From the NCBI GenBank assembly GCA_050182275.1, contig JBFXCK010000006.1, positions 23,759-87,758 on the forward strand: DNA of 64,000 nucleotides. The letters are read 5' to 3'. This document shows, piece by piece, positions 1-64,000 of the stretch. The DNA is from Dongiaceae bacterium. Lineage in GTDB: Bacteria; Pseudomonadota; Alphaproteobacteria; SHNJ01. The translations under genes and the position numbers were made by a program. Under the pieces are notes generated by a model. That model made no database searches. It saw only the letters and a program-made list of their open reading frames with translations, and was not told the DNA's origin. Position 1 is the stretch's first letter, and each line of letters starts with the position of its first letter.

Positions 1-538
1 GGGCTTTCGGAAAATCGGCGCGCCAAATATCTTGGGAATTTTCCCCTTCGATCATGGCGATCCGGATGGCAGGATCATTCAGCGCCGCTAAGTTATTATC
101 AAAACGCGTATCGCCATCGCGCACAAAGGCCGCGATCACGATATAAAAAACCGGATTGGTATAATCGGCGAATTTACCGCGCTGGGCATTTGGCCAGCCG
201 CCGGTGCATTCGACATCATAGCGCTGATTTTTTAGATCTTCCAAAAATGTACCAAACTGAATTTCTTCCGACCAAATAATTTTCATATGTAAAAGCTTGC
301 CCATTTCTTCCATATAATCATAGAAAATGCCGGAATATTGGCCGCTATTTGGGTCTTTATTGAACATAGGCGGCCATACGACATACCCGCAGCGAATTTC
401 CCCAGTGCGCATGACGCGTTCATAAGTTGATTCTTGTTTGGCCGCCGCCGGGGCAGAGGGCGGGTTGAATTGGGCGCCTAAATAGCCGGCGGTTGCGGCT
501 ATCAGAATAATACCCAGAATTTTCGGAAGATTTTTCAT
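1..538 (-). CDS. Periplasmic substrate-binding protein, family 3 (partial, runs off window start)
   Basis: Translated by hand: MKNLPKILGIILIAATAGYLG...YERVMRTGEIRCGYVVWPP...KDPNSGQYSG; paralog of the next two ORFs. Confidence 0.85.
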   Translation of the reverse strand, partial: MKNLPKILGIILIAATAGYLGAQFNPPSAPAAAKQESTYERVMRTGEIRCGYVVWPPMFNKDPNSGQYSGIFYDYMEEMGKLLHMKIIWSEEIQFGTFLEDLKNQRYDVECTGGWPNAQRGKFADYTNPVFYIVIAAFVRDGDTRFDNNLAALNDPAIRIAMIEGENSQDIWRADFPKA

Positions 539-1408
539 TTACTGGCCCGTGGGTCTAAAGGGTTGCGCCACGCGATAGAAACTGCCGGGAAATTGCTCCC
601 ATTTCGTTAGCAGCCTGTCAACAACGCCCAAATTCAACTGATCTTGCACGGCGACGTCAAGCAATTGCTGCAATTCCACCTCGCCGCGCGCCACCGCTAT
701 TTCAAAGGGCATTAATTTAATAGGGCGCGTGGGATCGGGATTGCGGATGCTGTTGGGATTATGGCGCATCAGTTCCATCGCGCCATTCAAATCGGCCAAT
801 ACCACATCGGCTTTGCCGGTGGTGACGTTTTGCACCAACGTGCCGTAATCCGTGTTAGCGGGCAAAGAGAAGGTTTTAACTTTGGGGAAATATTCTTCGA
901 TCAAAGCATTTAGTACATTGCCATCCATTATAACCATCGTCACATTTGGGTCATTCAGCTTCGATAAATCATTATCAAAACGGTGATCGTCAAAACGCAC
1001 ATAGGCCGCGGCGGCGGAATAGAATAAGGGCCGGGTAAAGAAGGCTTCCCGCGCTTTGCCGCCATCGGGCCAAAGCGGGGTGCATATCGCATCAAAGCGG
1101 CCATTTTGCAGCCCAACAGTCCAATTGCCGAAGCCAATTTCTTCGGCCCATTCGATTTTAAGGGACGTAATTTTGCTGATTCTTTCCATCAAATCCACCG
1201 CAAAGCCGGACAATTCATTGGTATTGGGATCGCGTTTTGTAACCGGCGGAAAAACATAATAGCCGCAACGCAATACTCCGGTGCGCATCACGCGTTCGAA
1301 CGCGGTTTCCTTTTTCGCCGCAACATCGGATGCGGAGCGGGGAAGAAAATTGTAAACCAGCAACGATACAATCACTGCGATAAGAGCGGGCATCACATAA
1401 TTTTTCAT
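539..1408 (-). CDS. Periplasmic substrate-binding protein, family 3
   Basis: N-terminal hydrophobic anchor, ERVMRTGVLRCGY, GFAVDL, GRFD, GKADV motifs. Confidence 0.85.
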   Translation of the reverse strand: MKNYVMPALIAVIVSLLVYNFLPRSASDVAAKKETAFERVMRTGVLRCGYYVFPPVTKRDPNTNELSGFAVDLMERISKITSLKIEWAEEIGFGNWTVGLQNGRFDAICTPLWPDGGKAREAFFTRPLFYSAAAAYVRFDDHRFDNDLSKLNDPNVTMVIMDGNVLNALIEEYFPKVKTFSLPANTDYGTLVQNVTTGKADVVLADLNGAMELMRHNPNSIRNPDPTRPIKLMPFEIAVARGEVELQQLLDVAVQDQLNLGVVDRLLTKWEQFPGSFYRVAQPFRPTGQ

Positions 1409-1416
1409 CTTTTTTC

Positions 1417-2283
1417 CTAATGGTAAGGTTTGGCGACCCGGTAAAAACTGTTCGGATATTTATCGTATTTATTTAAGATTGAGTCAATCTCACCCGCATT
1501 CAGCATATCGGTTAAGGCTGCATCCACCATGGTTTTAAGCTGTAAATCATTGGGGGCAAGCGCAATGACATTCGGGAAAACCCGCAAAGGCCCGGCCGGG
1601 GTCAAGTTTTTTAAGGCATAATTGTTTTTTTCATTAAAGGCGCCCAGCTGGTAATTTTCCGCCAGCACAATATCGGCTTTGCCGCTTGTGACATTCATAA
1701 AAAGCTGCGCCAAATCGGTAATATTGGGCAGAGTAATAAAACTGGCCTTAGGCCAGCGTAAACGCGCGGTGCGTTCGGGCACGGTGCCATCCACCACCGC
1801 GATTTTAACGGCAGGATCGTTGATAAGGTCTAAATTTTGATCAAAACGCGTATCGCCGGCACGGGCAAATACGCTAAGCCCGCTGTAATAAAACGGCACC
1901 GAAAAACCTGCATAGGCCCCTTCCGCCGGATTCGCCCAATAGGTGATGCACACCGCATCATAACGGCGGGTCAGCAAACCCTGGACGTTGGTGGCGAAAG
2001 AAGTTTCCTCTACCCAGTCGATTTTTAGTTTTAGCCTTTCCCCGATTCCTTCCATGACTTCATAGGCAATACCGGAAAATTGGCCGGTATTAGGGTCTTT
2101 AATAACGGCAGGCGGGTAAAGCACATAGCCGCAGCGTAAAACGCGGTTTTGCAGGATTCTTTCATAGGCGCTTTGCTTTTGAGCGGATTTAGCGCCGGAT
2201 TCAAAAAACATATGACTGGCCCAGCTGCCCAAAAGCGCGGCCAGTAAAATCAGGAAAAGCAGGGGCAAGAAATGAATGCGCAT
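1417..2283 (-). CDS. Periplasmic substrate-binding protein, family 3
   Basis: ERILQNRVLRCGY, DTRFD, GKADIV; paralog of neighbours. Confidence 0.85.
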   Translation of the reverse strand: MRIHFLPLLFLILLAALLGSWASHMFFESGAKSAQKQSAYERILQNRVLRCGYVLYPPAVIKDPNTGQFSGIAYEVMEGIGERLKLKIDWVEETSFATNVQGLLTRRYDAVCITYWANPAEGAYAGFSVPFYYSGLSVFARAGDTRFDQNLDLINDPAVKIAVVDGTVPERTARLRWPKASFITLPNITDLAQLFMNVTSGKADIVLAENYQLGAFNEKNNYALKNLTPAGPLRVFPNVIALAPNDLQLKTMVDAALTDMLNAGEIDSILNKYDKYPNSFYRVAKPYH

Positions 2284-2337
2284 TTTTCGTTTTCTATACC
2301 AACCAACCGTTAAGAAATGCTAGGATAGAATAGATCA

Positions 2338-3306
2338 ATGATAATTGCCATGCGGTACGTTTTGAAAGCGTTTTTATGGATTCTGACCTTAAGTATTTTC
2401 TGCTTAGGGGGCCCTATCCCTATGGCAGAGGCGCAGCAATTAAACTTCAATAAAACCGCCATAGGTAACCAGGTGCAATTCAGCTACCGCTACCGGGATA
2501 ATGGCGGCTTGCTGCATCAAGTCAGTTTTTACTTAAGCCGTCCGGAAATCGAGCGGGCGTTGAAAGAATTTCAAACCGTTAATGAAGCGGAAATGCGTTC
2601 TTATGTGATGCATGCCCTTTATCAAGAAGCGGCTAAATTTTTCCCCGGCATCAAAATCGATATTGCCGAGCGCGACCGCGATCTCGATTTAAGCGTGGAG
2701 GGCAGTAATCCAAAAGAGGTTGAACAGGCGCTGAATCATTTGCAGCGAGTTCATGATCAAGCGCGCGATTCCTATTTAACCAGCCATTTTTATACCAAGG
2801 ATAAAACCGGCAAGTTTATCTTGCCCGATCATGGCCGTATCGCCGCACGCTATGTCAGCGACATGGCGCCAGTGGCCGCCTCTATCAGGCAGGGCGCGCC
2901 AGACCGTTCGCAGCGTGGGTTGTTTACGGCGGCGCTGAATTTTGTGCAATCGATTCCTTACGATACGCTGCAAAATCGTGAAACTTCGAACGGCGCCGGC
3001 TTCACCACGCCCATCGGGCTGTTGCAAATGAACCGCGGCGATTGTGATACCAAGGCGGTGGCCTTAACCAGCTTGCTGCGCACCCTATTGCCCGGTGTGC
3101 CGGTGATCATGGTTTATGTGCCGGATCACGTATTTATCGGCGCGCGGCTTCCCACCATGCGGGGCGATAGGGTGTTATCGGTTGATGGGGAAGTTTATAT
3201 TTTGGCCGAACCGGCCGGCCCCTCGCTGGTGCCGGCAGGGCAATTGGCGCACGCTTCGGCCAATGAATTGGACCGGCGTAATTTCACCTATATCAAAATG
3301 CCTTAA
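2338..3306 (+). CDS. Secreted transglutaminase-like (Cys-protease fold) protein
   Basis: Signal peptide; FVQSIPY, GDCDTKA, HVFIG, E motif order. Confidence 0.6.
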   Translation: MIIAMRYVLKAFLWILTLSIFCLGGPIPMAEAQQLNFNKTAIGNQVQFSYRYRDNGGLLHQVSFYLSRPEIERALKEFQTVNEAEMRSYVMHALYQEAAKFFPGIKIDIAERDRDLDLSVEGSNPKEVEQALNHLQRVHDQARDSYLTSHFYTKDKTGKFILPDHGRIAARYVSDMAPVAASIRQGAPDRSQRGLFTAALNFVQSIPYDTLQNRETSNGAGFTTPIGLLQMNRGDCDTKAVALTSLLRTLLPGVPVIMVYVPDHVFIGARLPTMRGDRVLSVDGEVYILAEPAGPSLVPAGQLAHASANELDRRNFTYIKMP

Positions 3307-3314
3307 AAAATTTG

Positions 3315-3881
3315 TTAGGCTAGTTCAATAACAACCGCTTCCAAGCCTTTTTGCCCTTGCGCCACGCGCATACGGACGGGCTGATCAGGGTCGAGGTTTT
3401 CCAGGCCGTTACGGCGCAAGGCGCTTTGATGAACAAACACGTCTTTGCTGCCGTCTTTAGGGGCGATAAAACCAAAGCCTTTTTGGGCATTGAACCATTT
3501 GACGGTGCCTTCAATAAAATCGCCGGTCGGCTCGGGAACTTGATCGAAGCCGCCAAACCGGCCGCCGCCGCCATCGCGCCGCGGACGGCGAGGCGCGCCG
3601 CCATCGCCGCCAAAACCGCCGCCACCCGGCGTTGCGGTGCTTTCATCGACGTCGAAGATTGATTTTACTTCCAGGCCTTTTTGGCCGTTGCCAATTGTGC
3701 AAGTGATAGTGGCGCCCTCGCCTACTTGCCGCAAACCGGCGCGTTCAAGAACGGAGATATGGAGGAACGCATCTCCACCGCCATTGGCGGGACTGACGAA
3801 ACCAAAACCTTTATTTGCATTAAACCACTTTACCTGTGCCTTTGTTGGGCTGCCTTCATCCATTGTCATAACTAACCACAC
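3315..3881 (-). CDS. Cold-shock protein with two CSD domains
   Basis: Two VKWFN..KGFGF..D.F.H.S repeats joined by a Gly/Arg linker. Confidence 0.93.
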   Translation of the reverse strand: MWLVMTMDEGSPTKAQVKWFNANKGFGFVSPANGGGDAFLHISVLERAGLRQVGEGATITCTIGNGQKGLEVKSIFDVDESTATPGGGGFGGDGGAPRRPRRDGGGGRFGGFDQVPEPTGDFIEGTVKWFNAQKGFGFIAPKDGSKDVFVHQSALRRNGLENLDPDQPVRMRVAQGQKGLEAVVIELA

Positions 3882-3947
3882 CTACGCAAAAGTTGAGCCT
3901 ATGCCCCTTATTATCCGCCGATACTCAATAAATTGCAACGGGGGTTT

Positions 3948-4175
3948 TTAATTATTGGCCCGGCCGCAGATTCTTCGCAAGGTCAAGGCTTTAACCATTA
4001 TAACTTCGCGGTCATCAGGGGCTAAGCCATGGTTTGGCGGAAGTTCCGGCCAGCCTTTGGTCAATACTTCGGCTCTAACCGCTTCGGGCATGGCATCCGC
4101 TTCTTTGGCAAGCTCGGCCCGGTCTTGCGGCGTTAAAGGGATAAAATAGCAATGCGTGAATAACTCATTAGCCAT
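3948..4175 (-). CDS. Hypothetical protein
   Basis: Overlaps the cyclophilin stop; same strand as neighbours. Confidence 0.5.
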   Translation of the reverse strand: MANELFTHCYFIPLTPQDRAELAKEADAMPEAVRAEVLTKGWPELPPNHGLAPDDREVIMVKALTLRRICGRANN

Positions 4176-4740
4176 TTTTGCCGGCAGCTTTACCTTTGGT
4201 CATTACGTCGGCAGCAATATTCATTTCGATGATTTTATCAGGTTCATTCACATGGCCATTGTTATAGGTGTCGCCCTTTTTAATTTTATCAACGAATTCC
4301 ATGCCTTCAATCACGCGACCCCACACGGTGTATTTACCATCCAGCCAGGGAGAGGGTTGGAAGACGATAAAAAATTGGCTATCGCCGCTATCAGGATCAT
4401 TGGCGCGCGCCATGGAAACCGTGCCGCGGGCATGTTTTTCGTTGGAAAATTCGGCTTTCAATTTTTGGCCTGAACCGCCGGTGCCAGTACCCTTGGGATC
4501 GCCGGTTTGCGCCATAAAGCCGTCAATGACGCGGTGGAAGGTAAGGCCATCATAAAAATGCGCACGCACTAGTTCTTTAATGCGCTTGACATGGGTGGGG
4601 GCCGCTTGCGGCAGCAATTCAATCACCACACGGCCGTCTTTTAATTCAAGGAATAAAGTATTTTCAGGGTCTTTGATATCGGCGGCGGATGCGGTTGATA
4701 ATGTAGCCATTAATAAAATAACTCCTACGAAATAACGCAT
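4168..4740 (-). CDS. Cyclophilin-type peptidyl-prolyl isomerase (secreted)
   Basis: FYDGLTFHRVIDGFMAQTGDP, SMARA, SQFFI. Confidence 0.95.
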   Translation of the reverse strand: MRYFVGVILLMATLSTASAADIKDPENTLFLELKDGRVVIELLPQAAPTHVKRIKELVRAHFYDGLTFHRVIDGFMAQTGDPKGTGTGGSGQKLKAEFSNEKHARGTVSMARANDPDSGDSQFFIVFQPSPWLDGKYTVWGRVIEGMEFVDKIKKGDTYNNGHVNEPDKIIEMNIAADVMTKGKAAGKNG

Positions 4741-4748
4741 GGGATGTC

Positions 4749-5147
4749 CTAACTCTTTTTGGGTTTTTTGAAAGCATTGCTCATGGTGGTCAAGGCCTCA
4801 TTGTGGCGCTTGCTGGCCGGGCTGCGCTCGGTCGGCATTTCTTTCCAACCGGCGGCTTTGCCGATTTCTTTATTGGCAGGCGAGGGGTTAAGTGAAATTT
4901 GCTCGACAATATCCTCCAGCATTTCGGGGCTAATGCCGCCATCGTTGGCGGTGGATTTTTTATTCTTCTGATGTAAAAAGCGCTGCACATGATAGGTGAC
5001 GGCAGGTTTGCGGAAATTGGCTAAAAACCCGTCTTCCAACAATTCATCTTCCATGGCCCATTGCAATAACAATTGCACCATTTGACGCGGGTTGCCTTGC
5101 GTTTGCTGGAAGGCGGCGTCGATACGTTCATCAATATATTTGCTCAT
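4749..5147 (-). CDS. Hypothetical protein
   Basis: ORF fills the gap in a minus-strand gene run. Confidence 0.6.
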   Translation of the reverse strand: MSKYIDERIDAAFQQTQGNPRQMVQLLLQWAMEDELLEDGFLANFRKPAVTYHVQRFLHQKNKKSTANDGGISPEMLEDIVEQISLNPSPANKEIGKAAGWKEMPTERSPASKRHNEALTTMSNAFKKPKKS

Positions 5148-5167
5148 GGGGGGATTATAGGGGGAAA

Positions 5168-5356
5168 TTAAGAAACTGGGTAGTCGGCAAATAACGCCAA
5201 ATCGGGGGAGCCAAAAACCGCATATAGCGCCCCGCCAATTATTAATAAAGTTAAAAATAACCCCGGGAAAAGCAGGGGTCTAGACTCGATAGCGGGCCAG
5301 CTTAATCCGAGAGCGGTTAAGGCGGACAGCAATAGTAGAATTCCTATAAAAATCAT
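5168..5356 (-). CDS. Small two-TM protein resembling the CcmI/CycH N-terminal segment
   Basis: ATGA overlap with ccmF stop; LYAVFGSPDL motif. Confidence 0.5.
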   Translation of the reverse strand: MIFIGILLLLSALTALGLSWPAIESRPLLFPGLFLTLLIIGGALYAVFGSPDLALFADYPVS

Positions 5357-7203
5357 GACTTAAACCGTAATCCTAATAATCCGCCAATCGCCGCAATCAG
5401 CATGCCCACCCAAATCCAGGGAGCTAGCGGGTTGTGATAAAGCCGAAAACTCCATCTTTGATTTTTTCCATCTTGTTCACCCAAGGTGACATAAAGATCG
5501 GCAAAGCCATTGGTGTAAATTGCCGCTTCAGTGGTCCATCTTTTGCTTGCTGGAAAAAAGCGGCGTTCAGGCGTCAAGCGGGCGACAGGCGATCCGGCAC
5601 GCGTCACTTCGATAATGGCGCGTTCGGCCAGATAATTGGGGCCTTCAACTTCCCCCACTTCTTGCAACCGCAAACTATAGCCCGCCAATTGCGCCATTTG
5701 TTTTGGTTCTAGGGTAAGGGTTTTTTGCTGTTGCCAGGCGCTGGAGGCGATCATGCCAAGAACGGCAATGCTCAACCCTACATGAGCAATAGTCATCGGA
5801 TAAGGCCGTTTTTTTATAAGAGCGCCCACAATCACCCACAGCGCCAGGGCGATTCCTATTAAGGCAAGCCCGCGATACCTATCATCCAGCATCAACAAAG
5901 CGGGCAGGGCCAAGCTTGCAATCATCATCAGGCGCAAGTTTTTTTGAATATGGGAGGCGGGCGTTTTACCCCAGGCCAATAATGGCGCGATTCCCATTGC
6001 CAGTAATAACGGGATCATCAGCGGCACAAAGGTAAATTCAAAATAAGGCTGTCCGACCGAAATTTTTTCGCCGCTAAAAATAGGCAAGATTAAAGGATAT
6101 AAAGTGCCAATCGCAACAATAGCAGCGCCGGTGCTTAAGAAAAGATTGTTGATCAGCATCGCCCCTTCGCGGGAGAGCAAGGTAAAAGAGCTTGGGGAGC
6201 TGGCCAAATACGGCGCACGCTTGGCATAGAGACCAAAAGCGATTATCAGCGCCAGCGCGATGAGCAATAAAATATACATCCCGCGCCATGGATCATTGGC
6301 GAAGGCATGCACCGAAATTAAAATGCCGGATCGCACCAGAAAAGTTCCCAGTAAACTGAAGGCAAAAGTGAGAATGGCTAATAGCAATGTCCACGAATTC
6401 AGGGCCTTACGTTTTTCGGTGACAATCACCGAATGCAATAAAGCAGTACCCAAGAGCCAGGGCATGAGCGCCGCATTTTCCACCGGATCCCAAAACCACC
6501 AGCCGCCCCATCCCAATTCGTAATAAGCCCACCAGCTTCCTAAGGTAAGGCCGGCAGTTAAAAAGGCCCAGGCCAATATTACCCAGGGCCGCATGATGCT
6601 TGCCCAATTACCGGCTTTTTTTCCAAGGCTTAAAGCGCCAAGCGCCACGGCAAAGCTGGCGGCGAAGCCGACATAGCCTAAATATAACAGCGGCGGGTGG
6701 AAGGCGAGGCCGGGGTCTTGCAATAATGGATTTAATTCCAGCGCTTCTAAAACCGGCGGCCAAATGCGTAAGAAAGGATTGGAGGTGGCGATGATAAATA
6801 ATAAGAATCCGGCGCCTAGCCAGCCAAATATGCGCAAAGTGCGCATTCTTAAGCGGACATTTTCAAAAGGCGTGGTGATGGCGAAAAGCGCGCCGAATAA
6901 AGCCAGCACCCACACCCATAACAGCATCGAACCTTCGTGATTGCCCCATACTCCGGTAATCTTATACAGCAGCGGAATAAGGCTATGGCCATTTTCCGCT
7001 ACATGCAGCACGCTGAAATCGCCTTTGATATGCGCTCCCATCAAAATAAGAAACGCCAGGGTAATAAGCAAAAATTGAGCTAAAGCGGCATGGATTATCA
7101 GCCGGTAGCGCAAAATCAGGAAAAACCCGCCCGGAATTACGGCCTGCCAAAAGGCGGCCACCAACGCCAGCAATAAACAAAAATGACCAACTTCAATAAT
7201 CAT
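5353..7203 (-). CDS. ccmF: Cytochrome c heme lyase CcmF
   Basis: WAYYELGWGGWWFWDPVEN (WWD motif), HPPLLYLGY, SVHAF. Confidence 0.97.
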   Translation of the reverse strand: MIIEVGHFCLLLALVAAFWQAVIPGGFFLILRYRLIIHAALAQFLLITLAFLILMGAHIKGDFSVLHVAENGHSLIPLLYKITGVWGNHEGSMLLWVWVLALFGALFAITTPFENVRLRMRTLRIFGWLGAGFLLFIIATSNPFLRIWPPVLEALELNPLLQDPGLAFHPPLLYLGYVGFAASFAVALGALSLGKKAGNWASIMRPWVILAWAFLTAGLTLGSWWAYYELGWGGWWFWDPVENAALMPWLLGTALLHSVIVTEKRKALNSWTLLLAILTFAFSLLGTFLVRSGILISVHAFANDPWRGMYILLLIALALIIAFGLYAKRAPYLASSPSSFTLLSREGAMLINNLFLSTGAAIVAIGTLYPLILPIFSGEKISVGQPYFEFTFVPLMIPLLLAMGIAPLLAWGKTPASHIQKNLRLMMIASLALPALLMLDDRYRGLALIGIALALWVIVGALIKKRPYPMTIAHVGLSIAVLGMIASSAWQQQKTLTLEPKQMAQLAGYSLRLQEVGEVEGPNYLAERAIIEVTRAGSPVARLTPERRFFPASKRWTTEAAIYTNGFADLYVTLGEQDGKNQRWSFRLYHNPLAPWIWVGMLIAAIGGLLGLRFKS

Positions 7204-7232
7204 AATTTATGATATAAAACGATTTATATTCA

Positions 7233-8156
7233 ATGACCATCCTATTTACCCATGAAGACGGAGTTTTGCACGATCCGGGGCCGGGCCACCCCGAACGGAT
7301 AGAGCGCCTGCGCCAAATTTGGCAAATATTCGAGGAAGCGCCCTTTGCCGATTTCCCGCGCGGCAATGTTCCTTTGGCCAGTGCCGAACAGCTTAAACGC
7401 GCGCATGATGCGGCCTATGTCGATCAATTATTAGCGCTTTCTGTTCCGGAAGAAGGTTTAGCAATTGATGGCGATACTTTTTTATCGCTTAGAACTATTC
7501 AAGCCGCCCGCCGCGCCGCTGGCGCTGTGATTGCAGCGGTGGATGCAGTGATGGACGGCCAGGAGAAAACCGCTTTTATCGCCATGCGTCCGCCCGGCCA
7601 TCACGCCGAAAAAAGCCGTGCTTGCGGCTTTTGCTTTTTCAACAATGTAGCGGTGGGGGCGGCGCACGCTTTGGCTCAATACAATCTTTCCCGCCTTGCG
7701 ATTGTCGATTTCGATGTGCATCACGGCAATGGCACACAAGACATTTTTTGGAATGAGCCAAAGGTTTTTTACGCTTCCACTCATCAAGGCGGAATTTTCC
7801 CGGGCACGGGGTGGGAGGATGAAAAAGGCGTTGGTAATATATTGAATGTTCCTTTACCCGGTGGAACCAATGGTACAATGTTTCGTGAGACATATAAGAA
7901 AATCATTTTCCCTGCGCTCGACACCTTTAAGCCGGAATTGCTTTTTATCTCGGCCGGTTTTGATGCGCATCGCAATGACCCGCTAGCCTCTTTATTGCTG
8001 GATACAGAAGATTTTTATTGGGTTACCCAAGAATTGGTAAAAACCGCTAAACGCCACGCCCAGGGGCGGGTGGTCAGCACCTTAGAGGGCGGCTATGATT
8101 TAACGGCTTTAGGCCAAAGCGTGGCGGCGCATGTGAAGGCTTTAAGCGGCTTTTAG
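7233..8156 (+). CDS. Histone deacetylase family protein
   Basis: HPE, RPPGHHA, DFDVHHGNGTQ, SAGFDAH, LEGGY. Confidence 0.95.
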   Translation: MTILFTHEDGVLHDPGPGHPERIERLRQIWQIFEEAPFADFPRGNVPLASAEQLKRAHDAAYVDQLLALSVPEEGLAIDGDTFLSLRTIQAARRAAGAVIAAVDAVMDGQEKTAFIAMRPPGHHAEKSRACGFCFFNNVAVGAAHALAQYNLSRLAIVDFDVHHGNGTQDIFWNEPKVFYASTHQGGIFPGTGWEDEKGVGNILNVPLPGGTNGTMFRETYKKIIFPALDTFKPELLFISAGFDAHRNDPLASLLLDTEDFYWVTQELVKTAKRHAQGRVVSTLEGGYDLTALGQSVAAHVKALSGF

Positions 8157-8217
8157 AGCTTTTGCTTGCCGATTCCCCTGCAAATCGCTAGAGTGCGGGC
8201 CATTCTTAGGGGTGTTC

Positions 8218-8475
8218 ATGGGTAATCCAAAAACCAATAGCAAAGTTGCTGAAACGGCTGGGCTTAGCTTTGAGCAAGCCATGGAAGAGCTGGAAAAGAT
8301 TGTCCGCAGGCTCGAACAAGGCCAAAGCAAGCTGGAAGACGCCATTAGCGACTATGAACGCGGTGTCGCCTTAAAAAAACATTGCGAAGACCGCTTGCGT
8401 GAGGCACAACTAAAAGTTGATAAAATCTCCATCGGTAATGATGGCAAAGTTTCTCTCACCAATTTCGATTCTTAA
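8218..8475 (+). CDS. xseB: Exodeoxyribonuclease VII small subunit
   Basis: SFEQAMEELEKIV..LE.G...LEDAI..YERG. Confidence 0.95.
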   Translation: MGNPKTNSKVAETAGLSFEQAMEELEKIVRRLEQGQSKLEDAISDYERGVALKKHCEDRLREAQLKVDKISIGNDGKVSLTNFDS

Positions 8476-8480
8476 AACCA

Positions 8481-9368
8481 ATGAGCACCTTACAAGATTC
8501 TTTGAGCAAAATCGCCGCGCATGTGACCGAGGCGATGGATAGTTTGATTCCACACGCTGACGGCGCCGAAGGCAAACTCTATGAAGCCATGCGCTATGCC
8601 GCGACCGGCGGCGGAAAACGCATGCGCCCCTTTTTGGTGATGAATAGCGCCGCTTTATTTGGCGTCAATGAATCGGCGGCGTTGCGGGTAGCAGCAGCCG
8701 TGGAATTCACCCATGCGTATTCCCTGATTCACGATGATTTACCGGCGATGGATAATAGTTATTTGCGCCGTGGCCGGCCAACGACGCATATTAAATTCGG
8801 CGAGGCTTTGGCGATTTTGGCGGGTGATGCGCTGCAAGCCTTGGCCTATACGGTTTTAAGCGATCCCGATATTCATCCTGATCCGATGGTGCGCGCCTCG
8901 CTCATGCAACGTTTGGCGCATGCCGCCGGCGGGCGCGGCATGGTGGGTGGTCAAACCATCGATCTTTTCTCGGCCAGCCGCGATATGGATGTGAATGAAG
9001 TCGTGCGGATGCAGCGCTTAAAAACCGGGGAATTATTCGCCTTTTCTTGCGAATCCGGCGCAATTTTGGGCAAGACGCAAGGCCGGGCGCGGCAATCGCT
9101 GCAGGCCTATGCCTATGATCTGGGCGTTGCTTTCCAAATCACCGACGATATTTTAGACGCCAAAGGCAGCACGGCTGAAACCGGAAAATCGGTTGGGCTG
9201 GATAAGGCCGCTAATAAGCCCAACTTCGTTTCGCTGCTTGGGATGGAGCGGGCGCGAATGCAGGCGGAAATTCTTTCCAATCAGGCGGTTAAACATTTAG
9301 ACATGTTCGATGAGCGCGCCGATCCCATGCGCGAGCTCGCGCGTTATGCGATCGACCGTAAATTATAA
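8481..9368 (+). CDS. ispA: Farnesyl diphosphate synthase
   Basis: GGKRMRP, SLIHDDLPAMD, KTG, FQITDDILD. Confidence 0.93.
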   Translation: MSTLQDSLSKIAAHVTEAMDSLIPHADGAEGKLYEAMRYAATGGGKRMRPFLVMNSAALFGVNESAALRVAAAVEFTHAYSLIHDDLPAMDNSYLRRGRPTTHIKFGEALAILAGDALQALAYTVLSDPDIHPDPMVRASLMQRLAHAAGGRGMVGGQTIDLFSASRDMDVNEVVRMQRLKTGELFAFSCESGAILGKTQGRARQSLQAYAYDLGVAFQITDDILDAKGSTAETGKSVGLDKAANKPNFVSLLGMERARMQAEILSNQAVKHLDMFDERADPMRELARYAIDRKL

Positions 9369-9374
9369 TTTATT

Positions 9375-10118
9375 GTGGCCGGCGGCAAAAAACGTCTTGA
9401 TCTTGTGCTGGTAGAGCGTGGCCTGGCGCCCAGCCGTACTATAGCCCAAGGCCTAATTTTAGCCGGAAAAGTTTTAAGCGAAACCAAGCGCCTGGATAAG
9501 CCGGGGCAGTTGGTTGATGACGCAATCGCCCTTACCGTCAAAGAAAAAGAGCATCCGTGGGTTTCGCGCGGCGGCGTGAAATTAAACTATGCGCTTGATC
9601 ATTTTCGTATTGATGTCAAAGATGCCGTTGGCCTCGATATAGGCGCTTCGACCGGCGGCTTTACCGATGTTTTGCTAAGCCGCGGCGCTGCCAAGGTTTA
9701 TGCGATTGATGTGGGGCATAACCAATTGGATTGGAAACTGCGCCAAGATCCACGCGTTATTGCGCAGGAAGGCGTTAATGCCCGTTATCTAACGGAAGAA
9801 AACGTGCCGGAAGCGGTCGATATTATTGTATGCGACGTGAGCTTTATCAGCCTAACTTTGGCGCTGCCGGCAGCGCTTAAATTCGCCAAAAAAGGCGCAT
9901 GGCTGGCAGCGTTGATTAAGCCGCAATTTGAAGTAGGCAAAGAAAATGTCGGCAAGGGCGGGATTGTGCGCGATCCTTCCTTGCATCAAGAAGTTTGCCG
10001 GAAAATCGAAAATTGGCTGACGTCGCTGCAAGATTGGAGAATCGAAGGCATTATCGACAGCCCGATTACCGGTACGGATGGAAATAAAGAATTTTTGCTA
10101 ACCGCGCGGAAAATTTAG
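9375..10118 (+). CDS. tlyA: TlyA family rRNA methyltransferase
   Basis: S4 domain RLD, VSRGG.KL, DIGASTGGFTD, DVSFISL, KPQFE. Confidence 0.95.
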   Translation: MAGGKKRLDLVLVERGLAPSRTIAQGLILAGKVLSETKRLDKPGQLVDDAIALTVKEKEHPWVSRGGVKLNYALDHFRIDVKDAVGLDIGASTGGFTDVLLSRGAAKVYAIDVGHNQLDWKLRQDPRVIAQEGVNARYLTEENVPEAVDIIVCDVSFISLTLALPAALKFAKKGAWLAALIKPQFEVGKENVGKGGIVRDPSLHQEVCRKIENWLTSLQDWRIEGIIDSPITGTDGNKEFLLTARKI

Positions 10119-11848
10119 CGCAAAATAAAGGGCGCTAATCTTGCCTGTTTGCCCTGCGTTTGCAAGTTTGTCAGCCAATAAGGCAAGCCCATATTCAATA
10201 ATGGATTGCCGCCTTTTAAGAGGGCCACAATTTCTTCCAAGGGCGATTCTTCCCGCGGGTAGGTAATAAATTCCACCGGCTCATTTTCTTGTAAAGCCAA
10301 GGCGGTGCGTACTTCTTGCAAAGCGCCTTGCCAGCCATCGGTGCGGTCGATCAATTTATGTTCCTTGGCTTGAGCGCCGCTCCATACCCGCCCCTGCGCC
10401 GCTTGATCGGCTTCCTCGAGGGAAATTTTACGGCTTTCCGCGACTTTGCCGAGGAAATCCTGGTAACTGGTTTCAATCCATTCGGTCAAGCGGGCGTAGG
10501 CGGCCGGGGAAAAATCCTGGGTCGGCGACCACATATCGGCGTTATCGCCGATTTTGATGCGGCCGATATTTACATCCAACTTCTCCGCCAATTTACCGCC
10601 GATAATTTTGCCGCCAATCACCCCGATTGAACCGGTGATCGTGCCGCGCTGGGCGACAATGCGCTCGGCGCCTAGGGCCACGAAATAACCGCCCGAAGCC
10701 GCCACATCGCCCATCGAGGCGATGATGGGCTTATTTTTCTTCCGCGCTTTTTGCAACGCCGCCCAAACTGTGTCGGAAGCGACATAAGATCCGCCGGGGC
10801 TATCGATGCGTAAAACAAGCGCATCGATGGAATCATTTTCCACGGCTTCGTTAATTGCTTCAACTAAGCTATCGGCCCCTATATGCGATCCGCCGCGCCA
10901 GGGCGGCGAAAAATCGCTTACCCCACGGCTAATTTCGCCGACCGTATAAATTAGGGCGACTTGTTTGGCCAAGCGCCGGCTGGGCAAGGCATCTTTATAA
11001 TCCGCCAAATTAATACAAGTGGGAGCGCGCTTATTGTCGGGGCAGGCGGTTTCTTTCAAATCGGTGACGTAGCCCAATTTATCAACCAGTTTTTTCTTTA
11101 CCGCCGCCTGGGCGCTTAAGGGCGCATTATCAATGGCATGGCGCAATTCTTGCGGCGGTAGTCCGCGCCCTTTTGCCATATCTTGTATGCGTTGTTCAAA
11201 CATATCGCTGGCCAGGCTTTCCATGCTCAACCGGTCGCTGGGGGTGAAGTTTCTTTCGGTCAGAAAATTCATCGCAGTTTTAAATTTGCCGCGGGCGACA
11301 AAGCTGGGCGTGATGCCGATTTTATCCAACAGCCCGCGTAAAAAAGGAATTTCAATCGATACGCCCAACACGCCCCAATCGCCGGAGGGTTGCAGCCAAA
11401 TTTGATCGAAGGCGGTCGCTAAATAATAAGCGCCCGGATTGGCGCCTTCGGCCCCCAGCGTGTCGGCGAAGGCATAGGCGAATTTGCCGCCCTCGCGGAA
11501 GCGCAAAATAGCTTCGCGTAAATCCTGGGTGCGGGCATTGCCCAAATCGCCCGAATCAAGCCGCATGACAATGCCCTTCACGCGCTTGTCTTTGGCGGCG
11601 CGGTCAAGGGCGGTGATAGCTTCGATGAAAGACAGGGGCGGGTTTTCCAGCCAGGTTAATAAGGAATGGCGGCCGGTATATTCGGGCAAGCCATCGTTCA
11701 GATCATAGGTAAGAACCACCTCATTCGGCAGCGTTCTTAATTGGTGGCGGTAAATAAGGCCGCTGATAAATCCCACCAGCGAACTTATCAGCACGGCGGC
11801 GCCGATGAAAATGCAAATACCTTTTAATAAGCGAAGGAAAATTTTCAT
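10115..11848 (-). CDS. sppA: Signal peptide peptidase SppA (long form)
   Basis: RIDSPGG, AASGGY, TGSIGV, GRVWSG. Confidence 0.93.
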   Translation of the reverse strand: MKIFLRLLKGICIFIGAAVLISSLVGFISGLIYRHQLRTLPNEVVLTYDLNDGLPEYTGRHSLLTWLENPPLSFIEAITALDRAAKDKRVKGIVMRLDSGDLGNARTQDLREAILRFREGGKFAYAFADTLGAEGANPGAYYLATAFDQIWLQPSGDWGVLGVSIEIPFLRGLLDKIGITPSFVARGKFKTAMNFLTERNFTPSDRLSMESLASDMFEQRIQDMAKGRGLPPQELRHAIDNAPLSAQAAVKKKLVDKLGYVTDLKETACPDNKRAPTCINLADYKDALPSRRLAKQVALIYTVGEISRGVSDFSPPWRGGSHIGADSLVEAINEAVENDSIDALVLRIDSPGGSYVASDTVWAALQKARKKNKPIIASMGDVAASGGYFVALGAERIVAQRGTITGSIGVIGGKIIGGKLAEKLDVNIGRIKIGDNADMWSPTQDFSPAAYARLTEWIETSYQDFLGKVAESRKISLEEADQAAQGRVWSGAQAKEHKLIDRTDGWQGALQEVRTALALQENEPVEFITYPREESPLEEIVALLKGGNPLLNMGLPYWLTNLQTQGKQARLAPFILR

Positions 11849-11853
11849 TCGCT

Positions 11854-12699
11854 TTAAGCGGCTTCATTGCCGGTAACGGTCGCGATATCCGGCGCGTCGG
11901 CTGCTTTCATGCCAACCACATGATAGCCGCAATCGACATGCAGCACTTCGCCGGTAACGCCGCTGCCCAAGGCAGAAGCCAAATATACAGCAGTGCCGCC
12001 CACATCTTCCAAGGTGACATTGCGTTTTAAGGGCGCGTTCAATTCATTCCATTTCAGGATATAGCGGAAATCGCCAATCCCGGCGGCGGCTAAAGTTTTG
12101 ATGGGGCCTGCCGAAATCGCATTAACGCGAATATTCTCTTTGCCCAAATCCGAGGCCAAGTACCGCACGCTTGATTCCAGCGCCGCCTTGGCGACACCCA
12201 TGACATTATAATGCGGCATCACACGTTCCGCGCCGGCGTAGGTCAAAGTTAAAAGGGAGCCGCCATTTTTCATGAGCGGCACGGCGCGCTGGCACACGGC
12301 GGTGAAGGAGTAACAGGAAATTTCCATCGTCTGGCGGAAATTGTTGCGCGAGGTGGCCAGATATTTGCCTTTCAATTCTTCCTTGTCGGAAAAGGCGATT
12401 GCATGCACTACAAAATCAAGCCCGCCCCAATGTTTGGCGACGGCGGTAAAAACGGTATCTAGGCTGGCATCATCATTAGCATCGCACGACATAATCAATT
12501 TCACGCCCAAAGATTCGGCCAAGGGCGTAATACGCTTTAAAAAAGGCTCGCCTTGATAAGTAAAGGCCAATTCAGCCCCTTGCGCGTGCAGGGCTTGAGC
12601 GATTCCCCAGGCAATCGAACGGTCATTGGCAACGCCCATAATCAGGCCGCGTTTGCCTTTCATCAGCGTGCCGGTGGGTAGGGAAGGGGTGTCGCTCAT
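11854..12699 (-). CDS. fabI: Enoyl-ACP reductase
   Basis: GVANDRSIAWGIA, YNVMGVAKAALE, SAGPIKTLAA. Confidence 0.97.
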   Translation of the reverse strand: MSDTPSLPTGTLMKGKRGLIMGVANDRSIAWGIAQALHAQGAELAFTYQGEPFLKRITPLAESLGVKLIMSCDANDDASLDTVFTAVAKHWGGLDFVVHAIAFSDKEELKGKYLATSRNNFRQTMEISCYSFTAVCQRAVPLMKNGGSLLTLTYAGAERVMPHYNVMGVAKAALESSVRYLASDLGKENIRVNAISAGPIKTLAAAGIGDFRYILKWNELNAPLKRNVTLEDVGGTAVYLASALGSGVTGEVLHVDCGYHVVGMKAADAPDIATVTGNEAA

Positions 12700-12775
12700 T
12701 ACATTGCCTCCTGCGGGGGTGAAGATATGCCGCTATGCTAGTTACTATGGCCTGGGCGTGAATGTCAATTTCCCT

Positions 12776-13753
12776 TTAAATCTCGAGTTTGTCTAAAGCG
12801 GCCCTGGGGTTGTACTTATTTTTACGGCTCCATTTTTCGATGAAGTCGTTCAAATCCCGGTCAGTTTTTTCGGGCAAGGCGATTTTCAATTTCACATACT
12901 GATCGCCACGGGTTTTGCTGGCTGGGTTAAGAATTCCTTTGCCTTTCAGGCGCAGCATGGTGTCGGTGTTGGAGTTTTTTGGCACAGCGACATTGACCCG
13001 GCCATCGATAGTCGGAACATTCAAGCTGCCGCCCGCTACCGCCTCATGAAGGGTTATAGGAACTTCTAGGATCAAATCCAAGCCGCGGCGGGTGAAAAAG
13101 GGATGCGGCGCCACATTCAACTGCACATAGGCATCGCCTGCTTGGCCACCCACCAAATCGACATTGCCCTGGCCTTTTAAGCGCAAATTTTGCTTGTCTT
13201 CCGAAGCGGGCGGGATAGTGACGGCAATAGTCCGGCCATTTTCCAGCACTAAGGATTTTTTCGCGCCCCGCGCTGCGTCAAAGAAGCCGATATTCAACAC
13301 ATAATGCACATCGCTTCCCGGCACAGGCCGGGCGCGGGAATAAGGCGATTCGGCGCGGGTGCGCTCCTTTGGTTTGCGTTGTTTGCGCATACTGGCGAAA
13401 ATATCGGCGATAATGTCGTCCATTTCGGGTCCGCGGTTGAAATGGGGGCCGCCGCCCTCCTCGAAGGAATAAGAAAAATCTTGCCAGTTGGCGCGCTGGC
13501 CGCCGCCGGAACGGCCGCCAAAACCTTGCGGGTTGCCTTGCGCGTCGATTTCACCGCTGTCAAAGCGCCGGCGTTTTTTTTCATCGCCGATAATGTCATA
13601 AGCGGCCGAGATTTCCTTAAAACTTTTTTCCGAAGCTTTATCATTGGGATTTTGGTCGGGATGATATTTTTTGGCCAGTTTGCGATAGGCCTTTTTAATT
13701 TCATCGGGACTGGCGCTGCGGCTAACGCCTAAAATCGTATAAGGGTCTCTCAT
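12776..13753 (-). CDS. DnaJ-class chaperone lacking zinc finger (CbpA-like)
   Basis: J domain with HPD, G/F region, C-terminal LRLKGKG. Confidence 0.92.
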
Positions 13754-13781
13754 GGGGCCTACTATAGCGTAGTTGTAAAAT

Positions 13782-13813
13782 AAAAAAAGGACGGGGTTTA
13801 AAACCCGTCCTTT
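13782..13813 (-). terminator. Intrinsic terminator after surface antigen gene
   Basis: AAAGGACGGG/CCCGTCCTTT stem followed by a T-run on the minus strand. Confidence 0.85.
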
Positions 13814-13835
13814 CTTGATAAAGTATCAGGCTTTA

Positions 13836-14300
13836 CTAGCTCTTGATTTGCCAATCGCCCGAATCATCGCGGCAGGCGGTGCCATAGGCCTGTTCGCTGC
13901 GGCCACCCACTTGAATGGTTTGGGTGTATTCGCGGCACACTTGGCCGTCGGTGTTATAGGTGCGGATAGGGGTAACCGAGCCCGAATTGCCTGAATCGGG
14001 ATTGCGCCAGTAAACCGGTTGGTTGCTGCGGCCGGTTTCAAAAGCGCTATAAGCAGCGCGGTTGGCATAAGAGCGGTCGGCGGCATCCAACGATTTGCCG
14101 ATTTCACTGCCGGCATAAGCGCCAAGCAAGGTGCCGATCGCGATCGCTGCGGTTTGGCCGCGGCCGCCGCCAATATTATGGCCGACCACTGCCCCGCCGG
14201 CGGCACCCAGCAAAGTGCCGATATTTTGCTTAGGCCCAGCGCCTTCAGCGCAGGCGGTTACAAACACTGTAACAAGCAGGGATAGAAGGAGTTTTTTCAT
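13836..14300 (-). CDS. 17-kDa surface antigen-like glycine-zipper lipoprotein
   Basis: Lipobox VTAC, glycine zipper, WRNPDSG, CREY..ACR. Confidence 0.9.
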   Translation of the reverse strand: MKKLLLSLLVTVFVTACAEGAGPKQNIGTLLGAAGGAVVGHNIGGGRGQTAAIAIGTLLGAYAGSEIGKSLDAADRSYANRAAYSAFETGRSNQPVYWRNPDSGNSGSVTPIRTYNTDGQVCREYTQTIQVGGRSEQAYGTACRDDSGDWQIKS

Positions 14301-14479
14301 AGGATTTACCTCGTTAACGGAAAAAGATGATAAAAAAATTATAGGTGAAAGACCCCTCTTCTGTAAAGAATGCTATTTGTTTTATACCGTTTGACTATGG
14401 CCGAATTGCGACCATCGTCTTTCATTTAACGCCATGATATGTAATATTTTTTACGTTCCCTGCTTCGAGCTTCATTTTT

Positions 14480-15091
14480 ATGCCCCAATTCAACACCGCC
14501 GATGACAACATCTTGCGCTTCAATCCGTTGGAGCTGTTCAAGAATTGGTATGAGGAGGCCATCGTCAGCGAACCCGAAGACCCCAATGCCATGAGCTTGG
14601 CAACGGTGGATGAGGACGGCCGCCCCAGCGTGCGGATAGTCTTATTAAAGGAATTCGGTGAGGCGGGCTTTATTTTTTATACCCACCGTCCCAGCCGTAA
14701 GGGCAAAGCCTTGCTGGCGCGCCCTTTTGCAGCGCTATGCTTGCATTGGAAGTCGCTGCGCCGCCAAATCCGCCTGGAAGGGCCGGTGCAAGAAGTGCCG
14801 GAAAGCATGGCCGATGACTATTTCGCGACCCGGCCCCGGCTTAATCAATTGGGGGCGTGGGCGAGCCGGCAATCGGAAATTTTGCCCTCGGCGGGGGAAT
14901 TCGAGCAACGGCTGGAAGAAGTCACGCGTAAATTTGAAGGCCAGAAAGTGCCACGCCCGCCTTATTGGACAGGATTTTCTTTAATGCCTGACAGCATAGA
15001 GTTTTGGCAGCAACAACCAAACCGCTGGCATCAGCGCGTGATTTTCACTAAAACAAAAACGGGATGGGATTCAACCAGGCTTTATCCATGA
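14480..15091 (+). CDS. pdxH: Pyridoxamine 5'-phosphate oxidase
   Basis: AMSLAT, RIVLLK, SRKG, ASRQS, EFWQ, RLYP. Confidence 0.95.
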   Translation: MPQFNTADDNILRFNPLELFKNWYEEAIVSEPEDPNAMSLATVDEDGRPSVRIVLLKEFGEAGFIFYTHRPSRKGKALLARPFAALCLHWKSLRRQIRLEGPVQEVPESMADDYFATRPRLNQLGAWASRQSEILPSAGEFEQRLEEVTRKFEGQKVPRPPYWTGFSLMPDSIEFWQQQPNRWHQRVIFTKTKTGWDSTRLYP

Positions 15092-15987
15092 CCTTATTCA
15101 ATGATCCGCAACGCCTTACCCGTTTTACCGCCGTCTTAGCCATAGCGGTTGCAACCGTGTTAGCTGTAATCAAAGCCGTTACCTGGCTTTTGACCGGCTC
15201 GCTTGGCATGCTGGCGACGGCCGTCGATTCTTTGCTTGATGTTGGCATGTCGGGCATTAGCCTGTTCGCCATCCGCGCGGCGCAACGCCCGCCCGACCGC
15301 GAGCACCGTTTTGGCCATGGCAAGGCAGAGCCTTTGGCTGCCATGGCGCAAGGCGCTTTCATCGCCGGTTCTTCGCTTTTATTGCTGATGGAAGCCGGAC
15401 GCCGCTTGCAAGAGCCGGTGATATTAGAACAAACCTCCACCGGCTTTGCCGTGATGGTGCTGGCGATAGTCATGACATTGCTATTGGTGGCTTGGCAATA
15501 TTGGGTGGTGCGGCGCACGCAATCTTTAGCAATTGCTGCTGACATGACGCATTACCGTGTTGATATTCTGGTCAATGTGTTTGTCATGATCGGCTTGGTT
15601 TTGGTCAATGCGACACAAAAAGCATGGATTGACTCAGCCATCGCCGCCAGTTTGGCGGTATATTTGCTGCGCACCAGCTGGCAAATCAGCAAACAAGCGT
15701 TAGACATGCTTCTTGATCGCGAATTGCCGGATGATGAGCGGGAAAAAATCGGCACGCTTATCCGCGCCGAACCTTCGGTGCGCGATTTCCATGATTTGCG
15801 CACCCGCGCCGCCGGATCCGCCCGCTTTATTCAGTTCCATTTGGAATTGGATAGCGATTTAACCTTGGCCGAGGCGCATGAAGTAACCGACCGGGTGGAA
15901 AAGGCAATCGAGGCGTTGTATCCCGAAACCCATGTAGCGATTCACCAAGAACCTTACGGCATCGAGGATCACCGTGACAATTTCTAA
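15088..15987 (+). CDS. fieF: Cation diffusion facilitator (FieF-like)
   Basis: DSLLD, HRFGHGKAE, HY..D, HDLRTR; ATGA overlap with pdxH. Confidence 0.85.
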   Translation: MTLFNDPQRLTRFTAVLAIAVATVLAVIKAVTWLLTGSLGMLATAVDSLLDVGMSGISLFAIRAAQRPPDREHRFGHGKAEPLAAMAQGAFIAGSSLLLLMEAGRRLQEPVILEQTSTGFAVMVLAIVMTLLLVAWQYWVVRRTQSLAIAADMTHYRVDILVNVFVMIGLVLVNATQKAWIDSAIAASLAVYLLRTSWQISKQALDMLLDRELPDDEREKIGTLIRAEPSVRDFHDLRTRAAGSARFIQFHLELDSDLTLAEAHEVTDRVEKAIEALYPETHVAIHQEPYGIEDHRDNF

Positions 15988-16738
15988 AAAAGTCATTTGG
16001 ATTACCGGCGCTTCTTCCGGCATTGGCCGTGCGCTGGCGTTGCGTCTCGCGGAAGAGGGGCATGATATAGCGGTCTCTGCGCGGCGGGAAGAAGAGCTGC
16101 TTCATGTCATGGAAGAAGCCAGCAGCATGGCCGGGAAAATCATCCCTTTTACGCTGGATGTAGTTGACGCCAAGGCCAATCAGAATGTGGCCGCGGCAAT
16201 TGAAAACAAATTGGGGCCGATCGACATCGCCATTTTCGGCGCCGGCTATCATGAAGAAGTAAGGTTGGAAAATTTTAAGCTCGACACTTTCCACCGATTA
16301 ATGGATATCAATTTTTTTGGCGTTGTTAATGGAGTGAATGCGGTGCTGCCAAGTTTTAAGCGCCGGAGTGCTGGGCATATCGCCATTATTTCCTCGGTCG
16401 CGGGCTATCGCGGCTTGCCGGTGGCCTCGGCTTACGGCGCCACCAAGGCGGCGTTGATTAATTTTGCCGAAAGCATCAATTTCGATGCGCGGCATATGGG
16501 GATTAAGGTGCAAATCATCAATCCAGGATTTGTTAAAACGCCTTTGACCGATAAAAACCGGTTTCCCATGCCGTTTTTAATTCCGGCGGAGGAGGCGGCC
16601 AATAAAATCGCTAAAGGCTTGCGGCGCAATAAATTTGAAATCGCCTTTCCGTGGATGTTTGTCAGTATCTTAAAAATTTTAAAGCAATTGCCCGATAGCT
16701 GGTATTTCAGGCTGGTTGCCAAGGCGACGGGGAAATAA
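15974..16738 (+). CDS. SDR family oxidoreductase
   Basis: TGASSGIG, YGATK, PGFVKT. Confidence 0.92.
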   Translation: MTISKKVIWITGASSGIGRALALRLAEEGHDIAVSARREEELLHVMEEASSMAGKIIPFTLDVVDAKANQNVAAAIENKLGPIDIAIFGAGYHEEVRLENFKLDTFHRLMDINFFGVVNGVNAVLPSFKRRSAGHIAIISSVAGYRGLPVASAYGATKAALINFAESINFDARHMGIKVQIINPGFVKTPLTDKNRFPMPFLIPAEEAANKIAKGLRRNKFEIAFPWMFVSILKILKQLPDSWYFRLVAKATGK

Positions 16739-17169
16739 TGATCGAAGAAGCTCTTAAAAACTATATTGCTTATTACGAAAAGCTGACCCCTGCCACTATC
16801 GGCGATTTGCGGCAATTGGCGGCGGCGGATATGTATTTTGAAGATCCGTTCAACAAATTTACCGGTGTTGAAAAGCTGATCGCGCTTTATCAAAAAATGT
16901 ATCAGGTGATGGATAATCCGCGCTTTGTTATTTTACATTCTGCGGCATCAGGCAATCAGGCCTATATTCATTGGCATATGTTTTATTATCTGAAGGGTAA
17001 AAAGCAAGAACACAAAATTGATGGCATTAGTTTGGCTGTTTTCAGTGAAGGCGGAAAACTAATCAGCCATATTGATTATTGGGATGCCGGCCAGGCGGTA
17101 TATGCGCAGATTCCAGTGCTGGGCAGCATTATCCGTTTTATCCGGCGGAAATTAGGCGCCGCGGATTAA
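16738..17169 (+). CDS. SnoaL/NTF2-like protein
   Basis: FEDPFN...HIDYWD. Confidence 0.85.
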   Translation: MIEEALKNYIAYYEKLTPATIGDLRQLAAADMYFEDPFNKFTGVEKLIALYQKMYQVMDNPRFVILHSAASGNQAYIHWHMFYYLKGKKQEHKIDGISLAVFSEGGKLISHIDYWDAGQAVYAQIPVLGSIIRFIRRKLGAAD

Positions 17170-18441
17170 GGCGATTTGCCGTACATCGATTGTGTTGATC
17201 TTAAAGCCCGCCTCGCAATAGCCAAGATAATAGCGCCACATGCGCTGAAAGCGTTCATCAAAGCCCATGCGTTCAATTTTACCCCAGGCGGCATCGAAAC
17301 GGTTGCGCCATTCATGCAAGGTGCGGGCGTAATGCAGGCCATAACCGTTATTGGCGGCCATGGTAAAACCCGCTTCATCAATCAGCTTTGCTAAAATGGA
17401 AGGCGAAGGGAGCATGCCGCCCGGAAATACGTAACGCTGAATAAAATCGGGGCAGCGTTTGTAATTTTCAAAACGGTCGTCATGGATAGTAATCAATTGC
17501 ATTACGGCGCGGCCTTCCGGTTTTAAGACGCTGTATAATTTATCAAAAAACACCGGCCAATATTTTTCGCCGACAGCTTCGAACATTTCAATCGAAACCA
17601 CGCGGTCGAATTTTTGCTCAATTTCGCGGTAATCGCGCATAAGAATTTTCACGCGGTCGCCCAAACCCGCCTTCAAGGCGCGCTGACGGGCGAATTCGGC
17701 ATGCTCTTGGGAGTTGGTGATGGCGGTGACGTTGCAGGCGTAATTCTTGGCCAAAAATTCCGCCATGCCGCCCCAGCCGCAGCCGATTTCCAAAACTTCC
17801 TGGCCGGGCTGAATTTGCAAAAGACCGGCCAAATGGCGGTATTTATTATATTGCGCTTCTTCCAGGCTTTGCCGTTCATGGGCATAAATCGCCGAAGAAT
17901 AGGTCATGCTGGCATCCAGCCATTCAGCATAGAAACTGTTGCCGATGTCATAATGATAGGCAATGTTGCGTTTGGCTTGGCGCTTGGTGTTGGCTTGCAA
18001 GAAATGCCATATGCGGCGGAAAAAATGCACCCAAGATTGGCCATAGAAAGGGGCAAGCAGCGTGTCTTCATTGCTCATCCACCAGTCCATGATGGCGGTG
18101 ATATCGGGGCTGTCCCATTCGCCATCCAAATAACATTCGGCGAAAGCCAAATCGCCGCCCAATAAAACTTTGCCGGGCACTTTGATGTCTTTTAATTTAA
18201 GCACGGCATTGTGTCCGGGTTCGGCGCCGCCGAAAATAAAAGCCTGATTATTTGGCAAAATCAACGTCATCGTGCCGCGTTTTGAACGGTCCAAAAACTG
18301 CACCGCCATACGCAGGCCGCGGCTTAGTTTGCTGGCGGCTTCTTCGCGCCGGTCAGGGGTAATAATGTCGATACCGCTTAAATAGGCTTGTTCAGCGGCA
18401 GGTTTGGGAAAATTTTCGACAGTGGCAAGCTGAGCGCTCAT
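17152..18441 (-). CDS. cfa: Cfa-family SAM-dependent fatty acid methyltransferase (UfaM-like)
   Basis: HYDIGN, MTYSSA, LEIGCGWG, FIQRYVFPGG. Confidence 0.9.
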   Translation of the reverse strand: MSAQLATVENFPKPAAEQAYLSGIDIITPDRREEAASKLSRGLRMAVQFLDRSKRGTMTLILPNNQAFIFGGAEPGHNAVLKLKDIKVPGKVLLGGDLAFAECYLDGEWDSPDITAIMDWWMSNEDTLLAPFYGQSWVHFFRRIWHFLQANTKRQAKRNIAYHYDIGNSFYAEWLDASMTYSSAIYAHERQSLEEAQYNKYRHLAGLLQIQPGQEVLEIGCGWGGMAEFLAKNYACNVTAITNSQEHAEFARQRALKAGLGDRVKILMRDYREIEQKFDRVVSIEMFEAVGEKYWPVFFDKLYSVLKPEGRAVMQLITIHDDRFENYKRCPDFIQRYVFPGGMLPSPSILAKLIDEAGFTMAANNGYGLHYARTLHEWRNRFDAAWGKIERMGFDERFQRMWRYYLGYCEAGFKINTIDVRQIALIRGA

Positions 18442-18481
18442 AAGTTTTCTCCTGTAAGGGGATGTTTAGCTTATAATTATT

Positions 18482-19249
18482 TTATTTGCCATAGGTCACT
18501 TCAACCGGGGGCGGGGCAGGGCGCTTATAATATCGAGCGCCTTTGACCCATAATTTCAAGGCATCCCAATGAATTCCGGCAATGACTTTGAGGGTTAAAA
18601 GCGGATGAGTGAATAATTTTTTCACCAGATTTTGATCATTCAGCATTTCCGCTCGCGCCACATGGGTGGCGATCAAAACCTCTTTGTCGCCCTGGCTTTG
18701 GCGGATGAGGAATGAAAAATCGTCACCAGGCGGGGTGATGCGGAAGCGGTAATGGCAATCCATCGGAATGAAGGGCGAAACGTAAAATAATTTTTGGCAA
18801 GATTGTAAAATGGCTTTGCCCTTAATTTGATCATCGCCGACGGGCAGCAAATAGCTGTGCATTTCTTTGAAAGTATTGCGCACTTGATAAAGAATCGCCG
18901 CAAGCTTTCCTTGTTTATAGCAAAAATAAACGCTGATCGGATTAAACACATAATTAAAAATCCGCGGCAGGCAGAGCAAATAAATTTTTTCACCCTGCAG
19001 ATCAAGCCCGATATTTTGACAATGTTTTTCAATCCAGGCGCGTAAAGAACTGCCGTCGCGCGGGCCATGATCCTTATCAAAGAAAGAAAAAATATTTTTC
19101 TTATTATAAGAAAAAAATCGCAAATTTTGATGTAAAGCCGGCAGCTCATCCAAATCGGCATATAAAGAAAACACCCGGTAGCTTAAACGGTGGCCAAAGG
19201 GCGCCAAGCGGCGGTGCATGACATGGCCGGTGTAAAGGCGGGAATTCAT
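18482..19249 (-). CDS. DUF1365 protein (UfaO-like)
   Basis: H.RL.P..H, FNPISVYFC, FYVSPF, IHWDALKLW; ATGA overlap with upstream gene. Confidence 0.88.
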   Translation of the reverse strand: MNSRLYTGHVMHRRLAPFGHRLSYRVFSLYADLDELPALHQNLRFFSYNKKNIFSFFDKDHGPRDGSSLRAWIEKHCQNIGLDLQGEKIYLLCLPRIFNYVFNPISVYFCYKQGKLAAILYQVRNTFKEMHSYLLPVGDDQIKGKAILQSCQKLFYVSPFIPMDCHYRFRITPPGDDFSFLIRQSQGDKEVLIATHVARAEMLNDQNLVKKLFTHPLLTLKVIAGIHWDALKLWVKGARYYKRPAPPPVEVTYGK

Positions 19250-20532
19250 GCGGCTAGCCGCCTCTCTTCCGCCGCTAACCAAGGAGCAGTTACGCCCAGC
19301 TTTTCAGCCACGGCGATTGCGGCTTTAAGCCCGTCTTCATGAAACCCATAACCGCAATAACTGCCGCAGAAATAAGTGTTGTTAATACCTTGAAGGGCAG
19401 GAATTTTGGTTTGCGCCGCCATCGCCCCGGCATTGTAAAGCGGGTGGTCATAGTCATAAACCCCATGCACTTTTTCCGGCATGAAAGGCGGGTTGAGCGT
19501 GACGAAAAGGGGATAGGTTGAATCGATATTTTGTAAATTGTTCATCCAATAAGTTGTATAAAGTTTGTCGCTTTGATTCTTAGTCGATAAATAATTCCAG
19601 CTTGACCAGATCTGACGCAATTTCGGCATCAGCCGCGCATCGCTATGAAGGACGGCTTGGTTTTTTTCATAAGCAAAGCAAGACAAGGTGCGGCGTTCTT
19701 CATCACTTGGATCTTGCAGCAGCTTCAAGGCCTGATCGCCGTGACAGGCTAAAACCGCTTTATCGAAAATATAATTTTGATCGGCGCTGATCTGAACTTT
19801 GCCATTAATGCGCCGGATATTTTTGACGGTGGAAAATTTTACATTCTCTAAGTCACGGGCGATGCGCTTAACATATTCGCGGCTGCCGCCGCTCACCGTG
19901 CGCCATTGCGGACGCTGATTAACTTGCAAAAGGCCGTGATTATCGCAAAAGCGCAGGAAGCTAAGGGCTGGGAATTCCAGCATCTTTTCCGCTGTTGTCG
20001 ACCAAATCGCTGCACCCATCGGCAATAAATGATAATCGATAAATTCTTGGCAATATTTTCCCGCCCTCAAATATTCATCCAAAGATAAATCGCTAACCGG
20101 ATCGGTTTTCAGCCAAGCGGTGCTTTCTTTATAAAAGCGCAGCAGATCGAGAAGCATTTTATAAAAACCGGGGCGAAGCCAATTGCGCTTTTGCGCAAAA
20201 GTTTGGCCTAAAGTGCTGGTGCCATATTCCAGCCAGCCATCTTTAAGGCTAACGGCCAGCGACATATCGCTTTTTTGGGTTTTAACGTCTAGTTCCTTGA
20301 AAAAGGCAATTAAATTGGGATAGGTCCAGTCATTATAAACAATAAAGCCGGTATCAACCGCAACCGAATGATTGCCGAATTTCGCCTCAACCGTGTGGCT
20401 GTGCCCGCCCAAATAATCATTGGCCTCGAACAAGGTCACGCTATAGCGTTGCCGTAAGAGCCAAGCGGCGCTTAAACCTGAAATGCCGGAACCGATAACA
20501 GCAAGGGAAGGCCGATGAGCCATGGTATTCAT
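19246..20532 (-). CDS. FAD-dependent oxidoreductase/desaturase (UfaD-like)
   Basis: GSGISGL, GGHSHT, VDTGFIVYN, GFHEDG. Confidence 0.88.
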   Translation of the reverse strand: MNTMAHRPSLAVIGSGISGLSAAWLLRQRYSVTLFEANDYLGGHSHTVEAKFGNHSVAVDTGFIVYNDWTYPNLIAFFKELDVKTQKSDMSLAVSLKDGWLEYGTSTLGQTFAQKRNWLRPGFYKMLLDLLRFYKESTAWLKTDPVSDLSLDEYLRAGKYCQEFIDYHLLPMGAAIWSTTAEKMLEFPALSFLRFCDNHGLLQVNQRPQWRTVSGGSREYVKRIARDLENVKFSTVKNIRRINGKVQISADQNYIFDKAVLACHGDQALKLLQDPSDEERRTLSCFAYEKNQAVLHSDARLMPKLRQIWSSWNYLSTKNQSDKLYTTYWMNNLQNIDSTYPLFVTLNPPFMPEKVHGVYDYDHPLYNAGAMAAQTKIPALQGINNTYFCGSYCGYGFHEDGLKAAIAVAEKLGVTAPWLAAEERRLAA

Positions 20533-20782
20533 CTTTTGGTCTTAGCATTTTCCTTAAAAGGAGCGATAGGGGGGATATCTGGGGATGAACGGTTAAAAGC
20601 CTATAAAGAAGGCATGCTGCGCCCAAATTTTGCCATAGTCGTCCCTGATTTTAAGCCCGCTTCTGGTAATGGCTTTACCTATACCCTTTTATAATTTTCT
20701 TATGGTGGCGGTTCCAGCTATAAACAGTAAGCGATCTCATGTCAGGCATGGTGTCTGGCAATTTTCCAATTGGAGGAACTTC

Positions 20783-21403
20783 ATGATTCGTTTCGGTACT
20801 TTCGCAGTCGCCGCTTTGGCGATCGCACTGGTTGCTTCCGCTGCTTCCGCAGCCAGCCCCAGCACTGCTACTTCTACCAACAAAGCCCCGGCCGCAGCCA
20901 ATATGCCGGCAGCTTCGTCGGACAACATGGCCGCTTCTTCGGCCACCACGATGAAATCTTCGCAAAACATCGTGCAAACTTGCGCCGCTGCTTCTTCTTG
21001 CCAAACTTTGAGCAAGTTGCTGCAACTCGCCGGTTTGACCGAAACCTTGAGCGGCCCTGGCCCCTTCACGGTATTCGCCCCGACCGATGCCGCTTTCGCC
21101 AAACTGCCAAAAGCTGAACTAGACCGTTTGATGAGCCCCGCCGGTAAGCAAGATCTGACCAAGATTTTGACTTTCCACGTGCTCAGCACCAAGTGGGATT
21201 CCAGCACCCTGGCCGACAACAAAACCTTGACCGGCGTTCGTACCGCCCAAGGTTCCAGCTTGCCGACCATCAGCAAGTCGGGTCAGTCGATCATGATTGG
21301 CAGCGCCAAAGTAACCGGCACGCCCGTCATGGCCAGCAACGGCACGGTCTATATGATCGATTCCGTTCTGATGCCAACCACTGGCAGCTCGAACCAAATG
21401 TAA
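20783..21403 (+). CDS. Secreted fasciclin (FAS1) domain protein
   Basis: GGAGG RBS, signal peptide, FTVFAPTDAAF, NGTVYMIDSVL. Confidence 0.93.
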   Translation: MIRFGTFAVAALAIALVASAASAASPSTATSTNKAPAAANMPAASSDNMAASSATTMKSSQNIVQTCAAASSCQTLSKLLQLAGLTETLSGPGPFTVFAPTDAAFAKLPKAELDRLMSPAGKQDLTKILTFHVLSTKWDSSTLADNKTLTGVRTAQGSSLPTISKSGQSIMIGSAKVTGTPVMASNGTVYMIDSVLMPTTGSSNQM

Positions 21404-21434
21404 TTTTTGACCTGATTTAAGGTTCTCAATTACG

Positions 21435-21467
21435 CCGGCGGGAGTAACTTCCCGCCGGTTTTATTTT
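21435..21467 (+). terminator. Intrinsic terminator
   Basis: CCGGCGGGA/TCCCGCCGG stem + TTTTATTTT. Confidence 0.85.
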
Positions 21468-21521
21468 GCGGCGGTATAATTTTTCATGGCGCGGGCCAGC
21501 AGATCGCCCTAAACTGAAACT

Positions 21522-21689
21522 ATGAAGATAAACATTGCCCGGCTCGCTAAAATGTTCTTATTCACCTTGCTGACGCTGTGTGTGCTGGCGATGCTGGTGG
21601 CGGGCGCGCTTCACGCCTTGCGCTACCCTCTGTGCCAGGATTCCCGCTATACGCAATTAAATTTATGTTTATATCCGGCGGCTGGCTAA
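21522..21689 (+). CDS. Small membrane protein, 55 aa (below ORF-track cutoff)
   Basis: MKINIARLAKMFLFTLLTLCVLAMLVAGALHALRYPLCQDSRYTQLNLCLYPAAG. Confidence 0.45.
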   Translation: MKINIARLAKMFLFTLLTLCVLAMLVAGALHALRYPLCQDSRYTQLNLCLYPAAG

Positions 21690-22255
21690 TTAAGCACTAC
21701 TTGAGGGCTTAAGCGGGGGTGCATATAGGAATAATGATGAATAGTGCGCGCATGAAAGACTTGGGCAAAGAAAGTCGGCGAATAATTATAAACTATTTCG
21801 GCCGCTATTAGACTATCACCGGGAGGTAAAACAAAGCCGGGCGGTAAGGTGGCGTTGCCGCCTTGAACCCCTATCGTGCTGGGAGTGCCTAAAGAACCGG
21901 CCCCGCGCCGTTGCCATGTAACGCGGGGTGCATTATTGCCGGTACGGGTGACAGAGCTGATAATCATCACACTGTTAGCGCCGGTATTAAAAGGCACCAT
22001 TACCGAACGCGTGGCGTTAAAAATGTCATCTATTTCGGCGGTGGTTAGAGTGGCGGAGCGGGACACCAAATCGGCTATGGTCGCCGAGGACCGGATCAAT
22101 TTTTGCTGCAGCAAAATATAACGGCCCATTTCATACGAGCCCAAAAGCACGGTAACCAGCAAAGGAAACAAAAGCGCGTTTTCAACAATAATGCTTCCCC
22201 GCTTCGATGAACGCGGAAAATATTTTTTGAAGAAGTGAAGTAAGGGTTCCATCAT
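21686..22255 (-). CDS. TadE/TadF-like pseudopilin
   Basis: RGSIIVENALLFP prepilin-like motif. Confidence 0.88.
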   Translation of the reverse strand: MMEPLLHFFKKYFPRSSKRGSIIVENALLFPLLVTVLLGSYEMGRYILLQQKLIRSSATIADLVSRSATLTTAEIDDIFNATRSVMVPFNTGANSVMIISSVTRTGNNAPRVTWQRRGAGSLGTPSTIGVQGGNATLPPGFVLPPGDSLIAAEIVYNYSPTFFAQVFHARTIHHYSYMHPRLSPQVVLN

Positions 22256-22261
22256 TTCCTC

Positions 22262-22912
22262 TTAATGGGGCGGGAATGGCTCATTGCGCACGGCGACAGC
22301 GCCGCCTAACTTAATATGTTCTCCCATCACCGGATTTAATAACCCCGTTAGCAGCGGCCAGTTGTAAGAGGCGCGGTACACCACAATTTCGCTTGGTCCG
22401 CCAACACCTTCGATACCGCTATCAGCATCCCATGCGCCATTGCTGTTGCGGTCGACATAGGCTTCGCCAATATCATAGGCGCCGTTATGATTGCTATCGG
22501 TATAGGCTTCATCGCCAATCATATTAAAGCTGGGGTAAACTTTGGTTGAAATTGTTAAAAGGTTGGGGTCTAACAAACCGAAACTATTTTCAACGATAAT
22601 TTCTCGAATCCGTTGTTGGCGGGTGGCAGCATTTTGGGCTGCTGTCCCTCCCGTAATTCCATAGCGGGAGGCTTCGCGCAAACCGCCTTCGATGAAAGAA
22701 TTGACCACCATGACCATGGATATTTCTAAAATGCCCACGATCATTAAAATCACTAACGGAGCGGTCAGCCCCCACTCAACGGCAACGCTGCCGCGGTTGT
22801 CGCCGATTTTGGCGCTTTTGAGCCGCTTCCACAGGCTGGTTTTTTTCAAAGGCCGGAGTTGAAAAAACCGTTGGTTATTCGAAAGAGATTGGCTAGACTG
22901 CTTAATTGTCAT
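22262..22912 (-). CDS. tadE: TadE-like pseudopilin (true start may be downstream)
   Basis: RGSVAVEWGL, REASRYG, C-terminal RNEPF. Confidence 0.85.
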   Translation of the reverse strand: MTIKQSSQSLSNNQRFFQLRPLKKTSLWKRLKSAKIGDNRGSVAVEWGLTAPLVILMIVGILEISMVMVVNSFIEGGLREASRYGITGGTAAQNAATRQQRIREIIVENSFGLLDPNLLTISTKVYPSFNMIGDEAYTDSNHNGAYDIGEAYVDRNSNGAWDADSGIEGVGGPSEIVVYRASYNWPLLTGLLNPVMGEHIKLGGAVAVRNEPFPPH

Positions 22913-23732
22913 GGCTTGCCCCTTTCTTACCCGTTATTCCTGGTTGCCAATGCTTGCCGCTATTGCGGCACTTAGCGCTTGCGTATTTCCGCAAACTTCC
23001 CCAGCACGCGCGACCCAATCCGCCCCCTTGTTGCGCATGGGCGATAGTTTGCAAACTTCCGGTGAAGCCGGCTTGGCGGTAACTTTTTACCAGCGGGCGG
23101 CTGATATGGATCCCAAAAATCCTGAACCTTTTTTGAAGCTTGGGCAATTGCTGCTGGCGCAAGGGCAGCGCAGCGAAGCGCTGCAGGCGTTCAACCAAGC
23201 CGAAATGCTGCGTCCTTCCGATCTGGCGATGCGCCGTCAATTGGCCAACGGCTTCCTTGAACTGGGCGAAACCGGCAAAGCCAGCGCTATTTTGCAGCAA
23301 GCGGTTAACGAAAAACCTGAACCGCGGCTTTACAACAGTTTGGGCGTAACGCAAGATTTGGCGGGCGATCATGTGGCGGCCCAGCAATCGTATGCGGCCG
23401 GCTTGTTGCTGGCGCCCGGAGATTTGACGCTGCAAAATAACTTGGCGTTGTCTTATGCCTTGGATAAACGTTTTGATGAGGCCATTGCCGCCATGCAAAA
23501 AGTCGCAGGCGATGCTAAGGCGACGCCGCAGCACCGGCAAAATTTGGCCTTGATTCACGGGCTGGCGGGGCAGGATCAAACGGCGGCCAATATTTTGCGC
23601 CTTGATTTGGATGATGCGGCGGTGAAGCGCCATTTGAGTTTTTACAAAAAATTGCGCGCGCTTCCCGATGGCAAGGAAATCATGGCCGCCTTGCGCCAAC
23701 AAAAATCGGTTATTCCGGATAGCGAGTTTTAA
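22911..23732 (+). CDS. tadD: TPR lipoprotein, TadD-like pilotin
   Basis: Lipobox LSAC, TPRs, YNSLGV, NNLALS, RQNLAL. Confidence 0.85.
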   Translation: MACPFLTRYSWLPMLAAIAALSACVFPQTSPARATQSAPLLRMGDSLQTSGEAGLAVTFYQRAADMDPKNPEPFLKLGQLLLAQGQRSEALQAFNQAEMLRPSDLAMRRQLANGFLELGETGKASAILQQAVNEKPEPRLYNSLGVTQDLAGDHVAAQQSYAAGLLLAPGDLTLQNNLALSYALDKRFDEAIAAMQKVAGDAKATPQHRQNLALIHGLAGQDQTAANILRLDLDDAAVKRHLSFYKKLRALPDGKEIMAALRQQKSVIPDSEF

Positions 23733-23746
23733 GCTCATTTTTTCGC

Positions 23747-24718
23747 CTACATCATTTTGCTAAAGCTATCGATAATCCGCAAAATTCCCGGGCCAATTAA
23801 AACAATAAATAGCGGCGGCAAAATAAAAGTCACCATCGGCAAAGTTAAAATCACCGGCAGTTTGGCGGCTTTTTCTTCGGCTTTCATCAAACGGTCGTTT
23901 CTAAATTCAGCCGCTAGAATGCGCAAACTTTGGGCCAGCGGCGTGCCGTATTTTTCGGTTTGACCCAAGGTTCCCACCAAAGCGCGGATGCTGGGCAGGT
24001 CGGTGCGCAAGGTTAAATTATCCAGCGCTTGGGCGCGGTTGGGTAAAAATCCAAGCTCAACCGCGGTTAAACCGATTTCTTCGGCTAATATAGGATTAGC
24101 ATGCGCCATTTCGCGCGCGACGCGGTTTAAGGCCGCATCCAAGCTCAAGCCTGCTTCGGCGCAAATCACCAGCAAATCCAGCGCATCGGGCAAGCCTTCG
24201 CGCAATTGCTGCCGGCGCCGGTCGGCCATGTTTTTTACATAAAGGTCGGGGGCATAATTACCAAGTAAAATCGCGCTAATCGCATACAGCATTTTTTTAG
24301 CGCTGGTCATTTCGCCGATGCCGATTACATATAAAAAATTCAACGCTAATAGGGCGACCGCAATGGGCAAAACCGCGCGGGCAAAGAGATAAATCACCAG
24401 CGCATCGCGGCCGCGCCAGCCGGCGCGCATTAATTTGACCGAAATTTTTTCTGCCTGCTGGCTGCGCATCAATTTAAGATAATCAACCGTTTGGCGCATT
24501 AAACTTAAAGAATCGATTTTGCTGGCATCGCGGCGTTTTTTGCTGGAAGTCAAATCGCTGTATAAAGCTTTGCGGCGTTCCTCAATCGATTTCAGGCGGC
24601 CGCGCAGGCGGTCTTTCACCATATACGCCTTTGCCACCCACAAAACCGTTAGCAGCGCCGCTGCGGCGGCCAGCAACGTCCAGGTATAAGGCGGCAATTG
24701 GGCCAAAAATTCTTTCAT
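23747..24718 (-). CDS. tadC: Tad inner-membrane platform TadC
   Basis: PDALDLLVICAEAGL, YGTPLAQSLR, AEEKAAKLP. Confidence 0.95.
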   Translation of the reverse strand: MKEFLAQLPPYTWTLLAAAAALLTVLWVAKAYMVKDRLRGRLKSIEERRKALYSDLTSSKKRRDASKIDSLSLMRQTVDYLKLMRSQQAEKISVKLMRAGWRGRDALVIYLFARAVLPIAVALLALNFLYVIGIGEMTSAKKMLYAISAILLGNYAPDLYVKNMADRRRQQLREGLPDALDLLVICAEAGLSLDAALNRVAREMAHANPILAEEIGLTAVELGFLPNRAQALDNLTLRTDLPSIRALVGTLGQTEKYGTPLAQSLRILAAEFRNDRLMKAEEKAAKLPVILTLPMVTFILPPLFIVLIGPGILRIIDSFSKMM

Positions 24719-25719
24719 ATTTTAAATTGCACCATTTTCGACATCAGGAAATGACCCAATGCCATTAAAACCAAGCCCACGCCCAGCAACACCTGGCCCC
24801 GTGGATCATGAAGCAAAACGCCTACATATTTATCGTTCAATTTATACAGCGCGCCAAATACCAAAAAGGGCAAGCTGCCGATCACCATGGCGCTGGCTTT
24901 GGCTTCCGCCGACATCGCTTTGATTTTTAATTGCACTTGTTTGCGTTTGCGCAACAGGCCGCTTAAATTTTCCAAAGTTTCGGCCAAATTACCGCCAGTT
25001 TCCCGCTGAATCGAAAGGGCGATTACAAAGAATTTCATTTCCGCAATATCCAGGCGGTTGCTGCATTCCCATAACGCTTCTTCCATGGTTTGACCGATTT
25101 TCATTCCATCCGTGATCCGTTTAAATTCGGTGCCGACCGGTTCGGGAATTTCTGAGGCAATAGTTTTAACGCACTCGCTGATCGGCAAGCCCGAACGCGC
25201 CCCGCGCACGATTAAATCAATTGCTTCGGGGAATTGGGTGATGAAAGCTTTGTGGCGCTTGTTGATTAAGCGGCCAATATATTTATGAGGGATGCCTAAT
25301 CCAAAGACCACGCCCATGCAACCGGCCAAAGGCCAGCCGAAGCTGAACATTCCTTTGAACATTAAGGTGGCGATTCCCAAAGAAAGAATATTGATGATAA
25401 AATATTTGCTGATGCTAATATTGCGACCGGTGCGTTGCAAGCGCAGCTGCAAAAGGGAGGCGCGGGGCAGAAACTGCAAAAGGCCGCGGTCGAGCAGGCT
25501 TTGATCCCGGCGGTCCATATCGATATTTACCGCCGATAGATTTTGATCTTTTTCTTTGACAAGGCGGGATTGTTTGCCGGTAACTTGCCGCAAGCGCCGC
25601 TGCAAGCGTTTGCTTTTGCTGGGGCCGAATAAGCCGCTGGTGAAAATCAATAGAACCAACACCACCCCGCCCAGCAAGAGCATCATCAACGGACTAAGCT
25701 GATAGTTTAAAATTGTCAT
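24715..25719 (-). CDS. tadB: Tad inner-membrane platform TadB
   Basis: FPEAIDLIVRG.RSGLP, QRETGGNLAE. Confidence 0.95.
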   Translation of the reverse strand: MTILNYQLSPLMMLLLGGVVLVLLIFTSGLFGPSKSKRLQRRLRQVTGKQSRLVKEKDQNLSAVNIDMDRRDQSLLDRGLLQFLPRASLLQLRLQRTGRNISISKYFIINILSLGIATLMFKGMFSFGWPLAGCMGVVFGLGIPHKYIGRLINKRHKAFITQFPEAIDLIVRGARSGLPISECVKTIASEIPEPVGTEFKRITDGMKIGQTMEEALWECSNRLDIAEMKFFVIALSIQRETGGNLAETLENLSGLLRKRKQVQLKIKAMSAEAKASAMVIGSLPFLVFGALYKLNDKYVGVLLHDPRGQVLLGVGLVLMALGHFLMSKMVQFKI

Positions 25720-25720
25720 T

Positions 25721-27496
25721 TTAACCGCCCATCGCCTCCAATAGCGGTTTATGCAAGCCGTAATATTCGGCCCGCGGCGTGAAGTGCGGGCGCAAGCCGG
25801 TGGGGCGGAAAATGCCCTTCAGTTTGCCGTCTTCGCCTTCGCCGCTAAATTCATAAAGGAACAAATCCTGCGTCGTAATGACATCGCCTTCCATGCCGAT
25901 GACTTCGCTAATATGGGTAATGCGGCGAACGCCGTCGCGCATTCGGCTGACTTGGATAATCAGATGCACCGCCGAGGCGATCAGCATTCTGATCGCTTTG
26001 GGCGCTAAATTGGCGCTGGCCATTCCCACCATATTTTCGAGACGCATCAGCGCTTCGCGCGGGCGGTTGGCGTGCAGCGTGGCGAGCGAGCCATCATGGC
26101 CGGTATTCATGGCTTGCAGCATGTCGAATGATTCCTCGCCGCGCACCTCGCCCAGGATGATGCGGTCGGGGCGCATCCGCAAACTATTCTTGACCAGATC
26201 ACGCATGGTGATTTCGCCTTCGCCCTCCAAATTAGGCGGGCGGGTTTCCAGGCGCACAACATGCGGCTGTTGCAATTGCAATTCGGCGGCGTCTTCAATC
26301 GTGACGATGCGTTCACCGACATCGATCAATTGAGACAGCGCATTCAGCAAAGTGGTTTTACCCGAACCCGTACCGCCCGAAATAATGATATTAAGGCGCG
26401 AGCGCGCGGCGATTTTCAAAACCGTCGCCATTTCCGGCGAGATATTCTGGGTTTGCACCATGCGGTCGAGGGTAATACTTTTCTTCGAAAATTTGCGGAT
26501 CGAGATCGAAGGCCCATCCAGCGCCAAAGGCGGGATGATGATATTCACCCGGCTGCCGTCTTCCAGGCGCGCGTCGCACAATGGGTTGGCTTCATCGATG
26601 CGACGGCCGATCCGCGAAACGATGCGGGTGCAAATATTCATGACATGATTATTGTCGGTGAATTTGACCTCGGTTAATTCCAGCTTACCGCGCCGTTCGG
26701 CATAAACTTGCTGCGGGCCGTTGACCATAATATCGTTTACCGTCTCATCGGCCAGCAAGGGCTCTAGCGGCCCTAAACCCAGCATGTCGTTTAGCATGAG
26801 GGTTACTAAATCACGCTGCTCCGCCATATTGAGATGAATTTTCATCTCTCCCAGCATTTCGTTGGCTAAAACCGTTAATTGCTGAGCTAATTCGGCGCGG
26901 CTTAATTTCACTGCAGCGGCAATGTCGATGCGGGAGATGATCAAAGGCTGGATTTGTTTTTTGGCTATTTCAACTTGATCGCGGCTGGCGGCCGAGCGCC
27001 CTTCCAGCGGTGAGGTCACGGCAGGCGTACCGTCGCTGCCGCGTTTTAAGCGTAAGCCGTGGGCGCGTTCCAAGATATCGCCCAGCAGTTGCGCCACTAA
27101 GCTGCGCTGATCGTTGAGGCTGATTTGCTCGCCGCGTTTTTGCAAAAGTTCCAACACAATGCCGCTGATGCCACGGGCCAATTCTTTCGGATTGATTTTG
27201 GCGGCAAAGGCAACATCGATGCGCTGTAAAACTTCCGGTAAAATTTCCTGGCGGATTTCTTCGGTGCGCTGGGGCGGTAAGAAAGAACTGGGCAGCGGCG
27301 CTTCTACGGCCGGTGCGTTTTTTTCTTTTTCCGGTGGCGTGATAGAGGCAGAAGCTGTTGCTTCACCTTCTACGGGCGGTTCTTGAGTTGGCGCATCAAG
27401 CGTCGTTCCGGCAGCAGCTTTTTCCGGCGCCCGCACATTGGTGCGCAGCCGCAAACGCGATAGCGGATCTTTTTCGCCTTCCGGAAACTTCACCAC
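25721..27496 (-). CDS. cpaF: Tad pilus ATPase CpaF/TadA
   Basis: [38 protein letters not shown]. Confidence 0.97.
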
Positions 27497-27537
27497 CCAA
27501 AAACTCCTAAAATTTTATCTAACCTGTTGATATATCT

Positions 27538-28767
27538 TTATTTTCGCATCCATTTATTAACAAAAGACCACCATGGCTGCTTTTTAGGAGGATTCTTATT
27601 CCCCAATAGTAAGTCGATGATATTATTCAATGAAATCAATGTCTTGCCGCTTCCCCCCATGGCGGCTAGCGGCCGCCCGGAATTCATGGCTTGAGTTAAA
27701 GTCTTGCCATCTTCTTCGATCGTAATATCGATTTTATGTTCTACGCCCCGCTCGAAATCTTGGGCGCTTAAGGGGTTGCCCGGGCTTGAGCGGTTGACCA
27801 CCATAAAAGTCTTTGCCTTAGCGTTAAGGGCCTTAATCCGGCTTAAAAGGCGGGCGGTATCGCGGATGCCGACCAGGGTTAGATCGGATACCAAAATAAT
27901 GTAGTCGGCTTCTTTAGCGATTAATTCTTGAACCGCGACATTGCTGCGCGGCACATCGACAATAATGTGCGTAAAGCGCGCGCGTAATTCTTGCAACAAT
28001 AGTTCCACCGCCGCTGGGTTGGGGCGGATTTCAGCATCCAGCGGTTCTTCGCTGCCCATGATGTATAAACGGTCGGTGGCTTTAACCAGCGCGCTGGTGA
28101 CGAACAGGCTGTCAATCCGGTCGGGATTTTTAAGGGCTTCGCGCAAACCGGGACTGGGTTCCACATCTAAGGCCAAGGCGGTTATGCCGTAATGAACGTC
28201 AAGATCGATTAACGCCACGGTGGATTTTTTTTCTTCGGCTAAAAGCCAAGCGGTATTAACGGCAAGCGTGCTGGCGCCCACCCCGCCGCGGGCGCCGATA
28301 ATCGCGGTAACATGGCTGATCGCCTTGCTTTTTGTGGTGCCCCCGTCGCTTGGCTGGGCGCTGACGATAGCTTGACTCAAGGATTCGGGATTCAGCGGCT
28401 TGACCAAATAATCCGAAATCCCAGCCGTCAATAAGTTGCGGAAAAGAGATACATCATTGGTCGCCCCTAATCCGATCACTGTGCTGTGGGGGCAAAGGCT
28501 GCGCAAATGGCGCGCATCAACCAAAGGATCAGGGGAGGAGCTGAAATCGACAATTAAAGTTTGCGGACGCGTCCCTTCGGTTAAAACGGCAATCGCTTCA
28601 TTAACGCCGCCTTCTTTAACCACATCGGCGCCGGGCCAATTTTGCGATGCCACCGAGCTTAATGTGGCGCGGGTTTCCGCATCCGCGGCAAAAGCTAGAA
28701 AATCCGCGGTGTAAGTAACAGCGGGCGGTTTTTTTGCAAGATTCTGTTCAACATCTGTCATCATCAA
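27538..28767 (-). CDS. cpaE: CpaE/TadZ (receiver-like + MinD-like)
   Basis: DYLVKP, GARGGVGAST. Confidence 0.92.
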   Translation of the reverse strand: MMMTDVEQNLAKKPPAVTYTADFLAFAADAETRATLSSVASQNWPGADVVKEGGVNEAIAVLTEGTRPQTLIVDFSSSPDPLVDARHLRSLCPHSTVIGLGATNDVSLFRNLLTAGISDYLVKPLNPESLSQAIVSAQPSDGGTTKSKAISHVTAIIGARGGVGASTLAVNTAWLLAEEKKSTVALIDLDVHYGITALALDVEPSPGLREALKNPDRIDSLFVTSALVKATDRLYIMGSEEPLDAEIRPNPAAVELLLQELRARFTHIIVDVPRSNVAVQELIAKEADYIILVSDLTLVGIRDTARLLSRIKALNAKAKTFMVVNRSSPGNPLSAQDFERGVEHKIDITIEEDGKTLTQAMNSGRPLAAMGGSGKTLISLNNIIDLLLGNKNPPKKQPWWSFVNKWMRK

Positions 28768-28773
28768 CCAACT

Positions 28774-29397
28774 TTAATTTTTCTTGGTGGGGCCATCTTC
28801 AAGCAAAGGAGTAATTTTTCCTGCCCGGTAGCGCTGAATCGCTAAGACGTTGGCGTTGCCATCGCCCGCGCTTAAATTCTGGCCCTTTACCAAATCACGC
28901 GGATTGGCCGCCATAGCGCCCAAATTCATTTTATCGGCGCAGCCAAAATTGCTGCTGGGGGTGTTTTTTGTTTCGGGGCCCGGATATTTGCTCCAATCGG
29001 GACAACCGGCTACGCTGGCTTCCGGATGGCGGTGCGTCACCGCCACATCATCATCCGCCAAGCCGGCGGGCAGTCCAACCACATGCGTAGTAAAGCCAAG
29101 TTGTTGTAAATAAGCGATCACATTGCGGCTGCGGCTAAGCGCCAGATCACCGCCCGCGGGGGCGAAGCTGACGGCCAATTCGTCACCGCTGTTAGGGTTA
29201 ACCCGATCAAGAAAAACCTCTAGGCTTTGACGTTCTTCATCCGTCAAGGACGCGCTTTCAGGCAAGAAGGTTATCACATAAGAATCGCCGCTTTCGGTGA
29301 TTTGAAAAGTTTTCGGCAGCGTAACGGTAGGAGCGCCTGACATTGAGCAAGCGCTTAACAAAACCATCAGGCTAAGAAGTAGGTAAGGGCGGATCAT
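28774..29397 (-). CDS. cpaD: CpaD pilus lipoprotein
   Basis: LSAC lipobox, CPDW, NFGCA..NLGAM.ANPRDL. Confidence 0.9.
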   Translation of the reverse strand: MIRPYLLLSLMVLLSACSMSGAPTVTLPKTFQITESGDSYVITFLPESASLTDEERQSLEVFLDRVNPNSGDELAVSFAPAGGDLALSRSRNVIAYLQQLGFTTHVVGLPAGLADDDVAVTHRHPEASVAGCPDWSKYPGPETKNTPSSNFGCADKMNLGAMAANPRDLVKGQNLSAGDGNANVLAIQRYRAGKITPLLEDGPTKKN

Positions 29398-29406
29398 ATA
29401 ATTCTC

Positions 29407-30774
29407 CTAATCCAAAATAAAGCCGTGGGCCATGGGGGCAGCCAAAGCGGCGGAATTATTGGCCGGCGGTCTTTGCTGGTATTTTTCGGCTTTCAAATAG
29501 CGTTGCGCATCGGTTGGCGCCGTAAAGCCGTCGGTTGGCAGGGCCAATTTAGTATTGCTTGGCTGCGCCAAATAAGGAGTGACCACGATCACTAGCTCGG
29601 TTTCCTGACGGCGGAAGCGGTCGGAGCGGAAGAGAGGCCCTAAAATCGGTAAATCGCCAAGACCCGGATATTTGGTCAAATCCTGAGTGGTGTCTTGTTT
29701 AATAAGACCGGCAATCGCCAAGCTTTGACCCGAACCCAGCTCAACCGTAGTTTCCGCGCGCCGGGTTGAAATGGACGGCACTTCAAAGCTGTCCAGCGTA
29801 ACGGCCCCTTGATTGCTTAACTGGCTGACTTCCGGGCGGATGCGCATGCTAATGCGGCCTTCATTAAGAATGGTAGGTGTAAAGGCAAGCCCTACGCCGA
29901 AAGATTTGAACTCGATGGTGATCGCCCCTTGTTGTTGAGAAACGGGAATGGGAAATTCGCCACCAGCCAGAAAATTGGCGGTTTCACCGCTCATGGCGGT
30001 AAGATTGGGCTCGGCCAAAACGGTTAGAAAACCTTCGTCTTCCAGCGCATCAATCAATGAATTCAAATTCAGATGGCGGTTTTGAAAACGGCCGAAAATG
30101 CTGCCGCCCTGGTCTTGCGCCCGGGTAATAAAAGAGTTGGTATTGCTGATAATAGAGCGGCCCGTGGCTAAACCAAACATAAATTGCCCGCTATTGCCCA
30201 GGCCTTCCCAATTGATGCCCAAATTTTTCACAATGTCGCGCGATACTTCGGCGATGCGGACGCGCAAATGAACTTGATTCGAGCCGGTGATGGCCAATTG
30301 ATTGATAATGGCATCATCGCTGCCGACAAAACGCGAAGCGATAAGACGGGCATTTTCGGCTTCAGCAGCGGTATTCACATTGCCTGATAAAATGATAGCG
30401 CGATCCAGGCCCTCGACCTGAACATTGGCCGCTGGCAGCATTTTGTCGATCGATTCTTTAAGGCGCGTCAAATTGTAGGAAACGCGGATTTTTTTCTTAA
30501 ACAGCACTTTTTCCCGTTGATCAACGGCAAATAAGGTGGTTTCGCCTTGCTGGCGGCCAAACACATAAATCAGGGAAGGCGTTTTAATTTGCACATCCGC
30601 TATATTCGGATCAGCCACAAATACCGTATCGGCGCCCGCGTTCAAGCGCACCAAAGCGCCTGATTGCAAAGGCACGGAAATAACATCATTGCCGGCCGCT
30701 TCGATGGTTTCGGCTTGGGCAAAGAGGGGAAGGAGAAGGAGAGAAAAAAGAAGGAAAACTTTGAAATGGCGCAT
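29407..30774 (-). CDS. cpaC: Tad secretin CpaC/RcpA
   Basis: LAEPNLTAMSGETANFLAGGEFPIP, PILGPLFRS, ETELVIVVTP. Confidence 0.95.
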   Translation of the reverse strand: MRHFKVFLLFSLLLLPLFAQAETIEAAGNDVISVPLQSGALVRLNAGADTVFVADPNIADVQIKTPSLIYVFGRQQGETTLFAVDQREKVLFKKKIRVSYNLTRLKESIDKMLPAANVQVEGLDRAIILSGNVNTAAEAENARLIASRFVGSDDAIINQLAITGSNQVHLRVRIAEVSRDIVKNLGINWEGLGNSGQFMFGLATGRSIISNTNSFITRAQDQGGSIFGRFQNRHLNLNSLIDALEDEGFLTVLAEPNLTAMSGETANFLAGGEFPIPVSQQQGAITIEFKSFGVGLAFTPTILNEGRISMRIRPEVSQLSNQGAVTLDSFEVPSISTRRAETTVELGSGQSLAIAGLIKQDTTQDLTKYPGLGDLPILGPLFRSDRFRRQETELVIVVTPYLAQPSNTKLALPTDGFTAPTDAQRYLKAEKYQQRPPANNSAALAAPMAHGFILD

Positions 30775-30778
30775 GGTC

Positions 30779-31612
30779 TTATCCACCTCCCCCGGTTGAT
30801 TCTTCTTGCACGGCATTGCCGCGCACTACCCGGACGCTCCGGGGCGCTTGAATCGGCGCTAAAATGGTGCTTACTTCGCGATCCCAGGTAAAATTACGAT
30901 CCCGGACGGTTTCATTTTCTTCCTTGGCCAAGGGGCGCAAGGCTAAAGAAAGCTTGCCCATTTCGCTCGCTACCGCCAGCGTTTCCGCTTGCTTGGGCGT
31001 TACTTCGACAGTAGCGGTTTTGGCTATTTGGGCTTCAGGCTTTTGATTGTCGACACGCTGATCGACCGCCAAAATACGGATATTTTGCATAAAGGTTTCG
31101 CTGGCGCGGCGCGCCGGCGGCGTGCCGCCACTGGCCGGGGATTCGGGCTGAATGAACTGGGTCAATAAAATATCGACATAATCGCCCGGGAATACAAAGC
31201 CGCTGATTCCCGAAGTGTCATTGACTTGAATCGAAATCGCCCGCATGCCGGGGGTAAGCACGGCTGCCATAAAGCCACGGTCGCCGGGCTTAACAACATT
31301 GGCGGCAAGGACGGGCTCGCCAGCGCGCAGGCCATTGCGTGCAACGGCGCCGGCAAATTCTTCAGGCGTTTGTTTGCCGCGCTGAGCATAGGCGTCTAAA
31401 ATATTGTCGCTTGGCCATTCTTGCCAGGTCAAGTGATCGGCTTTAATAAAAGTTCCAGCCGGAACGTCGACCTTAGCCACCAATATCGAGGGCAAGTCTT
31501 TTTTAGCCGCCACCGGCGCGGGCGCCGGCGCTTTAGACCCGCTCATCGAGACGATGACCACGCCGACGATCACAACGATCAAAACTAAAAAGATAACTTT
31601 TTTTAGCGACAT
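30779..31612 (-). CDS. cpaB: CpaB/RcpC
   Basis: SAF domain, PGMRAISI, PGDYVDILL, LAVDQ. Confidence 0.95.
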   Translation of the reverse strand: MSLKKVIFLVLIVVIVGVVIVSMSGSKAPAPAPVAAKKDLPSILVAKVDVPAGTFIKADHLTWQEWPSDNILDAYAQRGKQTPEEFAGAVARNGLRAGEPVLAANVVKPGDRGFMAAVLTPGMRAISIQVNDTSGISGFVFPGDYVDILLTQFIQPESPASGGTPPARRASETFMQNIRILAVDQRVDNQKPEAQIAKTATVEVTPKQAETLAVASEMGKLSLALRPLAKEENETVRDRNFTWDREVSTILAPIQAPRSVRVVRGNAVQEESTGGGG

Positions 31613-31622
31613 ACTGTCCTTC

Positions 31623-32150
31623 CTATCTTATGAGCATCTGGCAGGCGCCGGCCAAGCAGCCGATGGAAATAGCGCTGCCGTAAGCAATCCGCTGATGTTT
31701 GCCCCACACCCGCGCCGCATTCAGCCAGGCCATCATATTTTGCGGCCCATGGCCGTAAGATTTTTCCCAATGCCGCGTGGCGCACCATATCCATAGGCTG
31801 GCCGCGATAATTCCTCCGCTGGCGCCGATAATTAATAAAAAGTTGGCGAAGAAAGAGGTGGGAATCCATAGGCTTCCGGCGCTTAAAAATTTAACGTCGC
31901 CCGCACCAATCCAGCCTTTGCTGTAAAGAAAGAAACCAAGCGCCAGCAAGCAGCCGGCTTGGATGAAAGGGTAAGGCCAATCTAATGGCGTTGCGGAAGT
32001 TAGGGCGTAGAAGGGAAATAATAAAAACAAGGAAATGGGTATAAAATTCGGGATGCGATAACTTTGCATATCCGTTAAGCCGGCATAACAGGCAATGACG
32101 GCAAATATATAAATGGATACTTGATGGATAAAATCAGACACAGATATCAT
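31623..32150 (-). CDS. cpaA: Prepilin peptidase CpaA/TadV
   Basis: D...YRIPN, GAGDVK, YG.AI. Confidence 0.92.
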   Translation of the reverse strand: MISVSDFIHQVSIYIFAVIACYAGLTDMQSYRIPNFIPISLFLLFPFYALTSATPLDWPYPFIQAGCLLALGFFLYSKGWIGAGDVKFLSAGSLWIPTSFFANFLLIIGASGGIIAASLWIWCATRHWEKSYGHGPQNMMAWLNAARVWGKHQRIAYGSAISIGCLAGACQMLIR

Positions 32151-32201
32151 TTCCTTAAGTCTTTAATTTGGCTAAACTTCAAGATAGTCCAGATGCGCGG
32201 A

Positions 32202-32228
32202 AGGGGTCCGCTTATTCGGCGGACCCCT
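32202..32228 (-). terminator. Stem-loop after pilin (terminator/attenuator or mRNA stabiliser)
   Basis: AGGGGTCCGC-TTATTCG-GCGGACCCCT; no U-tract. Confidence 0.6.
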
Positions 32229-32263
32229 CCTTCGATTAGCTTGTTAACCGTAGGCTTTTAAGC

Positions 32264-32467
32264 TTACGGAGCGGGCGGCGCGCCGCCGGTCGCGGCAGTC
32301 GTAGCGTCGTCCAATCTGTCAGAAACGGCAGTGAACAGAGTGTTCAAAGAACCGCCCATCGCTTGGAAGGCTGTAATAGCAGCTACCGAAATCAAGGCGG
32401 CGATCAGACCGTATTCGATCACGGTCGCGCCCGACTCGTCTCTTAAAAAGGTGTGTAATGTAGTCAT
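32264..32467 (-). CDS. flp: Flp family type IVc pilin
   Basis: DESGATVIEYGLIAALI. Confidence 0.97.
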   Translation of the reverse strand: MTTLHTFLRDESGATVIEYGLIAALISVAAITAFQAMGGSLNTLFTAVSDRLDDATTAATGGAPPAP

Positions 32468-32532
32468 GTTTGCTCCTCGCTGGTTTAAGACTCGGATTTT
32501 CTCCGTAACTAAGACCAGCTTGCCACCTAATG

Positions 32533-32548
32533 GTTAAAAAAAGTTAAA
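32533..32548 (-). promoter_or_regulatory. Candidate CtrA site upstream of pilin
   Basis: TTTA-N7-TTAAC on the minus strand (consensus TTAA-N7-TTAAC); CtrA controls pilA in Caulobacter. Confidence 0.45.
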
Positions 32549-32701
32549 GCAGAAGGATAGTTTAGGCTGGAATTTAGAACGAAACTGTCTCAAATTTTAG
32601 TCAAACACTTAAGCTTAAGAAATGTCTTAGATTTTTTGCCTATAGTGAAGGAATCGGCCAAAGAATGCGTGTCATATTCAGAAGAATAAAGGGAGTGGCG
32701 A

Positions 32702-34660
32702 ATGCCTAAAATCCGGCAAAAAGGAAGTGTTATCGTATGGGTGGCCGCCTCCCTTATCCCATTAATGGGGGTGCTTGGCGTTTCAATTGACGCCGGCCGA
32801 GCCTATTTGGCTAAAGAAAGATTACAATCGGCTTTAGACGGCGCCGGCCTAGCGGCGGCCCGGGCTGATGCCGTGTCCTTGGTCAATGATCCGGCCTTAC
32901 GCTGGAGCCAAGATGTGCAACCCGTCATGCTGAATTTTTTTAAATTGAATTTCCCCATCGGATTCATGGGAAATGGGGTCGACGGTTATCCGCAGACCAT
33001 CCCACAAAAGGTTTCCGATGACGGCATTACCATGAAGTTTCATGCCAGCGCTACTATTCCTACCACCTTTATGCGGATAATGGGGGTCAATCAAATGACC
33101 GTGATTGCCGATACCGTTGTGGTTCGCGGCCGTCATAAAATGGAAATAGTATTCGCCATCGACAATACCGGCTCGTTTGGCACCAGTTTAAACCAGCAAT
33201 CAAACGTGCAATATAATCAGCCGCCTGAAGCCGCCTCGCCAATGGCGCGCTTGCAAGAGGGGATGAAAAATTTGGTGAATACTTTATTCGACACCGCCCG
33301 GCTGAATGGCGATATCCGGATTGGCATTGTGCCTTACGCGCATACGGTCAATATCCGCACCGAGCAAATTCAGCCTGATAGCTTGGCGGCTTATACGATG
33401 CCTACCACTTTCGCCGCCAGCCAGCCGGGCCGTCCGCCGGAATTGGATAATAAGCTGCCTTATTTAATGCGCAAATGCGTCAATGCTGCCGACGGCGCAT
33501 TTTGCACCGGCGTAGTGGGGCGCACCGCGACCAACAGCTATCAAGATCAAGCGGTTGCCATGGGTATCGCCGCGCAAGGCGGCGTGCCCGCCGGGCAGGT
33601 TTTATTAAACCGCGATTTTGCGCCGGTTAATTGGCGCGGTTGTATTGAAGACGCCGCGGGAAGCTCTACTTCTTTGGGGGATCCGGTAATTAATTCCAGC
33701 AATAACGCCCTGGGCGTTAGCGGCGATACGCCGCCTAGCCCCATGCGGTGGTTTCCTTTTTTATATAACAGCACTTTTACGCGCAACGTCGATACTTATA
33801 CCGCAATGGCGACCACTTCAGGCGGCAACGCCGTCAACACTTGCGCGCGCGGCAGCAGCAGTACCGGGCGGCGTAATGATTATGTCCGCGCTAATAATAC
33901 TCCATGCCAAACCGTTAGCGGCAGCGGAAATGCGCAAGCCCGCCAAGTTCCCGCTTGCGTAACCGACCGGTATGAATCGGTTAATTACGGCGGTAATTAT
34001 ACGGGCCTTTATTGCATGCTAGTGACTTACGGCACGCAATATCAGCCTACCCAAGGCTTTACCGCCACGCACAGCCCCAATTCCGGCTGTCTGCCGGGCG
34101 GGATGCTGCCTTTAAGCGGGAATAGGGCGCAAGTTTTACGCCGCATCGGGGCGTTATTGCCTTCCAATCAAATCGGCACGCATGCCGATATAGGGGTTTT
34201 GTGGGCAACACGGGTTTTATCGCCGCGCAGTGAATGGAAAAGTTTCTTTGGGTATAATCTGATTAATAATGGTCAGTACCCGGCGGCGTGGAATGATCGT
34301 GAGACTATTAAGGTAGTGATTCTTATTTTTGACGCCGGTAACGACCGTGGCGTTTATTCCACCCATGGCCAATTAACCGACCGGCGTTTGAATAATGCCG
34401 GCTCGATGGCGGGCGGCGGATTAAATACATTGCAAACCCGGGCATGTAACGCCCTTAAGGCGCTTAGCCCCGATTTGAATATATATGTAGTATTGCAAGT
34501 AAATCCCGATGGCGGTGTGAACGCGACCGATCAGGCGATAGCTCAAGGCTGCGCCACCCGCCCCGAGAATTATCAGCAGGTAAGCCCCGGCCAGGGCTTG
34601 ACCGATGCGTTGAATAACATCACGCGGCAGCTGACGGATTTACGATTGGGGATTAATTAG
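32702..34660 (+). CDS. TadG-like pilin-anchored VWA protein
   Basis: KGSVIVW N-terminus, D.GRAY..K.RLQSALD, VWA DNTGS, GIVPY..VN. Confidence 0.85.
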   Translation: MPKIRQKGSVIVWVAASLIPLMGVLGVSIDAGRAYLAKERLQSALDGAGLAAARADAVSLVNDPALRWSQDVQPVMLNFFKLNFPIGFMGNGVDGYPQTIPQKVSDDGITMKFHASATIPTTFMRIMGVNQMTVIADTVVVRGRHKMEIVFAIDNTGSFGTSLNQQSNVQYNQPPEAASPMARLQEGMKNLVNTLFDTARLNGDIRIGIVPYAHTVNIRTEQIQPDSLAAYTMPTTFAASQPGRPPELDNKLPYLMRKCVNAADGAFCTGVVGRTATNSYQDQAVAMGIAAQGGVPAGQVLLNRDFAPVNWRGCIEDAAGSSTSLGDPVINSSNNALGVSGDTPPSPMRWFPFLYNSTFTRNVDTYTAMATTSGGNAVNTCARGSSSTGRRNDYVRANNTPCQTVSGSGNAQARQVPACVTDRYESVNYGGNYTGLYCMLVTYGTQYQPTQGFTATHSPNSGCLPGGMLPLSGNRAQVLRRIGALLPSNQIGTHADIGVLWATRVLSPRSEWKSFFGYNLINNGQYPAAWNDRETIKVVILIFDAGNDRGVYSTHGQLTDRRLNNAGSMAGGGLNTLQTRACNALKALSPDLNIYVVLQVNPDGGVNATDQAIAQGCATRPENYQQVSPGQGLTDALNNITRQLTDLRLGIN

Positions 34661-34734
34661 GAAACCAAATTATTCTCGCTGCATTCACAAGGCGGTTGCG
34701 GCCATCTAAAAATTATGAGACATTTCACCCGGCA

Positions 34735-34809
34735 GCCCGCCTAGCTCAGCGGTAGAGCAACCGCCTTGTAAGCGGTAGGTCGGGGGTTCAATCCCCTCGG
34801 CGGGCACCA
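34735..34809 (+). tRNA. tRNA-Thr(TGT)
   Basis: Cloverleaf, anticodon arm ACCGC-CTTGTAA-GCGGT, GGTTCAA, encoded CCA. Confidence 0.97.
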
Positions 34810-35592
34810 CTAACTATTTCTCCGCAATTCATACAAGGCAATCGCGGCGGCGTTGGAAACATTCAGGCTTTCCATCTGACTGCTGATCGGCAATTTGACG
34901 ATTAAATCGCATGCTTCGCGCGTAAGCCTGCGCATGCCTTCGCCTTCGGCGCCTAAAATCAAAACCAATTTGCCGCTTAATTGGGCTTCGGCCAAAGTTT
35001 GCGGGGCTTCCCCATCCATGCCAACCGCCCAGAAATTCGCCTCTTTTAATTGTTCGATGGCGCGGTTGATGTTGACGACATGGAGCAGGGGAACAACTTC
35101 AAGTCCACCTGATGCCGCCTTGGCCATCGCGGCGCTTAAGGGCGGGCTGTGGCGGTCTTGCAGAATAACCGCATCGGCATTGAAAGCGGCGGCCGAGCGG
35201 ATGATGGCGCCCACATTATGCGGATCGGTGACTTGATCTAAAACTAACACCAGTGCATTCGGTTTATCGGCTGTCTTTTCAAGAATATCTTCAATCGCGG
35301 CGCGCGGTAAAGCTTGCACCTTGGCGGCAATGCCTTGATGCACGGCGCCCGGCAATAATTCATCCATGGCGCGGCGGTCTAAAATTTCGGGTTTTAAGGC
35401 GGCGGCGGGCAAATCAATTTCGTTGCGCGTTTCCTCGGTCAGCACCAGGCGGCGCAATTTCCGTTCGGGATTTTGCAAGGCGGCCAGAACCGCGTGTTTG
35501 CCGTAAAGCCAATAATCATGGTCGAAGCTGGGAGCAATCTGTGCTTCCCTGCCGCTCGATTGGCGGTTTGATTTAGGCTTGGAATGGCGCAT
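34810..35592 (-). CDS. rlmB: 23S rRNA Gm2251 methyltransferase
   Basis: HQGI, DPHNVGAIIRSA, GAEGEG, ESLNVSNA. Confidence 0.95.
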   Translation of the reverse strand: MRHSKPKSNRQSSGREAQIAPSFDHDYWLYGKHAVLAALQNPERKLRRLVLTEETRNEIDLPAAALKPEILDRRAMDELLPGAVHQGIAAKVQALPRAAIEDILEKTADKPNALVLVLDQVTDPHNVGAIIRSAAAFNADAVILQDRHSPPLSAAMAKAASGGLEVVPLLHVVNINRAIEQLKEANFWAVGMDGEAPQTLAEAQLSGKLVLILGAEGEGMRRLTREACDLIVKLPISSQMESLNVSNAAAIALYELRRNS

Positions 35593-35734
35593 AAAGGCTG
35601 TTTACGGGGAAAATCGGGGCCTGGCAAGGTTATTTCCAGGGGATGACAAGCCGGGCAAAGAATGCTACATACCCCCTTCGCAATTCATAGGCTAAAGCTG
35701 GCGTCAGCCAACCGAAGCCCGAAGGGCGAAGGTT

Positions 35735-35820
<86 letters not shown>

Positions 35821-35830
35821 TTTCTTTACC

Positions 35831-35859
35831 AACCCGCCCATCATGGCGGGTTTTTCTTT
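35831..35859 (+). terminator. Terminator downstream of tRNA-Tyr
   Basis: AACCCGCC/GGCGGGTT stem + T-run. Confidence 0.75.
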
Positions 35860-36085
35860 GCTGAAAACCCCAATTCCCGCGCGGTTTTGCGAAAGCACTG
35901 TGTACTGTTAGAGCGCTGGGATGTGCATTTTTCTCTCAGTTTTGGCGGTTTCTCTCACGCTTTCTGGATACGTTGCGAGTGTGTCGTCGTCGTGAAAGCG
36001 CTTTGATTTACAAGGCAAACCGCAAATTGTGTTTGAACACTAAAAGCGGTTATCGCCACACAAATTTCAAACTTTTTTGCGGAGT

Positions 36086-36115
36086 CATCGTCGTTTTTTT
36101 CGGTGACGGCATACC
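36086..36115 (+). promoter_or_regulatory. Bipartite motif A, copy 1
   Basis: CATCGTCGTTTT-N8-ACGGCATACC, repeated at 48140. Confidence 0.7.
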
Positions 36116-36148
36116 GGAGGGGAAGAACAAAATAAGGAGGTTCTTCCC

Positions 36149-36358
36149 ATGGCGATTAGCACCCGCGATCCCGTCGATATGACTGGCCAGGAGCGTATGC
36201 AGGAAATCGCGGCCATTTTAGCCGCCTGTGTCCAAAGATTGCAAAAAAACGAGCAGAAACAATGCGATAAAGCCAATTTCGAGAGAAGTTTGACTGGACT
36301 TCAAGGGCGAATGAAGCATTCGTGTGACCACGCTGAGAACCAGAGTGGAGATGCTTAA
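36149..36358 (+). CDS. Hypothetical element protein
   Basis: AAGGAGG RBS; ER..EIA.ILA motif; precedes DUF2924. Confidence 0.65.
   Translation: MAISTRDPVDMTGQERMQEIAAILAACVQRLQKNEQKQCDKANFERSLTGLQGRMKHSCDHAENQSGDA
36291..36324 (+). promoter_or_regulatory. Motif B, copy 1
   Basis: TGACTGGA-N10-GAATGAAGCATTCGTG. Confidence 0.7.
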
Positions 36359-36359
36359 T

Positions 36360-36857
36360 ATGGCAACGAATGTCCTGGCAGAATATGCTGCCCTGAACGC
36401 GATGGAGATTAAAGACCTGCTGGTCGAATGGAACAAGTATTTCGACCGCCCACCGTCATCGCACAACAACAAAACCTACCTCGTCAATCAGATCATCTAT
36501 CGCATTCAGGAGCTGACCTACGGCGGCCTGACCCGGCGCACGATTGATCGGCTGGAGGCGCTGGCCGAAAGCGAGGTTGCGAACCAGCGCAAGTCAAATC
36601 CCAGCCGCCTGGCGGTGGGAACACGGCTGGTGCGGGAGGTCAAAGGCGTTGAACACCATGTGCAGGTGCTGGCCGATGGGTATGAATATCAGGGTATGAA
36701 ATACCGCAGCCTTTCGGGCGTGGCTTTTGCCATCACCGGCACGCGCTGGAATGGGAACGAGTTTTTTGGCCTCGGCAAAAAGGATGACAGCGAGAAGCGG
36801 CCTTACCACCGATCAAGAAAATGGCTGGCAGAGCAAGCCAAAAAGGCCAAGTTATGA
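36360..36857 (+). CDS. DUF2924 domain protein
   Basis: YRIQELTYGGL, GTRLVRE..G..H.V, Y.SLS.VA.AITGTRWNG..FFGL. Confidence 0.88.
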   Translation: MATNVLAEYAALNAMEIKDLLVEWNKYFDRPPSSHNNKTYLVNQIIYRIQELTYGGLTRRTIDRLEALAESEVANQRKSNPSRLAVGTRLVREVKGVEHHVQVLADGYEYQGMKYRSLSGVAFAITGTRWNGNEFFGLGKKDDSEKRPYHRSRKWLAEQAKKAKL

Positions 36858-38221
36858 TCGGCACGAATTTACCAGAAAAGAAAATCCTGCGCTGCGCAAT
36901 CTATACCCGTGTTTCTGACGACGAAGGGCTGGATCAGGAATTTAGCTCGCTGGATAATCAGCGTGAAGCTGGCGAATACCATATCAAGGCGCAAGCCCAT
37001 GCAGGATGGAGGGTGCTGCCGGAGCGTTACGACGATGGCGGATATTCAGCCAAGGATTTGCACCGTCCGGCCGCCAAACGCCTCCTGCAGGATATCATGG
37101 ACGGCAAAATCGACGTTGTGGTCGTTTACAAGATCGACCGGATGTCGCGCAATATGTTCGACTTTGTCGACTTAATGAAGTTGTTCGAACAGCACAAGGT
37201 TACTTTCGTTTCGGTCACCCAGCATTTTAATACCGAAACGGCGATGGGGAAACTCATTCTGAATATCCTGCAATCCTTCGCGCAGTTTGAGCGTGAAATG
37301 ACCGCGGAGCGGATCCGCGATAAATTCGCCGCCTCGAAAATGAAGGGCATGTGGATGGGAGGGCCGCCGCCGCTGGGCTATGACGTGGTTGAGCGCAAGC
37401 TCATCACCAATCCCAAGGAAGCCAAGCTGGTCAACCATATTTTTGAACGATATGTCGCCTTGAAAAGCACTACCTTGCTCTGTGACGAGCTGAAGCGTGA
37501 CGGCCACCACACGAAAGCCTATATCAGCCGCAAGGAGCGGCCTGTCGGCGGGCAAACCTTTGTCACCAACTCTATTCTGACAGTCTTGCGTAACAGGCTT
37601 TACGTTGGGGAAGTCCACCACAAGGGCAAATATTACCCTGGCCAGCACAAGGCCATTGTACAGCGCGCCCTGTTTGAACAGGCGCAGGAAATTCTGAACC
37701 AGAATGGCGGTATAAAGCGCAAGCGCACCTGGACGATAAAATCGAAAGCCTTGCTGAAGGGATTGCTGGTCTGCGGTGGCTGCGAGGGAATGATGTCGCC
37801 TACCCACACGCGCAAGGGCAACAAGCATTATCATTATTACGTCATGAATTCTTATCGCCGGAATTCTTGCGAAGGCTGCCCCATGGATCGCATCCCTGCC
37901 GGCGAGATCGAAGCGGTGGTCAGCAGCCAATTAAAAGCCATACTGGCCTCGCCACAGATCGTAGTCGAAACCTGGCGCAAGCTGAAAACACGCAATGCCG
38001 CCTATCAGGAAAGCGACCTGCACGATGCCATGCGGGATCTGAACAACGTGTGGGATAGCCTAATCCCTGAAGAGCGCAAACGCATCGCCATTCTGCTTAT
38101 TGACCGCGTGGTCACGCGATCGGATGGAATCGACATTGAATACCGCGCCGATGGCTTCGAAACGATCATCGATGATCTGCAGCGGAAGCTGAACGCCAAC
38201 CAGGAAAGGAGATCAGCCTGA
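36854..38221 (+). CDS. Large serine recombinase
   Basis: CAIYTRVS, YDDGGYS, KIDRMSR, FAQFERE, zinc ribbon; ATGA coupling to DUF2924. Confidence 0.95.
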   Translation: MIGTNLPEKKILRCAIYTRVSDDEGLDQEFSSLDNQREAGEYHIKAQAHAGWRVLPERYDDGGYSAKDLHRPAAKRLLQDIMDGKIDVVVVYKIDRMSRNMFDFVDLMKLFEQHKVTFVSVTQHFNTETAMGKLILNILQSFAQFEREMTAERIRDKFAASKMKGMWMGGPPPLGYDVVERKLITNPKEAKLVNHIFERYVALKSTTLLCDELKRDGHHTKAYISRKERPVGGQTFVTNSILTVLRNRLYVGEVHHKGKYYPGQHKAIVQRALFEQAQEILNQNGGIKRKRTWTIKSKALLKGLLVCGGCEGMMSPTHTRKGNKHYHYYVMNSYRRNSCEGCPMDRIPAGEIEAVVSSQLKAILASPQIVVETWRKLKTRNAAYQESDLHDAMRDLNNVWDSLIPEERKRIAILLIDRVVTRSDGIDIEYRADGFETIIDDLQRKLNANQERRSA

Positions 38222-38223
38222 CA

Positions 38224-38640
38224 ATGAGCCATGTACGAATAGAAAACAGTAAAATCATCGTCCACGTCCCGCTGAATTTGCGAACGTGGGGCGGCAAGAA
38301 AGTTATTGTCGGCCCGCAAGGAAAGGATTTGCGGGCGCTGGAGCTAGATATCCGCAAGGATGAAAAATTGCTCAAGGCGCTGGGGCGCGCCTATCGTTGG
38401 CATGGCTGGATTTTAACAGGCAAATACGCGACCGTGCAGGAAATGTCGGAGAGACAGAAAATCAACAAATCCTATATGCAGCGCATGATGCGGATCATGC
38501 AGTTGTCGCCCAAGATCGTGGAAGCCATCCTCGACGGCCAGCAGCCGGAGGGCTTTGCCTTACGGGATATCGAGCAGACCTTTTCGCCGCTTTGGTCTGA
38601 GCAGGAAAAGCAATTCGGTTTTACTTTCCCTCCTGCATAA
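38224..38640 (+). CDS. Recombinase-associated HTH-like protein
   Basis: GGKK, KALGRAYRW, L.PKIVEAILDG.QP; directly follows the recombinase. Confidence 0.7.
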   Translation: MSHVRIENSKIIVHVPLNLRTWGGKKVIVGPQGKDLRALELDIRKDEKLLKALGRAYRWHGWILTGKYATVQEMSERQKINKSYMQRMMRIMQLSPKIVEAILDGQQPEGFALRDIEQTFSPLWSEQEKQFGFTFPPA

Positions 38641-39031
38641 ACCGCTTTCTAGCGGCTAAAATTCTGTCATGATTCGTGTCTGCCCAATTTATCAATTCCC
38701 AAAGAGGTGGCAATAACGACCGTCCCAGCGGCGTCAGGCTGTATTCCACGCTAGGTGGTTTGGTGGCATAAACCGTTCGGTCGATCATGCCGTCCATTTC
38801 AAGGTCTCGCAGCGCTTGCGTTAAAACTCGCTGGGACATTTCTGGAATTTCTCTTTTCAATTCCCCGAAGCGCCAGGGACGCAGCGCCAAAGTGATCAAA
38901 ATCAGGACAATCCACTTGCCGCCAATACGATCAAGCGCATCCCGATATGGATAAGATTGAGGATTTTGAAACCTCTCTTTCCAGGTACGGCGGCGCTCTT
39001 GTAATTTTCTGGTGGCGTCGCTAGTCGGCAC
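38621..39031 (-). CDS. HxlR family transcriptional regulator
   Basis: IGGKWIVLIL, RFGEL, LRDLE.DG, PP.VEYSLT.LG. Confidence 0.92.
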   Translation of the reverse strand: MPTSDATRKLQERRRTWKERFQNPQSYPYRDALDRIGGKWIVLILITLALRPWRFGELKREIPEMSQRVLTQALRDLEMDGMIDRTVYATKPPSVEYSLTPLGRSLLPPLWELINWADTNHDRILAARKRFMQEGK

Positions 39032-39093
39032 CTACAATATTCTCCCCTAAATAATTTTTAATTTTATAAATTTTCCAATCATATAAAGCGCCG

Positions 39094-40002
39094 CTAAGAA
39101 CAGTTTTCTTTACAATCAACTGTTTCAAATTCGATAGTGGAGTGCTGGATATTGTGATTAATTAGAAGAGTTTTCAGGCTTGCCTTCACTTCTTCCATGG
39201 ATTTCAGGTCTGCAATTACAACATGGGCTTCCAAAGCGTTTCTTTGCTCATCAAGTCGTCTCATATGAACATGATGAACGCTGGAAACACCTTTTAATTG
39301 CTGCATATCATGGATGATGGCCTCTGGATTTATACCTTCCGGCGTACCGTCCATAAGCAAATTCAAAACGGCTGGAAACTCCTTCACGGCCTGCAGCATG
39401 ACATATGCCGATATGACGAGCGTTATGATCGGATCAACAATCGTCCACCCGTAAAGCAAAATTAATGCGCCACCGATCATCACGCCTACGGATGAGAGAG
39501 CGTCTGCTATGTTATGCAGAAACGCCGCGCGGATATTCTGGCTTGTTTTGGGTTCCTTCCATGTTAGCGCTGCGGTTGCCGCGTCAATTATCAGAGCAAT
39601 GCCTGCCACGATGATGACCGTCCAACCCTCAACCGGCTCTGGCTCGATAAAACGGATAATCGCTTCGGTGCCGAGCCAAAAGCCAATCAGGATAAGAGAA
39701 GTCAGATTTATCAGCGCTGCTATGGTTTCTACACGCTGGTATCCATAGGTGCGCTTGCTATCCGGCTTTCGTTTGGCAATGCGCCGGGCAATCACGGCAA
39801 GCAAAAGAGAAGCGGCATCGCTAAAATTATGCAGAGCGTCGGCAATCAACGCCAAGCTGCCGGAGAATATCCCGCCTATGATTTGGGCCACTGTAAGTCC
39901 GACATTGATAACCACAGCCACGGAAAGTTTAGTATTCGTCATGTCACGCGCTGCTTGATGATGATTGTGTCCGTCGTGATTGTGGCCGTGGTTATCGCTC
40001 AT
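39094..40002 (-). CDS. czcD: CDF transporter CzcD-like
   Basis: His-rich N-terminus, ADALHNFSD, AFLHNIADA, HH.H. Confidence 0.88.
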   Translation of the reverse strand: MSDNHGHNHDGHNHHQAARDMTNTKLSVAVVINVGLTVAQIIGGIFSGSLALIADALHNFSDAASLLLAVIARRIAKRKPDSKRTYGYQRVETIAALINLTSLILIGFWLGTEAIIRFIEPEPVEGWTVIIVAGIALIIDAATAALTWKEPKTSQNIRAAFLHNIADALSSVGVMIGGALILLYGWTIVDPIITLVISAYVMLQAVKEFPAVLNLLMDGTPEGINPEAIIHDMQQLKGVSSVHHVHMRRLDEQRNALEAHVVIADLKSMEEVKASLKTLLINHNIQHSTIEFETVDCKENCS

Positions 40003-40024
40003 TTCCGCATCCTTGGGTTAAAAG

Positions 40025-40528
40025 TTACTTGGCGTCTTGAGGATAAATTGTTTTGACCAATGCCTTCTGGCTTTCCAGCAGATCAAGAGCTTCGGTTGCG
40101 CCAGCGATGTTTTTATCTTCAGCGGCATGATGAAAGCGATCGATGGTCTTGTTCAGCTGATCAAGTGCCTTGATCAGCTTTTCGTTGTTTTCCTGCTTCG
40201 CTGCATGCGGCTGGTCGTGCAGGACGGCAATGGCAGCCGCCAGCTTCTCTCCAGCTTCGTGAAGCGTATTGGCATTGTTATCTTTCAATGCCTGACGGGC
40301 CGATGCGATGGTTTCATCGATCATTGTCCAGGCCGCGTCAACGGATGCTGGCTTAACTACAGAAAAATGGGGTTTTTCGTTATGGCCGTGACCATCGCCG
40401 TGCGCTTCTGAGTTCCCGTGGGCGTGTCCGGCTTCCGCGCCATGATCATGTCCGTCCGTCGCATAAACGGGAACGGACAAGGCTATAACAGCGATTCCGG
40501 CAAGCAGTAGGGTTTTAAACGGTTTCAT
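40025..40528 (-). CDS. Periplasmic His-rich putative metal-binding protein
   Basis: Signal peptide, HDHG..HAHG tracts, helical body. Confidence 0.7.
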   Translation of the reverse strand: MKPFKTLLLAGIAVIALSVPVYATDGHDHGAEAGHAHGNSEAHGDGHGHNEKPHFSVVKPASVDAAWTMIDETIASARQALKDNNANTLHEAGEKLAAAIAVLHDQPHAAKQENNEKLIKALDQLNKTIDRFHHAAEDKNIAGATEALDLLESQKALVKTIYPQDAK

Positions 40529-43500
40529 AGTTTTCCTCCTTCTTTGGTTTTGAAAACATTTTGTAAAGCGCGGGCAGAACGATCAGAGTCAGCAGCGTGG
40601 CGGTAATCAGTCCGCCGATCACGACGGTCGCCAGCGGCTTCTGCACTTCGGCTCCCGTGCCTGTCGCCAGTGCCATCGGAACGAAGCCAAGCGAGGCCAC
40701 CAGCGCAGTCATGAGAACCGGGCGCAAGCGGGTTAATGCGCCTTCGACAATAGCTTCCCGCGTTTGCATGCCCTTTTTCACAAGATCGTTAATGTAGGTG
40801 ATCATCACTAGACCGTTCAGCACGGCAATGCCTGAGAGCGCGATGAAGCCTACAGCCGCAGGAATCGAGAACGGCATATCGCGCAAGACCAGTGTAAGGA
40901 TGCCGCCGGAAATCGCCAACGGCACACCGCTGAACACCAGCAAAGCCTGTTTTGCTGATCCCAAGGCCGTAAACAGCATCATGAAAATCAAGAAGAAACA
41001 GGCCGGGACGACGATCATCAGGCGGTTTTGTGCCGCAACCAGGTTTTCAAACTGGCCGCCCCAATCGAGCCACAGGCCGGATGGCAGCTTGGTCTGTTGG
41101 TCAAGTTTCTGCTGTGCCTCCATAACAAAGGATCCAATATCGCGGCCACGGACATTGGCTTGCACCACGACGCGCCGTTTGCCGTTTTCGCGGCTGATCT
41201 GGTTCGGCCCTTCAGAAAGGCGGAACGTCGCCACTTCCTTAAGAGGCACAAAGGCGCCCCTTTCGCCGTCCTCGTGCGGCACAGGGACGGGCAAGTTTTC
41301 AAGCGCTGGGATATCCTGACGCACGGCTTCAGGGAGGCGCACGACAATGGGGAAACGTCTATCTCCCTCGAACACAAGCCCCGCTTCTTTGCCGCCGACC
41401 GCCGACGATACGAGATCAAGGATATCGCCGATATTCAGGCCATAACGTGCAATCGCGTCCTTGTTTAGATCAATATCCAGCATCGGAAGGCCTGTGGTTT
41501 GTTCGACCTTCACATCGGCGGCTCCTTCCACGCTTCGGAGAACGCTGGCGATTTTGTTCGCGGTTTCGGTCATGGTCTTAAAATCATCGCCATAGACCTT
41601 GACCGCCACGTCGCTGCGGACACCAGAAATCAGTTCGTTAAAGCGCATCTGGATCGGCTGCGTGTATTCATAGTTATTTCCTGGAACCTGCCCGACTGCT
41701 TTGGCCAGCTTCTCAAGAAAATCCGCTTTGGTCATAGACTGATCCGGCCATTCATCATGAGGTTTCAGAATGATAAAAGTATCGGATACGTTCGGCGGCA
41801 TGGGATCGGCGGCCATTTCCGCAGTTCCCGTCTTGGAGTAGACGAAGGCTACCTCCGGCAAGGCGCTGACGGCTTTCTCGACCTGTAACTGCATCGCTGT
41901 TGATTCCGAAATGCCGGTGCTGGGAATTCGCATGGCGTGCATGGCGATGTCTTTTTCATCCAAGGATGGGATGAATTCTTGTCCTAGGCGGCTGGCGACG
42001 AGTAGGGAAAAGATGAAGAATATCACCGCCGCAAGGACAACCACTTTTGGCCTGTTTAAAGACCAATTCAGCATCGGGGCATAACCTGACTTTGCTTTGG
42101 AAATAATCCGGCTTTCTTTTTCCTCCACCCTACCTGTGATGCACATGGCAATCATGGCGGGGACGAATGTGATGGAGAGAACAAAGGCGGCAATCAGAGC
42201 GATAATGACCGTCATGGCCATCGGCTCGAACATCTTGCCTTCGACGCCAGAGAAGGTCAGGAGCGGCAGATAGACCGTAATGATGATCGCTTGGCCGAAC
42301 ACAGCGGGCTGCACCATTTGACGGCTGGCTTCCAGCACTTCCTCCATGCGTTCTTTTAGAGACAGCAAGCGACCTTCGTGGTGCTGACGCTCTGCAAGGC
42401 GGCGTAAACAGTTTTCCGTCACGATTACTGCCCCATCCACGATCAATCCGAAGTCCAGCGCTCCTAGGCTCATCAAATTCGCGCTGATACCCGCTTTCAA
42501 CATTCCGGTTGCGGTCATCATCATGGTGATGGGGATGACCAGAGCCGTAATCAGCGCGGCGCGGATATTGCCGAGCAGCAGGAACAGGATCACAACAACC
42601 AGCAATGCGCCTTCACCAAGGTTTTTCTGCACCGTATGGATGGTGGCGTTGACGAGCTTCGTTCGGTTCAAAACCGTCTTTGCTTTAACACCTTCCGGTA
42701 GAGATTTATTTATCTCGGCAAGGCGCATATCGACAGCGTTAGAAACAATCCGGCTATTCTCGCCTTTGAGCATCATCGCTGTTCCGACCACGACCTCATG
42801 GCCGTTTTCGCTGGCGCTGCCAGTGCGAAGTTCCTTACCAAGCTCAACGCTCGCCACATCCTTCACATAAATTGGTATGCCGCCGCGCGTTTTTAGAACC
42901 ACATTGGCAATCTGGCCGATTGTCTCCAGTCTTCCATCGGCGCGGACAACATAAGACTCACCTTTTTGCTCCAGAAAACCGGCGCCTGTGCTGGCGTTAT
43001 TACGTTCAAGGGCTTCGATTACGTCCGAAAACGTCAAACCTAGAGCCGCCAGTTTCTGTGGATCGGGCTGGACATGATATTGCTGGGCGTATCCGCCTAT
43101 CGCATCAACCTCTGCCACTCCTTGCACGGTTTTCAGCTGCGGCCTGATGATCCAGTCTTGCACCGTGCGGAGATACATGGCTTTTTCGAATGGCGTTTTC
43201 AGCACGCGCCCTTCCGGCGTGGTATAGTCCGCATCAGGGTTTTCGCACTCGACAGTCCACATATAAATTTCGCCAAGGCCCGTGGAGATCGCGCCCATGC
43301 GCGGCTCTGCGCCTTCAGGCAAGGCTTCCTTGGCCTCTGTCAGGCGCTCGTTCACTTGAGCGCGGGCGAAGTAAATATCTACGTTGTCTTTGAAAATAAC
43401 GGTGACTTGCGCGAATCCATTGCGTGAAATCGAGCGTGTATAAGATAGCCCTGGAATTCCCGCCATCGCCGTTTCAATCGGATATGTGACTTGCTTTTCA

Positions 43501-43682
43501 ACCTCAAAGGGCGAAAGTGACGGCACTTCGACGTTGATGGCGACCTGATTGTTTGTAATGTCAGGAACGGCATCGATGGGCAATTTGCTAAGTGAATATA
43601 TCCCGTAGGACGCCATCACTGCCGTGATCATCACGATCAGGAGCCGATGGATAATCGAAAAGCTCAGTATTTTTTCTATCAT
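40515..43682 (-). CDS. czcA: Heavy-metal RND pump CzcA
   Basis: IDAVPDITN, ANLMSLGALDFGLIVDGAV, RLRPVLMTA. Confidence 0.95.
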   Translation of the reverse strand: MIEKILSFSIIHRLLIVMITAVMASYGIYSLSKLPIDAVPDITNNQVAINVEVPSLSPFEVEKQVTYPIETAMAGIPGLSYTRSISRNGFAQVTVIFKDNVDIYFARAQVNERLTEAKEALPEGAEPRMGAISTGLGEIYMWTVECENPDADYTTPEGRVLKTPFEKAMYLRTVQDWIIRPQLKTVQGVAEVDAIGGYAQQYHVQPDPQKLAALGLTFSDVIEALERNNASTGAGFLEQKGESYVVRADGRLETIGQIANVVLKTRGGIPIYVKDVASVELGKELRTGSASENGHEVVVGTAMMLKGENSRIVSNAVDMRLAEINKSLPEGVKAKTVLNRTKLVNATIHTVQKNLGEGALLVVVILFLLLGNIRAALITALVIPITMMMTATGMLKAGISANLMSLGALDFGLIVDGAVIVTENCLRRLAERQHHEGRLLSLKERMEEVLEASRQMVQPAVFGQAIIITVYLPLLTFSGVEGKMFEPMAMTVIIALIAAFVLSITFVPAMIAMCITGRVEEKESRIISKAKSGYAPMLNWSLNRPKVVVLAAVIFFIFSLLVASRLGQEFIPSLDEKDIAMHAMRIPSTGISESTAMQLQVEKAVSALPEVAFVYSKTGTAEMAADPMPPNVSDTFIILKPHDEWPDQSMTKADFLEKLAKAVGQVPGNNYEYTQPIQMRFNELISGVRSDVAVKVYGDDFKTMTETANKIASVLRSVEGAADVKVEQTTGLPMLDIDLNKDAIARYGLNIGDILDLVSSAVGGKEAGLVFEGDRRFPIVVRLPEAVRQDIPALENLPVPVPHEDGERGAFVPLKEVATFRLSEGPNQISRENGKRRVVVQANVRGRDIGSFVMEAQQKLDQQTKLPSGLWLDWGGQFENLVAAQNRLMIVVPACFFLIFMMLFTALGSAKQALLVFSGVPLAISGGILTLVLRDMPFSIPAAVGFIALSGIAVLNGLVMITYINDLVKKGMQTREAIVEGALTRLRPVLMTALVASLGFVPMALATGTGAEVQKPLATVVIGGLITATLLTLIVLPALYKMFSKPKKEENYETV

Positions 43683-43695
43683 CGTTTAAACTTTC

Positions 43696-44964
43696 TTAGT
43701 GTTCATGTTCCGCTTCAGCTTTGCCAAGCTCTGCCTTGAGCGTGAAAGTGTTGGAGATTGCAACAGGCTCGCCAAAACTCACGCCGGAGAGGATTTCAAC
43801 ATGACGGCTGTCCTCGCGCCCCGTGGTGACATCGCGCTTTTCAAACCCTTGCGCCGTTCGAACAAAAACTGCAGGTTTCCCGTTCATGGATTGCACCGCC
43901 TCTTTCGGCAAGATCAGGTCTGTTTCCTGTGCGGAGGTCGCAATCGCGGCGTTGGCAAACTCACCGGGACGCCATTTGCCTTCAGCGTTATCGAGTTCAA
44001 TAATCGCCTTGGCCGCGCGGGTTTCCGGATCGATGGCGGGGCTAACAAAAATCAATTTGCCTTCGGCTTTGCCGCCGCTGCCCACCACGTTGGTCATCAA
44101 GCCTTCTTTGACAAATGGCAAATCGCCAGGAGCGATGGCGATTTCCACCCATACGACGCTCAAATCGGCCACCGTGAAGGCCGAATGCGTGGTATCGACG
44201 TATTCGCCAAGTGTCAGTTCGCGGGCAATCACGCGCCCTGGCAGCGGAGAGCGCAATTCATGAAAGCGCGAATTTCCGTTGCTGGAAATTTCGCCATTCT
44301 GCCCTAAAGCCTGTAGTTTCTGCTTGGAAAGATCGAGCTTGATCTTGGCTTCTTGATGGGCATTTTTGGCAGTTAAATAATCCTGTTCCGCCGTAATCTT
44401 TTTATCCCACAGGCCTTTTTCACGATTGAACGTGGTGCGAGCAAGTTCCTCAGCGCGCTTGGCGGCGAGGTAATCGGCCACGGCTTCGGCCATTTCACGG
44501 CTCTCGATAAGGGCCAGTACTTCGCCTTTTTCAACCGTATCGCCTAAGTTTTTTCTGGCTTCCGTTACCGTGCCGCCAACTTTAGGAACGATCTGCGCCA
44601 TGCGGTCAGCAGCGGCAACAACTTTGCCAGGCACGGACACTTCCCGCGCCAGTTGACCTGGGCCAACAGCGGCGACTTTAATGCCCGCCGCGGCGATCTG
44701 TTCGGCGTTTAAAGGAATGACGCCTTCAGCATGCTCGCCTTTTTCTTCCCCGCCATGACCATGCCCATCCTCATGACCGTGACCATGCTGTTCTTCCTTG
44801 CCCTCATCATGCTTTTCCTCGCCCTCTTGATGAGCGTGGCTGTCCCCATGGCCTTCAGCTGCTTGGGTTGGCGAGACAGCATAATTCCATCCGATGACCC
44901 CGCCCGAAAGCGCAAGGATGGCCACGCCCGCCAAAAGCAAGTTTTTAATTTTTGGTTTGTTCAT
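43696..44964 (-). CDS. czcB: Membrane fusion protein CzcB
   Basis: His-rich linker, V.KGEVLA.IES, GKWRPG, LKAELGK..A.H.H. Confidence 0.92.
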   Translation of the reverse strand: MNKPKIKNLLLAGVAILALSGGVIGWNYAVSPTQAAEGHGDSHAHQEGEEKHDEGKEEQHGHGHEDGHGHGGEEKGEHAEGVIPLNAEQIAAAGIKVAAVGPGQLAREVSVPGKVVAAADRMAQIVPKVGGTVTEARKNLGDTVEKGEVLALIESREMAEAVADYLAAKRAEELARTTFNREKGLWDKKITAEQDYLTAKNAHQEAKIKLDLSKQKLQALGQNGEISSNGNSRFHELRSPLPGRVIARELTLGEYVDTTHSAFTVADLSVVWVEIAIAPGDLPFVKEGLMTNVVGSGGKAEGKLIFVSPAIDPETRAAKAIIELDNAEGKWRPGEFANAAIATSAQETDLILPKEAVQSMNGKPAVFVRTAQGFEKRDVTTGREDSRHVEILSGVSFGEPVAISNTFTLKAELGKAEAEHEH

Positions 44965-46333
44965 TTTTCTGTTCCTTTGTAGCTGTATTCTCTCTGTGTG
45001 CATGGGCTTGAGCATCGTCGTGCGTCGCGGCGATTCTTTCGAGTGCAGCGCGTTGCCGGTGATAATCGAGCGATACTTCATTAAGCTGCTTGCGCGCCTC
45101 GAATAATGTCCGCTGGGCATCCAAGACTTCGAGATAGTTAAATTTACCAGCGTCATAACCATCTCGCGCGAAACGGAACGCTTCTACTGCGCCCGGCAAC
45201 ACGGAAGATTTCAAAGCAACAGCCTCGCTGTAAGCATTTGAATAATTGCCGTACAACTCGGTTAACGCAGCCTCAAGATTGAGACGTGCGCTTTGCTCAT
45301 CAAGTGCGGCAGCTGTCACGTCATGACCAGCACGCTCAATGCCTGCGCGGTTCATATTGAAAACTGGAATCGGGATGGAAAGTCCAACAATGAAGGCTTG
45401 CGCATTATCTCCCCTGAAATCCCTTACGCCGAAGTTCAAAGTGGGATCAGGGACGGCATTGGCCTTTTCAAGCGACAATCCAGCTTTGGCGCGATCAATG
45501 CTCGCGCGAAGGCTCATTGCGTCTGGTGTTTTTCTGAGACGTTCACGATATTTTTCAACTGGTTCGGGCTGTTGCGGTTCTGGCAAGCTATCGATGCTGG
45601 CCGTAAAGTCTCCGGTATCGCCGCCCATCAGGGATGACAACGCCTGTTTCTTTGCGGCAAGGTTCCTGTAAGCGCGATCAAGAGCAATTTTGCTGGAAGA
45701 TAATTCAATCTCTGCTTTGTTTTTCTGGATATATGGCTCTTTTCCCGCCTGCACCTTGGCGACCACGCTGTCACGCACTTCGGTGGCCAGGTTTTGCTCT
45801 TCTTCTAGAATAGATACTTCCTGCTGGGCTGCGGCAACTTCCGCAAAAGCTATAGTGACATCGCGGATGAGGTTGAGCGTTACCCCATCACTGGTAAAAT
45901 GCGCGCTGTCTTTTTCGGCATCGGCAATGCGTGTGCGGCCACTACGCTTGCCGGGCATTTCAATAAGCTGCGAAACGCCATAAGTCATCTCGGCGTTATC
46001 CAAGCTACGGTAGGCTTGATCTCCGTAAATATTTTCAGCCTCGACCGACAATGAAGGATTGGGCAAAGCTCCCGCAGCCGAACGATTGGCATCTGCAGCG
46101 CTGACGCGGGCGGACGATGCTCCAAGCATAGGGGATTTCTCAACGGCTCTTTTAATTGCTTGATCCAGCGTAAGCGCCGTCTTAGCGATGGGTTGAACAA
46201 TCAGCGCTTCAGCCATCGGCGGGGCTGGCTTCGCTTCCTGAGCATATGCAGGGAGCGCTGGCGGCAAAGAAACCGTCGTCAGCAAAGCAAATATCATGAG
46301 CGGGATATTCATCCCAAATCTAGGGGTAGCCAT
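44945..46333 (-). CDS. czcC: Outer membrane factor CzcC (TolC family)
   Basis: LPNPSL, IPIPVFN.N, YLEVLDAQRTL. Confidence 0.92.
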   Translation of the reverse strand: MATPRFGMNIPLMIFALLTTVSLPPALPAYAQEAKPAPPMAEALIVQPIAKTALTLDQAIKRAVEKSPMLGASSARVSAADANRSAAGALPNPSLSVEAENIYGDQAYRSLDNAEMTYGVSQLIEMPGKRSGRTRIADAEKDSAHFTSDGVTLNLIRDVTIAFAEVAAAQQEVSILEEEQNLATEVRDSVVAKVQAGKEPYIQKNKAEIELSSSKIALDRAYRNLAAKKQALSSLMGGDTGDFTASIDSLPEPQQPEPVEKYRERLRKTPDAMSLRASIDRAKAGLSLEKANAVPDPTLNFGVRDFRGDNAQAFIVGLSIPIPVFNMNRAGIERAGHDVTAAALDEQSARLNLEAALTELYGNYSNAYSEAVALKSSVLPGAVEAFRFARDGYDAGKFNYLEVLDAQRTLFEARKQLNEVSLDYHRQRAALERIAATHDDAQAHAHRENTATKEQKNEQTKN

Positions 46334-46432
46334 GGAAAATCCTTGTTGATTGACATGCGTAATACGGTCGCAATCGCTTTTTTAAAAAGCGGCGTTACAG
46401 AGAATGGGCTTTTCAGCCCAAGCCCTGTTCAA

Positions 46433-46789
46433 TCAAGAAAGGATTCGAGGAGGGCGTTTTAATCCGGATATAAAGTCATCATCCGGATCGGAATTGATAT
46501 TGGTAAAGGCAGTTTTTCTAACTGGAACTTCTACATTAACGCTGAATTGCGTTATGGTGGCGTGGGCCGTACAGCAGTGACCGCAACTAATGCAGGAATG
46601 CTTTGCATCTTTTGAGGTCTGATCTTCTTTGGAGTCATTTTTAAGATGACTCGCGCAATCATTTTGAGCGCCATCTGTTTTCTCAGCGGAGAGACTTTGT
46701 CCACATTTCGGCGAATCAAAAGCGTGAGCAGCGGCTGAAAAGCCGCTGAATCCGATAGCAAAAATCAGCAATAGGATCAAAATTCTCAT
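46433..46789 (-). CDS. CzcI-like Cys/His-rich leader protein
   Basis: Signal peptide AAHA, HSCISCGHCC, C-terminal KRPPR. Confidence 0.8.
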   Translation of the reverse strand: MRILILLLIFAIGFSGFSAAAHAFDSPKCGQSLSAEKTDGAQNDCASHLKNDSKEDQTSKDAKHSCISCGHCCTAHATITQFSVNVEVPVRKTAFTNINSDPDDDFISGLKRPPRILS

Positions 46790-47556
46790 AGTAACTACAT
46801 AGCATACCCAGACTGTGTTAACAATATCTTAGCGAATATTCTTCGTCTTTCTGTCGCGCTGGGGCGATTAAAACGCGTTTCAGCCTAACAGTGCAAACTA
46901 TCGACTATAGTTTCCTTATGCAAATTTAGACGATTGGCTCAGATCACCAGCCGTGAAGATCGCGATCAGGCCGGCTCCTTCCTCAATGCCTCCCCTTAGA
47001 AATTTTAAGAAGGCCACCTTCACAGGAGGGAGGACGCAACATCCGAATCCAAATCAATCATGAAAACAAAATCCGGCCTTGAGCAATCATGAGCGATTTA
47101 TTGTCACACTGATGTATGCCAGTTGAAATTTTTTTTACGCTGCTGTTTGTGCCAAAAACATACACCTGTATCAAAGCAGTTTAGCAAAACCTTTTTACAT
47201 CAATCGTATCGCCCACGCGTTTTGTACGCGGTCGTTACTTTGCAATCTCTATCAGAGCAAAAACTGCCTTCTTGTGCGCTTCACGCCCATTCATACGCTC
47301 GCGCCCATATCGCCGTAATAGCTCTGATAGTCCGTCAGCTGCATAGCGATGAACCGTCCCGGAAAAGGGAAGATGTGAACATTGCTATGAATGAGAACCA
47401 TGCTGAATTACCGATTTGTCTTCAAGCCTTAAACGTGCGCACGCCATTGGGGTGCGGCTTTCGCGCGTCCGGTGTTCACGCATGAACTAAGTTCAGACTG
47501 CGTAGTATCACTCCGCCATTTTTCTTTTTTCCTGGGCCTAATCAAGGAAAAAGAAA

Positions 47557-48129
47557 ATGGCCAACAACCGCTACAGCGGCGTAGATTCCTACGCCGCTTT
47601 TTTTATTGCGTATAAAGCAAAAACCCTCACCCGAATGCCGATTTTTACTTTGGGTGATTATGACGATCTCCAACAGGAATTGATGCTGGCTTATCTGCAT
47701 GCGTGGCCTGGGTTCGATCCAACCAAAGGTGATCGGCGCAGCTTCATCAAAACTGTGGTCAACACGAAAGCGTTGATGCTGGTGCGCGATGCGGAACGGC
47801 AAAAGCGCTGGACAGGCGCGCGGGTCGTGTCTCTGTCCGCGCCGGTGGGCGACGGTGACGATCCGACAACGCTGGCCGATGTCATCGATCATGAAAGCGG
47901 TCTATGGGGCAACGTGTTCCAGCACCATAGCCAAGCCTTTGCCGAGCAGAGGCTCGATATCAGACGCATACTGGCCGTCATGCCGGATGATCTCCGACAG
48001 ACCTATCAGGCATTGTCAGAAAATAGCGTTTCTGAGGCTGCGATCATCCTGGGCATTCCCCGCACCACCATGTCCAGCCGATTGAAAAAATTGAGAAAAT
48101 TCGTGGAGGACTATATGGCGCAAAAATAA
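47557..48129 (+). CDS. Element-encoded sigma-70 family (ECF-like) factor
   Basis: DDLQQEL, FDP.KG...SFI..VV (region 2), C-terminal HTH SVSEAA.ILGIPRTT. Confidence 0.8.
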   Translation: MANNRYSGVDSYAAFFIAYKAKTLTRMPIFTLGDYDDLQQELMLAYLHAWPGFDPTKGDRRSFIKTVVNTKALMLVRDAERQKRWTGARVVSLSAPVGDGDDPTTLADVIDHESGLWGNVFQHHSQAFAEQRLDIRRILAVMPDDLRQTYQALSENSVSEAAIILGIPRTTMSSRLKKLRKFVEDYMAQK

Positions 48130-48139
48130 TCTGCTGCCG

Positions 48140-48169
48140 CATCGTCGTTTTCGAAGCGAACGGCATACC
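48140..48169 (+). promoter_or_regulatory. Bipartite motif A, copy 2
   Basis: CATCGTCGTTTT-N8-ACGGCATACC. Confidence 0.7.
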
Positions 48170-48205
48170 AGCCCTGTGTGACCACATCACACGAAAGGAA
48201 AAGGT

Positions 48206-48421
48206 ATGAATCAGGCACAAAACGGCGATATGGCCATGTTCAAGTGGGTGCAGCGCGCGCCCGTTGGTCAGCTAAAAGCTCTGACAGACGAACGTCTGCA
48301 GGAAATTCGGGAAGCACTGGTCAAGGAAGTCCGGGAGGTTGGCCGCGCCCTGCAATGGGTAGACGGCATTATCAAGCTGAAAGCCATCGAGCGCGACAAG
48401 GCTGCCCCAGAGAAAGAGTAA
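48206..48421 (+). CDS. Hypothetical phage protein
   Basis: AAGG RBS, helical 71 aa. Confidence 0.6.
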   Translation: MNQAQNGDMAMFKWVQRAPVGQLKALTDERLQEIREALVKEVREVGRALQWVDGIIKLKAIERDKAAPEKE

Positions 48422-48425
48422 TGCG

Positions 48426-50561
48426 GTGACACCGGATAAAGGGACACCGCCAAAGATCATTCCCCTGAAGCCGCTCTCGGCATCGGAATTGCGCCCGCGC
48501 GTGCTGAACGCATTGCCTGACATTCTCCGATACCTTCTTCCCGCTGGCATTATTCGTGGTCGAAAATTCATGGTCGGCGATATCGGCGGCAACAAGGGCG
48601 ACAGTCTGGTTGTCGAGCTGCATGGTGAGAAAGCCGGACTCTGGCATGATTTTGCCACCGGCGCTGGAGGTGACGTTTTCGATCTATGGGGCGCGGTCAA
48701 AGGCCTCGATCGGCAATCGCAGTTCCCGGCGCTGCTGCAGGATATTCAAAGCCATCTTGGCGCTGGTCTGCCGCCCGCGCCGCGTGCATCTCCGCGATCC
48801 GCTCCGGTCAGCAGGAAACTCGGCAACCCTACCGCAAAGTGGGATTACACAGATAGTGCCGGCCAGATCATCGCCTCCGTTTATCGCTACGATCTACCGG
48901 ACGGCTCCAAGGAATTCAGGCCGTGGGATGCCGTGCGCGGGGTGATGAAAGCGCCAGATGTTCGCCCGCTTTATAACCAGCCCGGCCTGAAAAACGCCGA
49001 GATGGTCGTCCTGGTCGAAGGCGAGAAATGTGCCGAGGCGCTTTTATCGGTGGGCGTGTGCGCGACCACGGCCATGAATGGAGCAAAAGCGCCGGTGGCT
49101 AAAACAGACTGGTCGCCTTTGCAAGGAAAAAGAGTGATCATCTGGCCGGATCACGACGATCCAGGCTTGGATTACGCGCGCAACGCTGCCAGTGCGGCCG
49201 CCCGCGCTGGTGCTGTCCATGTGCATATCCTGAAGATCCCGCTCGAAAAACCGCAAGCGTGGGATGCCGCTGACGCGGTGGCCGAAGGATTGGACATTCC
49301 CGCCATTCTCAGAAATTGGGAGCGTCTTGTGGCCAAGGATACGCCGCCACCGCGCAAAACTCTGCCGCTTTACAGTATCGCGGAGCTGCAGCAGGACAAC
49401 ACGCCCATTCCTGATGATCTGATTTCCCCGCGCATCTTAACTCCCGGTGGCCTGCTGGTGTTCGGTGGTGCGCCGAAGGTCGGTAAAAGCGATTTCCTGA
49501 TTGCGCTTCTGGCGCACATGGCGGGCGGTGCGCCATTTCTCGGCATGAGCTGCAAGCGTCCCTTGCGCGTGTTTTATCTGCAGGCCGAGGTTCAATACCA
49601 CTATCTGCGCGAGCGTGTGCAACGGTTGGCTTTCACAGAGGCCGCCACGCTGTTCCTGAATTCCAATTTCGTTGTCACGCCGCAAATTTCCATCACGCTG
49701 AATGAGGCCGGTATTGAAACGGTGGTGGATGCCGTCCGTCAGCGTTTTTCCGATGCGCCGCCCGACATCATTGCCATCGATCCCCTGCGCAATGTTTTCG
49801 ACGGCGGCGGGCTTGGCGGCGAAAATGATAATGACGCGATGATGTTCTTTCTGGCGCAGCGCCTTGAGGAGTTGCGTCGCCGCATCAACCCGAATGCTGG
49901 AATCATCCTGGCGCATCATACCCGAAAGCTGTTCAAGAAAGCGGCGGAAGAAGACCCGTTTCAGGCATTAAGCGGCGCTGGGGCGCTGCGTTCCTATTAC
50001 ACCTCCGGCATCATGCTCCACCGGCCAGACGAGAAGCGGCCAGAACGGCTTTTGCTTTTTGAATTGCGCAACGGCCCGGAACTTCCACCCAAGATGATCG
50101 TCCGTGCCGCGCAGGGTTGGGAAGAAACCGAAAACTATGTCGGGCGTCTGGCTTTCAAGGAACAGGGCGAGCGCCAGGATGCCGAACGCCTGCGCAAAAC
50201 CGACACCATCATTCGCCTGATTTACGAACAGGCGCTGACGGGGCAAATATTCACCGCCAATCAATTCGCCGAAACATTCGAGAATAAAGATGGGCTGGGC
50301 AGCAGCCGCACAATCCGCGAGCGCCTCAGCGTGCTTGCCACCAAAGGCCATGTGAAGTTTTTCAAGAACGCCGATGTGTATGGGCTGCCGCTTCTGGCGC
50401 GCAGTCGCCAAGGTTATCTCTGCGTCGACGGCATGATGTTGAACACGGGCCGCATGATCGTGCCGACGCATTACAAGGATTCGCAATCCGGCGAAATTTT
50501 GCCCGTGGTTTACACGCCGAGCCTTCCGTTCTCCGCCGCTGATGACGGGGAGGAATCGTGA
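48426..50561 (+). CDS. Primase (TOPRIM)-helicase (RecA/AAA_25) fusion
   Basis: W.DFATG.GGD, VEGEKCA, WPDHD..G, GAPKVGKS, IDPLRN, HHTRK. Confidence 0.9.
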   Translation: MTPDKGTPPKIIPLKPLSASELRPRVLNALPDILRYLLPAGIIRGRKFMVGDIGGNKGDSLVVELHGEKAGLWHDFATGAGGDVFDLWGAVKGLDRQSQFPALLQDIQSHLGAGLPPAPRASPRSAPVSRKLGNPTAKWDYTDSAGQIIASVYRYDLPDGSKEFRPWDAVRGVMKAPDVRPLYNQPGLKNAEMVVLVEGEKCAEALLSVGVCATTAMNGAKAPVAKTDWSPLQGKRVIIWPDHDDPGLDYARNAASAAARAGAVHVHILKIPLEKPQAWDAADAVAEGLDIPAILRNWERLVAKDTPPPRKTLPLYSIAELQQDNTPIPDDLISPRILTPGGLLVFGGAPKVGKSDFLIALLAHMAGGAPFLGMSCKRPLRVFYLQAEVQYHYLRERVQRLAFTEAATLFLNSNFVVTPQISITLNEAGIETVVDAVRQRFSDAPPDIIAIDPLRNVFDGGGLGGENDNDAMMFFLAQRLEELRRRINPNAGIILAHHTRKLFKKAAEEDPFQALSGAGALRSYYTSGIMLHRPDEKRPERLLLFELRNGPELPPKMIVRAAQGWEETENYVGRLAFKEQGERQDAERLRKTDTIIRLIYEQALTGQIFTANQFAETFENKDGLGSSRTIRERLSVLATKGHVKFFKNADVYGLPLLARSRQGYLCVDGMMLNTGRMIVPTHYKDSQSGEILPVVYTPSLPFSAADDGEES

Positions 50562-50571
50562 TGCATATTTT

Positions 50572-50742
50572 TGCCGACTGCCGACTGACTGCCGACACTT
50601 TGCCGACTGAATCCCGCGCAATACCGCAAAGCATGGCGATTTCCGTTCAAAATCCAGTCGGCATCTTCCGACTCAATTTGCCAACTCACCAACTGAAAAT
50701 AAGCAAGCGATTCCAACGCATTCCGTCAGTCGGCAGTCGGCA
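50572..50742. repeat. Iteron cluster, candidate replication origin
   Basis: TGCCGAC at 50572, 50579, 50590, 50601; GTCGGCA at 50657, 50729, 50736. Confidence 0.75.
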
Positions 50743-50838
50743 AACATCCCGTTACTCCTACGGAGTAACGCTGGCGCCGCCTGACATGGCGGCGGCCAGC
50801 GTCGTACCTAACCCGTCAACCGAAAAAAGGACAGCCGC

Positions 50839-51237
50839 ATGAATGATGATCGTGAAGAAAATAAAAACTTAAGCGAGGGCGAATCTTACGTCGAAGATCG
50901 CATTCAATCTGCTGCGCGCACACTGCGCCGGATGCCTGATGTGAAGGTGCAAGGTTATTTCAGCACCTGGCCAACGATTATTCGGGAGCCACTGGAAATT
51001 CTGCAAATGGAGCCTGAGCCGATGCGCATCTATCCATCGCAGAAGAGCATTACGGACATGGAGGAAGTTTTGTTCGAATGGCTCAAATGGCTGGAACCGG
51101 ATGAACGCCGTTTGGTGTGGCTACGCGCCGAGCGTGTGCGCTGGAAACTGATCTGTGCGCGGTTCGGCGTCGGTCGCACGAAAGCGTGGGAAATGTACCG
51201 CCGCGCATTGGCGCGAATTGCCGCGAAAATACGCTGA
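50839..51237 (+). CDS. DUF6362-like HTH protein (candidate late regulator)
   Basis: AA.TLRR.P, W..WL, LVW.RA....WK.IC..FG..RT.AW. Confidence 0.75.
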   Translation: MNDDREENKNLSEGESYVEDRIQSAARTLRRMPDVKVQGYFSTWPTIIREPLEILQMEPEPMRIYPSQKSITDMEEVLFEWLKWLEPDERRLVWLRAERVRWKLICARFGVGRTKAWEMYRRALARIAAKIR

Positions 51238-51296
51238 ATGCTGGATAATCAAATGATCGTCTTTCGGCAAACTTTGCAATCATTTCACAGCCGTAT

Positions 51297-51330
51297 TCAC
51301 TTGATAAGTGCCGCGAATGAAGCGTTCATG
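51297..51330 (+). promoter_or_regulatory. Motif B, copy 2
   Basis: TCACTTGA-N10-GAATGAAGCGTTCATG. Confidence 0.75.
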
Positions 51331-51354
51331 GATGTATAAGCAAAGGAGAAAACC

Positions 51355-51873
51355 ATGAAAAACACAGCGATTTTACCGACCGAAAACAAAGAATGGGGAT
51401 TTTGGGGAACCAGCGTCAACAACGGCTACGATGCCGAATTGACATGGGATGCCGCCAGCCAATTTTTCGCAAAAGAATTTGATCTGACCGCCGAGCAAAC
51501 CCGCGATGTGCTGGATGCGCGCTTCGGTCGCCACCTTGCCGATGACCTGAGCTTCATCGAAAACGGCAAAGATAATGCCAAAGGCCCCATCAATACCGCC
51601 GCCATCACCAAGCACTTGACGATGCGGGTGGCTGACCGTGGCTGGCGCGATTGCTTTGAGAACGCCATACGCGAAGCCACAGGAAAAACATTCCCGCGCG
51701 AAGCGCCGATGACCAAGGATGCGCTTTTTACGCTGATCGCCCAGCAACACCTTAGCATCGAAACGCTGGTGACGCGCAAAGGTGACAGCCTTGATTTTCA
51801 CGATGTCGCGGTCTGGAACGTCAAGGATGCGCTGGAAGCTGCCTACGAAGCTGGCCGCAAGGCTCGGAGGTAA
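51355..51873 (+). CDS. Phage protein with C-terminal DUF6900-like domain
   Basis: WGFWGT, FGRHLAD; IETL..R..DSLDFHDVAVW..K.AL.AAY.AG. Confidence 0.7.
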   Translation: MKNTAILPTENKEWGFWGTSVNNGYDAELTWDAASQFFAKEFDLTAEQTRDVLDARFGRHLADDLSFIENGKDNAKGPINTAAITKHLTMRVADRGWRDCFENAIREATGKTFPREAPMTKDALFTLIAQQHLSIETLVTRKGDSLDFHDVAVWNVKDALEAAYEAGRKARR

Positions 51874-51875
51874 GA

Positions 51876-52298
51876 ATGAAACTGCATTTTCCTTGGGACG
51901 AAATCGAAAAACTGATTGAGGAGGTCGACACCGCCAAAGCCGCTCAGCCTCTTTATGGTGAGGACACTGGCAAAGGCTTATGGTTGGTCGGTGATCACGG
52001 CGTGTATCTAATGCCCAACACGGCTGACGGAGTTCACCACAGCAAGCTCGGCAAGGACGACCGCCGACTTGTCGCCTATGCCAGAGAATGCAATCCCGAT
52101 ACGATGGAGTTTGACGACTGGTGGGAAAATAAACGCCGTTCCTTCGGCGGTGACGACGGGGTGGAGTTTCTGGATTTAAAAGAAATTCAGGCGCTGGCGG
52201 CGCACGGATCCGTGGATGGCCACAGGCCAGATAGTCTTGCCATTCTCTTTTCTCTGAATCAATTTGAATTAAGTGTTGTGTTTCATCTGGAGGATTAA
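51876..52298 (+). CDS. DUF3085-like protein
   Basis: LVGDHGVYLM, YA..CNP, FGGDDGVE. Confidence 0.75.
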   Translation: MKLHFPWDEIEKLIEEVDTAKAAQPLYGEDTGKGLWLVGDHGVYLMPNTADGVHHSKLGKDDRRLVAYARECNPDTMEFDDWWENKRRSFGGDDGVEFLDLKEIQALAAHGSVDGHRPDSLAILFSLNQFELSVVFHLED

Positions 52299-52487
52299 GA
52301 GTCCCGTTATTGGGTAGAGTTATCCACTTCTGACTCTTGCCCTGGCATTATTTGCCCTCCCTGCTATTCGCGCAGAGTGGTGGAGATGCTCGAGCTTTTG
52401 ACCAGAGAACCCTGAATTCTCAACGATATAAGGGGGTTATCGCAAAAGTAGGTGGAATATTAACGAAAGTTTGCTATAATGGTCATC

Positions 52488-52910
52488 ATGATGTTGAAGC
52501 GTCTCATATGCGCCCTTGTCGCGCTAAGTTTTGTCTTCGCTGGAACACCCGTTCTGGCGGCGGTAAAAGAGATGCCATGTCCGATGGAAAAAATACATTC
52601 CGAGATGCAGAAATCCTCGGCTCAGCCTGATATGTCCGACATGAAGATGGGCATGAAAGATTGTGACAAATGCCCAAAATCAGCTGAGAAGAAGCAAGCC
52701 GAGAAAACCAAAAAAGGCGGCTGTTGCGACGATCAGGTATGTAGCGCCAAATGTGCGGCCCTAAGCAGCGCTGGTGGGCAATTGTTTTTGTCGAATGATA
52801 TTCAATGGAGTGGGCCAGCCGCAAAGGAAAAAGTGACGTTTTTGCCATACCTTTTGCCTCCGTCTCATCTCCTGAAAACACCCGAAAAACCACCCAAACA
52901 TCTCTCGTAA
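52488..52910 (+). CDS. Cys/Met-rich leader protein (CopL/CutF-like)
   Basis: Signal peptide, MPCPM, CDKC, CCDDQVCSAKC, C-terminal EKPPK. Confidence 0.8.
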   Translation: MMLKRLICALVALSFVFAGTPVLAAVKEMPCPMEKIHSEMQKSSAQPDMSDMKMGMKDCDKCPKSAEKKQAEKTKKGGCCDDQVCSAKCAALSSAGGQLFLSNDIQWSGPAAKEKVTFLPYLLPPSHLLKTPEKPPKHLS

Positions 52911-53040
52911 AGGGCGAAGTGTGTCCGGATTTTGCGTTGACATAAACGTCGTGCGCTAAAAATCCTGACATCTAGCCCTCATTGCACTGCGGCTTTACGA
53001 TCTTTCGTAGGGCCGACCGAACGCATACGAGAGGTTTATC

Positions 53041-54282
53041 ATGGTTAGAATTTTAATACTTATTGCGCTGATCGTTTTCAGCATCGCGGCTCCTGCCCAG
53101 GCAGCGGAAAAAGCCAAGCCCACTACGTCTGAGACGCATGAACAAAACGAAGCCCGTTTTGGGTTGCTGCTGGAAAAACTGAAACAGCATCCGGAAATCC
53201 AGGCCTATGTCAGCCGCGCGGAATCTTCCCGCTACAATGCAACGGGTGAGTTGGGCTTGCCTGATCCGATGCTCTTTATTCAGGAAGAGGATTATCCCAT
53301 CGGCACCACCATGTCGCGCGATCAGGAGCAGAAGATGATCGGCTTCAAGCAGGTCATTCCAGCTTTCGGAACGCGCGGCGCAAAATCCGAACGTCTGGGC
53401 ATTGAATCCGGTAAAAACAAGTTGCTGGGCGATTACGCCTATGCAGTCATGAAATCCCAACTCATCACCGCGCTTGCCAATTTGGCGCGCATTGAGGAGC
53501 AGGAAAAATTACTGACGCAGCAGACTTCTTTATTTGGTTCTGAGCGCACGAGCCTGAAGGGGCGGATTGCTGCCAATCAGGCGTCGCAAAGCCAGCTTGT
53601 CCTGAGTGAGGCCGATAGCACGGATGTTGGCTTGATGCGTGCCGATCTTGATGAGGAAAAGCATGAGATCATGGCGATGCTTGCCAATATGGTCGGCGAG
53701 ACGCCGGATGTGCCGTTGCCTGCAATCAACAAAGTCGCCTGGGATCAGGATGTCGAGAAAACCTACCCCGTTCAGGTCGCCACGCAGGATGTCGAGATAG
53801 CACGCAAAGACGTTGACCTGCGCGAATCCGAGTTCAATCCCAATTTCGAGGTGCAGGCAAGCTATGGCCGCATGAATGGGGGCGATAATGCCGGAACGAT
53901 CATGGTGGGCATGAGCATCCCGCTCTGGGCCGCGCAGAACCAGCAACCCAAATTATCGGGCGCGAAATCGGGCGTGCGCGCGGCGGAATCCGATCAGGAA
54001 AATATCAAGCGCCAGACGCTGCAGAAACTAACCCATCTTGAGGCCCAGATCGATGCCAGCGATCGCAGGATCGAGTTGCTCAAGCATAAAGAATCCCTCC
54101 TGAACGCATCACGCGGTGCGCAAACCAGGGAATATGAGGCAGGAAAAAGCGATTTTTCCATGCCTCTGAAAACACGGCGCGACATGGTGTCCGTCCGTTA
54201 CCAGCTGGCGGCGGAACGGGCGAAACACACCGCGCTGATCGCTGATTTCAACCACTATTTCATCGAAGGAGAAGAAAGATGA
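53041..54282 (+). CDS. TolC-family outer membrane factor (CusC-like)
   Basis: LPDPM, Q.IP..G, MSIPLW; operon context. Confidence 0.85.
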   Translation: MVRILILIALIVFSIAAPAQAAEKAKPTTSETHEQNEARFGLLLEKLKQHPEIQAYVSRAESSRYNATGELGLPDPMLFIQEEDYPIGTTMSRDQEQKMIGFKQVIPAFGTRGAKSERLGIESGKNKLLGDYAYAVMKSQLITALANLARIEEQEKLLTQQTSLFGSERTSLKGRIAANQASQSQLVLSEADSTDVGLMRADLDEEKHEIMAMLANMVGETPDVPLPAINKVAWDQDVEKTYPVQVATQDVEIARKDVDLRESEFNPNFEVQASYGRMNGGDNAGTIMVGMSIPLWAAQNQQPKLSGAKSGVRAAESDQENIKRQTLQKLTHLEAQIDASDRRIELLKHKESLLNASRGAQTREYEAGKSDFSMPLKTRRDMVSVRYQLAAERAKHTALIADFNHYFIEGEER

Positions 54283-54599
54283 AAAAACTACTGAGCATCC
54301 TTGCCGTTTCAATGCTGCTGATGACAGGCGCGGCTTATGCCGCTGACCAATCCGATCCCGCGAACGCACCGTCTCCCCTGACCATCGAACAGGCCACGCA
54401 GATGATGCATGAGGGAAAACCAGTTTATTCCTGCTCCATGAAAACGACCTGGTTTTCCGATAAGCCTGGGCAATGTCCGTGCTGCACGATGGCCTTGGAA
54501 AAGGTGAAAGACATCAAAGACGGCCAGGCGGTGTTGGAGGAAAGTGGATCCAGCATGCAGATGGATATGAAAGACATGAAAATGATGGAGAGTAAATAA
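54279..54599 (+). CDS. Periplasmic heavy-metal-binding domain protein
   Basis: YSCSM....SDKPGQCPCC.M.L, Met-rich tail. Confidence 0.8.
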   Translation: MKKLLSILAVSMLLMTGAAYAADQSDPANAPSPLTIEQATQMMHEGKPVYSCSMKTTWFSDKPGQCPCCTMALEKVKDIKDGQAVLEESGSSMQMDMKDMKMMESK

Positions 54600-56005
54600 T
54601 GAAAAAATCGTTGCCGCTTCTGATCGGATCAATCCTCTGTGCCAACGCCGTGTTGAACGGCCTTGGTGCGGTCACGACATTTAGTCCTCATGCCAGCAGT
54701 TTCCAAAAGATATTTGGAATAAGCGTTGCGCATGCCGAAGAAGCGGCAGCGGTTAAATACACCTGTCCCATGCACCCGCAGATCATATCCGATACACCAG
54801 GAAAGTGTCCGATCTGCGGCATGGATCTGGTGCAAATTTCCGCTTCGGGTGGATCCCATGCGCACGAGGAAAAAATAGATGAGAGCGCCATGGTCACCGA
54901 TCAAAAAGACCGTAAAATTCTTTACTGGTACGATCCGATGGTGCCGGAAAAGCGATTTGATAAACCAGGCAAGTCGCCCTTCATGGATATGGAGCTGGTG
55001 CCCAAATACGCCGATGAGGTGCAAAGTGATGCCTCCGGCAAGCCTGTCATCTCGATCAACGCCGATACGGTGCAAAAAATGGGCGTCCGCATGGAAAAAG
55101 TGACCAAAGGCAGCTTCGCCCAGACGATCCGCGCCACCGCCATTGTCACGGAAAACGAACGCAGCCGCTGGGATCTGTTCAGCCAGGTTGAAGGACGTGT
55201 AGAAGATCTGCGCTATAGCGCGGCTGGTGACCGCGTCAAAAAAGGCGATCTGTTTTATACGCTTTATAGTCCGGAGCTTTTATCTTTGCAAAACGACTTT
55301 ATTGCCGCACGCAAGGCAGGACTTCAGGATCTGGCGCAAGCTGCCAAGAAAAGAATGAAGCTGTTGGGGGTTGATGAGAAGGTCATCGCTGATCTTTCAA
55401 AAACCGGCAAGGCTTTTGAGAAAGTGCCGTTCTATATTCCGGCTGATGGAATTCTTGCCCGCCTTGAAATTCGCAATGGCCATTATCTAAAAATGAATGA
55501 CGAGATCGGCCATATTCAAGACCTCTCCACCGTATGGCTGGAAGCGGCGGTACCGGAAAAGGATCTCTCGTCGATTAAGGAAGGCGATATTGCCGAGATC
55601 GCGATAGGCCCGCAAAAATACGAGGGGAAAGTCGATTACATCTATCCCACCATCGATAGTGAGGCGCGGATTGGCAAAGTGCGGGTCGTCGTTGAGAATA
55701 AGGACGGCCTGTTGCGGCCTGCATCCTATGCCAGCATAAACTTTTCTTCCGGTCAGGCGGCGGAACAGGTCACGGTTCCGAGCGAGGCGGTTTTGCGGAA
55801 TAGCGAAGGCGAGCATGTCATCGTCGCTTTGGGGAGCGGTAAATTCCAGGCGCGCAGCATTAAAACAGGCGGCACGAGCGCTGGCCGCACGGAAATCGTC
55901 TCCGGCCTACAGGAAGGCGACGATGTCGTGGTCAGCGCGCAGTTCCTGATCGACTCAGAATCATCGCTTCAAGAGTCGCTTGGTAAATTGTCGGGAGGTC
56001 AATAA
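54599..56005 (+). CDS. cusB: Membrane fusion protein CusB
   Basis: YTCPMHP..CPICGMDL, YWYDPM..FDKPGKSPFMDMEL, QFLIDSES. Confidence 0.92.
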   Translation: MKKSLPLLIGSILCANAVLNGLGAVTTFSPHASSFQKIFGISVAHAEEAAAVKYTCPMHPQIISDTPGKCPICGMDLVQISASGGSHAHEEKIDESAMVTDQKDRKILYWYDPMVPEKRFDKPGKSPFMDMELVPKYADEVQSDASGKPVISINADTVQKMGVRMEKVTKGSFAQTIRATAIVTENERSRWDLFSQVEGRVEDLRYSAAGDRVKKGDLFYTLYSPELLSLQNDFIAARKAGLQDLAQAAKKRMKLLGVDEKVIADLSKTGKAFEKVPFYIPADGILARLEIRNGHYLKMNDEIGHIQDLSTVWLEAAVPEKDLSSIKEGDIAEIAIGPQKYEGKVDYIYPTIDSEARIGKVRVVVENKDGLLRPASYASINFSSGQAAEQVTVPSEAVLRNSEGEHVIVALGSGKFQARSIKTGGTSAGRTEIVSGLQEGDDVVVSAQFLIDSESSLQESLGKLSGGQ

Positions 56006-59000
56006 TGGCTGATATTTCACACGATCCGACAAAGTCCTTCGTCGCGCGCGTGATCGACTGGTCGGTCAACAACCCGCTGATGATCTCCATTTTGGCGTGC
56101 CTCATCCTTGTCGGTGGCATCTTCGCCGTGCAGCGCATGCCGCTCGATGCCATTCCCGATCTTTCCGATACGCAAGTGATTGTGCGGACGGATTTTGAAG
56201 GACAAGCGCCGCAGATCATCGAAAATCTGGTCACTTATCCGCTTTCAAGCGCCATGCTGGGGCTGCCGCAAACCAAAATCGTGCGCGGATTTTCGATGTT
56301 CGGTGCGTCTTTTGTCTATGTGATTTTCAAGGACGGCACGGATCAGTATTGGGCGCGTTCCCGCGTCTTGGAGGCGCTTTCCAAGGTTCAATCCACCTTG
56401 CCGTCTGCCGCCAAGGTGCAGATTGGCCCCGACGCCACGGGCGTGGGCTGGGTCTATCAATACGCGCTCGTCGATAAAAGCGGCAAGCATGATTTGTCAC
56501 AGTTGCGTAGCTTACAGGACTGGTTCCTGAAATTCGAACTGGCGACTGTTCCTGGCGTTTCCGAAGTCGCTAGTGTCGGCGGGTTCGTGAAGGAATATCA
56601 GGTATTGGTCGATCCAGTGAAGTTACGCGCCTTTGGTATTTCGCTGATGCGTATCCAAGAGGCACTTAAGGCATCCAGTCAAGAAGCGGGCGGACGTGTC
56701 ATCGAGCAAGCCGAAACCGAATTTGTGATCCGCTCCAAGGGCTATGTTACAGGGATTGCCGACCTTGAAAAACTGGCGCTGAAGGCAAAAGACGGTACGC
56801 CCGTACGTCTTGTAGACGTAGCGCGCATTGTCGAGGGGCCGGAATTACGACGCGGCGTTACGGAGCTGAATGGCGAAGGCGAAGTTGTCTCCGGCATTAT
56901 CATCATGCGCCCAGGCGGTAATGCCTTGGATGTGATCAAAGCCATCAAACAAAAGATGGAAATGCTGAAACCAGGATTACCGGAAGGCGTCGAGATTGTA
57001 TCTGTTTATGACCGCGCGCCATTGATTGAAGGATCGGTTGAATATCTAAGCCACAAGCTGATCGAGGAAGCGATTGTCGTATCTCTCGTCTGTTTAATTT
57101 TTTTACTGCATGTTCGTTCGTCCTTTGTGGCGATCATCACCTTGCCGCTGGGTGTATTGGCGGCATTCATCGTGATGTCGGCGCAAGGGATCACCGCCAA
57201 TATCATGTCGCTGGGCGGGATCGCCATTGCCATCGGCGCTATGGTCGATGCCTCCATCGTCATGGTCGAAAACGCGCACCGCAAGCTCTCGGAACTCCCG
57301 AAGGACGTAAGCGCTGAAGACAAACGTGCGGCCTTGTTGCTGGCGGCAAAAGAAGTCGGCCCAGGACTGTTCTTTTCACTGCTCATTATCACTGTATCGT
57401 TCCTACCCGTCTTTGCGTTGACGGGACAATCCGAACGGCTATTCAGCCCTCTGGCCTTCACCAAGACCTATTCGATGGCAGCGGCAGCGATTCTCTCGGT
57501 GACGGTGGTGCCGCTTTTAATGCTCTGGCTCATTCGCGGGAAAATCCTGCCTGAAGAGCGTAACCCCATCAACCGTTTCTTCATTGCGATCTATAAGCCA
57601 GTTCTGGCTTTGGCTTTGCGGGCCAAATGGCTGACACTCGCGCTGGCAGGGTTAGTGCTGCTCAGTATGGCCTGGCCGATTATGCGCACGGGCAACGAGT
57701 TCATGCCCGCGCTCTATGAAGGGGATTTGCTTTATATGCCGACGACACTGCCTGGCGTGTCTGTGACCAAGGCCAAGGAGCTGGTGGCCACGACCAACCG
57801 CCTGATCAAGACCGTGCCGGAGGTGGAAACCGTCTTCGGTAAGGCGGGGCAAGCTGAAACAGCGACCGATCCGGCTCCGATTTCCATGATCGAAACCTGG
57901 GTGCATTTAAAGCCGCGTGAACAATGGCGCAAAGGCTTGACCACCGAAACGCTGATCAAAGAGATGGATGCTCTCACGAAAATGCCAGGCTTGGTGAATA
58001 GCTGGGGCTACCCGATCAAAATCCGCATGGACATGGTGACGACGGGTATTCGCACGCCCGTGGGCATTAAAGTCTCCGGCGCGGATTTGAACACCATCGG
58101 GCAGATCGCGGTGGACGTCGAGCAAGCGGTCAAAACCGTGCCAGGTACACGTTCGGCTTTCGCCGACCGTGTTGTCGGGGCCAAATATCTTGAAATTGAA
58201 CCGGATCGTGACGCTTTGGCGCGCTACAACATCGATCTGGGGACGGTGCAGGATGTGATTGCCACGGCTCTGGGCGGCATGAAGCTCTCTGAATCCGTAC
58301 AAGGACGAGAACGCTACGGTATCATGCTGCGCTATGATCGGCCTTTCCGCGAAAACGCGGAAGATCTTCAAAATATCCTTGTCGATACACCGGATGGTGC
58401 GCAAGTGCCATTGGGAACGCTGGCGACGATTAAATTCGCGCCAGGGCCACAAATGATCGTCTCGGAAAACGCGCGTCTGAATGGTTGGGTGTTTGTCGAT
58501 ATCGTTGGACGAGATATCGGCGGCTATGTTCGGGACGCGCAGCGCGTTGTCGCCGAAAAGGTCAAGTTGCCCGCCGGATATTCTATCGGCTGGTCGGGAC
58601 AATTCGAGCAGATGCTGGAAGCGCAGGCCCGTCTTGATATCGCCATTCCAGCGACGGTTGGTATCATATTCCTGCTGCTGATCATGCATTTTGGCAGGCT
58701 GGATCGTACCCTGATGGTGATGCTGTCCTTGCCGTTCGGGCTGGTGGGTGGTGTCTGGGTGCTTTATTTTGCGGGCTACAACTTCTCAGTCGCCGTTGCG
58801 GTCGGCTTTATCGCACTCGCGGGCATTGCCGTAGAGACGGCGGTTGTTATGCTGATCTATATCGACCAGCAGGTGCGCCACCATCCGCCGCAAAATCGAG
58901 CGGATCTGTTCGAGGCTGTCATGCATGGTGCGGCCTTGCGTGTACGCCCCAAGCTGATGACCGTCTCGGTGATCATCGCTGGGTTGCTGCCGATCTTCTT

Positions 59001-59151
59001 TACGGAAGGGTTGGGATCGGACGTGATGCGCCGGATCGCCTTGCCAATGGTTGGAGGCATGGTGACGACCACGCTGTTGACGCTGATCGTTATTCCGGTG
59101 ATTTACTTTATTTACCAGTCAAGATGGCTCAAAGAGGAGAACTACGAATAA
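56005..59151 (+). CDS. cusA: Cu/Ag RND pump CusA
   Basis: LDAIPDLSDTQV, GPDATGVGW, Met triad contexts LYMP / SMIET / DMV. Confidence 0.96.
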   Translation: MADISHDPTKSFVARVIDWSVNNPLMISILACLILVGGIFAVQRMPLDAIPDLSDTQVIVRTDFEGQAPQIIENLVTYPLSSAMLGLPQTKIVRGFSMFGASFVYVIFKDGTDQYWARSRVLEALSKVQSTLPSAAKVQIGPDATGVGWVYQYALVDKSGKHDLSQLRSLQDWFLKFELATVPGVSEVASVGGFVKEYQVLVDPVKLRAFGISLMRIQEALKASSQEAGGRVIEQAETEFVIRSKGYVTGIADLEKLALKAKDGTPVRLVDVARIVEGPELRRGVTELNGEGEVVSGIIIMRPGGNALDVIKAIKQKMEMLKPGLPEGVEIVSVYDRAPLIEGSVEYLSHKLIEEAIVVSLVCLIFLLHVRSSFVAIITLPLGVLAAFIVMSAQGITANIMSLGGIAIAIGAMVDASIVMVENAHRKLSELPKDVSAEDKRAALLLAAKEVGPGLFFSLLIITVSFLPVFALTGQSERLFSPLAFTKTYSMAAAAILSVTVVPLLMLWLIRGKILPEERNPINRFFIAIYKPVLALALRAKWLTLALAGLVLLSMAWPIMRTGNEFMPALYEGDLLYMPTTLPGVSVTKAKELVATTNRLIKTVPEVETVFGKAGQAETATDPAPISMIETWVHLKPREQWRKGLTTETLIKEMDALTKMPGLVNSWGYPIKIRMDMVTTGIRTPVGIKVSGADLNTIGQIAVDVEQAVKTVPGTRSAFADRVVGAKYLEIEPDRDALARYNIDLGTVQDVIATALGGMKLSESVQGRERYGIMLRYDRPFRENAEDLQNILVDTPDGAQVPLGTLATIKFAPGPQMIVSENARLNGWVFVDIVGRDIGGYVRDAQRVVAEKVKLPAGYSIGWSGQFEQMLEAQARLDIAIPATVGIIFLLLIMHFGRLDRTLMVMLSLPFGLVGGVWVLYFAGYNFSVAVAVGFIALAGIAVETAVVMLIYIDQQVRHHPPQNRADLFEAVMHGAALRVRPKLMTVSVIIAGLLPIFFTEGLGSDVMRRIALPMVGGMVTTTLLTLIVIPVIYFIYQSRWLKEENYE

Positions 59152-59276
59152 AAATGTCCGAACATAATTTTTACGGACAGCGCGAACAATTCCTGGCATC
59201 TTAATACCTATCCTGGCGCGACGTGCGGTTACAATCGTCGCGCCTTTTTATTCCCTCCCTAACCCTTTGAAATCTT

Positions 59277-59386
59277 GGGTCCCTCCTGCGCGAAAACCAA
59301 TGCGGGGGGGCAAGGCCCGGCAGTTTTCTAGCGTCAGGCCCGCAAAACGGGTTACAGCGCGGTTACAGGTTACAGGGCGAGTTACA
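59277..59386 (+). other. Lambda-like cos packaging site (cosQ/cosN/cosB-like)
   Basis: GGGTCCC, 22 nt, GGGGGCAAGGCC, CGGCAGTTTTC, then GGTTACA repeats. Confidence 0.6.
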
Positions 59387-59404
59387 ACAAAGCGGAGTTT
59401 TAGT

Positions 59405-60721
59405 TTGGATGGTTTGGCTTTTCCTGCCGCCGGATGCGATCGAGCATGCGCGGAAGGCGGAGCCATGTTCGGAATTTCCCTCTGCGCCGGAGCTGGCGGC
59501 CTCGATCTCGGACTCCACATCGCCGTCCCAGAATATCGAACTGTGGCTTACGTCGAACGGGAATCCTACGCAGCGGCCACTCTCGTGGCGCGGATGGAAG
59601 ATGCGGCCTTGGATCGCGCTCCTGTCTGGGACGATGTTGCCACTTTCGATGGCAGACCGTGGCGCGGCCTGGTGGATATCATTCACGGCGGCTACCCGTG
59701 CCAACCATTTTCCGTCGCCGGACGCCAGCTCGGCAACAAAGACCCGCGCCATCTCTGGCCGCACATCGCCCGCATCGTTTCAGAAATCCAGCCTCCCCTG
59801 TGTTTCTTCGAAAACGTCAGCGGACATTTACGATTGGGCTTCGAGCAAGTCCACGATGACCTTCGACAAATGGGTTATTGCGTTAAGGCGGGGCTGTTTA
59901 CTGCGGAGGAAATCGGCGCGCCCCACCGGCGCGAACGGCTCTTCATCCTGGCTTACACCGAGAGCGCAGGAAACCAGCGAAAAGCAGGAGACTTTTGTCC
60001 GACGCAACGGCGACCGGACGGATCAGTGCTTCGGCTCCCTGACGGCGCAGACGGCGTTATGGCCGACTGTGACGGCCACGGACGGAACCAAGGGCGGCCC
60101 CAACAGCCGCCACGGCAGCGGCAGCCTTCACCTCCCGGCAGCGGCGGTGCAGCAGCAATGGTACACGCCGAACGTGCCGAACGGCGGCAGGAGCAATCCG
60201 AAGGAGATGTCGGCAACAGGCGCGTTGCCGAACGGCAAGAAACGTCAGGTCGGGCTGGAGAACCAGGCCGTTCAAATATGGCCGACGCCGATGGCCAATC
60301 CGAATTCCAATCGCCAAACCAAGCCAACGCCTTCGCAGTTGAAGGGCGAACACGGCCTGAATCTGGCGATGGTGGCGGTGACGCACACATGGCCGACACC
60401 GCGCGCCTGTTCGGGCAAACGCTCCAGCGGGGCGAACCGGACGGAGCTGGTGCGCTCGTGGGCAACGCCGACGACGCGGGACTGGAAGGATGGAACGGCG
60501 ACGGCGGATGTGAAAACGAATTGCCTGCTTGGCCGCCAAGCCCCGCGGAGCATGAGCGATGGGATGGAATCCCGGCTGACCTTAAACCCGCTATTCGTCG
60601 AATGGTTGATGGGTTGGCCTATCGGGTGGACAGATTGCGGCTCTGCGGCAACGGGGTTGTTCCGCTGGTTGCAGCTTATGCGTTCCGAACTCTCGCGGCT
60701 GCTGCAAACCTCAACCGATGA
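59405..60721 (+). CDS. DNA cytosine-C5 methyltransferase, alpha frame (start TTG 59405 or ATG 59465)
   Basis: SLCAGAGG (I), GYPCQPFS (IV), ENV (VI), HRRERLF (VIII), GNGVVP (X). Confidence 0.9.
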   Translation: MDGLAFPAAGCDRACAEGGAMFGISLCAGAGGLDLGLHIAVPEYRTVAYVERESYAAATLVARMEDAALDRAPVWDDVATFDGRPWRGLVDIIHGGYPCQPFSVAGRQLGNKDPRHLWPHIARIVSEIQPPLCFFENVSGHLRLGFEQVHDDLRQMGYCVKAGLFTAEEIGAPHRRERLFILAYTESAGNQRKAGDFCPTQRRPDGSVLRLPDGADGVMADCDGHGRNQGRPQQPPRQRQPSPPGSGGAAAMVHAERAERRQEQSEGDVGNRRVAERQETSGRAGEPGRSNMADADGQSEFQSPNQANAFAVEGRTRPESGDGGGDAHMADTARLFGQTLQRGEPDGAGALVGNADDAGLEGWNGDGGCENELPAWPPSPAEHERWDGIPADLKPAIRRMVDGLAYRVDRLRLCGNGVVPLVAAYAFRTLAAAANLNR

Positions 60722-60743
60722 ACAACTCGATCTTTTTTCATGA
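59409..60743 (+). CDS. Overlapping-frame protein, probable beta subunit of the C5 methyltransferase
   Basis: 444 codons open in +1 frame; six WxT repeats; LNPLFVEWLMGWP; TGA overlaps next ATG. Confidence 0.75.
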   Translation: MVWLFLPPDAIEHARKAEPCSEFPSAPELAASISDSTSPSQNIELWLTSNGNPTQRPLSWRGWKMRPWIALLSGTMLPLSMADRGAAWWISFTAATRANHFPSPDASSATKTRAISGRTSPASFQKSSLPCVSSKTSADIYDWASSKSTMTFDKWVIALRRGCLLRRKSARPTGANGSSSWLTPRAQETSEKQETFVRRNGDRTDQCFGSLTAQTALWPTVTATDGTKGGPNSRHGSGSLHLPAAAVQQQWYTPNVPNGGRSNPKEMSATGALPNGKKRQVGLENQAVQIWPTPMANPNSNRQTKPTPSQLKGEHGLNLAMVAVTHTWPTPRACSGKRSSGANRTELVRSWATPTTRDWKDGTATADVKTNCLLGRQAPRSMSDGMESRLTLNPLFVEWLMGWPIGWTDCGSAATGLFRWLQLMRSELSRLLQTSTDEQLDLFS

Positions 60744-61719
60744 GCGTCCGCATATTACAGGGAGATTGCCGCGATCTGCTGAAGACGCTGCCCGATGGCT
60801 CCGTGCATTGCTGCGTGACATCGCCGCCATATTTCGGTTTGAGAGATTATGGCATCGACGGCCAGATGGGATTGGAAGAAACGCCGGACGATTACGTTCA
60901 GCAGCTTGTTTCCCTCTTTGATGAAGTTCGCCGTGTGCTGCGTGATGATGGAACTCTGTGGCTCAATCTCGGTGATAGCTACGCCGGGAGTGGCAAAGGC
61001 CGCAATGCTGACGGAACGCATAGCGTCGGCGGAAAGCAGGATACAAATGTCGGTACCAATATCGGCAAGCTGGCAAAGACAGCGGCTCCATGTTGTAAGC
61101 CCAAAGATTTGATTGGCATTCCCTGGCGCGTTGCATTCGCGCTGCAGAAAGCTGGCTGGTATTTGCGGAGCGACATCATATGGCACAAACCAAATCAGAT
61201 GCCGGAGTCAGTGACGGATCGCCCGACCAAGGCGCATGAATACATTTTTTTGTTTAGCAAATCGCCGACCTACTTTTACGACGCCACGGCGATCCGCGAA
61301 GAGCAAACAGAATCCTCTCGCGTTCGCTCCCAATACGCATGGCGCGGGCGCACGGATGACGGCAGCAACGGCGCGCGCGGTGGGTCAACCTTCAAGCGCA
61401 CGGCGGCCAGCGGCGAAAAGATCGGCACATCCCGGCAGACGGCAAGCGCAACAAGCGCAGCGTCTGGACGGTCGGAACGCGCCCATTTAAGGGCGCACAT
61501 TTTGCGACCTTCCCGACGACGCTAATCGAACCGTGCATCCTTGCTGGTTGCCCGGAAGGCGGCACGGTACTGGATCCCTTCGGCGGCGCTGGCACGACTG
61601 GACTGGTGGCAGAACGCCTGCGGCGCAACGCCATATTGATTGAACTGAACCCCCGTTACGCGGCGATGGCCGAAGAACGGATTAGAACGGATGCGCCGAT
61701 GCTGGCGCGGCAGGATTGA
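60740..61719 (+). pseudogene. N4/N6 DNA methyltransferase with internal frameshift
   Basis: TSPPY in first frame; HFATFP and VLDPFGGAGTT only in the -1 frame after ~61430. Confidence 0.85.
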
Positions 61720-61723
61720 TTTC

Positions 61724-62971
61724 ATGGCTGAAACAAATACACGCATGGCCGATCGCATTGAGATTTGGCCGGTGGGAAAACTTGTCCCTTACGACAAGAA
61801 CCCGCGCACCCATTCGACGGAACAGGTAAATCAAATTGCGGCAAGCATCGCTGAATTTGGCTTTTTGAATCCTATTCTCGTTGATACGACGGCGGGGATC
61901 ATTGCAGGGCATGGCCGCCTCCAGGCGGCAAAGCAACTCGGCCTCGCGCAAGTCCCTGTCGTCGTACTTGATCACCTGACGGAAGCGCAAAAACGCGCCT
62001 ACGTCATCGCCGATAATAAGCTGGCGCTCAACGCTGGCTGGGACGAAGATTTGCTGCGCTCGGAAATGGCGGCGCTGGCAGCGGAAGATTTTGACCTTCC
62101 TCTCATTGGCTTCTCGGACGAGGAGCTGGCCGGTTTGTTGGCCGAGCCAAATGTTGTTGAAGGCCAAACGGACGAGGACGCCGTTCCCGAAGCGCCGGAA
62201 ACGCCGGTCAGCAAGCCTGGCGATCTCTGGCGGCTTGGCAACCACCTTTTGCTTTGTGGCGACAGCACCGTGCTGGCCAATGTCGAGAGGGTGCTGAATG
62301 GTGCGTTGGCCGACATGGTGTTCACGGATCCACCCTATAACGTGGATTACGGCAACGCCGCTAAAGACAAAATGCGCGGCAACAAGCGCACAATCATGAA
62401 CGACAATTTGGGCGAAGGCTTCGAAAAGTTTCTCTACGATGCCTGCGTAAACATGCTGACGGTTTGCAAGGGGGCGTTGTATGTTTGCATGTCCTCCAGC
62501 GAACTGCATTCCCTGCAAAAAGCCTTCACCGAGGCGGGCGGCAGATGGTCAACATTTGTCATCTGGGCGAAAAATACCTTCACGCTGGGCCGCGCCGATT
62601 ATCAGCGCCAATACGAGCCGATCCTCTATGGCTGGAAACAGGGCAACGATCATTATTGGTGCGGCGCGCGCGACCAAGGCGACGTCTGGTTCGTCAACAA
62701 GCCGGTACGGAACGAATTGCACCCGACCATGAAGCCGGTGGAGCTGGTTGAACGCGCTGTGAACAACAGCAGCAAAAGCCGTGACATCGTGCTGGATTGT
62801 TTCGGTGGCTCCGGCACCACGATGATCGCATGTGAAAAGCTGAACCGCCAATGCCGGATGATCGAGCTGGATCCCAAGTACGTCGATGTGATCGTCAAGC
62901 GCTGGGAGGAATTTACAGGACGGAAGGCGGAGTTGATGCCGCCTGAAGAAAAAACCACGCCGGACGATTGA
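61724..62971 (+). CDS. ParB-N domain + N6/N4 DNA methyltransferase
   Basis: NPRTH, AGHGRL, ADNKL; DPPY, HPTMKP, DCFGGSGTT. Confidence 0.93.
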   Translation: MAETNTRMADRIEIWPVGKLVPYDKNPRTHSTEQVNQIAASIAEFGFLNPILVDTTAGIIAGHGRLQAAKQLGLAQVPVVVLDHLTEAQKRAYVIADNKLALNAGWDEDLLRSEMAALAAEDFDLPLIGFSDEELAGLLAEPNVVEGQTDEDAVPEAPETPVSKPGDLWRLGNHLLLCGDSTVLANVERVLNGALADMVFTDPPYNVDYGNAAKDKMRGNKRTIMNDNLGEGFEKFLYDACVNMLTVCKGALYVCMSSSELHSLQKAFTEAGGRWSTFVIWAKNTFTLGRADYQRQYEPILYGWKQGNDHYWCGARDQGDVWFVNKPVRNELHPTMKPVELVERAVNNSSKSRDIVLDCFGGSGTTMIACEKLNRQCRMIELDPKYVDVIVKRWEEFTGRKAELMPPEEKTTPDD

Positions 62972-62999
62972 TTGTCGTCCAGTGCGGCGGTGGGGATTA

Positions 63000-63359
63000 T
63001 TACTGTTTGGTGCGAGGGCCAGAAGCAATTTTATAAATGCGCTGCTCGTCTTTTGGTTTGTCTGACACGATTTCGTAGCCGCGTTTTTTGGCCAGCGCAT
63101 GGGACAGGGCGCTTCGGATCGTGTGTTTCTGCCAGCCCGTCGCGGCCACCATGTCCTCGATGGTGGCGCCTTCGGGGCGTGACAGCAGTTGAATGACCGC
63201 CTCCAGCTTGGTGTCCTTGCGGATGGGCATGTTGGCGACGGCATCCAGCGCCTTCTTCATCGGCGCGGACGGTTTTTTGGGATTGCTCTTTTTGGGAGCG
63301 GTTTTGGCCTTGGCCGATTTCGCGGCCTTGGCTTTTTTGGCTTTGGGTTTTGTAGGCAT
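63000..63359 (-). CDS. DUF3489 domain protein
   Basis: TK...VI.LL.RPEGATI..M..ATGWQ.HT.R; Lys/Ala-rich N-terminus. Confidence 0.88.
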   Translation of the reverse strand: MPTKPKAKKAKAAKSAKAKTAPKKSNPKKPSAPMKKALDAVANMPIRKDTKLEAVIQLLSRPEGATIEDMVAATGWQKHTIRSALSHALAKKRGYEIVSDKPKDEQRIYKIASGPRTKQ

Positions 63360-63379
63360 AAGCGTTCTCCTTTCTTCCC

Positions 63380-63413
63380 CATGAACGCTTCATTCCGAAC
63401 ACTTATCCAGTCA
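63380..63413 (-). promoter_or_regulatory. Motif B, copy 3
   Basis: TGACTGGA-N10-GAATGAAGCGTTCATG on the minus strand. Confidence 0.75.
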
Positions 63414-63470
63414 ATTATCGAGCAATCTGATGGCTTTCTTCGGCCTTAACGGATCATGGAATGATGTACT

Positions 63471-64000
63471 TTGAGCAAAGGTTTATCGATTACCGCATAT
63501 GCGCGGCATCGCGGCGTGAGCCACGTCGCTGTATTAAAGGCCATCAAGGCGGGGCGCATCGAAAAGGAAGCCGACGGCACCATCGATCCCGCGAAGGCCG
63601 ATGCCGCGTGGGAGCGCAACACGAACCAGGCGCAAAAACGCAAAGCGAAGAAGCCGAGCGACCCGCCGCGCCCTGATGACGGCGAAGCGCCCGTTGGCCC
63701 GCCCATCGTCAATTCCGGTCCCAGCTTCGCGCAGAGCCGTGCCATCAAGGAAGCGTATAACGCACGCCTCGCCAAGCTGGCCTATGAAGAAAAATCCGGC
63801 GCGCTGGTGAAAACCGACAGCGTCAAGGTGGCCTGGTTCAATACGCTGCGCGTCCTGCGCGACCGTGCATTGAATTTACCAGATCGCCTTGCGCCGCTGC
63901 TGGCGGCAGAGACCGACCCGAAAATCGTCCGCGACCTTCTTGAAGAGGAATTACGCACCGTCCTGAATGACGCCGCCGAAGCCATAGCGAATTTACAGAT
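63471..64000 (+). CDS. Terminase small subunit-like protein (partial)
   Basis: Translated by hand from TTG: MSKGLSITAYARHRGVSHVAVLKAIKAGRI...G.LV...LRDRALNLPDRLAP. Confidence 0.75.
   Translation, partial: MSKGLSITAYARHRGVSHVAVLKAIKAGRIEKEADGTIDPAKADAAWERNTNQAQKRKAKKPSDPPRPDDGEAPVGPPIVNSGPSFAQSRAIKEAYNARLAKLAYEEKSGALVKTDSVKVAWFNTLRVLRDRALNLPDRLAPLLAAETDPKIVRDLLEEELRTVLNDAAEAIANLQ

Follow-up and report, generated by a model that had tools for sequence, protein, structure and literature searches.

A putative CutF-type leader cassette with a conserved leader-tail/Shine-Dalgarno element ahead of a czcCBA-CDF operon in a Dongiaceae bacterium

Organization of the czc locus and its leader gene

The window, that is, the whole 64,000-nt stretch of DNA that was analysed (C6:23759-87758), contains a czcCBA-CDF metal-efflux operon, preceded by a short leader ORF with a predicted promoter. 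The genes and the promoter and protein features are as follows (window positions):

46819..46824, minus strand: predicted -35 element (TTGTTA) of the leader promoter; TTG.T is invariant in 13/13 aligned upstream regions
46796..46804, minus strand: predicted extended -10 element (TGC TATGTA), spaced 17 nt from the -35 and 6 nt from the ATG
46433..46789, minus strand: leader ORF (P0001), 118 aa, CutF/CopL/CzcI/DUF2946-like by translation and HMM matches
46721..46789, minus strand: predicted Sec-type signal peptide, codons 1-23, MRILILLLIFAIGFSGFSAAAHA, read from the sequence
46571..46594, minus strand: candidate C-x-x-C-x-H-C-C metal-ligand cluster, codons 66-73, with conserved Cys
46448..46456, minus strand: candidate arrest site R112-P113-P114 (CGC CCT CCT), invariant in 23 sequences
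44945..46333, minus strand: czcC-type outer-membrane factor, 462 aa (OEP E 6.4e-41), with a predicted sequestered initiation site
43696..45162, minus strand: czcB-type periplasmic adaptor (HlyD_D23 E 5.7e-35; TIGR00999 E 1.5e-59)
40515..43682, minus strand: czcA-type heavy-metal efflux (HME) RND pump (TIGR00914, 1564 bits)
40025-40528, minus strand: His-rich exported 167-aa protein, operon end
39094-40002, minus strand: CDF/ZitB-like exporter, operon end
38621-39031: HxlR-type HTH gene, end of operon

The czcA product carries the motif DFGLIVDGAVIVTEN at residues 410-424, a putative divalent-cation signature. N-terminal comparison with a related locus (L002) indicates that the first ~13 codons of czcC are derived from a DUF305 lipoprotein gene. 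No response regulator above the Pfam cut-off (Response_reg) was found in C6:23759-87758; there is one sub-threshold match at ~28366-28515 of the window, and the nearest real one lies at C6:15046. A preliminary description of this DNA had stated that no czcRS is present in the window, and this holds. MerR_1 and HTH_5 (ArsR type) were also absent from the window. The HxlR-type HTH gene could regulate transcription of the operon. In the three relatives inspected, different genes lie upstream of the leader; the promoter, the leader and the spacer to czcC travel together.

The leader ORF had been described with a signal peptide, a CxxCxHCC motif and a C-terminus of K-R-P-P-R-I-L-S-stop; the coordinates and sequences given there are correct. 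Translation of 46433..46789(-) yields this C-terminus, with TGA as the stop, the motif and a signal-like N-terminal segment. The cluster reads C66-I-S-C69-G-H-C72-C73, and C29 and C45 are additional cysteines. The N-terminus (MRILILLLIFAIGFSGFSAAAHA) reads as a canonical n-h-c region with A-x-A sites. A helix was predicted by AF2 at residues 2-14, and this signal helix is the sole fold in the model (pLDDT 49.5). Twenty-two homologues of the leader were detected, and 173 cluster representatives match it at E<=1e-3. C29, C66, C69, C72, C73, R112, P113, and P114 are invariant across 23 sequences. No part of the leader is better conserved than the predicted signal peptide: its protein sequence is near-invariant (n=23) and its synonymous sites are variable. 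The mature part beyond the motifs is of low conservation in the same number of sequences.

Profile searches placed the leader close to several families of exported metal-related proteins, below their thresholds. It scored 18.2 bits (E 0.0042) against Pfam DUF2946 (PF11162), under the gathering threshold of 23.7, and 22.1 bits (E 1.8e-4) against NCBIfam CopL_fam (NF033807), under the cut-off of 40. CopL_fam is its best NCBIfam match, aligned over residues 3-114. The NCBIfam CzcI family (NF045614) gave no match to P0001 at E<=0.01, and a six-frame search of the leader's own genome with DUF2946 gave zero matches at E<=0.1. As a lead only, atlas neighbours of the leader carry the automatic name DUF2946 (score 0.96).

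The promoter was assigned by reading an alignment of 13 upstream regions. All 13 share the G of the TG and, within the -10 element, the A at position 2; the T at position 1 is kept in at least 90% of them. The proposed promoter was not listed by a consensus promoter scanner, which gave only a weak site ~340 nt upstream. An SD-like motif is absent from the 6-7 nt before the leader ATG in 13/13 upstream regions. Transcription usually starts ~7 nt from the -10 element. Since the -10 lies 6 nt before the leader ATG, the leader transcript is probably leaderless, its start being placed from this spacing. A 344-nt contig of run X10 (the kind of run is a guess) spans 46122-46465, covering czcC, the spacer and the leader end; a metatranscriptome contig of run X23 spans 46265-46416. 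The four RNA-labelled runs provide contigs only and two of them are "probably DNA", so that transcription, its start and its end are not demonstrated by these contigs.

Spacer structure and its conservation

The leader stop and the czcC start are separated by 99 nt, and AAGGA is located 6 nt upstream of the czcC ATG (46333). The RNA features of this region are as follows:

46429..46446, minus strand: 5' arm of the closing helix (anti-SD), made of the last four sense codons, TGA (46435-46433) and 4 nt beyond
46397..46428, minus strand: hairpin H1, intergenic (RNAfold)
46375..46391, minus strand: hairpin H2 (RNAfold)
46356..46372, minus strand: hairpin H3, short, with a loop that differs in the window; the weakest helix (RNAfold)
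46337..46353, minus strand: 3' arm of the closing helix, with the czcC Shine-Dalgarno AAGGA (46344-46340)

In the mRNA, AAUCCUU (46445-46439)-UC-UUGAUUGA (46436-46429) exactly complements UCAAUCAA (46353-46346)-C-AAGGAUU (46344-46338). The preliminary description had proposed this pairing of 46445-46429 with 46353-46338 (7+8 bp), with small hairpins looped out between; the complementarity is exact, and RNAfold of 46460-46325 recovered the predicted stem closed around three hairpins. The MFE was -47.9 kcal/mol, compared with a mean of -27.1 for 200 shuffles, 0 of which were as good (z -6.35). H1 was also flagged as terminator-like; this candidate was rejected, as its U-rich 3' side forms the outer, covarying part of the hairpin.

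The energy of the two-arm duplex is -17.0 kcal/mol, which was matched by 2/2000 SD-arm and 6/2000 tail-arm dinucleotide shuffles. The same energy is also reached by 988/18276 (5.4%) arbitrary 35-mers of the window, so the duplex energy alone is unexceptional. The end of the ORF is pyrimidine-rich and the SD is purine-rich, and the complementarity might then be due to chance. The case for the tail-SD stem rests on conservation and covariation.

Eighteen related loci gave 15 distinct sequences, which come from few lineages and include several near-identical ones. The spacer is 98-106 nt long in these sequences, and the UGA stop is paired with UCA in 15/15. The closing stem is part of the MFE structure in 14/15 with 33 nt of 5' context included, and in 15/15 when folded from the post-PP codon to the AUG. 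With longer 5' context the stem is lost in L018; in L002 and L003, the GGAG itself lies inside a small local hairpin.

Covariation was counted on two alignments. The MAFFT alignment is structure-blind, and the four-helix structure counted on it was specified by us; it is 86.2% paired, versus 30.6-44.0% with slid partners, and both-sided changes occur in 17 pairs. Of 500 shuffles, none reached the values observed for four of the five measures, and 12 did so for further pair types. The CM alignment, which leans towards the structure by construction, gave 89.7% paired and 20 pairs changed on both sides. Both-sided changes occur in 8/11 pairs of H1 (10/11 in the CM alignment) and in 6/8 pairs of H2 (7/8); the 3 pairs of H3 have 79-87% of cells paired and a both-sided change in 1 pair. 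Column-wise, the closing stem has both-sided changes in only 2/12 pairs, and 8 pairs depart only through unpaired cells. Among the covarying changes in this stem, a synonymous Leu change in the leader (CUU>CUC) is compensated by A>G next to the SD. When RNAalifold was run on the MAFFT alignment, it returned H1 and H2 only, and the closing stem was not recovered. The junction and loop bases are also conserved (GUAACG linker, UUACGCA). At the level of sequence comparison, the leader-tail/SD element is conserved with compensatory changes.

The pairing was also followed in the distant family. The SD window pairs with its own leader tail (>=5 nt) in 16/28 loci and not in the other 12/28; swapped or shuffled tails pair with SD windows in 33%, so the observed excess is moderate. 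These loci are related and not independent, their start codons were picked automatically with some wrong (L051), and 4/32 loci were dropped for spacers <30 or >170 nt. The spacers of the more distant members are quite different, while the tail-SD pairing is kept. Chance complementarity might explain how readily arbitrary 35-mers and swapped tails pair. It would not account for the compensatory changes across 15 relatives, the stop paired in all of them and the shuffles that never reach four of the five measures, and it is considered extremely improbable.

Another explanation is that sensing is done by the four-way junction itself, an RNA that would bind a ligand or a protein, and that the leader merely delivers ribosomes. 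Three covarying hairpins with conserved junction and loop bases exceed what SD masking needs. Metal riboswitches of the NiCo type, built around a four-helix junction, are found ahead of czcD-like genes. However, Rfam gave no match over 45800-47400 at E<=1 other than RF02762, a chance-level thermometer inside the ORF (15 bits versus a gathering score of 125). Moreover, the motifs of the leader protein are under strong selection of their own, and in distant members it is the tail-SD pairing that is retained and not the spacer. A sensor made of the RNA itself is therefore judged highly improbable.

Proline motif, ribosome position and a possible control mechanism

The leader ends of the window and the 18 related loci share RPP[KR]xxx-TGA (19/19), and the Arg codon of RPP is CGC in 15/15 distinct sequences. 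In the wider family, PP lies within the last 15 aa in 147/150 cluster representatives and is followed by exactly 4 residues in 107/150, as also in the window leader (P113-P114). Of 139 representatives, 123 have PP 40 or 41 residues beyond their last CxxC. C69 is invariant and C72 at least 90% conserved among 46 distant representatives. The family motifs around PP are [LKE]RPP[KRQ], with K-R-P-P-R in the window leader. In the wider family, the residues that follow PP are free to vary; their local conservation is therefore likely RNA-driven. Matches to DUF2946 at E<=0.01 were found for 12/46 representatives (best 3.1e-4) and to CopL_fam at the same threshold for 22/46; the CzcI model is weakly matched by 14/46 (best 1.3e-7). 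The R-[A/G]-P-P core of RAPP/RGPP, whose Arg stands two residues ahead of the P-site Pro, is absent from the leader, and RPP[KR] is found in its place. The genome has an efp gene. The anatomy in the preliminary description, an exported Cys-rich leader with a C-terminal RPP and an anti-SD in its last codons, is supported by covariation and family invariants.

The effect of ribosome position was modelled. In the free mRNA, the modelled probability of the czcC SD being unpaired is 0.03; once a ribosome occupies the Pro codons, it is 0.43-0.44. The modelled cost of opening the segment from the SD to +6 is 12.05 kcal/mol in the free mRNA and 10.35 kcal/mol with a ribosome 10 codons upstream, and falls to 5.1-5.7 kcal/mol with the P site on Pro113 or Pro114. 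With a ribosome at the stop codon, the modelled cost is 5.41 kcal/mol, equal to the PP position. It had been inferred that a ribosome stalled at RPP opens the SD; the model agrees with the opening by a ribosome on the Pro codons, and a terminating ribosome opens the SD equally. As far as the RNA design at this locus goes, regulated arrest is thus unnecessary. Two relatives may have a different, "erm-like" four-segment RNA arrangement. In L020, opening would cost 5.3-5.5 kcal/mol with the ribosome on PP, 8.2 at the stop and 7.6 in the free mRNA. The effect is less clear in L021, and this reading of the two relatives, with its 2-3 kcal/mol in L020, is a lead only.

These features suggest the following mechanism. 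The conserved sigma70-like promoter would start transcription at, or 1-2 bases from, the leader AUG, and the 118-aa leader, judging from its signal peptide, would be exported co-translationally through Sec. In the free mRNA, the last four sense codons, the UGA and four further bases are predicted to pair with the czcC SD region; the closing helix and the three hairpins would form a four-way junction, according to folding and covariation, and czcC initiation would be off. A ribosome over the last five codons is modelled to hold the anti-SD inside itself, leaving the SD free. R-P-P, which precedes the stop by 4 codons and follows the Cys cluster at a distance of 40-41 residues, may slow or arrest this ribosome. 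The trigger might be metal bound by the exported Cys-rich nascent chain, which then cannot fold, oxidise or be pulled. By homology with CutF, arrest would prolong the opening of the SD and switch on CzcC(BA). The sensed metal is probably divalent (Zn/Cd/Co), given the Czc-type motif of the pump and its CDF partner; Cu is also possible. On balance, we lean towards a CutF-type, self-contained post-transcriptional control cassette ahead of the czcCBA-CDF operon.

The main competing explanation is plain translational coupling, in which the stem ties czcC to translation of the leader, and the leader is a CzcI/CopL-like periplasmic metal-binding or regulatory protein that acts after its release, RPP not serving for arrest. 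The equal opening by a terminating ribosome fits this explanation, as do the weak matches of family representatives to CzcI and the matches of others to CopL_fam. In addition, PMC9973294 discusses CzcI of C. metallidurans, which has no Pro motif, as a regulator that senses metal. However, it is difficult to see why a folded periplasmic protein should keep a fixed distance from PP to the stop and the 40-41-residue ruler. No fold was predicted for the leader, and its mature part outside the motifs is poorly conserved. In L020, moreover, the SD opens for a ribosome on PP only, although the effect is small and less clear in L021. Coupling without arrest is accordingly considered rather unlikely.

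The preferred cassette may be extended further, which is put forward tentatively and with some doubt. The leaderless promoter, the exported Cys-rich RPP leader and the four-way-junction spacer might together form a portable unit without a dedicated regulator protein. It might sense periplasmic Zn/Cd/Co, not Cu, via the nascent chain, and take the place of czcRS on mobile islands in predatory bacteria and others with small genomes. If so, transmembrane nascent-chain sensing would reach beyond copper, and its design rules would be a stop-codon-paired anti-SD with fixed 4-codon and 40-residue rulers.

Comparison with known systems

According to PMC9973294 (Ozturk 2023), the most frequent downstream neighbours of CutF-like proteins are RND outer-membrane efflux genes (CusC/CzcC/SilC). 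The locus has several of the features by which CutF-like proteins are filtered there: a leader of <150 aa (118 aa), a Pro motif near the C-terminus, a Cys motif, and a downstream gene, here czcC 99 nt away. For the N-terminal Sec signal peptide, another of these filters, the n-h-c region of the leader is a candidate. A stem-loop shielding the downstream SD, a further feature of CutF, is found here in silico and by covariation. The CutF mechanism is described in PMC9973294 and in the preprint 10.1101/2025.02.05.636593. CutF (Rhodobacter capsulatus, cutFOG) is, according to these, a small Sec-exported protein, as predicted for the leader, with a Cys motif and extra upstream Cys residues, a C-terminal Pro motif flanked by basic residues, and a stem-loop masking the SD of the next gene. 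It acts in cis only, and metal is proposed to cause a stall in which the ribosome melts the stem and allows downstream translation (PMC9973294); its mechanism also depends on the signal peptide and on EF-P. Several details differ. The downstream gene is a multicopper oxidase for CutF and a czcC-type RND outer-membrane factor here; the Pro motif is PPP for CutF (PMC9973294) and R-P-P-[KR] here, and arrest has been shown for the RAPP/RGPP core. The SD is masked by a simple intergenic hairpin in CutF, whereas here the predicted anti-SD lies inside the last codons and the stop of the leader, and the closing helix spans a four-way junction of ~100 nt. The metal is Cu for CutF and probably not Cu here.

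CruR (Bp2923, Bordetella pertussis, DUF2946) belongs to the same superfamily. As described in PMC9426467, it is likewise encoded by an upstream ORF, and has a CxxC, a C-proximal Arg/Pro-Pro motif (R-x-P-P, 3 residues before the end) and a fixed spacing, or ruler, from one to the other. In vitro, ribosomes were shown to arrest at its Pro-Pro (PMC12992588). These points would agree with a CruR-type logic at the present locus, in which arrest at RPP is the default and is relieved by metal, and control acts via Rho-dependent termination in the spacer and not via the SD. However, the sign is wrong for an efflux pump, as metal would turn the pump off. According to prediction, nearly the whole 99-nt spacer is base-paired, and its hairpins covary; this would leave little unstructured RNA for Rho loading. 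According to PMC9973294, CruR acts independently of its signal peptide and has a 162-nt spacer, whereas in the present leader no part is better conserved than the signal peptide. A CruR-type logic is thus regarded as very unlikely. CruR further differs in having RAPP versus KRPP here and a spacing of 45 residues versus 40-41 (last Cys to first Pro), and it acts through Rho termination and is switched off by Cu.

Other relatives share parts of this arrangement. CzcI/CzcI2 of Cupriavidus metallidurans (NF045614, PF28244) are also small, exported, Cys/His-bearing proteins directly upstream of czcC, but lack a C-terminal proline motif according to PMC9973294. CopL (Xanthomonas/Stenotrophomonas, NF033807) is the best NCBIfam match of the leader, though under cut-off. 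It sits ahead of the copper genes copA/copB, unlike the leader ahead of czcC, and it is cited in PMC9973294 as needed in cis for metal-induced downstream expression. SecM, VemP, MifM, and the RAPP-type ApdA/ApdP are exported or membrane-targeted arrest peptides in which a stall close to the C-terminus unmasks the next SD. They monitor the secretion machinery and not metal, and their arrest cores (RAGP, RAPP, RGPP) differ from RPP[KR].

The mechanism is known to have been worked out experimentally for CutF and CruR only, both copper-specific; for CopL, cis-acting genetics are cited in PMC9973294. No case with an RND outer-membrane neighbour is known to have been dissected so far, and the supplements of PMC9973294 may already list the subfamily and its cluster logo. 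The locus provides a compact test case, which combines an anti-SD in the last codons, a covarying four-helix spacer, an invariant RPP with two rulers and a probably leaderless transcript ahead of a Czc-type divalent-metal pump, and has no two-component, MerR or ArsR regulator in the window. If confirmed, nascent-chain metal sensing would control heavy-metal efflux, with a cassette that moves with the operon on mobile islands. Overall, the locus is likely a new member of a recently published class, the CutF/DUF2946 nascent-peptide sensors of metal, and no new kind of system.

RNA structure over the leader end and the czcC start

The leader ORF P0001 ends in L-K-R-P-P-R-I-L-S, followed by TGA. 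The preliminary description had proposed that a ribosome stalled at R-P-P of this CzcI-like, metal-sensing leader opens the czcC SD, which is otherwise paired with the leader tail. Its observations of the leader end, the arm complementarity and the stem were confirmed. The arm sequences and coordinates are exactly as written, and RNAfold of 46460-46325 returned the stem around three hairpins, with one additional G-U pair (46446-46439 with 46344-46337, and 46436-46429 with 46353-46346).

46433-46789, minus strand, leader ORF P0001, 118 aa (ORF translation)
46428-46397, minus strand, hairpin H1 (RNAfold of 46460-46325)
46391-46375, minus strand, hairpin H2 (same fold)
46372-46356, minus strand, hairpin H3 (same fold)

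The minimum free energy of 46460-46325 is -47.9 kcal/mol, compared with -27.1 ± 3.3 for shuffles (z -6.35). The arm-arm duplex (-17.0 kcal/mol) was equalled by 2/2000 and 6/2000 dinucleotide shuffles; because 5.4% of arbitrary 35-mers of the window also reach this value, the duplex energy alone is insufficient for the claim.

A ribosome footprint extends about 12 nt to the 5' side and 15 nt to the 3' side of the first P-site base. When Pro113 or Pro114 occupies the P site, AAUCCUU (46445-39) lies inside this modelled footprint.

Modelled accessibility of the czcC SD at different ribosome positions
Position; P(SD unpaired); cost of opening 46346-46328 (kcal/mol)
No ribosome (free mRNA); 0.03; 12.05
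P site 10 codons upstream; 0.03; 10.35
P site on Pro113 or Pro114; 0.43-0.44; 5.1-5.7
Stop codon in A site; 0.42; 5.41

From these modelled costs, the RNA design would couple czcC initiation to ribosome dwell time over the last five codons; a regulated dwell is not thereby proved.

Conservation of the RNA element

Eighteen related loci were compared, from MAGs labelled Micavibrio, Pseudobdellovibrionaceae, Bdellovibrionales, Rhodospirillaceae and Alphaproteobacteria, and from metagenome contigs. Together with the window, all 19 leaders end in RPP[K/R]xxx-TGA. Among the 15 distinct sequences, all have an AUG with a preceding SD 98-106 nt past the leader stop. Folded with 33 nt of upstream context, 14/15 contain the closing stem in the MFE structure, and L018 loses it; in L002 and L003, GGAG lies within a small local hairpin adjoining the stem. 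In folds that begin at the codon following PP and end at the AUG, both the closing stem and a pairing of the UGA stop with UCA were found in 15/15. The latter would explain TGA as the sole stop codon of the subfamily.

On a MAFFT alignment, RNAalifold returned H1 and H2 alone, double changes being present in 14/19 pairs; the closing stem was not recovered. A four-helix structure was then specified by the authors and counted on the same structure-blind alignment: 86.2% of cells were paired, versus 30.6-44.0% with partners slid by 1-3 columns, and 17 pairs had changes on both sides. Four of five measures were reached by 0/500 shuffles, and further pair types by 12/500. The covariance-model alignment gave 89.7% paired and 20 pairs changed on both sides; such covariation counts overstate independence because the relatives represent few lineages. 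The bulk of the covariation sits in H1 and H2. The closing helix is 84-87% paired, with double changes in only 2/12 pairs by column-wise count. More closing-helix changes appear in a frame-anchored table with partners taken from per-sequence folds, at -9, -8, -4, -2, +6 and +7 from the stop. One clean compensation was found in the L005/L006/L014 lineage, where a synonymous Leu change in the leader (CUU>CUC) is matched by A>G beside the SD. Searched with the covariance model, the window's own 1.8-Mb genome yielded a single copy.

SD-tail pairing was also scored in 28 more distant loci with 30-170 nt spacers (at least 5 SD-window bases paired). The locus's own tail paired in 16/28, against 247/756 (33%) for swapped and 184/560 (33%) for shuffled tails. 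Several of these loci use quite different pairing sequences, such as CUCCUG/CAGGAG in L022 and L047, and in them the SD opening cost falls from 11-20 to 3-9 kcal/mol with the ribosome on PP. Two other distant relatives, L020:1492-1990 and L021 (minus), have the leader end FGLKRPPRVFA-TAA and the motif HCGHGCAHSH. Four segments are mutually complementary there: the tail UUUUGCC, GGGCAAAA, UUUUGCCC and the SD-containing GCAAAAGG. This layout resembles erm-type attenuators, and the SD would open only for a ribosome paused on PP. In L020 the modelled cost is lowered only in that position (5.3-5.5, versus 7.6 free and 8.2 at the stop), a small effect, and weaker in L021.

The leader protein and the czc operon

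P0001 has a predicted Sec-type N-terminus (MRILILLLIFAIGFSGFSAAAHA/FD), and Cys at positions 29 and 45 and in the cluster C66-x-x-C69-x-H-C72-C73. A word-indexed search identified 22 homologues; the signal-peptide core, C29, C66, C69, C72, C73 and R112-P113-P114 are invariant across the 23 aligned sequences. The signal peptide FAIGFSG...AAAHAFD (46721-46789, minus) is the best conserved stretch of the leader in the 23 sequences. Since synonymous sites vary along its whole coding segment, its near-invariance reflects selection on the peptide, which is unusual for a signal peptide. It has two possible A-x-A cleavage sites, and cutting at one would leave an N-terminal His. The Arg112 codon (46454-46456, minus) is CGC in 15/15 distinct relatives, whereas Arg2 is AGA, CGT or CGC.

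Searching 1.84 billion cluster representatives with a profile gave 173 proteins at E<=1e-3. Among the best 150 of 173, PP lies inside the last 15 residues in 147; the three exceptions measure 45, 95 and 190 aa, and the match of the longest is confined to its first 77 residues. The motif is [L/K/E]-R-P-P-[K/R/Q]. PP is followed by 4 residues in 107, 5 in 25 and other numbers in 15. Of the 139 representatives with CxxC, 92 have a gap of 40 between the last CxxC and the first Pro, and 31 have a gap of 41. P0001 itself scores under the cut-offs of DUF2946 (18.2 bits, cut-off 23.7) and CopL_fam (22.1 bits, cut-off 40); among 46 spread representatives, matches at E<=0.01 number 12 for DUF2946, 22 for CopL_fam and 14 for the CzcI family. 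With all curated-family matches sub-cut-off, the family is placed as a distant relation between CopL, CzcI and DUF2946. AF2 with the 23-row alignment predicted only the signal helix (pLDDT 49.5), and the Atlas model was equally poor.

The czc module lies in a mobile context (36324-39031 and 47557-50561). Operon and flanks contain:

44945-46333, minus strand, czcC (OEP, E 6.4e-41), starting 99 nt downstream of the leader
43696-45162, minus strand, czcB
40515-43682, minus strand, czcA (TIGR00914, 1564 bits)
40025-40528, minus strand, exported His-rich 167-aa protein, between czcA and the CDF gene
39094-40002, minus strand, CDF/ZitB-like exporter
38621-39031, HxlR-type HTH gene, past the CDF gene
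36821-38221, large serine recombinase, past the CDF gene
within 36324-39031, DUF2924 gene, beside the recombinase
47557-48129, ECF-like sigma gene, other flank
48426-50561, Toprim/AAA_25 primase-like gene, other flank

CzcA carries DFGLIVDGAVIVTEN, which we take to resemble the divalent-cation HME-RND pump signature. The 167-aa protein is His-rich in an N-terminal stretch (DGHDHGAEAGHAHGNSEAHGDGHGHNEKPH) and helical towards its C-terminus; a family search gave it no match over cut-off. The longest czcB ORF overlaps the czcC end by 218 nt in a different frame (44945-45162, minus). Its first ~58 residues share 43-65% identity with relatives in four loci, and 78-83% where the match is unbroken; the two genes may truly overlap, or the alignment may reflect conservation of czcC, with the real czcB start further on.

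Most relatives show the gene order leader, DUF305 lipoprotein, czcC, czcB, czcA. The window czcC is a hybrid, as comparison with L002:3461-4099 and L002:4032-5471 showed: its first ~13 codons (46295-46333, minus) match the DUF305 gene start (MATPRFGMNIPLM vs MTTPKIGMNIPLL), and its match to the native czcC signal peptide begins at about residue 17, with the junction in frame. An in-frame deletion removed DUF305 here and spared the leader-controlled initiation region; with the DUF305 start fused to czcC, cassette and initiation region were kept and the first target gene was lost.

The 45 nt ahead of the leader ATG are conserved in 13/13 (TTGTTA, 17 nt, TGn-TATGTA, 6-7 nt, ATG) and have no SD, which suggests an extended -10 promoter giving a leaderless mRNA. 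Genes further upstream vary among the relatives inspected (RepB/ParB, terminase, AAA_13); L001 has the window's ECF-like sigma gene at 92% identity. The reported absence of czcRS from the window held, no response regulator being found over cut-off there, nor any MerR_1 or HTH_5 gene. The genome has efp. The window's second RND pump gene (~56053-59112, plus; ACR_tran E 2e-232) has no such leader, because the leader-family profile matches once in the whole genome.

A profile of 46 diverse representatives matched in 36/401 sampled genomes of the phylum; a narrow profile matched in 5/401 genomes of the class and in neither of 2 genomes from the window's own family. This sparse distribution fits carriage on a mobile island. 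The stretch 45900-46900 is complete in two landfill-metagenome runs, possibly its source, and parts of it (0.2-0.6 of sampled words) occur in river, groundwater, lake, indoor, soil, sludge and further landfill runs.

Comparison with published systems

The proposed mechanism, in which an RPP stall on a metal-sensing leader opens the czcC SD, is the best-supported explanation and is on balance probable. Its RNA half is well supported; arrest and metal sensing are suggested by homology. For studying how a nascent chain could control Czc-type efflux the locus is a clean test case; it does not represent a new principle. Full-text literature searches (CzcI stalling; DUF2946) found no study of a czc-linked RPP leader.

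R. capsulatus CutF is DUF2946-like and exported by Sec, and it carries CxxxC and, at its C-terminus, a proline motif; it stalls in a Cu-dependent manner, the ribosome melts a stem-loop over the cutO SD, and it acts in cis only (PMC9973294; 10.1101/2025.02.05.636593). The screen described there covered small proteins that combine a signal peptide with a C-terminal PP; their commonest downstream neighbours were the RND outer-membrane efflux proteins CusC/CzcC/SilC, and C. metallidurans CzcI/CzcI2 are given as without the proline motif (PMC9973294). CruR carries RAPP three residues before its end, at a conserved distance of 45 residues from CxxC; it works through Rho, and copper switches it off (PMC9426467). 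Its arrest at Pro-Pro was demonstrated in vitro (PMC12992588).

By the operational criteria published for CutF-like proteins, P0001 would count as one, and its element has the CutF-type RNA design. Its core R-P-P-[K/R] is neither RAPP/RGPP nor PPP. Further differences are the target operon, an anti-SD that is part of the coding tail and stop codon, a four-way junction that is conserved, and the predicted leaderless start.

Follow-up and report, generated by a model that had tools for sequence, protein, structure and literature searches.

The cus locus and its genes

Our window is a stretch of 64,000 nt from a Dongiaceae bacterium (GCA_050182275.1, contig JBFXCK010000006.1, positions 23,759–87,758, forward strand), and the features discussed here are collected in Table 1. 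Judged by sequence, the genes cusC-HMBD-cusB-cusA appear to form the operon of a Cu/Ag-type RND pump. The permease, the adaptor and the outer-membrane factor all score above the cut-offs that identify a heavy-metal-efflux RND pump (TIGR00914, RND_mfp and Pfam OEP, respectively). The adaptor reaches 125.1 bits for RND_mfp (cut-off 94.9), and its top NCBIfam match is CusB PRK09783 with 246 bits, under the 390 cut-off. The permease carries AIGAMVDASIVMVEN near residue 421, which we take to be a Cu/Ag-type motif. For the small HMBD protein the Pfam and NCBIfam profile searches listed no CusF family match; presumably it occupies the slot of CusF in the E. coli operon.

Table 1. Features of the cus locus and of the related czc leader (positions within the window)
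Feature	Position	Strand	Basis
Putative promoter: -35-like TGGAAT (52453-58), 16-nt spacer with ATTAAC, extended -10 TGcTATAAT (52472-80)	52453..52480	+	sequence read
cus leader P0001, CutF-like/CopL-family-like secreted Cys/Met-rich protein, 140 aa	52488..52910	+	translation, conservation
Signal-peptide-like N-terminus MMLKRLICALVALSFVFAGTPVLAA, cleavage site guessed	52488..52562	+	by inspection
Cys cluster CCDDQVCSAKC including CxxxC (Cys codons 52740-42, 52752-54)	52722..52754	+	conserved
AACCA, outer helix with UGGUU 53042-53046 across the cusC start codon	52888..52892	+	MFE
Pro-Pro codons CCA CCC, putative stall site, four codons 5' of the stop	52890..52895	+	P138/P139 invariant in A1, A6
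Anti-SD strand AUCUCUCGUA: His/Leu/Ser codons and first two stop-codon bases	52900..52909	+	MFE fold
Hairpin P1 of the three-way junction	52911..52979	+	fold; 14/25 pairs (covariation helices 2-4) change on both sides
Invariant box AAGTGTGTCC, 6 nt past the stop	52917..52926	+	conserved columns in A2
Hairpin P2 of the three-way junction	52989..53015	+	helix 5: 10/11 pairs change on both sides, 95.6% of cells paired
SD strand UACGAGAGGU; Shine-Dalgarno GAGAGG 53029-53034, 6 nt before ATG 53041	53026..53035	+	MFE fold
cusC-like outer-membrane factor, 413 aa	53041..54282	+	Pfam OEP, 85 bits (cut-off 22)
Small secreted Met-rich HMBD protein, 106 aa	54279..54599	+	Pfam HMBD PF19335, 27.7 bits (cut-off 23.6)
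cusB-like periplasmic adaptor, 468 aa, N-terminal HMBD stretches	54599..56005	+	HlyD_D23 196 bits, HMBD 93 bits
cusA-like heavy-metal RND permease, 1048 aa	56005..59151	+	TIGR00914 CusA/CzcA family, 1150.9 bits (cut-off 701.45)
czc leader, apparently paralogous, Cys/His-rich, 118 aa	46433..46789	-	ends KRPPRILS-stop

Four metatranscriptome runs were compared with positions 52300–54300. Short contigs cover 53504–54292 of cusC in three of them (X15–X17), and those of X18 cover 52977–53127, 53156–53306 and 54214–54300. No contig lies on the leader ORF. These are contigs only, at a depth of 2–6, and are uninformative about transcription start, strand, level or absence.

A conserved leader protein with a leaderless layout

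The ORF in front of cusC encodes a conserved protein. Its start is likely ATG 52488 or 52491 and not 52479; L016 has ATA at the equivalent of 52479. Conserved residues are numbered as in the 143-aa version that starts at 52479. The gene is found in 27 loci, and relatives form 37 protein clusters with identities down to 42%, with Cys, PP and tail residues that are invariant. A profile search of 1.84 billion representatives returned 57 clusters at E≤1e-3 (clustered at 50% identity). When 48 of these are aligned with P0001 (A6), C88, P138 and P139 are invariant, C82, C83 and C92 nearly so, and the consensus tail reads TQ[DE]RPPKxLS; C83, C88 and C92 are all invariant in alignment A1. By inspection, the N-terminus consists of K-R, then LICALVALSFVFAG, then PVLAA/PVQA. 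This pattern is kept in the alignments: A1 and A6 both retain the basic residues, the hydrophobic core and the small residues at the end. The C-terminus is T-P-E-K-P-P-K-H-L-S-stop, with TAA at 52908–52910, and 43 residues separate CxxxC from EKPP. A short-leader-peptide attenuator was also considered and ruled out, because the ORF product is conserved, 140 aa long and signal-peptide-like at its N-terminus.

The original prediction placed a TGcTATAAT box directly in front of the leader and suggested a leaderless mRNA. The box indeed ends 7 nt upstream of ATG 52488, and the layout recurs: in every homologous upstream region that we read, an extended -10-like TGnTAnnnT ends 6–9 nt 5' of the ATG, except that L010 and L027 have a -10-like box without the TG. 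The spacer motif ATTAAC is also conserved in homologous upstream regions; otherwise the upstream sequences differ between loci. The conserved spacing of the extended -10 fits a leaderless mRNA. A simple two-hexamer scan found no promoter 5' of the cus leader because the -35 is too weak. The simple scan also gave no internal sigma-70 promoter for cusC. Intrinsic termination or attenuation between the two genes was considered as well, but 52250–53100 holds no terminator-like site.

The end of the leader gene pairs with the cusC Shine-Dalgarno sequence

The last codons of the leader are complementary to the ribosome-binding site of the next gene. CTCTCGTA (52902–52909) is the exact reverse complement of TACGAGAG (53026–53033). 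The minimum free energy (MFE) structure of 52880–53060 (-65.6 kcal/mol, z -6.42, 0 of 200 shuffles equally good) holds a 10-bp helix, 52900–52909/53026–53035, that closes a three-way junction. Hairpins between the two strands had been predicted, and the MFE structure places them as given in Table 1. The proposed pairing itself stands insofar as the SD is covered by the ORF tail; the AU bulge with an AAAC/GUUU extension does not, being replaced in the MFE structure by A-U and U.G pairs. Almost all of the 130-nt intergenic region is base-paired in the fold. Of the 506 windows of 16 nt in the leader transcript, none forms a better duplex with the SD region than the tail does (-14.1 kcal/mol; mean -5.0, sd 2.5). 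Masking the tail raises the mean unpaired probability of the SD from 0.01 in the free RNA to 0.40. At gathering thresholds Rfam matches only two tRNAs in the whole window, and at E≤1 nothing in 52400–53100.

These folds, which are models, support in silico a sequestration of the cusC SD by the ORF tail, and homologous loci agree. At all 20 distinct loci at least five of the six SD bases are paired with the ORF tail in the MFE structure, with a mean probability of 0.80–1.00. When the tail up to and including the stop is masked, as it would be by a ribosome on the PP codons, the mean unpaired probability of the SD rises in all 20, from 0.00–0.18 to 0.19–0.55, which leaves the SD still only 19–55% unpaired. 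The outer AACCA/UGGUU helix occurs in only four of the 20 loci (the window, L001, L004 and L016). A covariance model made with 10 close loci recovers each of the 10 distant ones where it is expected (E 6.6e-8 to 1e-3).

In the model-guided alignment 93.0% of cells are paired (81.8 ± 0.7 in shuffles) and 28 of 46 pairs change on both sides (11.7 ± 1.9; reached by 0 of 500 shuffles), counts that lean towards the model structure because the alignment was fitted to it. In slid controls no more than 53.8% of cells are paired and no more than 13 pairs change on both sides. MAFFT/RNAalifold applied jointly to all 20 sequences (A2) predicts only nine pairs. This alignment is out of register because two sequence groups differ by 2 nt after the stop, and it was replaced by an anchored pair table, group-wise folds and the model-guided alignment.

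According to the anchored pair table, the double-sided changes in the tail/SD helix come from few lineages (L008/L009 and L010), L025 has an A.C mismatch, and L015 and L010 lose an end pair. The SD is under constraints besides pairing, and so are the Leu-Ser-stop codons. In L007, where an HMBD gene lies directly downstream, the tail/SD pairing is absent and the covariance model has no match. Covariation at cus loci was among the checks named with the original prediction; the pairing is kept in every one of the 20 loci, and all helices are supported by covariation. What is shown in silico is a real, conserved gene, an SD-sequestering junction kept with covariation, and an SD that loosens when the tail is masked.

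Shortly behind the stop codon lies a further conserved element. AAGTGTGTCC is present once, 5–7 nt past the stop, in 22 related loci and in the genome's own copy, and what it pairs with is not the same in the two sequence groups. It occurs a single time in the window, where a reverse-strand copy is absent at up to one mismatch. We also considered a small intergenic ORF starting from the GTG within AAGTGTGTCC and rejected it by eye, without a formal test, as the frames are not conserved between the groups.

A second leader upstream of czcC

On the same mobile island, about 6 kb away, a leader with different metal ligands precedes czcC. Here, too, the tail GAAUCCUU (46446–46439) pairs with AAGGAUUU (46344–46337) ahead of the czcC ATG at 46333. 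The leader/czcC fold has -47.9 kcal/mol and z -4.62, and none of the 423 windows pairs better with the SD than the tail. L052, a czc-type locus, repeats the layout with a different sequence (CCUCGUUU/AAACGAGG, z -4.3). Across the four czc-type loci compared, which exclude L048 and L050, the expectation that the pairing is kept holds in part: two show direct tail/SD pairing, whereas the helix abuts the SD in L051 and the anti-SD is internal in L047. Matches to the czc leader family occur in five of 401 genomes in a class-wide sample, its own genome included. Viral contigs gave 33 pattern matches for this family, none of which was confirmed.

Much of what had been predicted from comparing the two leaders is borne out. 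Both have PP, then four residues, then the stop; the cus leader contains 8 Cys, 9 Met and 3 His, the czc leader 6 Cys, 5 His and 1 Met. The exception is the claim of two independent instances with unrelated sequences. Both match the NCBIfam family CopL_fam (NF033807; cus leader 23.7 bits, E 5.8e-5; czc leader 22.1 bits, E 1.8e-4; both below the 40-bit cut-off), an alignment of their family profiles spans 117 columns (hhalign probability 69%, E 4.3e-5), and the tail [KR]PP[KR]xL[SVA]-stop is common to both families (the czc alignment is A3). From their sequences, the two leaders look like diverged paralogues of one family. CopL_fam is matched by 32 of the 49 members of the cus-leader subfamily at E≤0.01 (best 3.2e-7). 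P0001 has no match to Pfam DUF2946 (PF11162; gathering score 23.7 bits) at E≤0.1, none of 49 relatives matches it at E≤0.01, and no DUF2946 protein was found in the genome.

The switch had also been called regulator-free, on the grounds that the window holds no cusRS. Among the window ORFs scanned, which were part of the total, there is indeed no heavy-metal two-component gene, and neither TIGR01386 nor TIGR01387 has a match at its curated cut-off anywhere in the 1.8-Mb genome; generic OmpR-type systems are present. Freedom from regulators is nevertheless unproven because an ECF-like sigma factor (47557–48129) and an HxlR-type factor (38621–39031) share the island.

A candidate nascent-chain metal sensor

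We think it probable that the ORF at 52488–52910 is a CutF-type (DUF2946-like/CopL-like) nascent-chain metal sensor that acts in cis before a Cu/Ag-type RND operon. The mRNA would probably begin at the leader ATG or within 1–2 nt of it and hence be leaderless. The leader would be exported co-translationally by means of its signal peptide, so that the Cys cluster is periplasmic once the ribosome reaches the PP codons. In the free RNA the stop and the three codons before it would pair with the cusC SD strand, close the three-way junction and block initiation at cusC. A ribosome positioned over the last ~7 codons would cover the anti-SD strand and free the SD. Metal bound to the nascent chain might then prolong the pause at PP-K, and more cusCFBA would be translated. 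For the cus leader, dependence on export, stalling at PP and the response to Cu/Ag are carried over by analogy from the work on CutF.

One could also argue that the leader does no more than couple translation constitutively, that its product is a trans-acting periplasmic metal-binding protein (a chaperone, a buffer or a CzcI- or CopL-like regulator), and that metal control is transcriptional with no metal-dependent pause. Such plain coupling fits the RNA data equally well, because every ribosome that finishes the ORF melts the helix. It would also accommodate the conservation of the leader along its whole length, beyond the tail, as well as the ECF-type sigma and HxlR-type factors on the island and the spacer motif ATTAAC, which could be an operator. 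Moreover, CzcI of C. metallidurans is described without a proline motif and may act differently (PMC9973294). What coupling does not need is an invariant PP within a near-fixed [DE][RK]PPKxL tail, placed where the ribosome covers the anti-SD. Neither does it need a Cys-to-PP distance of 43 residues, which comes near the conserved spacing of 45 reported for DUF2946 proteins (PMC9426467). In addition, cutF is reported to fail in trans, and the CutF protein to be degraded after export (PMC9973294). We regard coupling as unlikely.

CruR, a DUF2946 uORF with a 162-nt intergenic region, is reported to combine stalling with Rho-dependent termination (PMC9426467, PMC9973294), and the intergenic region here, at 130 nt, is of similar length. 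By this precedent, PP stalling or its relief by metal would control Rho-dependent termination or read-through between the leader and cusC instead of access to the SD. The intergenic region is almost fully paired and would leave little free RNA for Rho, 52250–53100 holds no intrinsic terminator-like site, and the conserved feature is pairing with the SD specifically. CruR also represses an importer under Cu, whereas an exporter needs induction. Attenuation of this kind is therefore quite improbable in our view. We give even less credence to the idea that the junction is a mere element of mRNA stability or processing, or that the tail matches the SD merely because Leu-Ser codons are rich in pyrimidines and the SD in purines. 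By its sequence alone CUC-UCG can pair with GAGAG, AAGTGTGTCC could be an RNase or protein site, and deletion of the cutF-stem-loop region is reported to have lowered cutOG mRNA stability as well (PMC9973294). Against this, the tail is the single best SD partner at both leaders, pairs outside the SD core are kept by compensatory changes (UA to CG, AU to GC, GC to AU), and the cus leader, the czc leader and L052 have differing tails that pair with differing surroundings of the SD.

A nascent-chain sensor is thus the reading that we favor for the cus leader. More tentatively, the island may hold a matched pair of self-contained leaderless nascent-chain sensors, each gating its own pump purely in cis: a Cys/Met-rich one before the Cu/Ag-type pump and a Cys/His-rich one before the Zn/Co/Cd-type pump. 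The RNA of the cus switch would then be a distinct three-way junction outside Rfam, and the box AAGUGUGUCC a further, undescribed functional contact, for example with a pausing or terminating ribosome or with a factor. This wider reading is doubtful, as is the role of the box within it. If it is true, a cis-only pair of sensors would keep pumps regulated after horizontal transfer into small genomes without dedicated heavy-metal two-component systems. The pairing of two such leaders on one island may help to explain the inducibility of metal pumps that move between genomes; the finding introduces no new principle.

Comparison with known systems

Nascent-chain sensors of the CutF/DUF2946-like type have been described before (Ozturk 2021, 2023, 2025; CruR, Roy 2022). 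The published mechanism of CutF comprises a signal peptide, a Cys motif, a C-terminal PP stall and a stem-loop across the downstream SD (PMC9973294). Stalling induced by Cu is reported to override EF-P (10.1101/2025.02.05.636593), and the CutF tail alone gave no stall in a LepB fusion (PMC9973294). Demonstrated cases are a multicopper oxidase for the transmembrane stalling sensor (CutF-CutO) and a TonB-dependent importer for a related uORF (CruR). [quoted passage not shown] Hence the general switch for metal RND pumps foreseen in the original prediction is not novel, and the cus leader locus matches the published switch as a further example and not as a new mechanism.

What the locus adds is a clean RND case, with a 10-bp anti-SD helix, a covarying three-way junction and a leaderless layout. 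Since a paralogous sensor with different metal ligands lies on the same island, metal specificity can be tested by swapping. Our literature search, which had limited coverage, found no paper in which a CutF-type switch was tested on a cus or czc pump. Possibly new here are the conserved leaderless layout, a three-way junction without an Rfam match whose anti-SD is embedded in the stop codon, and the invariant box AAGTGTGTCC. The available text of the CutF papers does not mention a leaderless promoter layout or an invariant post-stop box.

E. coli CusRS/CopRS has the same output, a Cu/Ag RND pump that responds to periplasmic metal. It acts transcriptionally and in trans, however, and no gene here reaches the heavy-metal kinase/regulator cut-offs. 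SecM-secA, VemP-secDF and MifM-yidC2 resemble the cus leader in that a secreted uORF undergoes C-terminal arrest, which melts a stem-loop and exposes an SD; they differ in that they sense export capacity, use other arrest motifs and are described without a Cys cluster (PMC9973294). CopL of Xanthomonas/Stenotrophomonas belongs to the best curated match of both leaders, below the family cut-off, but its downstream gene encodes a multicopper oxidase and not an RND pump.

CruR (Bp2923, Bordetella pertussis) is an exported-looking uORF with a Cys motif and a C-proximal xxPP near the stop, and it acts in cis on downstream metal-transport genes, as we propose for the cus leader. The Cys-PP spacing is 45 residues in CruR and DUF2946 proteins and 43 in the cus leader, while the motifs are CXXC and RAPP in DUF2946 (PMC9426467) as opposed to CxxxC and [DE][RK]PP in the cus leader family. 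In contrast to what we envisage here, CruR is reported to repress a TonB-dependent importer with Cu via Rho, and its signal peptide is not needed (PMC9426467, PMC9973294).

The closest relative in design is CutF of Rhodobacter capsulatus (cutFOG). [quoted passage not shown] The cus leader has 140 aa, ends in EKPPKHLS, is followed 130 nt on by a cusC-like gene on the + strand and, by inspection, has a signal-peptide-like N-terminus; RNA that shields the SD of the target gene is found here in silico only. Both proteins are small (CutF 118 aa); CutF has a Sec-type signal peptide, and the N-terminus of the cus leader looks like one. In both, CxxxC lies about 40–45 residues before a C-terminal proline motif with charged flanks, and the CutF tail PEGPPPRL resembles PEKPPKHLS of the cus leader (PMC8456105). 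Both are also associated with structured intergenic RNA over the SD of the next gene and lie in cis before a periplasm-facing copper-detoxification system. Downstream of CutF lies a multicopper oxidase, though, and downstream of the cus leader an RND pump, and the strong PPP of CutF contrasts with PP-K here, which speaks against the sensor reading. Finally, the CutF element is described as a stem-loop that lies between cutF and cutO and keeps the SD covered, whereas at the cus locus the anti-SD is formed by the last codons of the ORF together with its stop, within a 130-nt three-way junction.

Results

[quoted passage not shown] The SD, GAGAGG, sits 6 nt upstream of ATG 53041, and the pairing proposed in the original prediction is real: CTCTCGTA (52902-09) is exactly complementary to TACGAGAG (53026-33). 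When 506 16-nt windows of the leader transcript are ranked by the strength of their duplex with the SD region, the tail comes first (-14.1 kcal/mol; mean -5.0, sd 2.5). The region 52880-53060 folds at -65.6 kcal/mol (z -6.42; 0/200 shuffles as good). The predicted fold is a three-way junction, in which a 10-bp closing helix (52900-09 with 53026-35) encloses hairpins at about 52911-79 and 52989-53015, and, further out, AACCA (52888-92) pairs with UGGUU across the cusC start codon.

We fetched 27 related loci and left out three truncated ones, four duplicates and L007, which has a different downstream gene. The remaining 19 loci and the window make 20 distinct sequences. In all 20 the minimum free energy fold joins at least five of the six SD bases to the ORF tail (mean tail/SD pairing probability 0.80-1.00). 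An anchored pair table shows each position of the 9-bp helix core kept in 18-20 of the 20 sequences. L008/L009 and L010 carry double-sided changes, which affect three positions, and pairs are broken in L025, L015 and L010. Trained on 10 close loci, a covariance model recovers 10 of 10 distant ones, each where it was expected. Covariation also supports the structure: both sides change in 28 of 46 pairs, compared with 11.7 ± 1.9 in shuffles, and 0 of 500 shuffles reach 28. Paired cells make up 93.0% of the model-guided alignment, against 81.8 ± 0.7 in shuffles and at most 53.8% in slid controls. Because the alignment was fitted to the covariance model, these counts are biased towards the structure.

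One distant locus, L007:1501-2300, lacks a cusC-like gene: 152 nt separate its leader homologue (ending RPPKTLS) from the HMBD gene downstream. Tail/SD pairing is absent there, the RNA model does not match, and there is no copy of the invariant box described next.

That 10-nt box, AAGTGTGTCC (52917-26), lies 5-7 nt past the leader stop and is invariant in 22 loci (L001-L006, L008, L009, L011-L016, L018, L020-L023, L025-L027) plus the genome's own copy. The leader proteins of these loci are only about 35% identical, and the pairing partners of the box differ between two sequence groups. Its invariance exceeds what base pairing alone explains. No Rfam family matches the junction/box region.

A short leader peptide was rejected for 52488-52910: the ORF product is a 140-aa protein with a signal-peptide-like N-terminus, basic and then hydrophobic, which on inspection resembles a Sec signal peptide. 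Its translation contains PCP, CDKCP and CCDDQVCSAKC and ends TPEKPPKHLS-stop; with 8 Cys, 9 Met and 3 His it is Cys/Met-rich, as predicted. A word-indexed search returned 37 clusters (lowest identity 42%), in whose alignment the Cys residues and K-T-P-E-K-P-P-K-x-L-S are retained. At E<=1e-3, an exhaustive profile search against 1.84 billion representatives yielded only 57 clusters. C88, P138 and P139 (143-aa numbering) are invariant in 48 of the 57 clusters aligned with the leader protein, and the consensus tail of these 48 and the leader is TQ[DE]RPPKxLS. The best curated match of the leader is NCBIfam CopL_fam, at 23.7 bits under the 40-bit cut-off; 32 of 49 relatives match this family at E<=0.01. 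Pfam DUF2946 matches neither the leader, the 49 relatives nor the genome. Among named relatives, those closest to the locus are alphaproteobacterial MAGs, of which one is labelled Micavibrio sp.

Features of the cus locus and of the apparent mobile element
Feature	Position	Strand	Remark
cus leader ORF	52479/52488-52910	+	translation
Intergenic region, leader to cusC-like gene	130 nt	+	
cusC-like outer-membrane factor	53041-54282	+	
Small HMBD protein (PF19335)	54279-54599	+	106 aa, secreted, Met-rich, not CusF-family
cusB-like adaptor	54599-56005	+	two HMBD stretches at N-terminus
CusA/CzcA-family RND permease	56005-59151	+	
tRNA gene	35735-35817		
DUF2924 + large serine recombinase	36324-38221		
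HxlR/MarR-like factor	38621-39031	-	
CDF transporter	39094-40002	-	
ECF-like sigma	47557-48129		43.3 bits vs 42.9 cut-off
Primase-like AAA_25/Toprim protein	48426-50561		
DUF6362, DUF6900, DUF3085 genes			on element
Two DNA methylases	60740-62971		

The small HMBD gene occupies the CusF slot of the E. coli operon.

The leader mRNA was predicted to be leaderless, and the conserved spacing between -10 box and ATG across homologous loci supports this reading. TGcTATAAT (52472-80) ends 7 nt upstream of ATG 52488. A -10-like box of differing sequence ends 6-9 nt upstream of the ATG in every homologous upstream region read, with a TG extension everywhere except in L010 and L027, and in none of these regions does the leader ATG have an SD at usable distance. 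The upstream ATG 52479 was rejected as the start, because L016 has ATA in its place. Just 5' of the TGCTAT... -10 box, both leader promoters of the window share ATATT..TTAAC (52453-52480; 46793-46835, minus strand). Distant homologous loci again have ATTAAC/TTAAC in the spacer, together with a TTGATT -35. Common ancestry alone could account for this, or the promoters may share an operator.

The same design does precede czcC, where the czc leader (46433-46789, minus strand) ends KRPPRILS-stop. The czc leader/czcC region folds at -47.9 kcal/mol (z -4.62), and among 423 windows the leader tail is the best partner of the czcC SD. Direct tail/SD pairing is found in two of four czc-type loci, the window and L052; in L051 the helix lies directly beside the SD. 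Four segments make up the layout at L047:1492-1980 (leader end KRPPRVFA): GGGCAAAA, right after the stop, pairs with the tail and an internal anti-SD, CUUUUGCC, covers the SD, which resembles classic attenuator-style alternative pairing.

The two leaders, predicted to be independent instances built from unrelated sequence, are better read as diverged paralogues, unlike only in their RNA sequences, because the czc leader matches CopL_fam too and the family profiles align over 117 columns (hhalign probability 69%, E 4.3e-5). The czc family ends [LF]KRPP[RK]xL[VSAG]-stop. Across the source genome (1.8 Mb, 42 contigs) only these two leaders give CopL-like matches.

Within 35735-62971, both operons sit on a putative integrated mobile element that adjoins a tRNA gene. 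The region 52300-54300 is matched at 0.99-1.00 of sampled words in 14 DNA runs. These come from 9 studies with the labels biofilm, groundwater, landfill, bioreactor, aquatic, freshwater and activated sludge. Since any of the 14 runs may be the source sample, the matches no more than hint at a wide distribution of the element or organism.

Discussion

Our results suggest that the cus leader locus is probably a CutF-type metal-sensing switch, because the layout matches: signal-peptide-like N-terminus, Cys motif, PP, SD-covering RNA and metal gene. The main rival is plain translational coupling, which would tie cusC translation to that of the leader ORF. Masking the tail, which mimics a ribosome sitting on the PP codons, raises the probability that the SD is unpaired in 20 of 20 sequences, from 0.00-0.18 to 0.19-0.55. 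The switch was predicted to be regulator-free, and in the 1.8-Mb genome no gene scores as high as the curated cut-offs for heavy-metal kinase/regulator families; generic two-component systems are present. Transcriptional control of the cus and czc operons is nevertheless possible: the element carries the ECF-like sigma and the HxlR/MarR-like factor, and the two leader promoters have a motif in common.

The sequence observation behind the original prediction holds, and its interpretation is supported in part, given that the leaders are related and the mechanism is already published. The idea of a general translational switch fits the CutF-like layout; as a new mechanism it does not stand, because work on CutF, CutF-like proteins and CruR already describes it. 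CruR is reported to be a DUF2946 relative that acts via Rho (PMC9426467). Stalling induced by Cu is reported to override EF-P, and the mechanism has been proposed as a general heavy-metal strategy (2025 preprint, 10.1101/2025.02.05.636593). In the literature searched we found no test of a CutF-type switch on an RND pump.

CutF-like proteins are defined by sequence rules in a 2023 paper, according to which the gene downstream of them is most often of the OEP (CusC/CzcC/SilC) type (PMC9973294). The cus leader ORF follows these rules, its N-terminus being signal-peptide-like by inspection. Cu-dependent CutO production is described as requiring cutF translation, the Sec signal peptide, CxxxC, the proline tail (PEPEGPPPRL) and the stem-loop (PMC9973294; PMC8456105). 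CutF of R. capsulatus and the cus leader are alike in having a Cys motif before a C-terminal proline motif, about 43 residues before the PP in the cus leader, whose N-terminus resembles the signal peptide of CutF. A structured RNA lies over the SD of the next gene in CutF and, by prediction, in the cus leader system, and in both that gene serves metal homeostasis.
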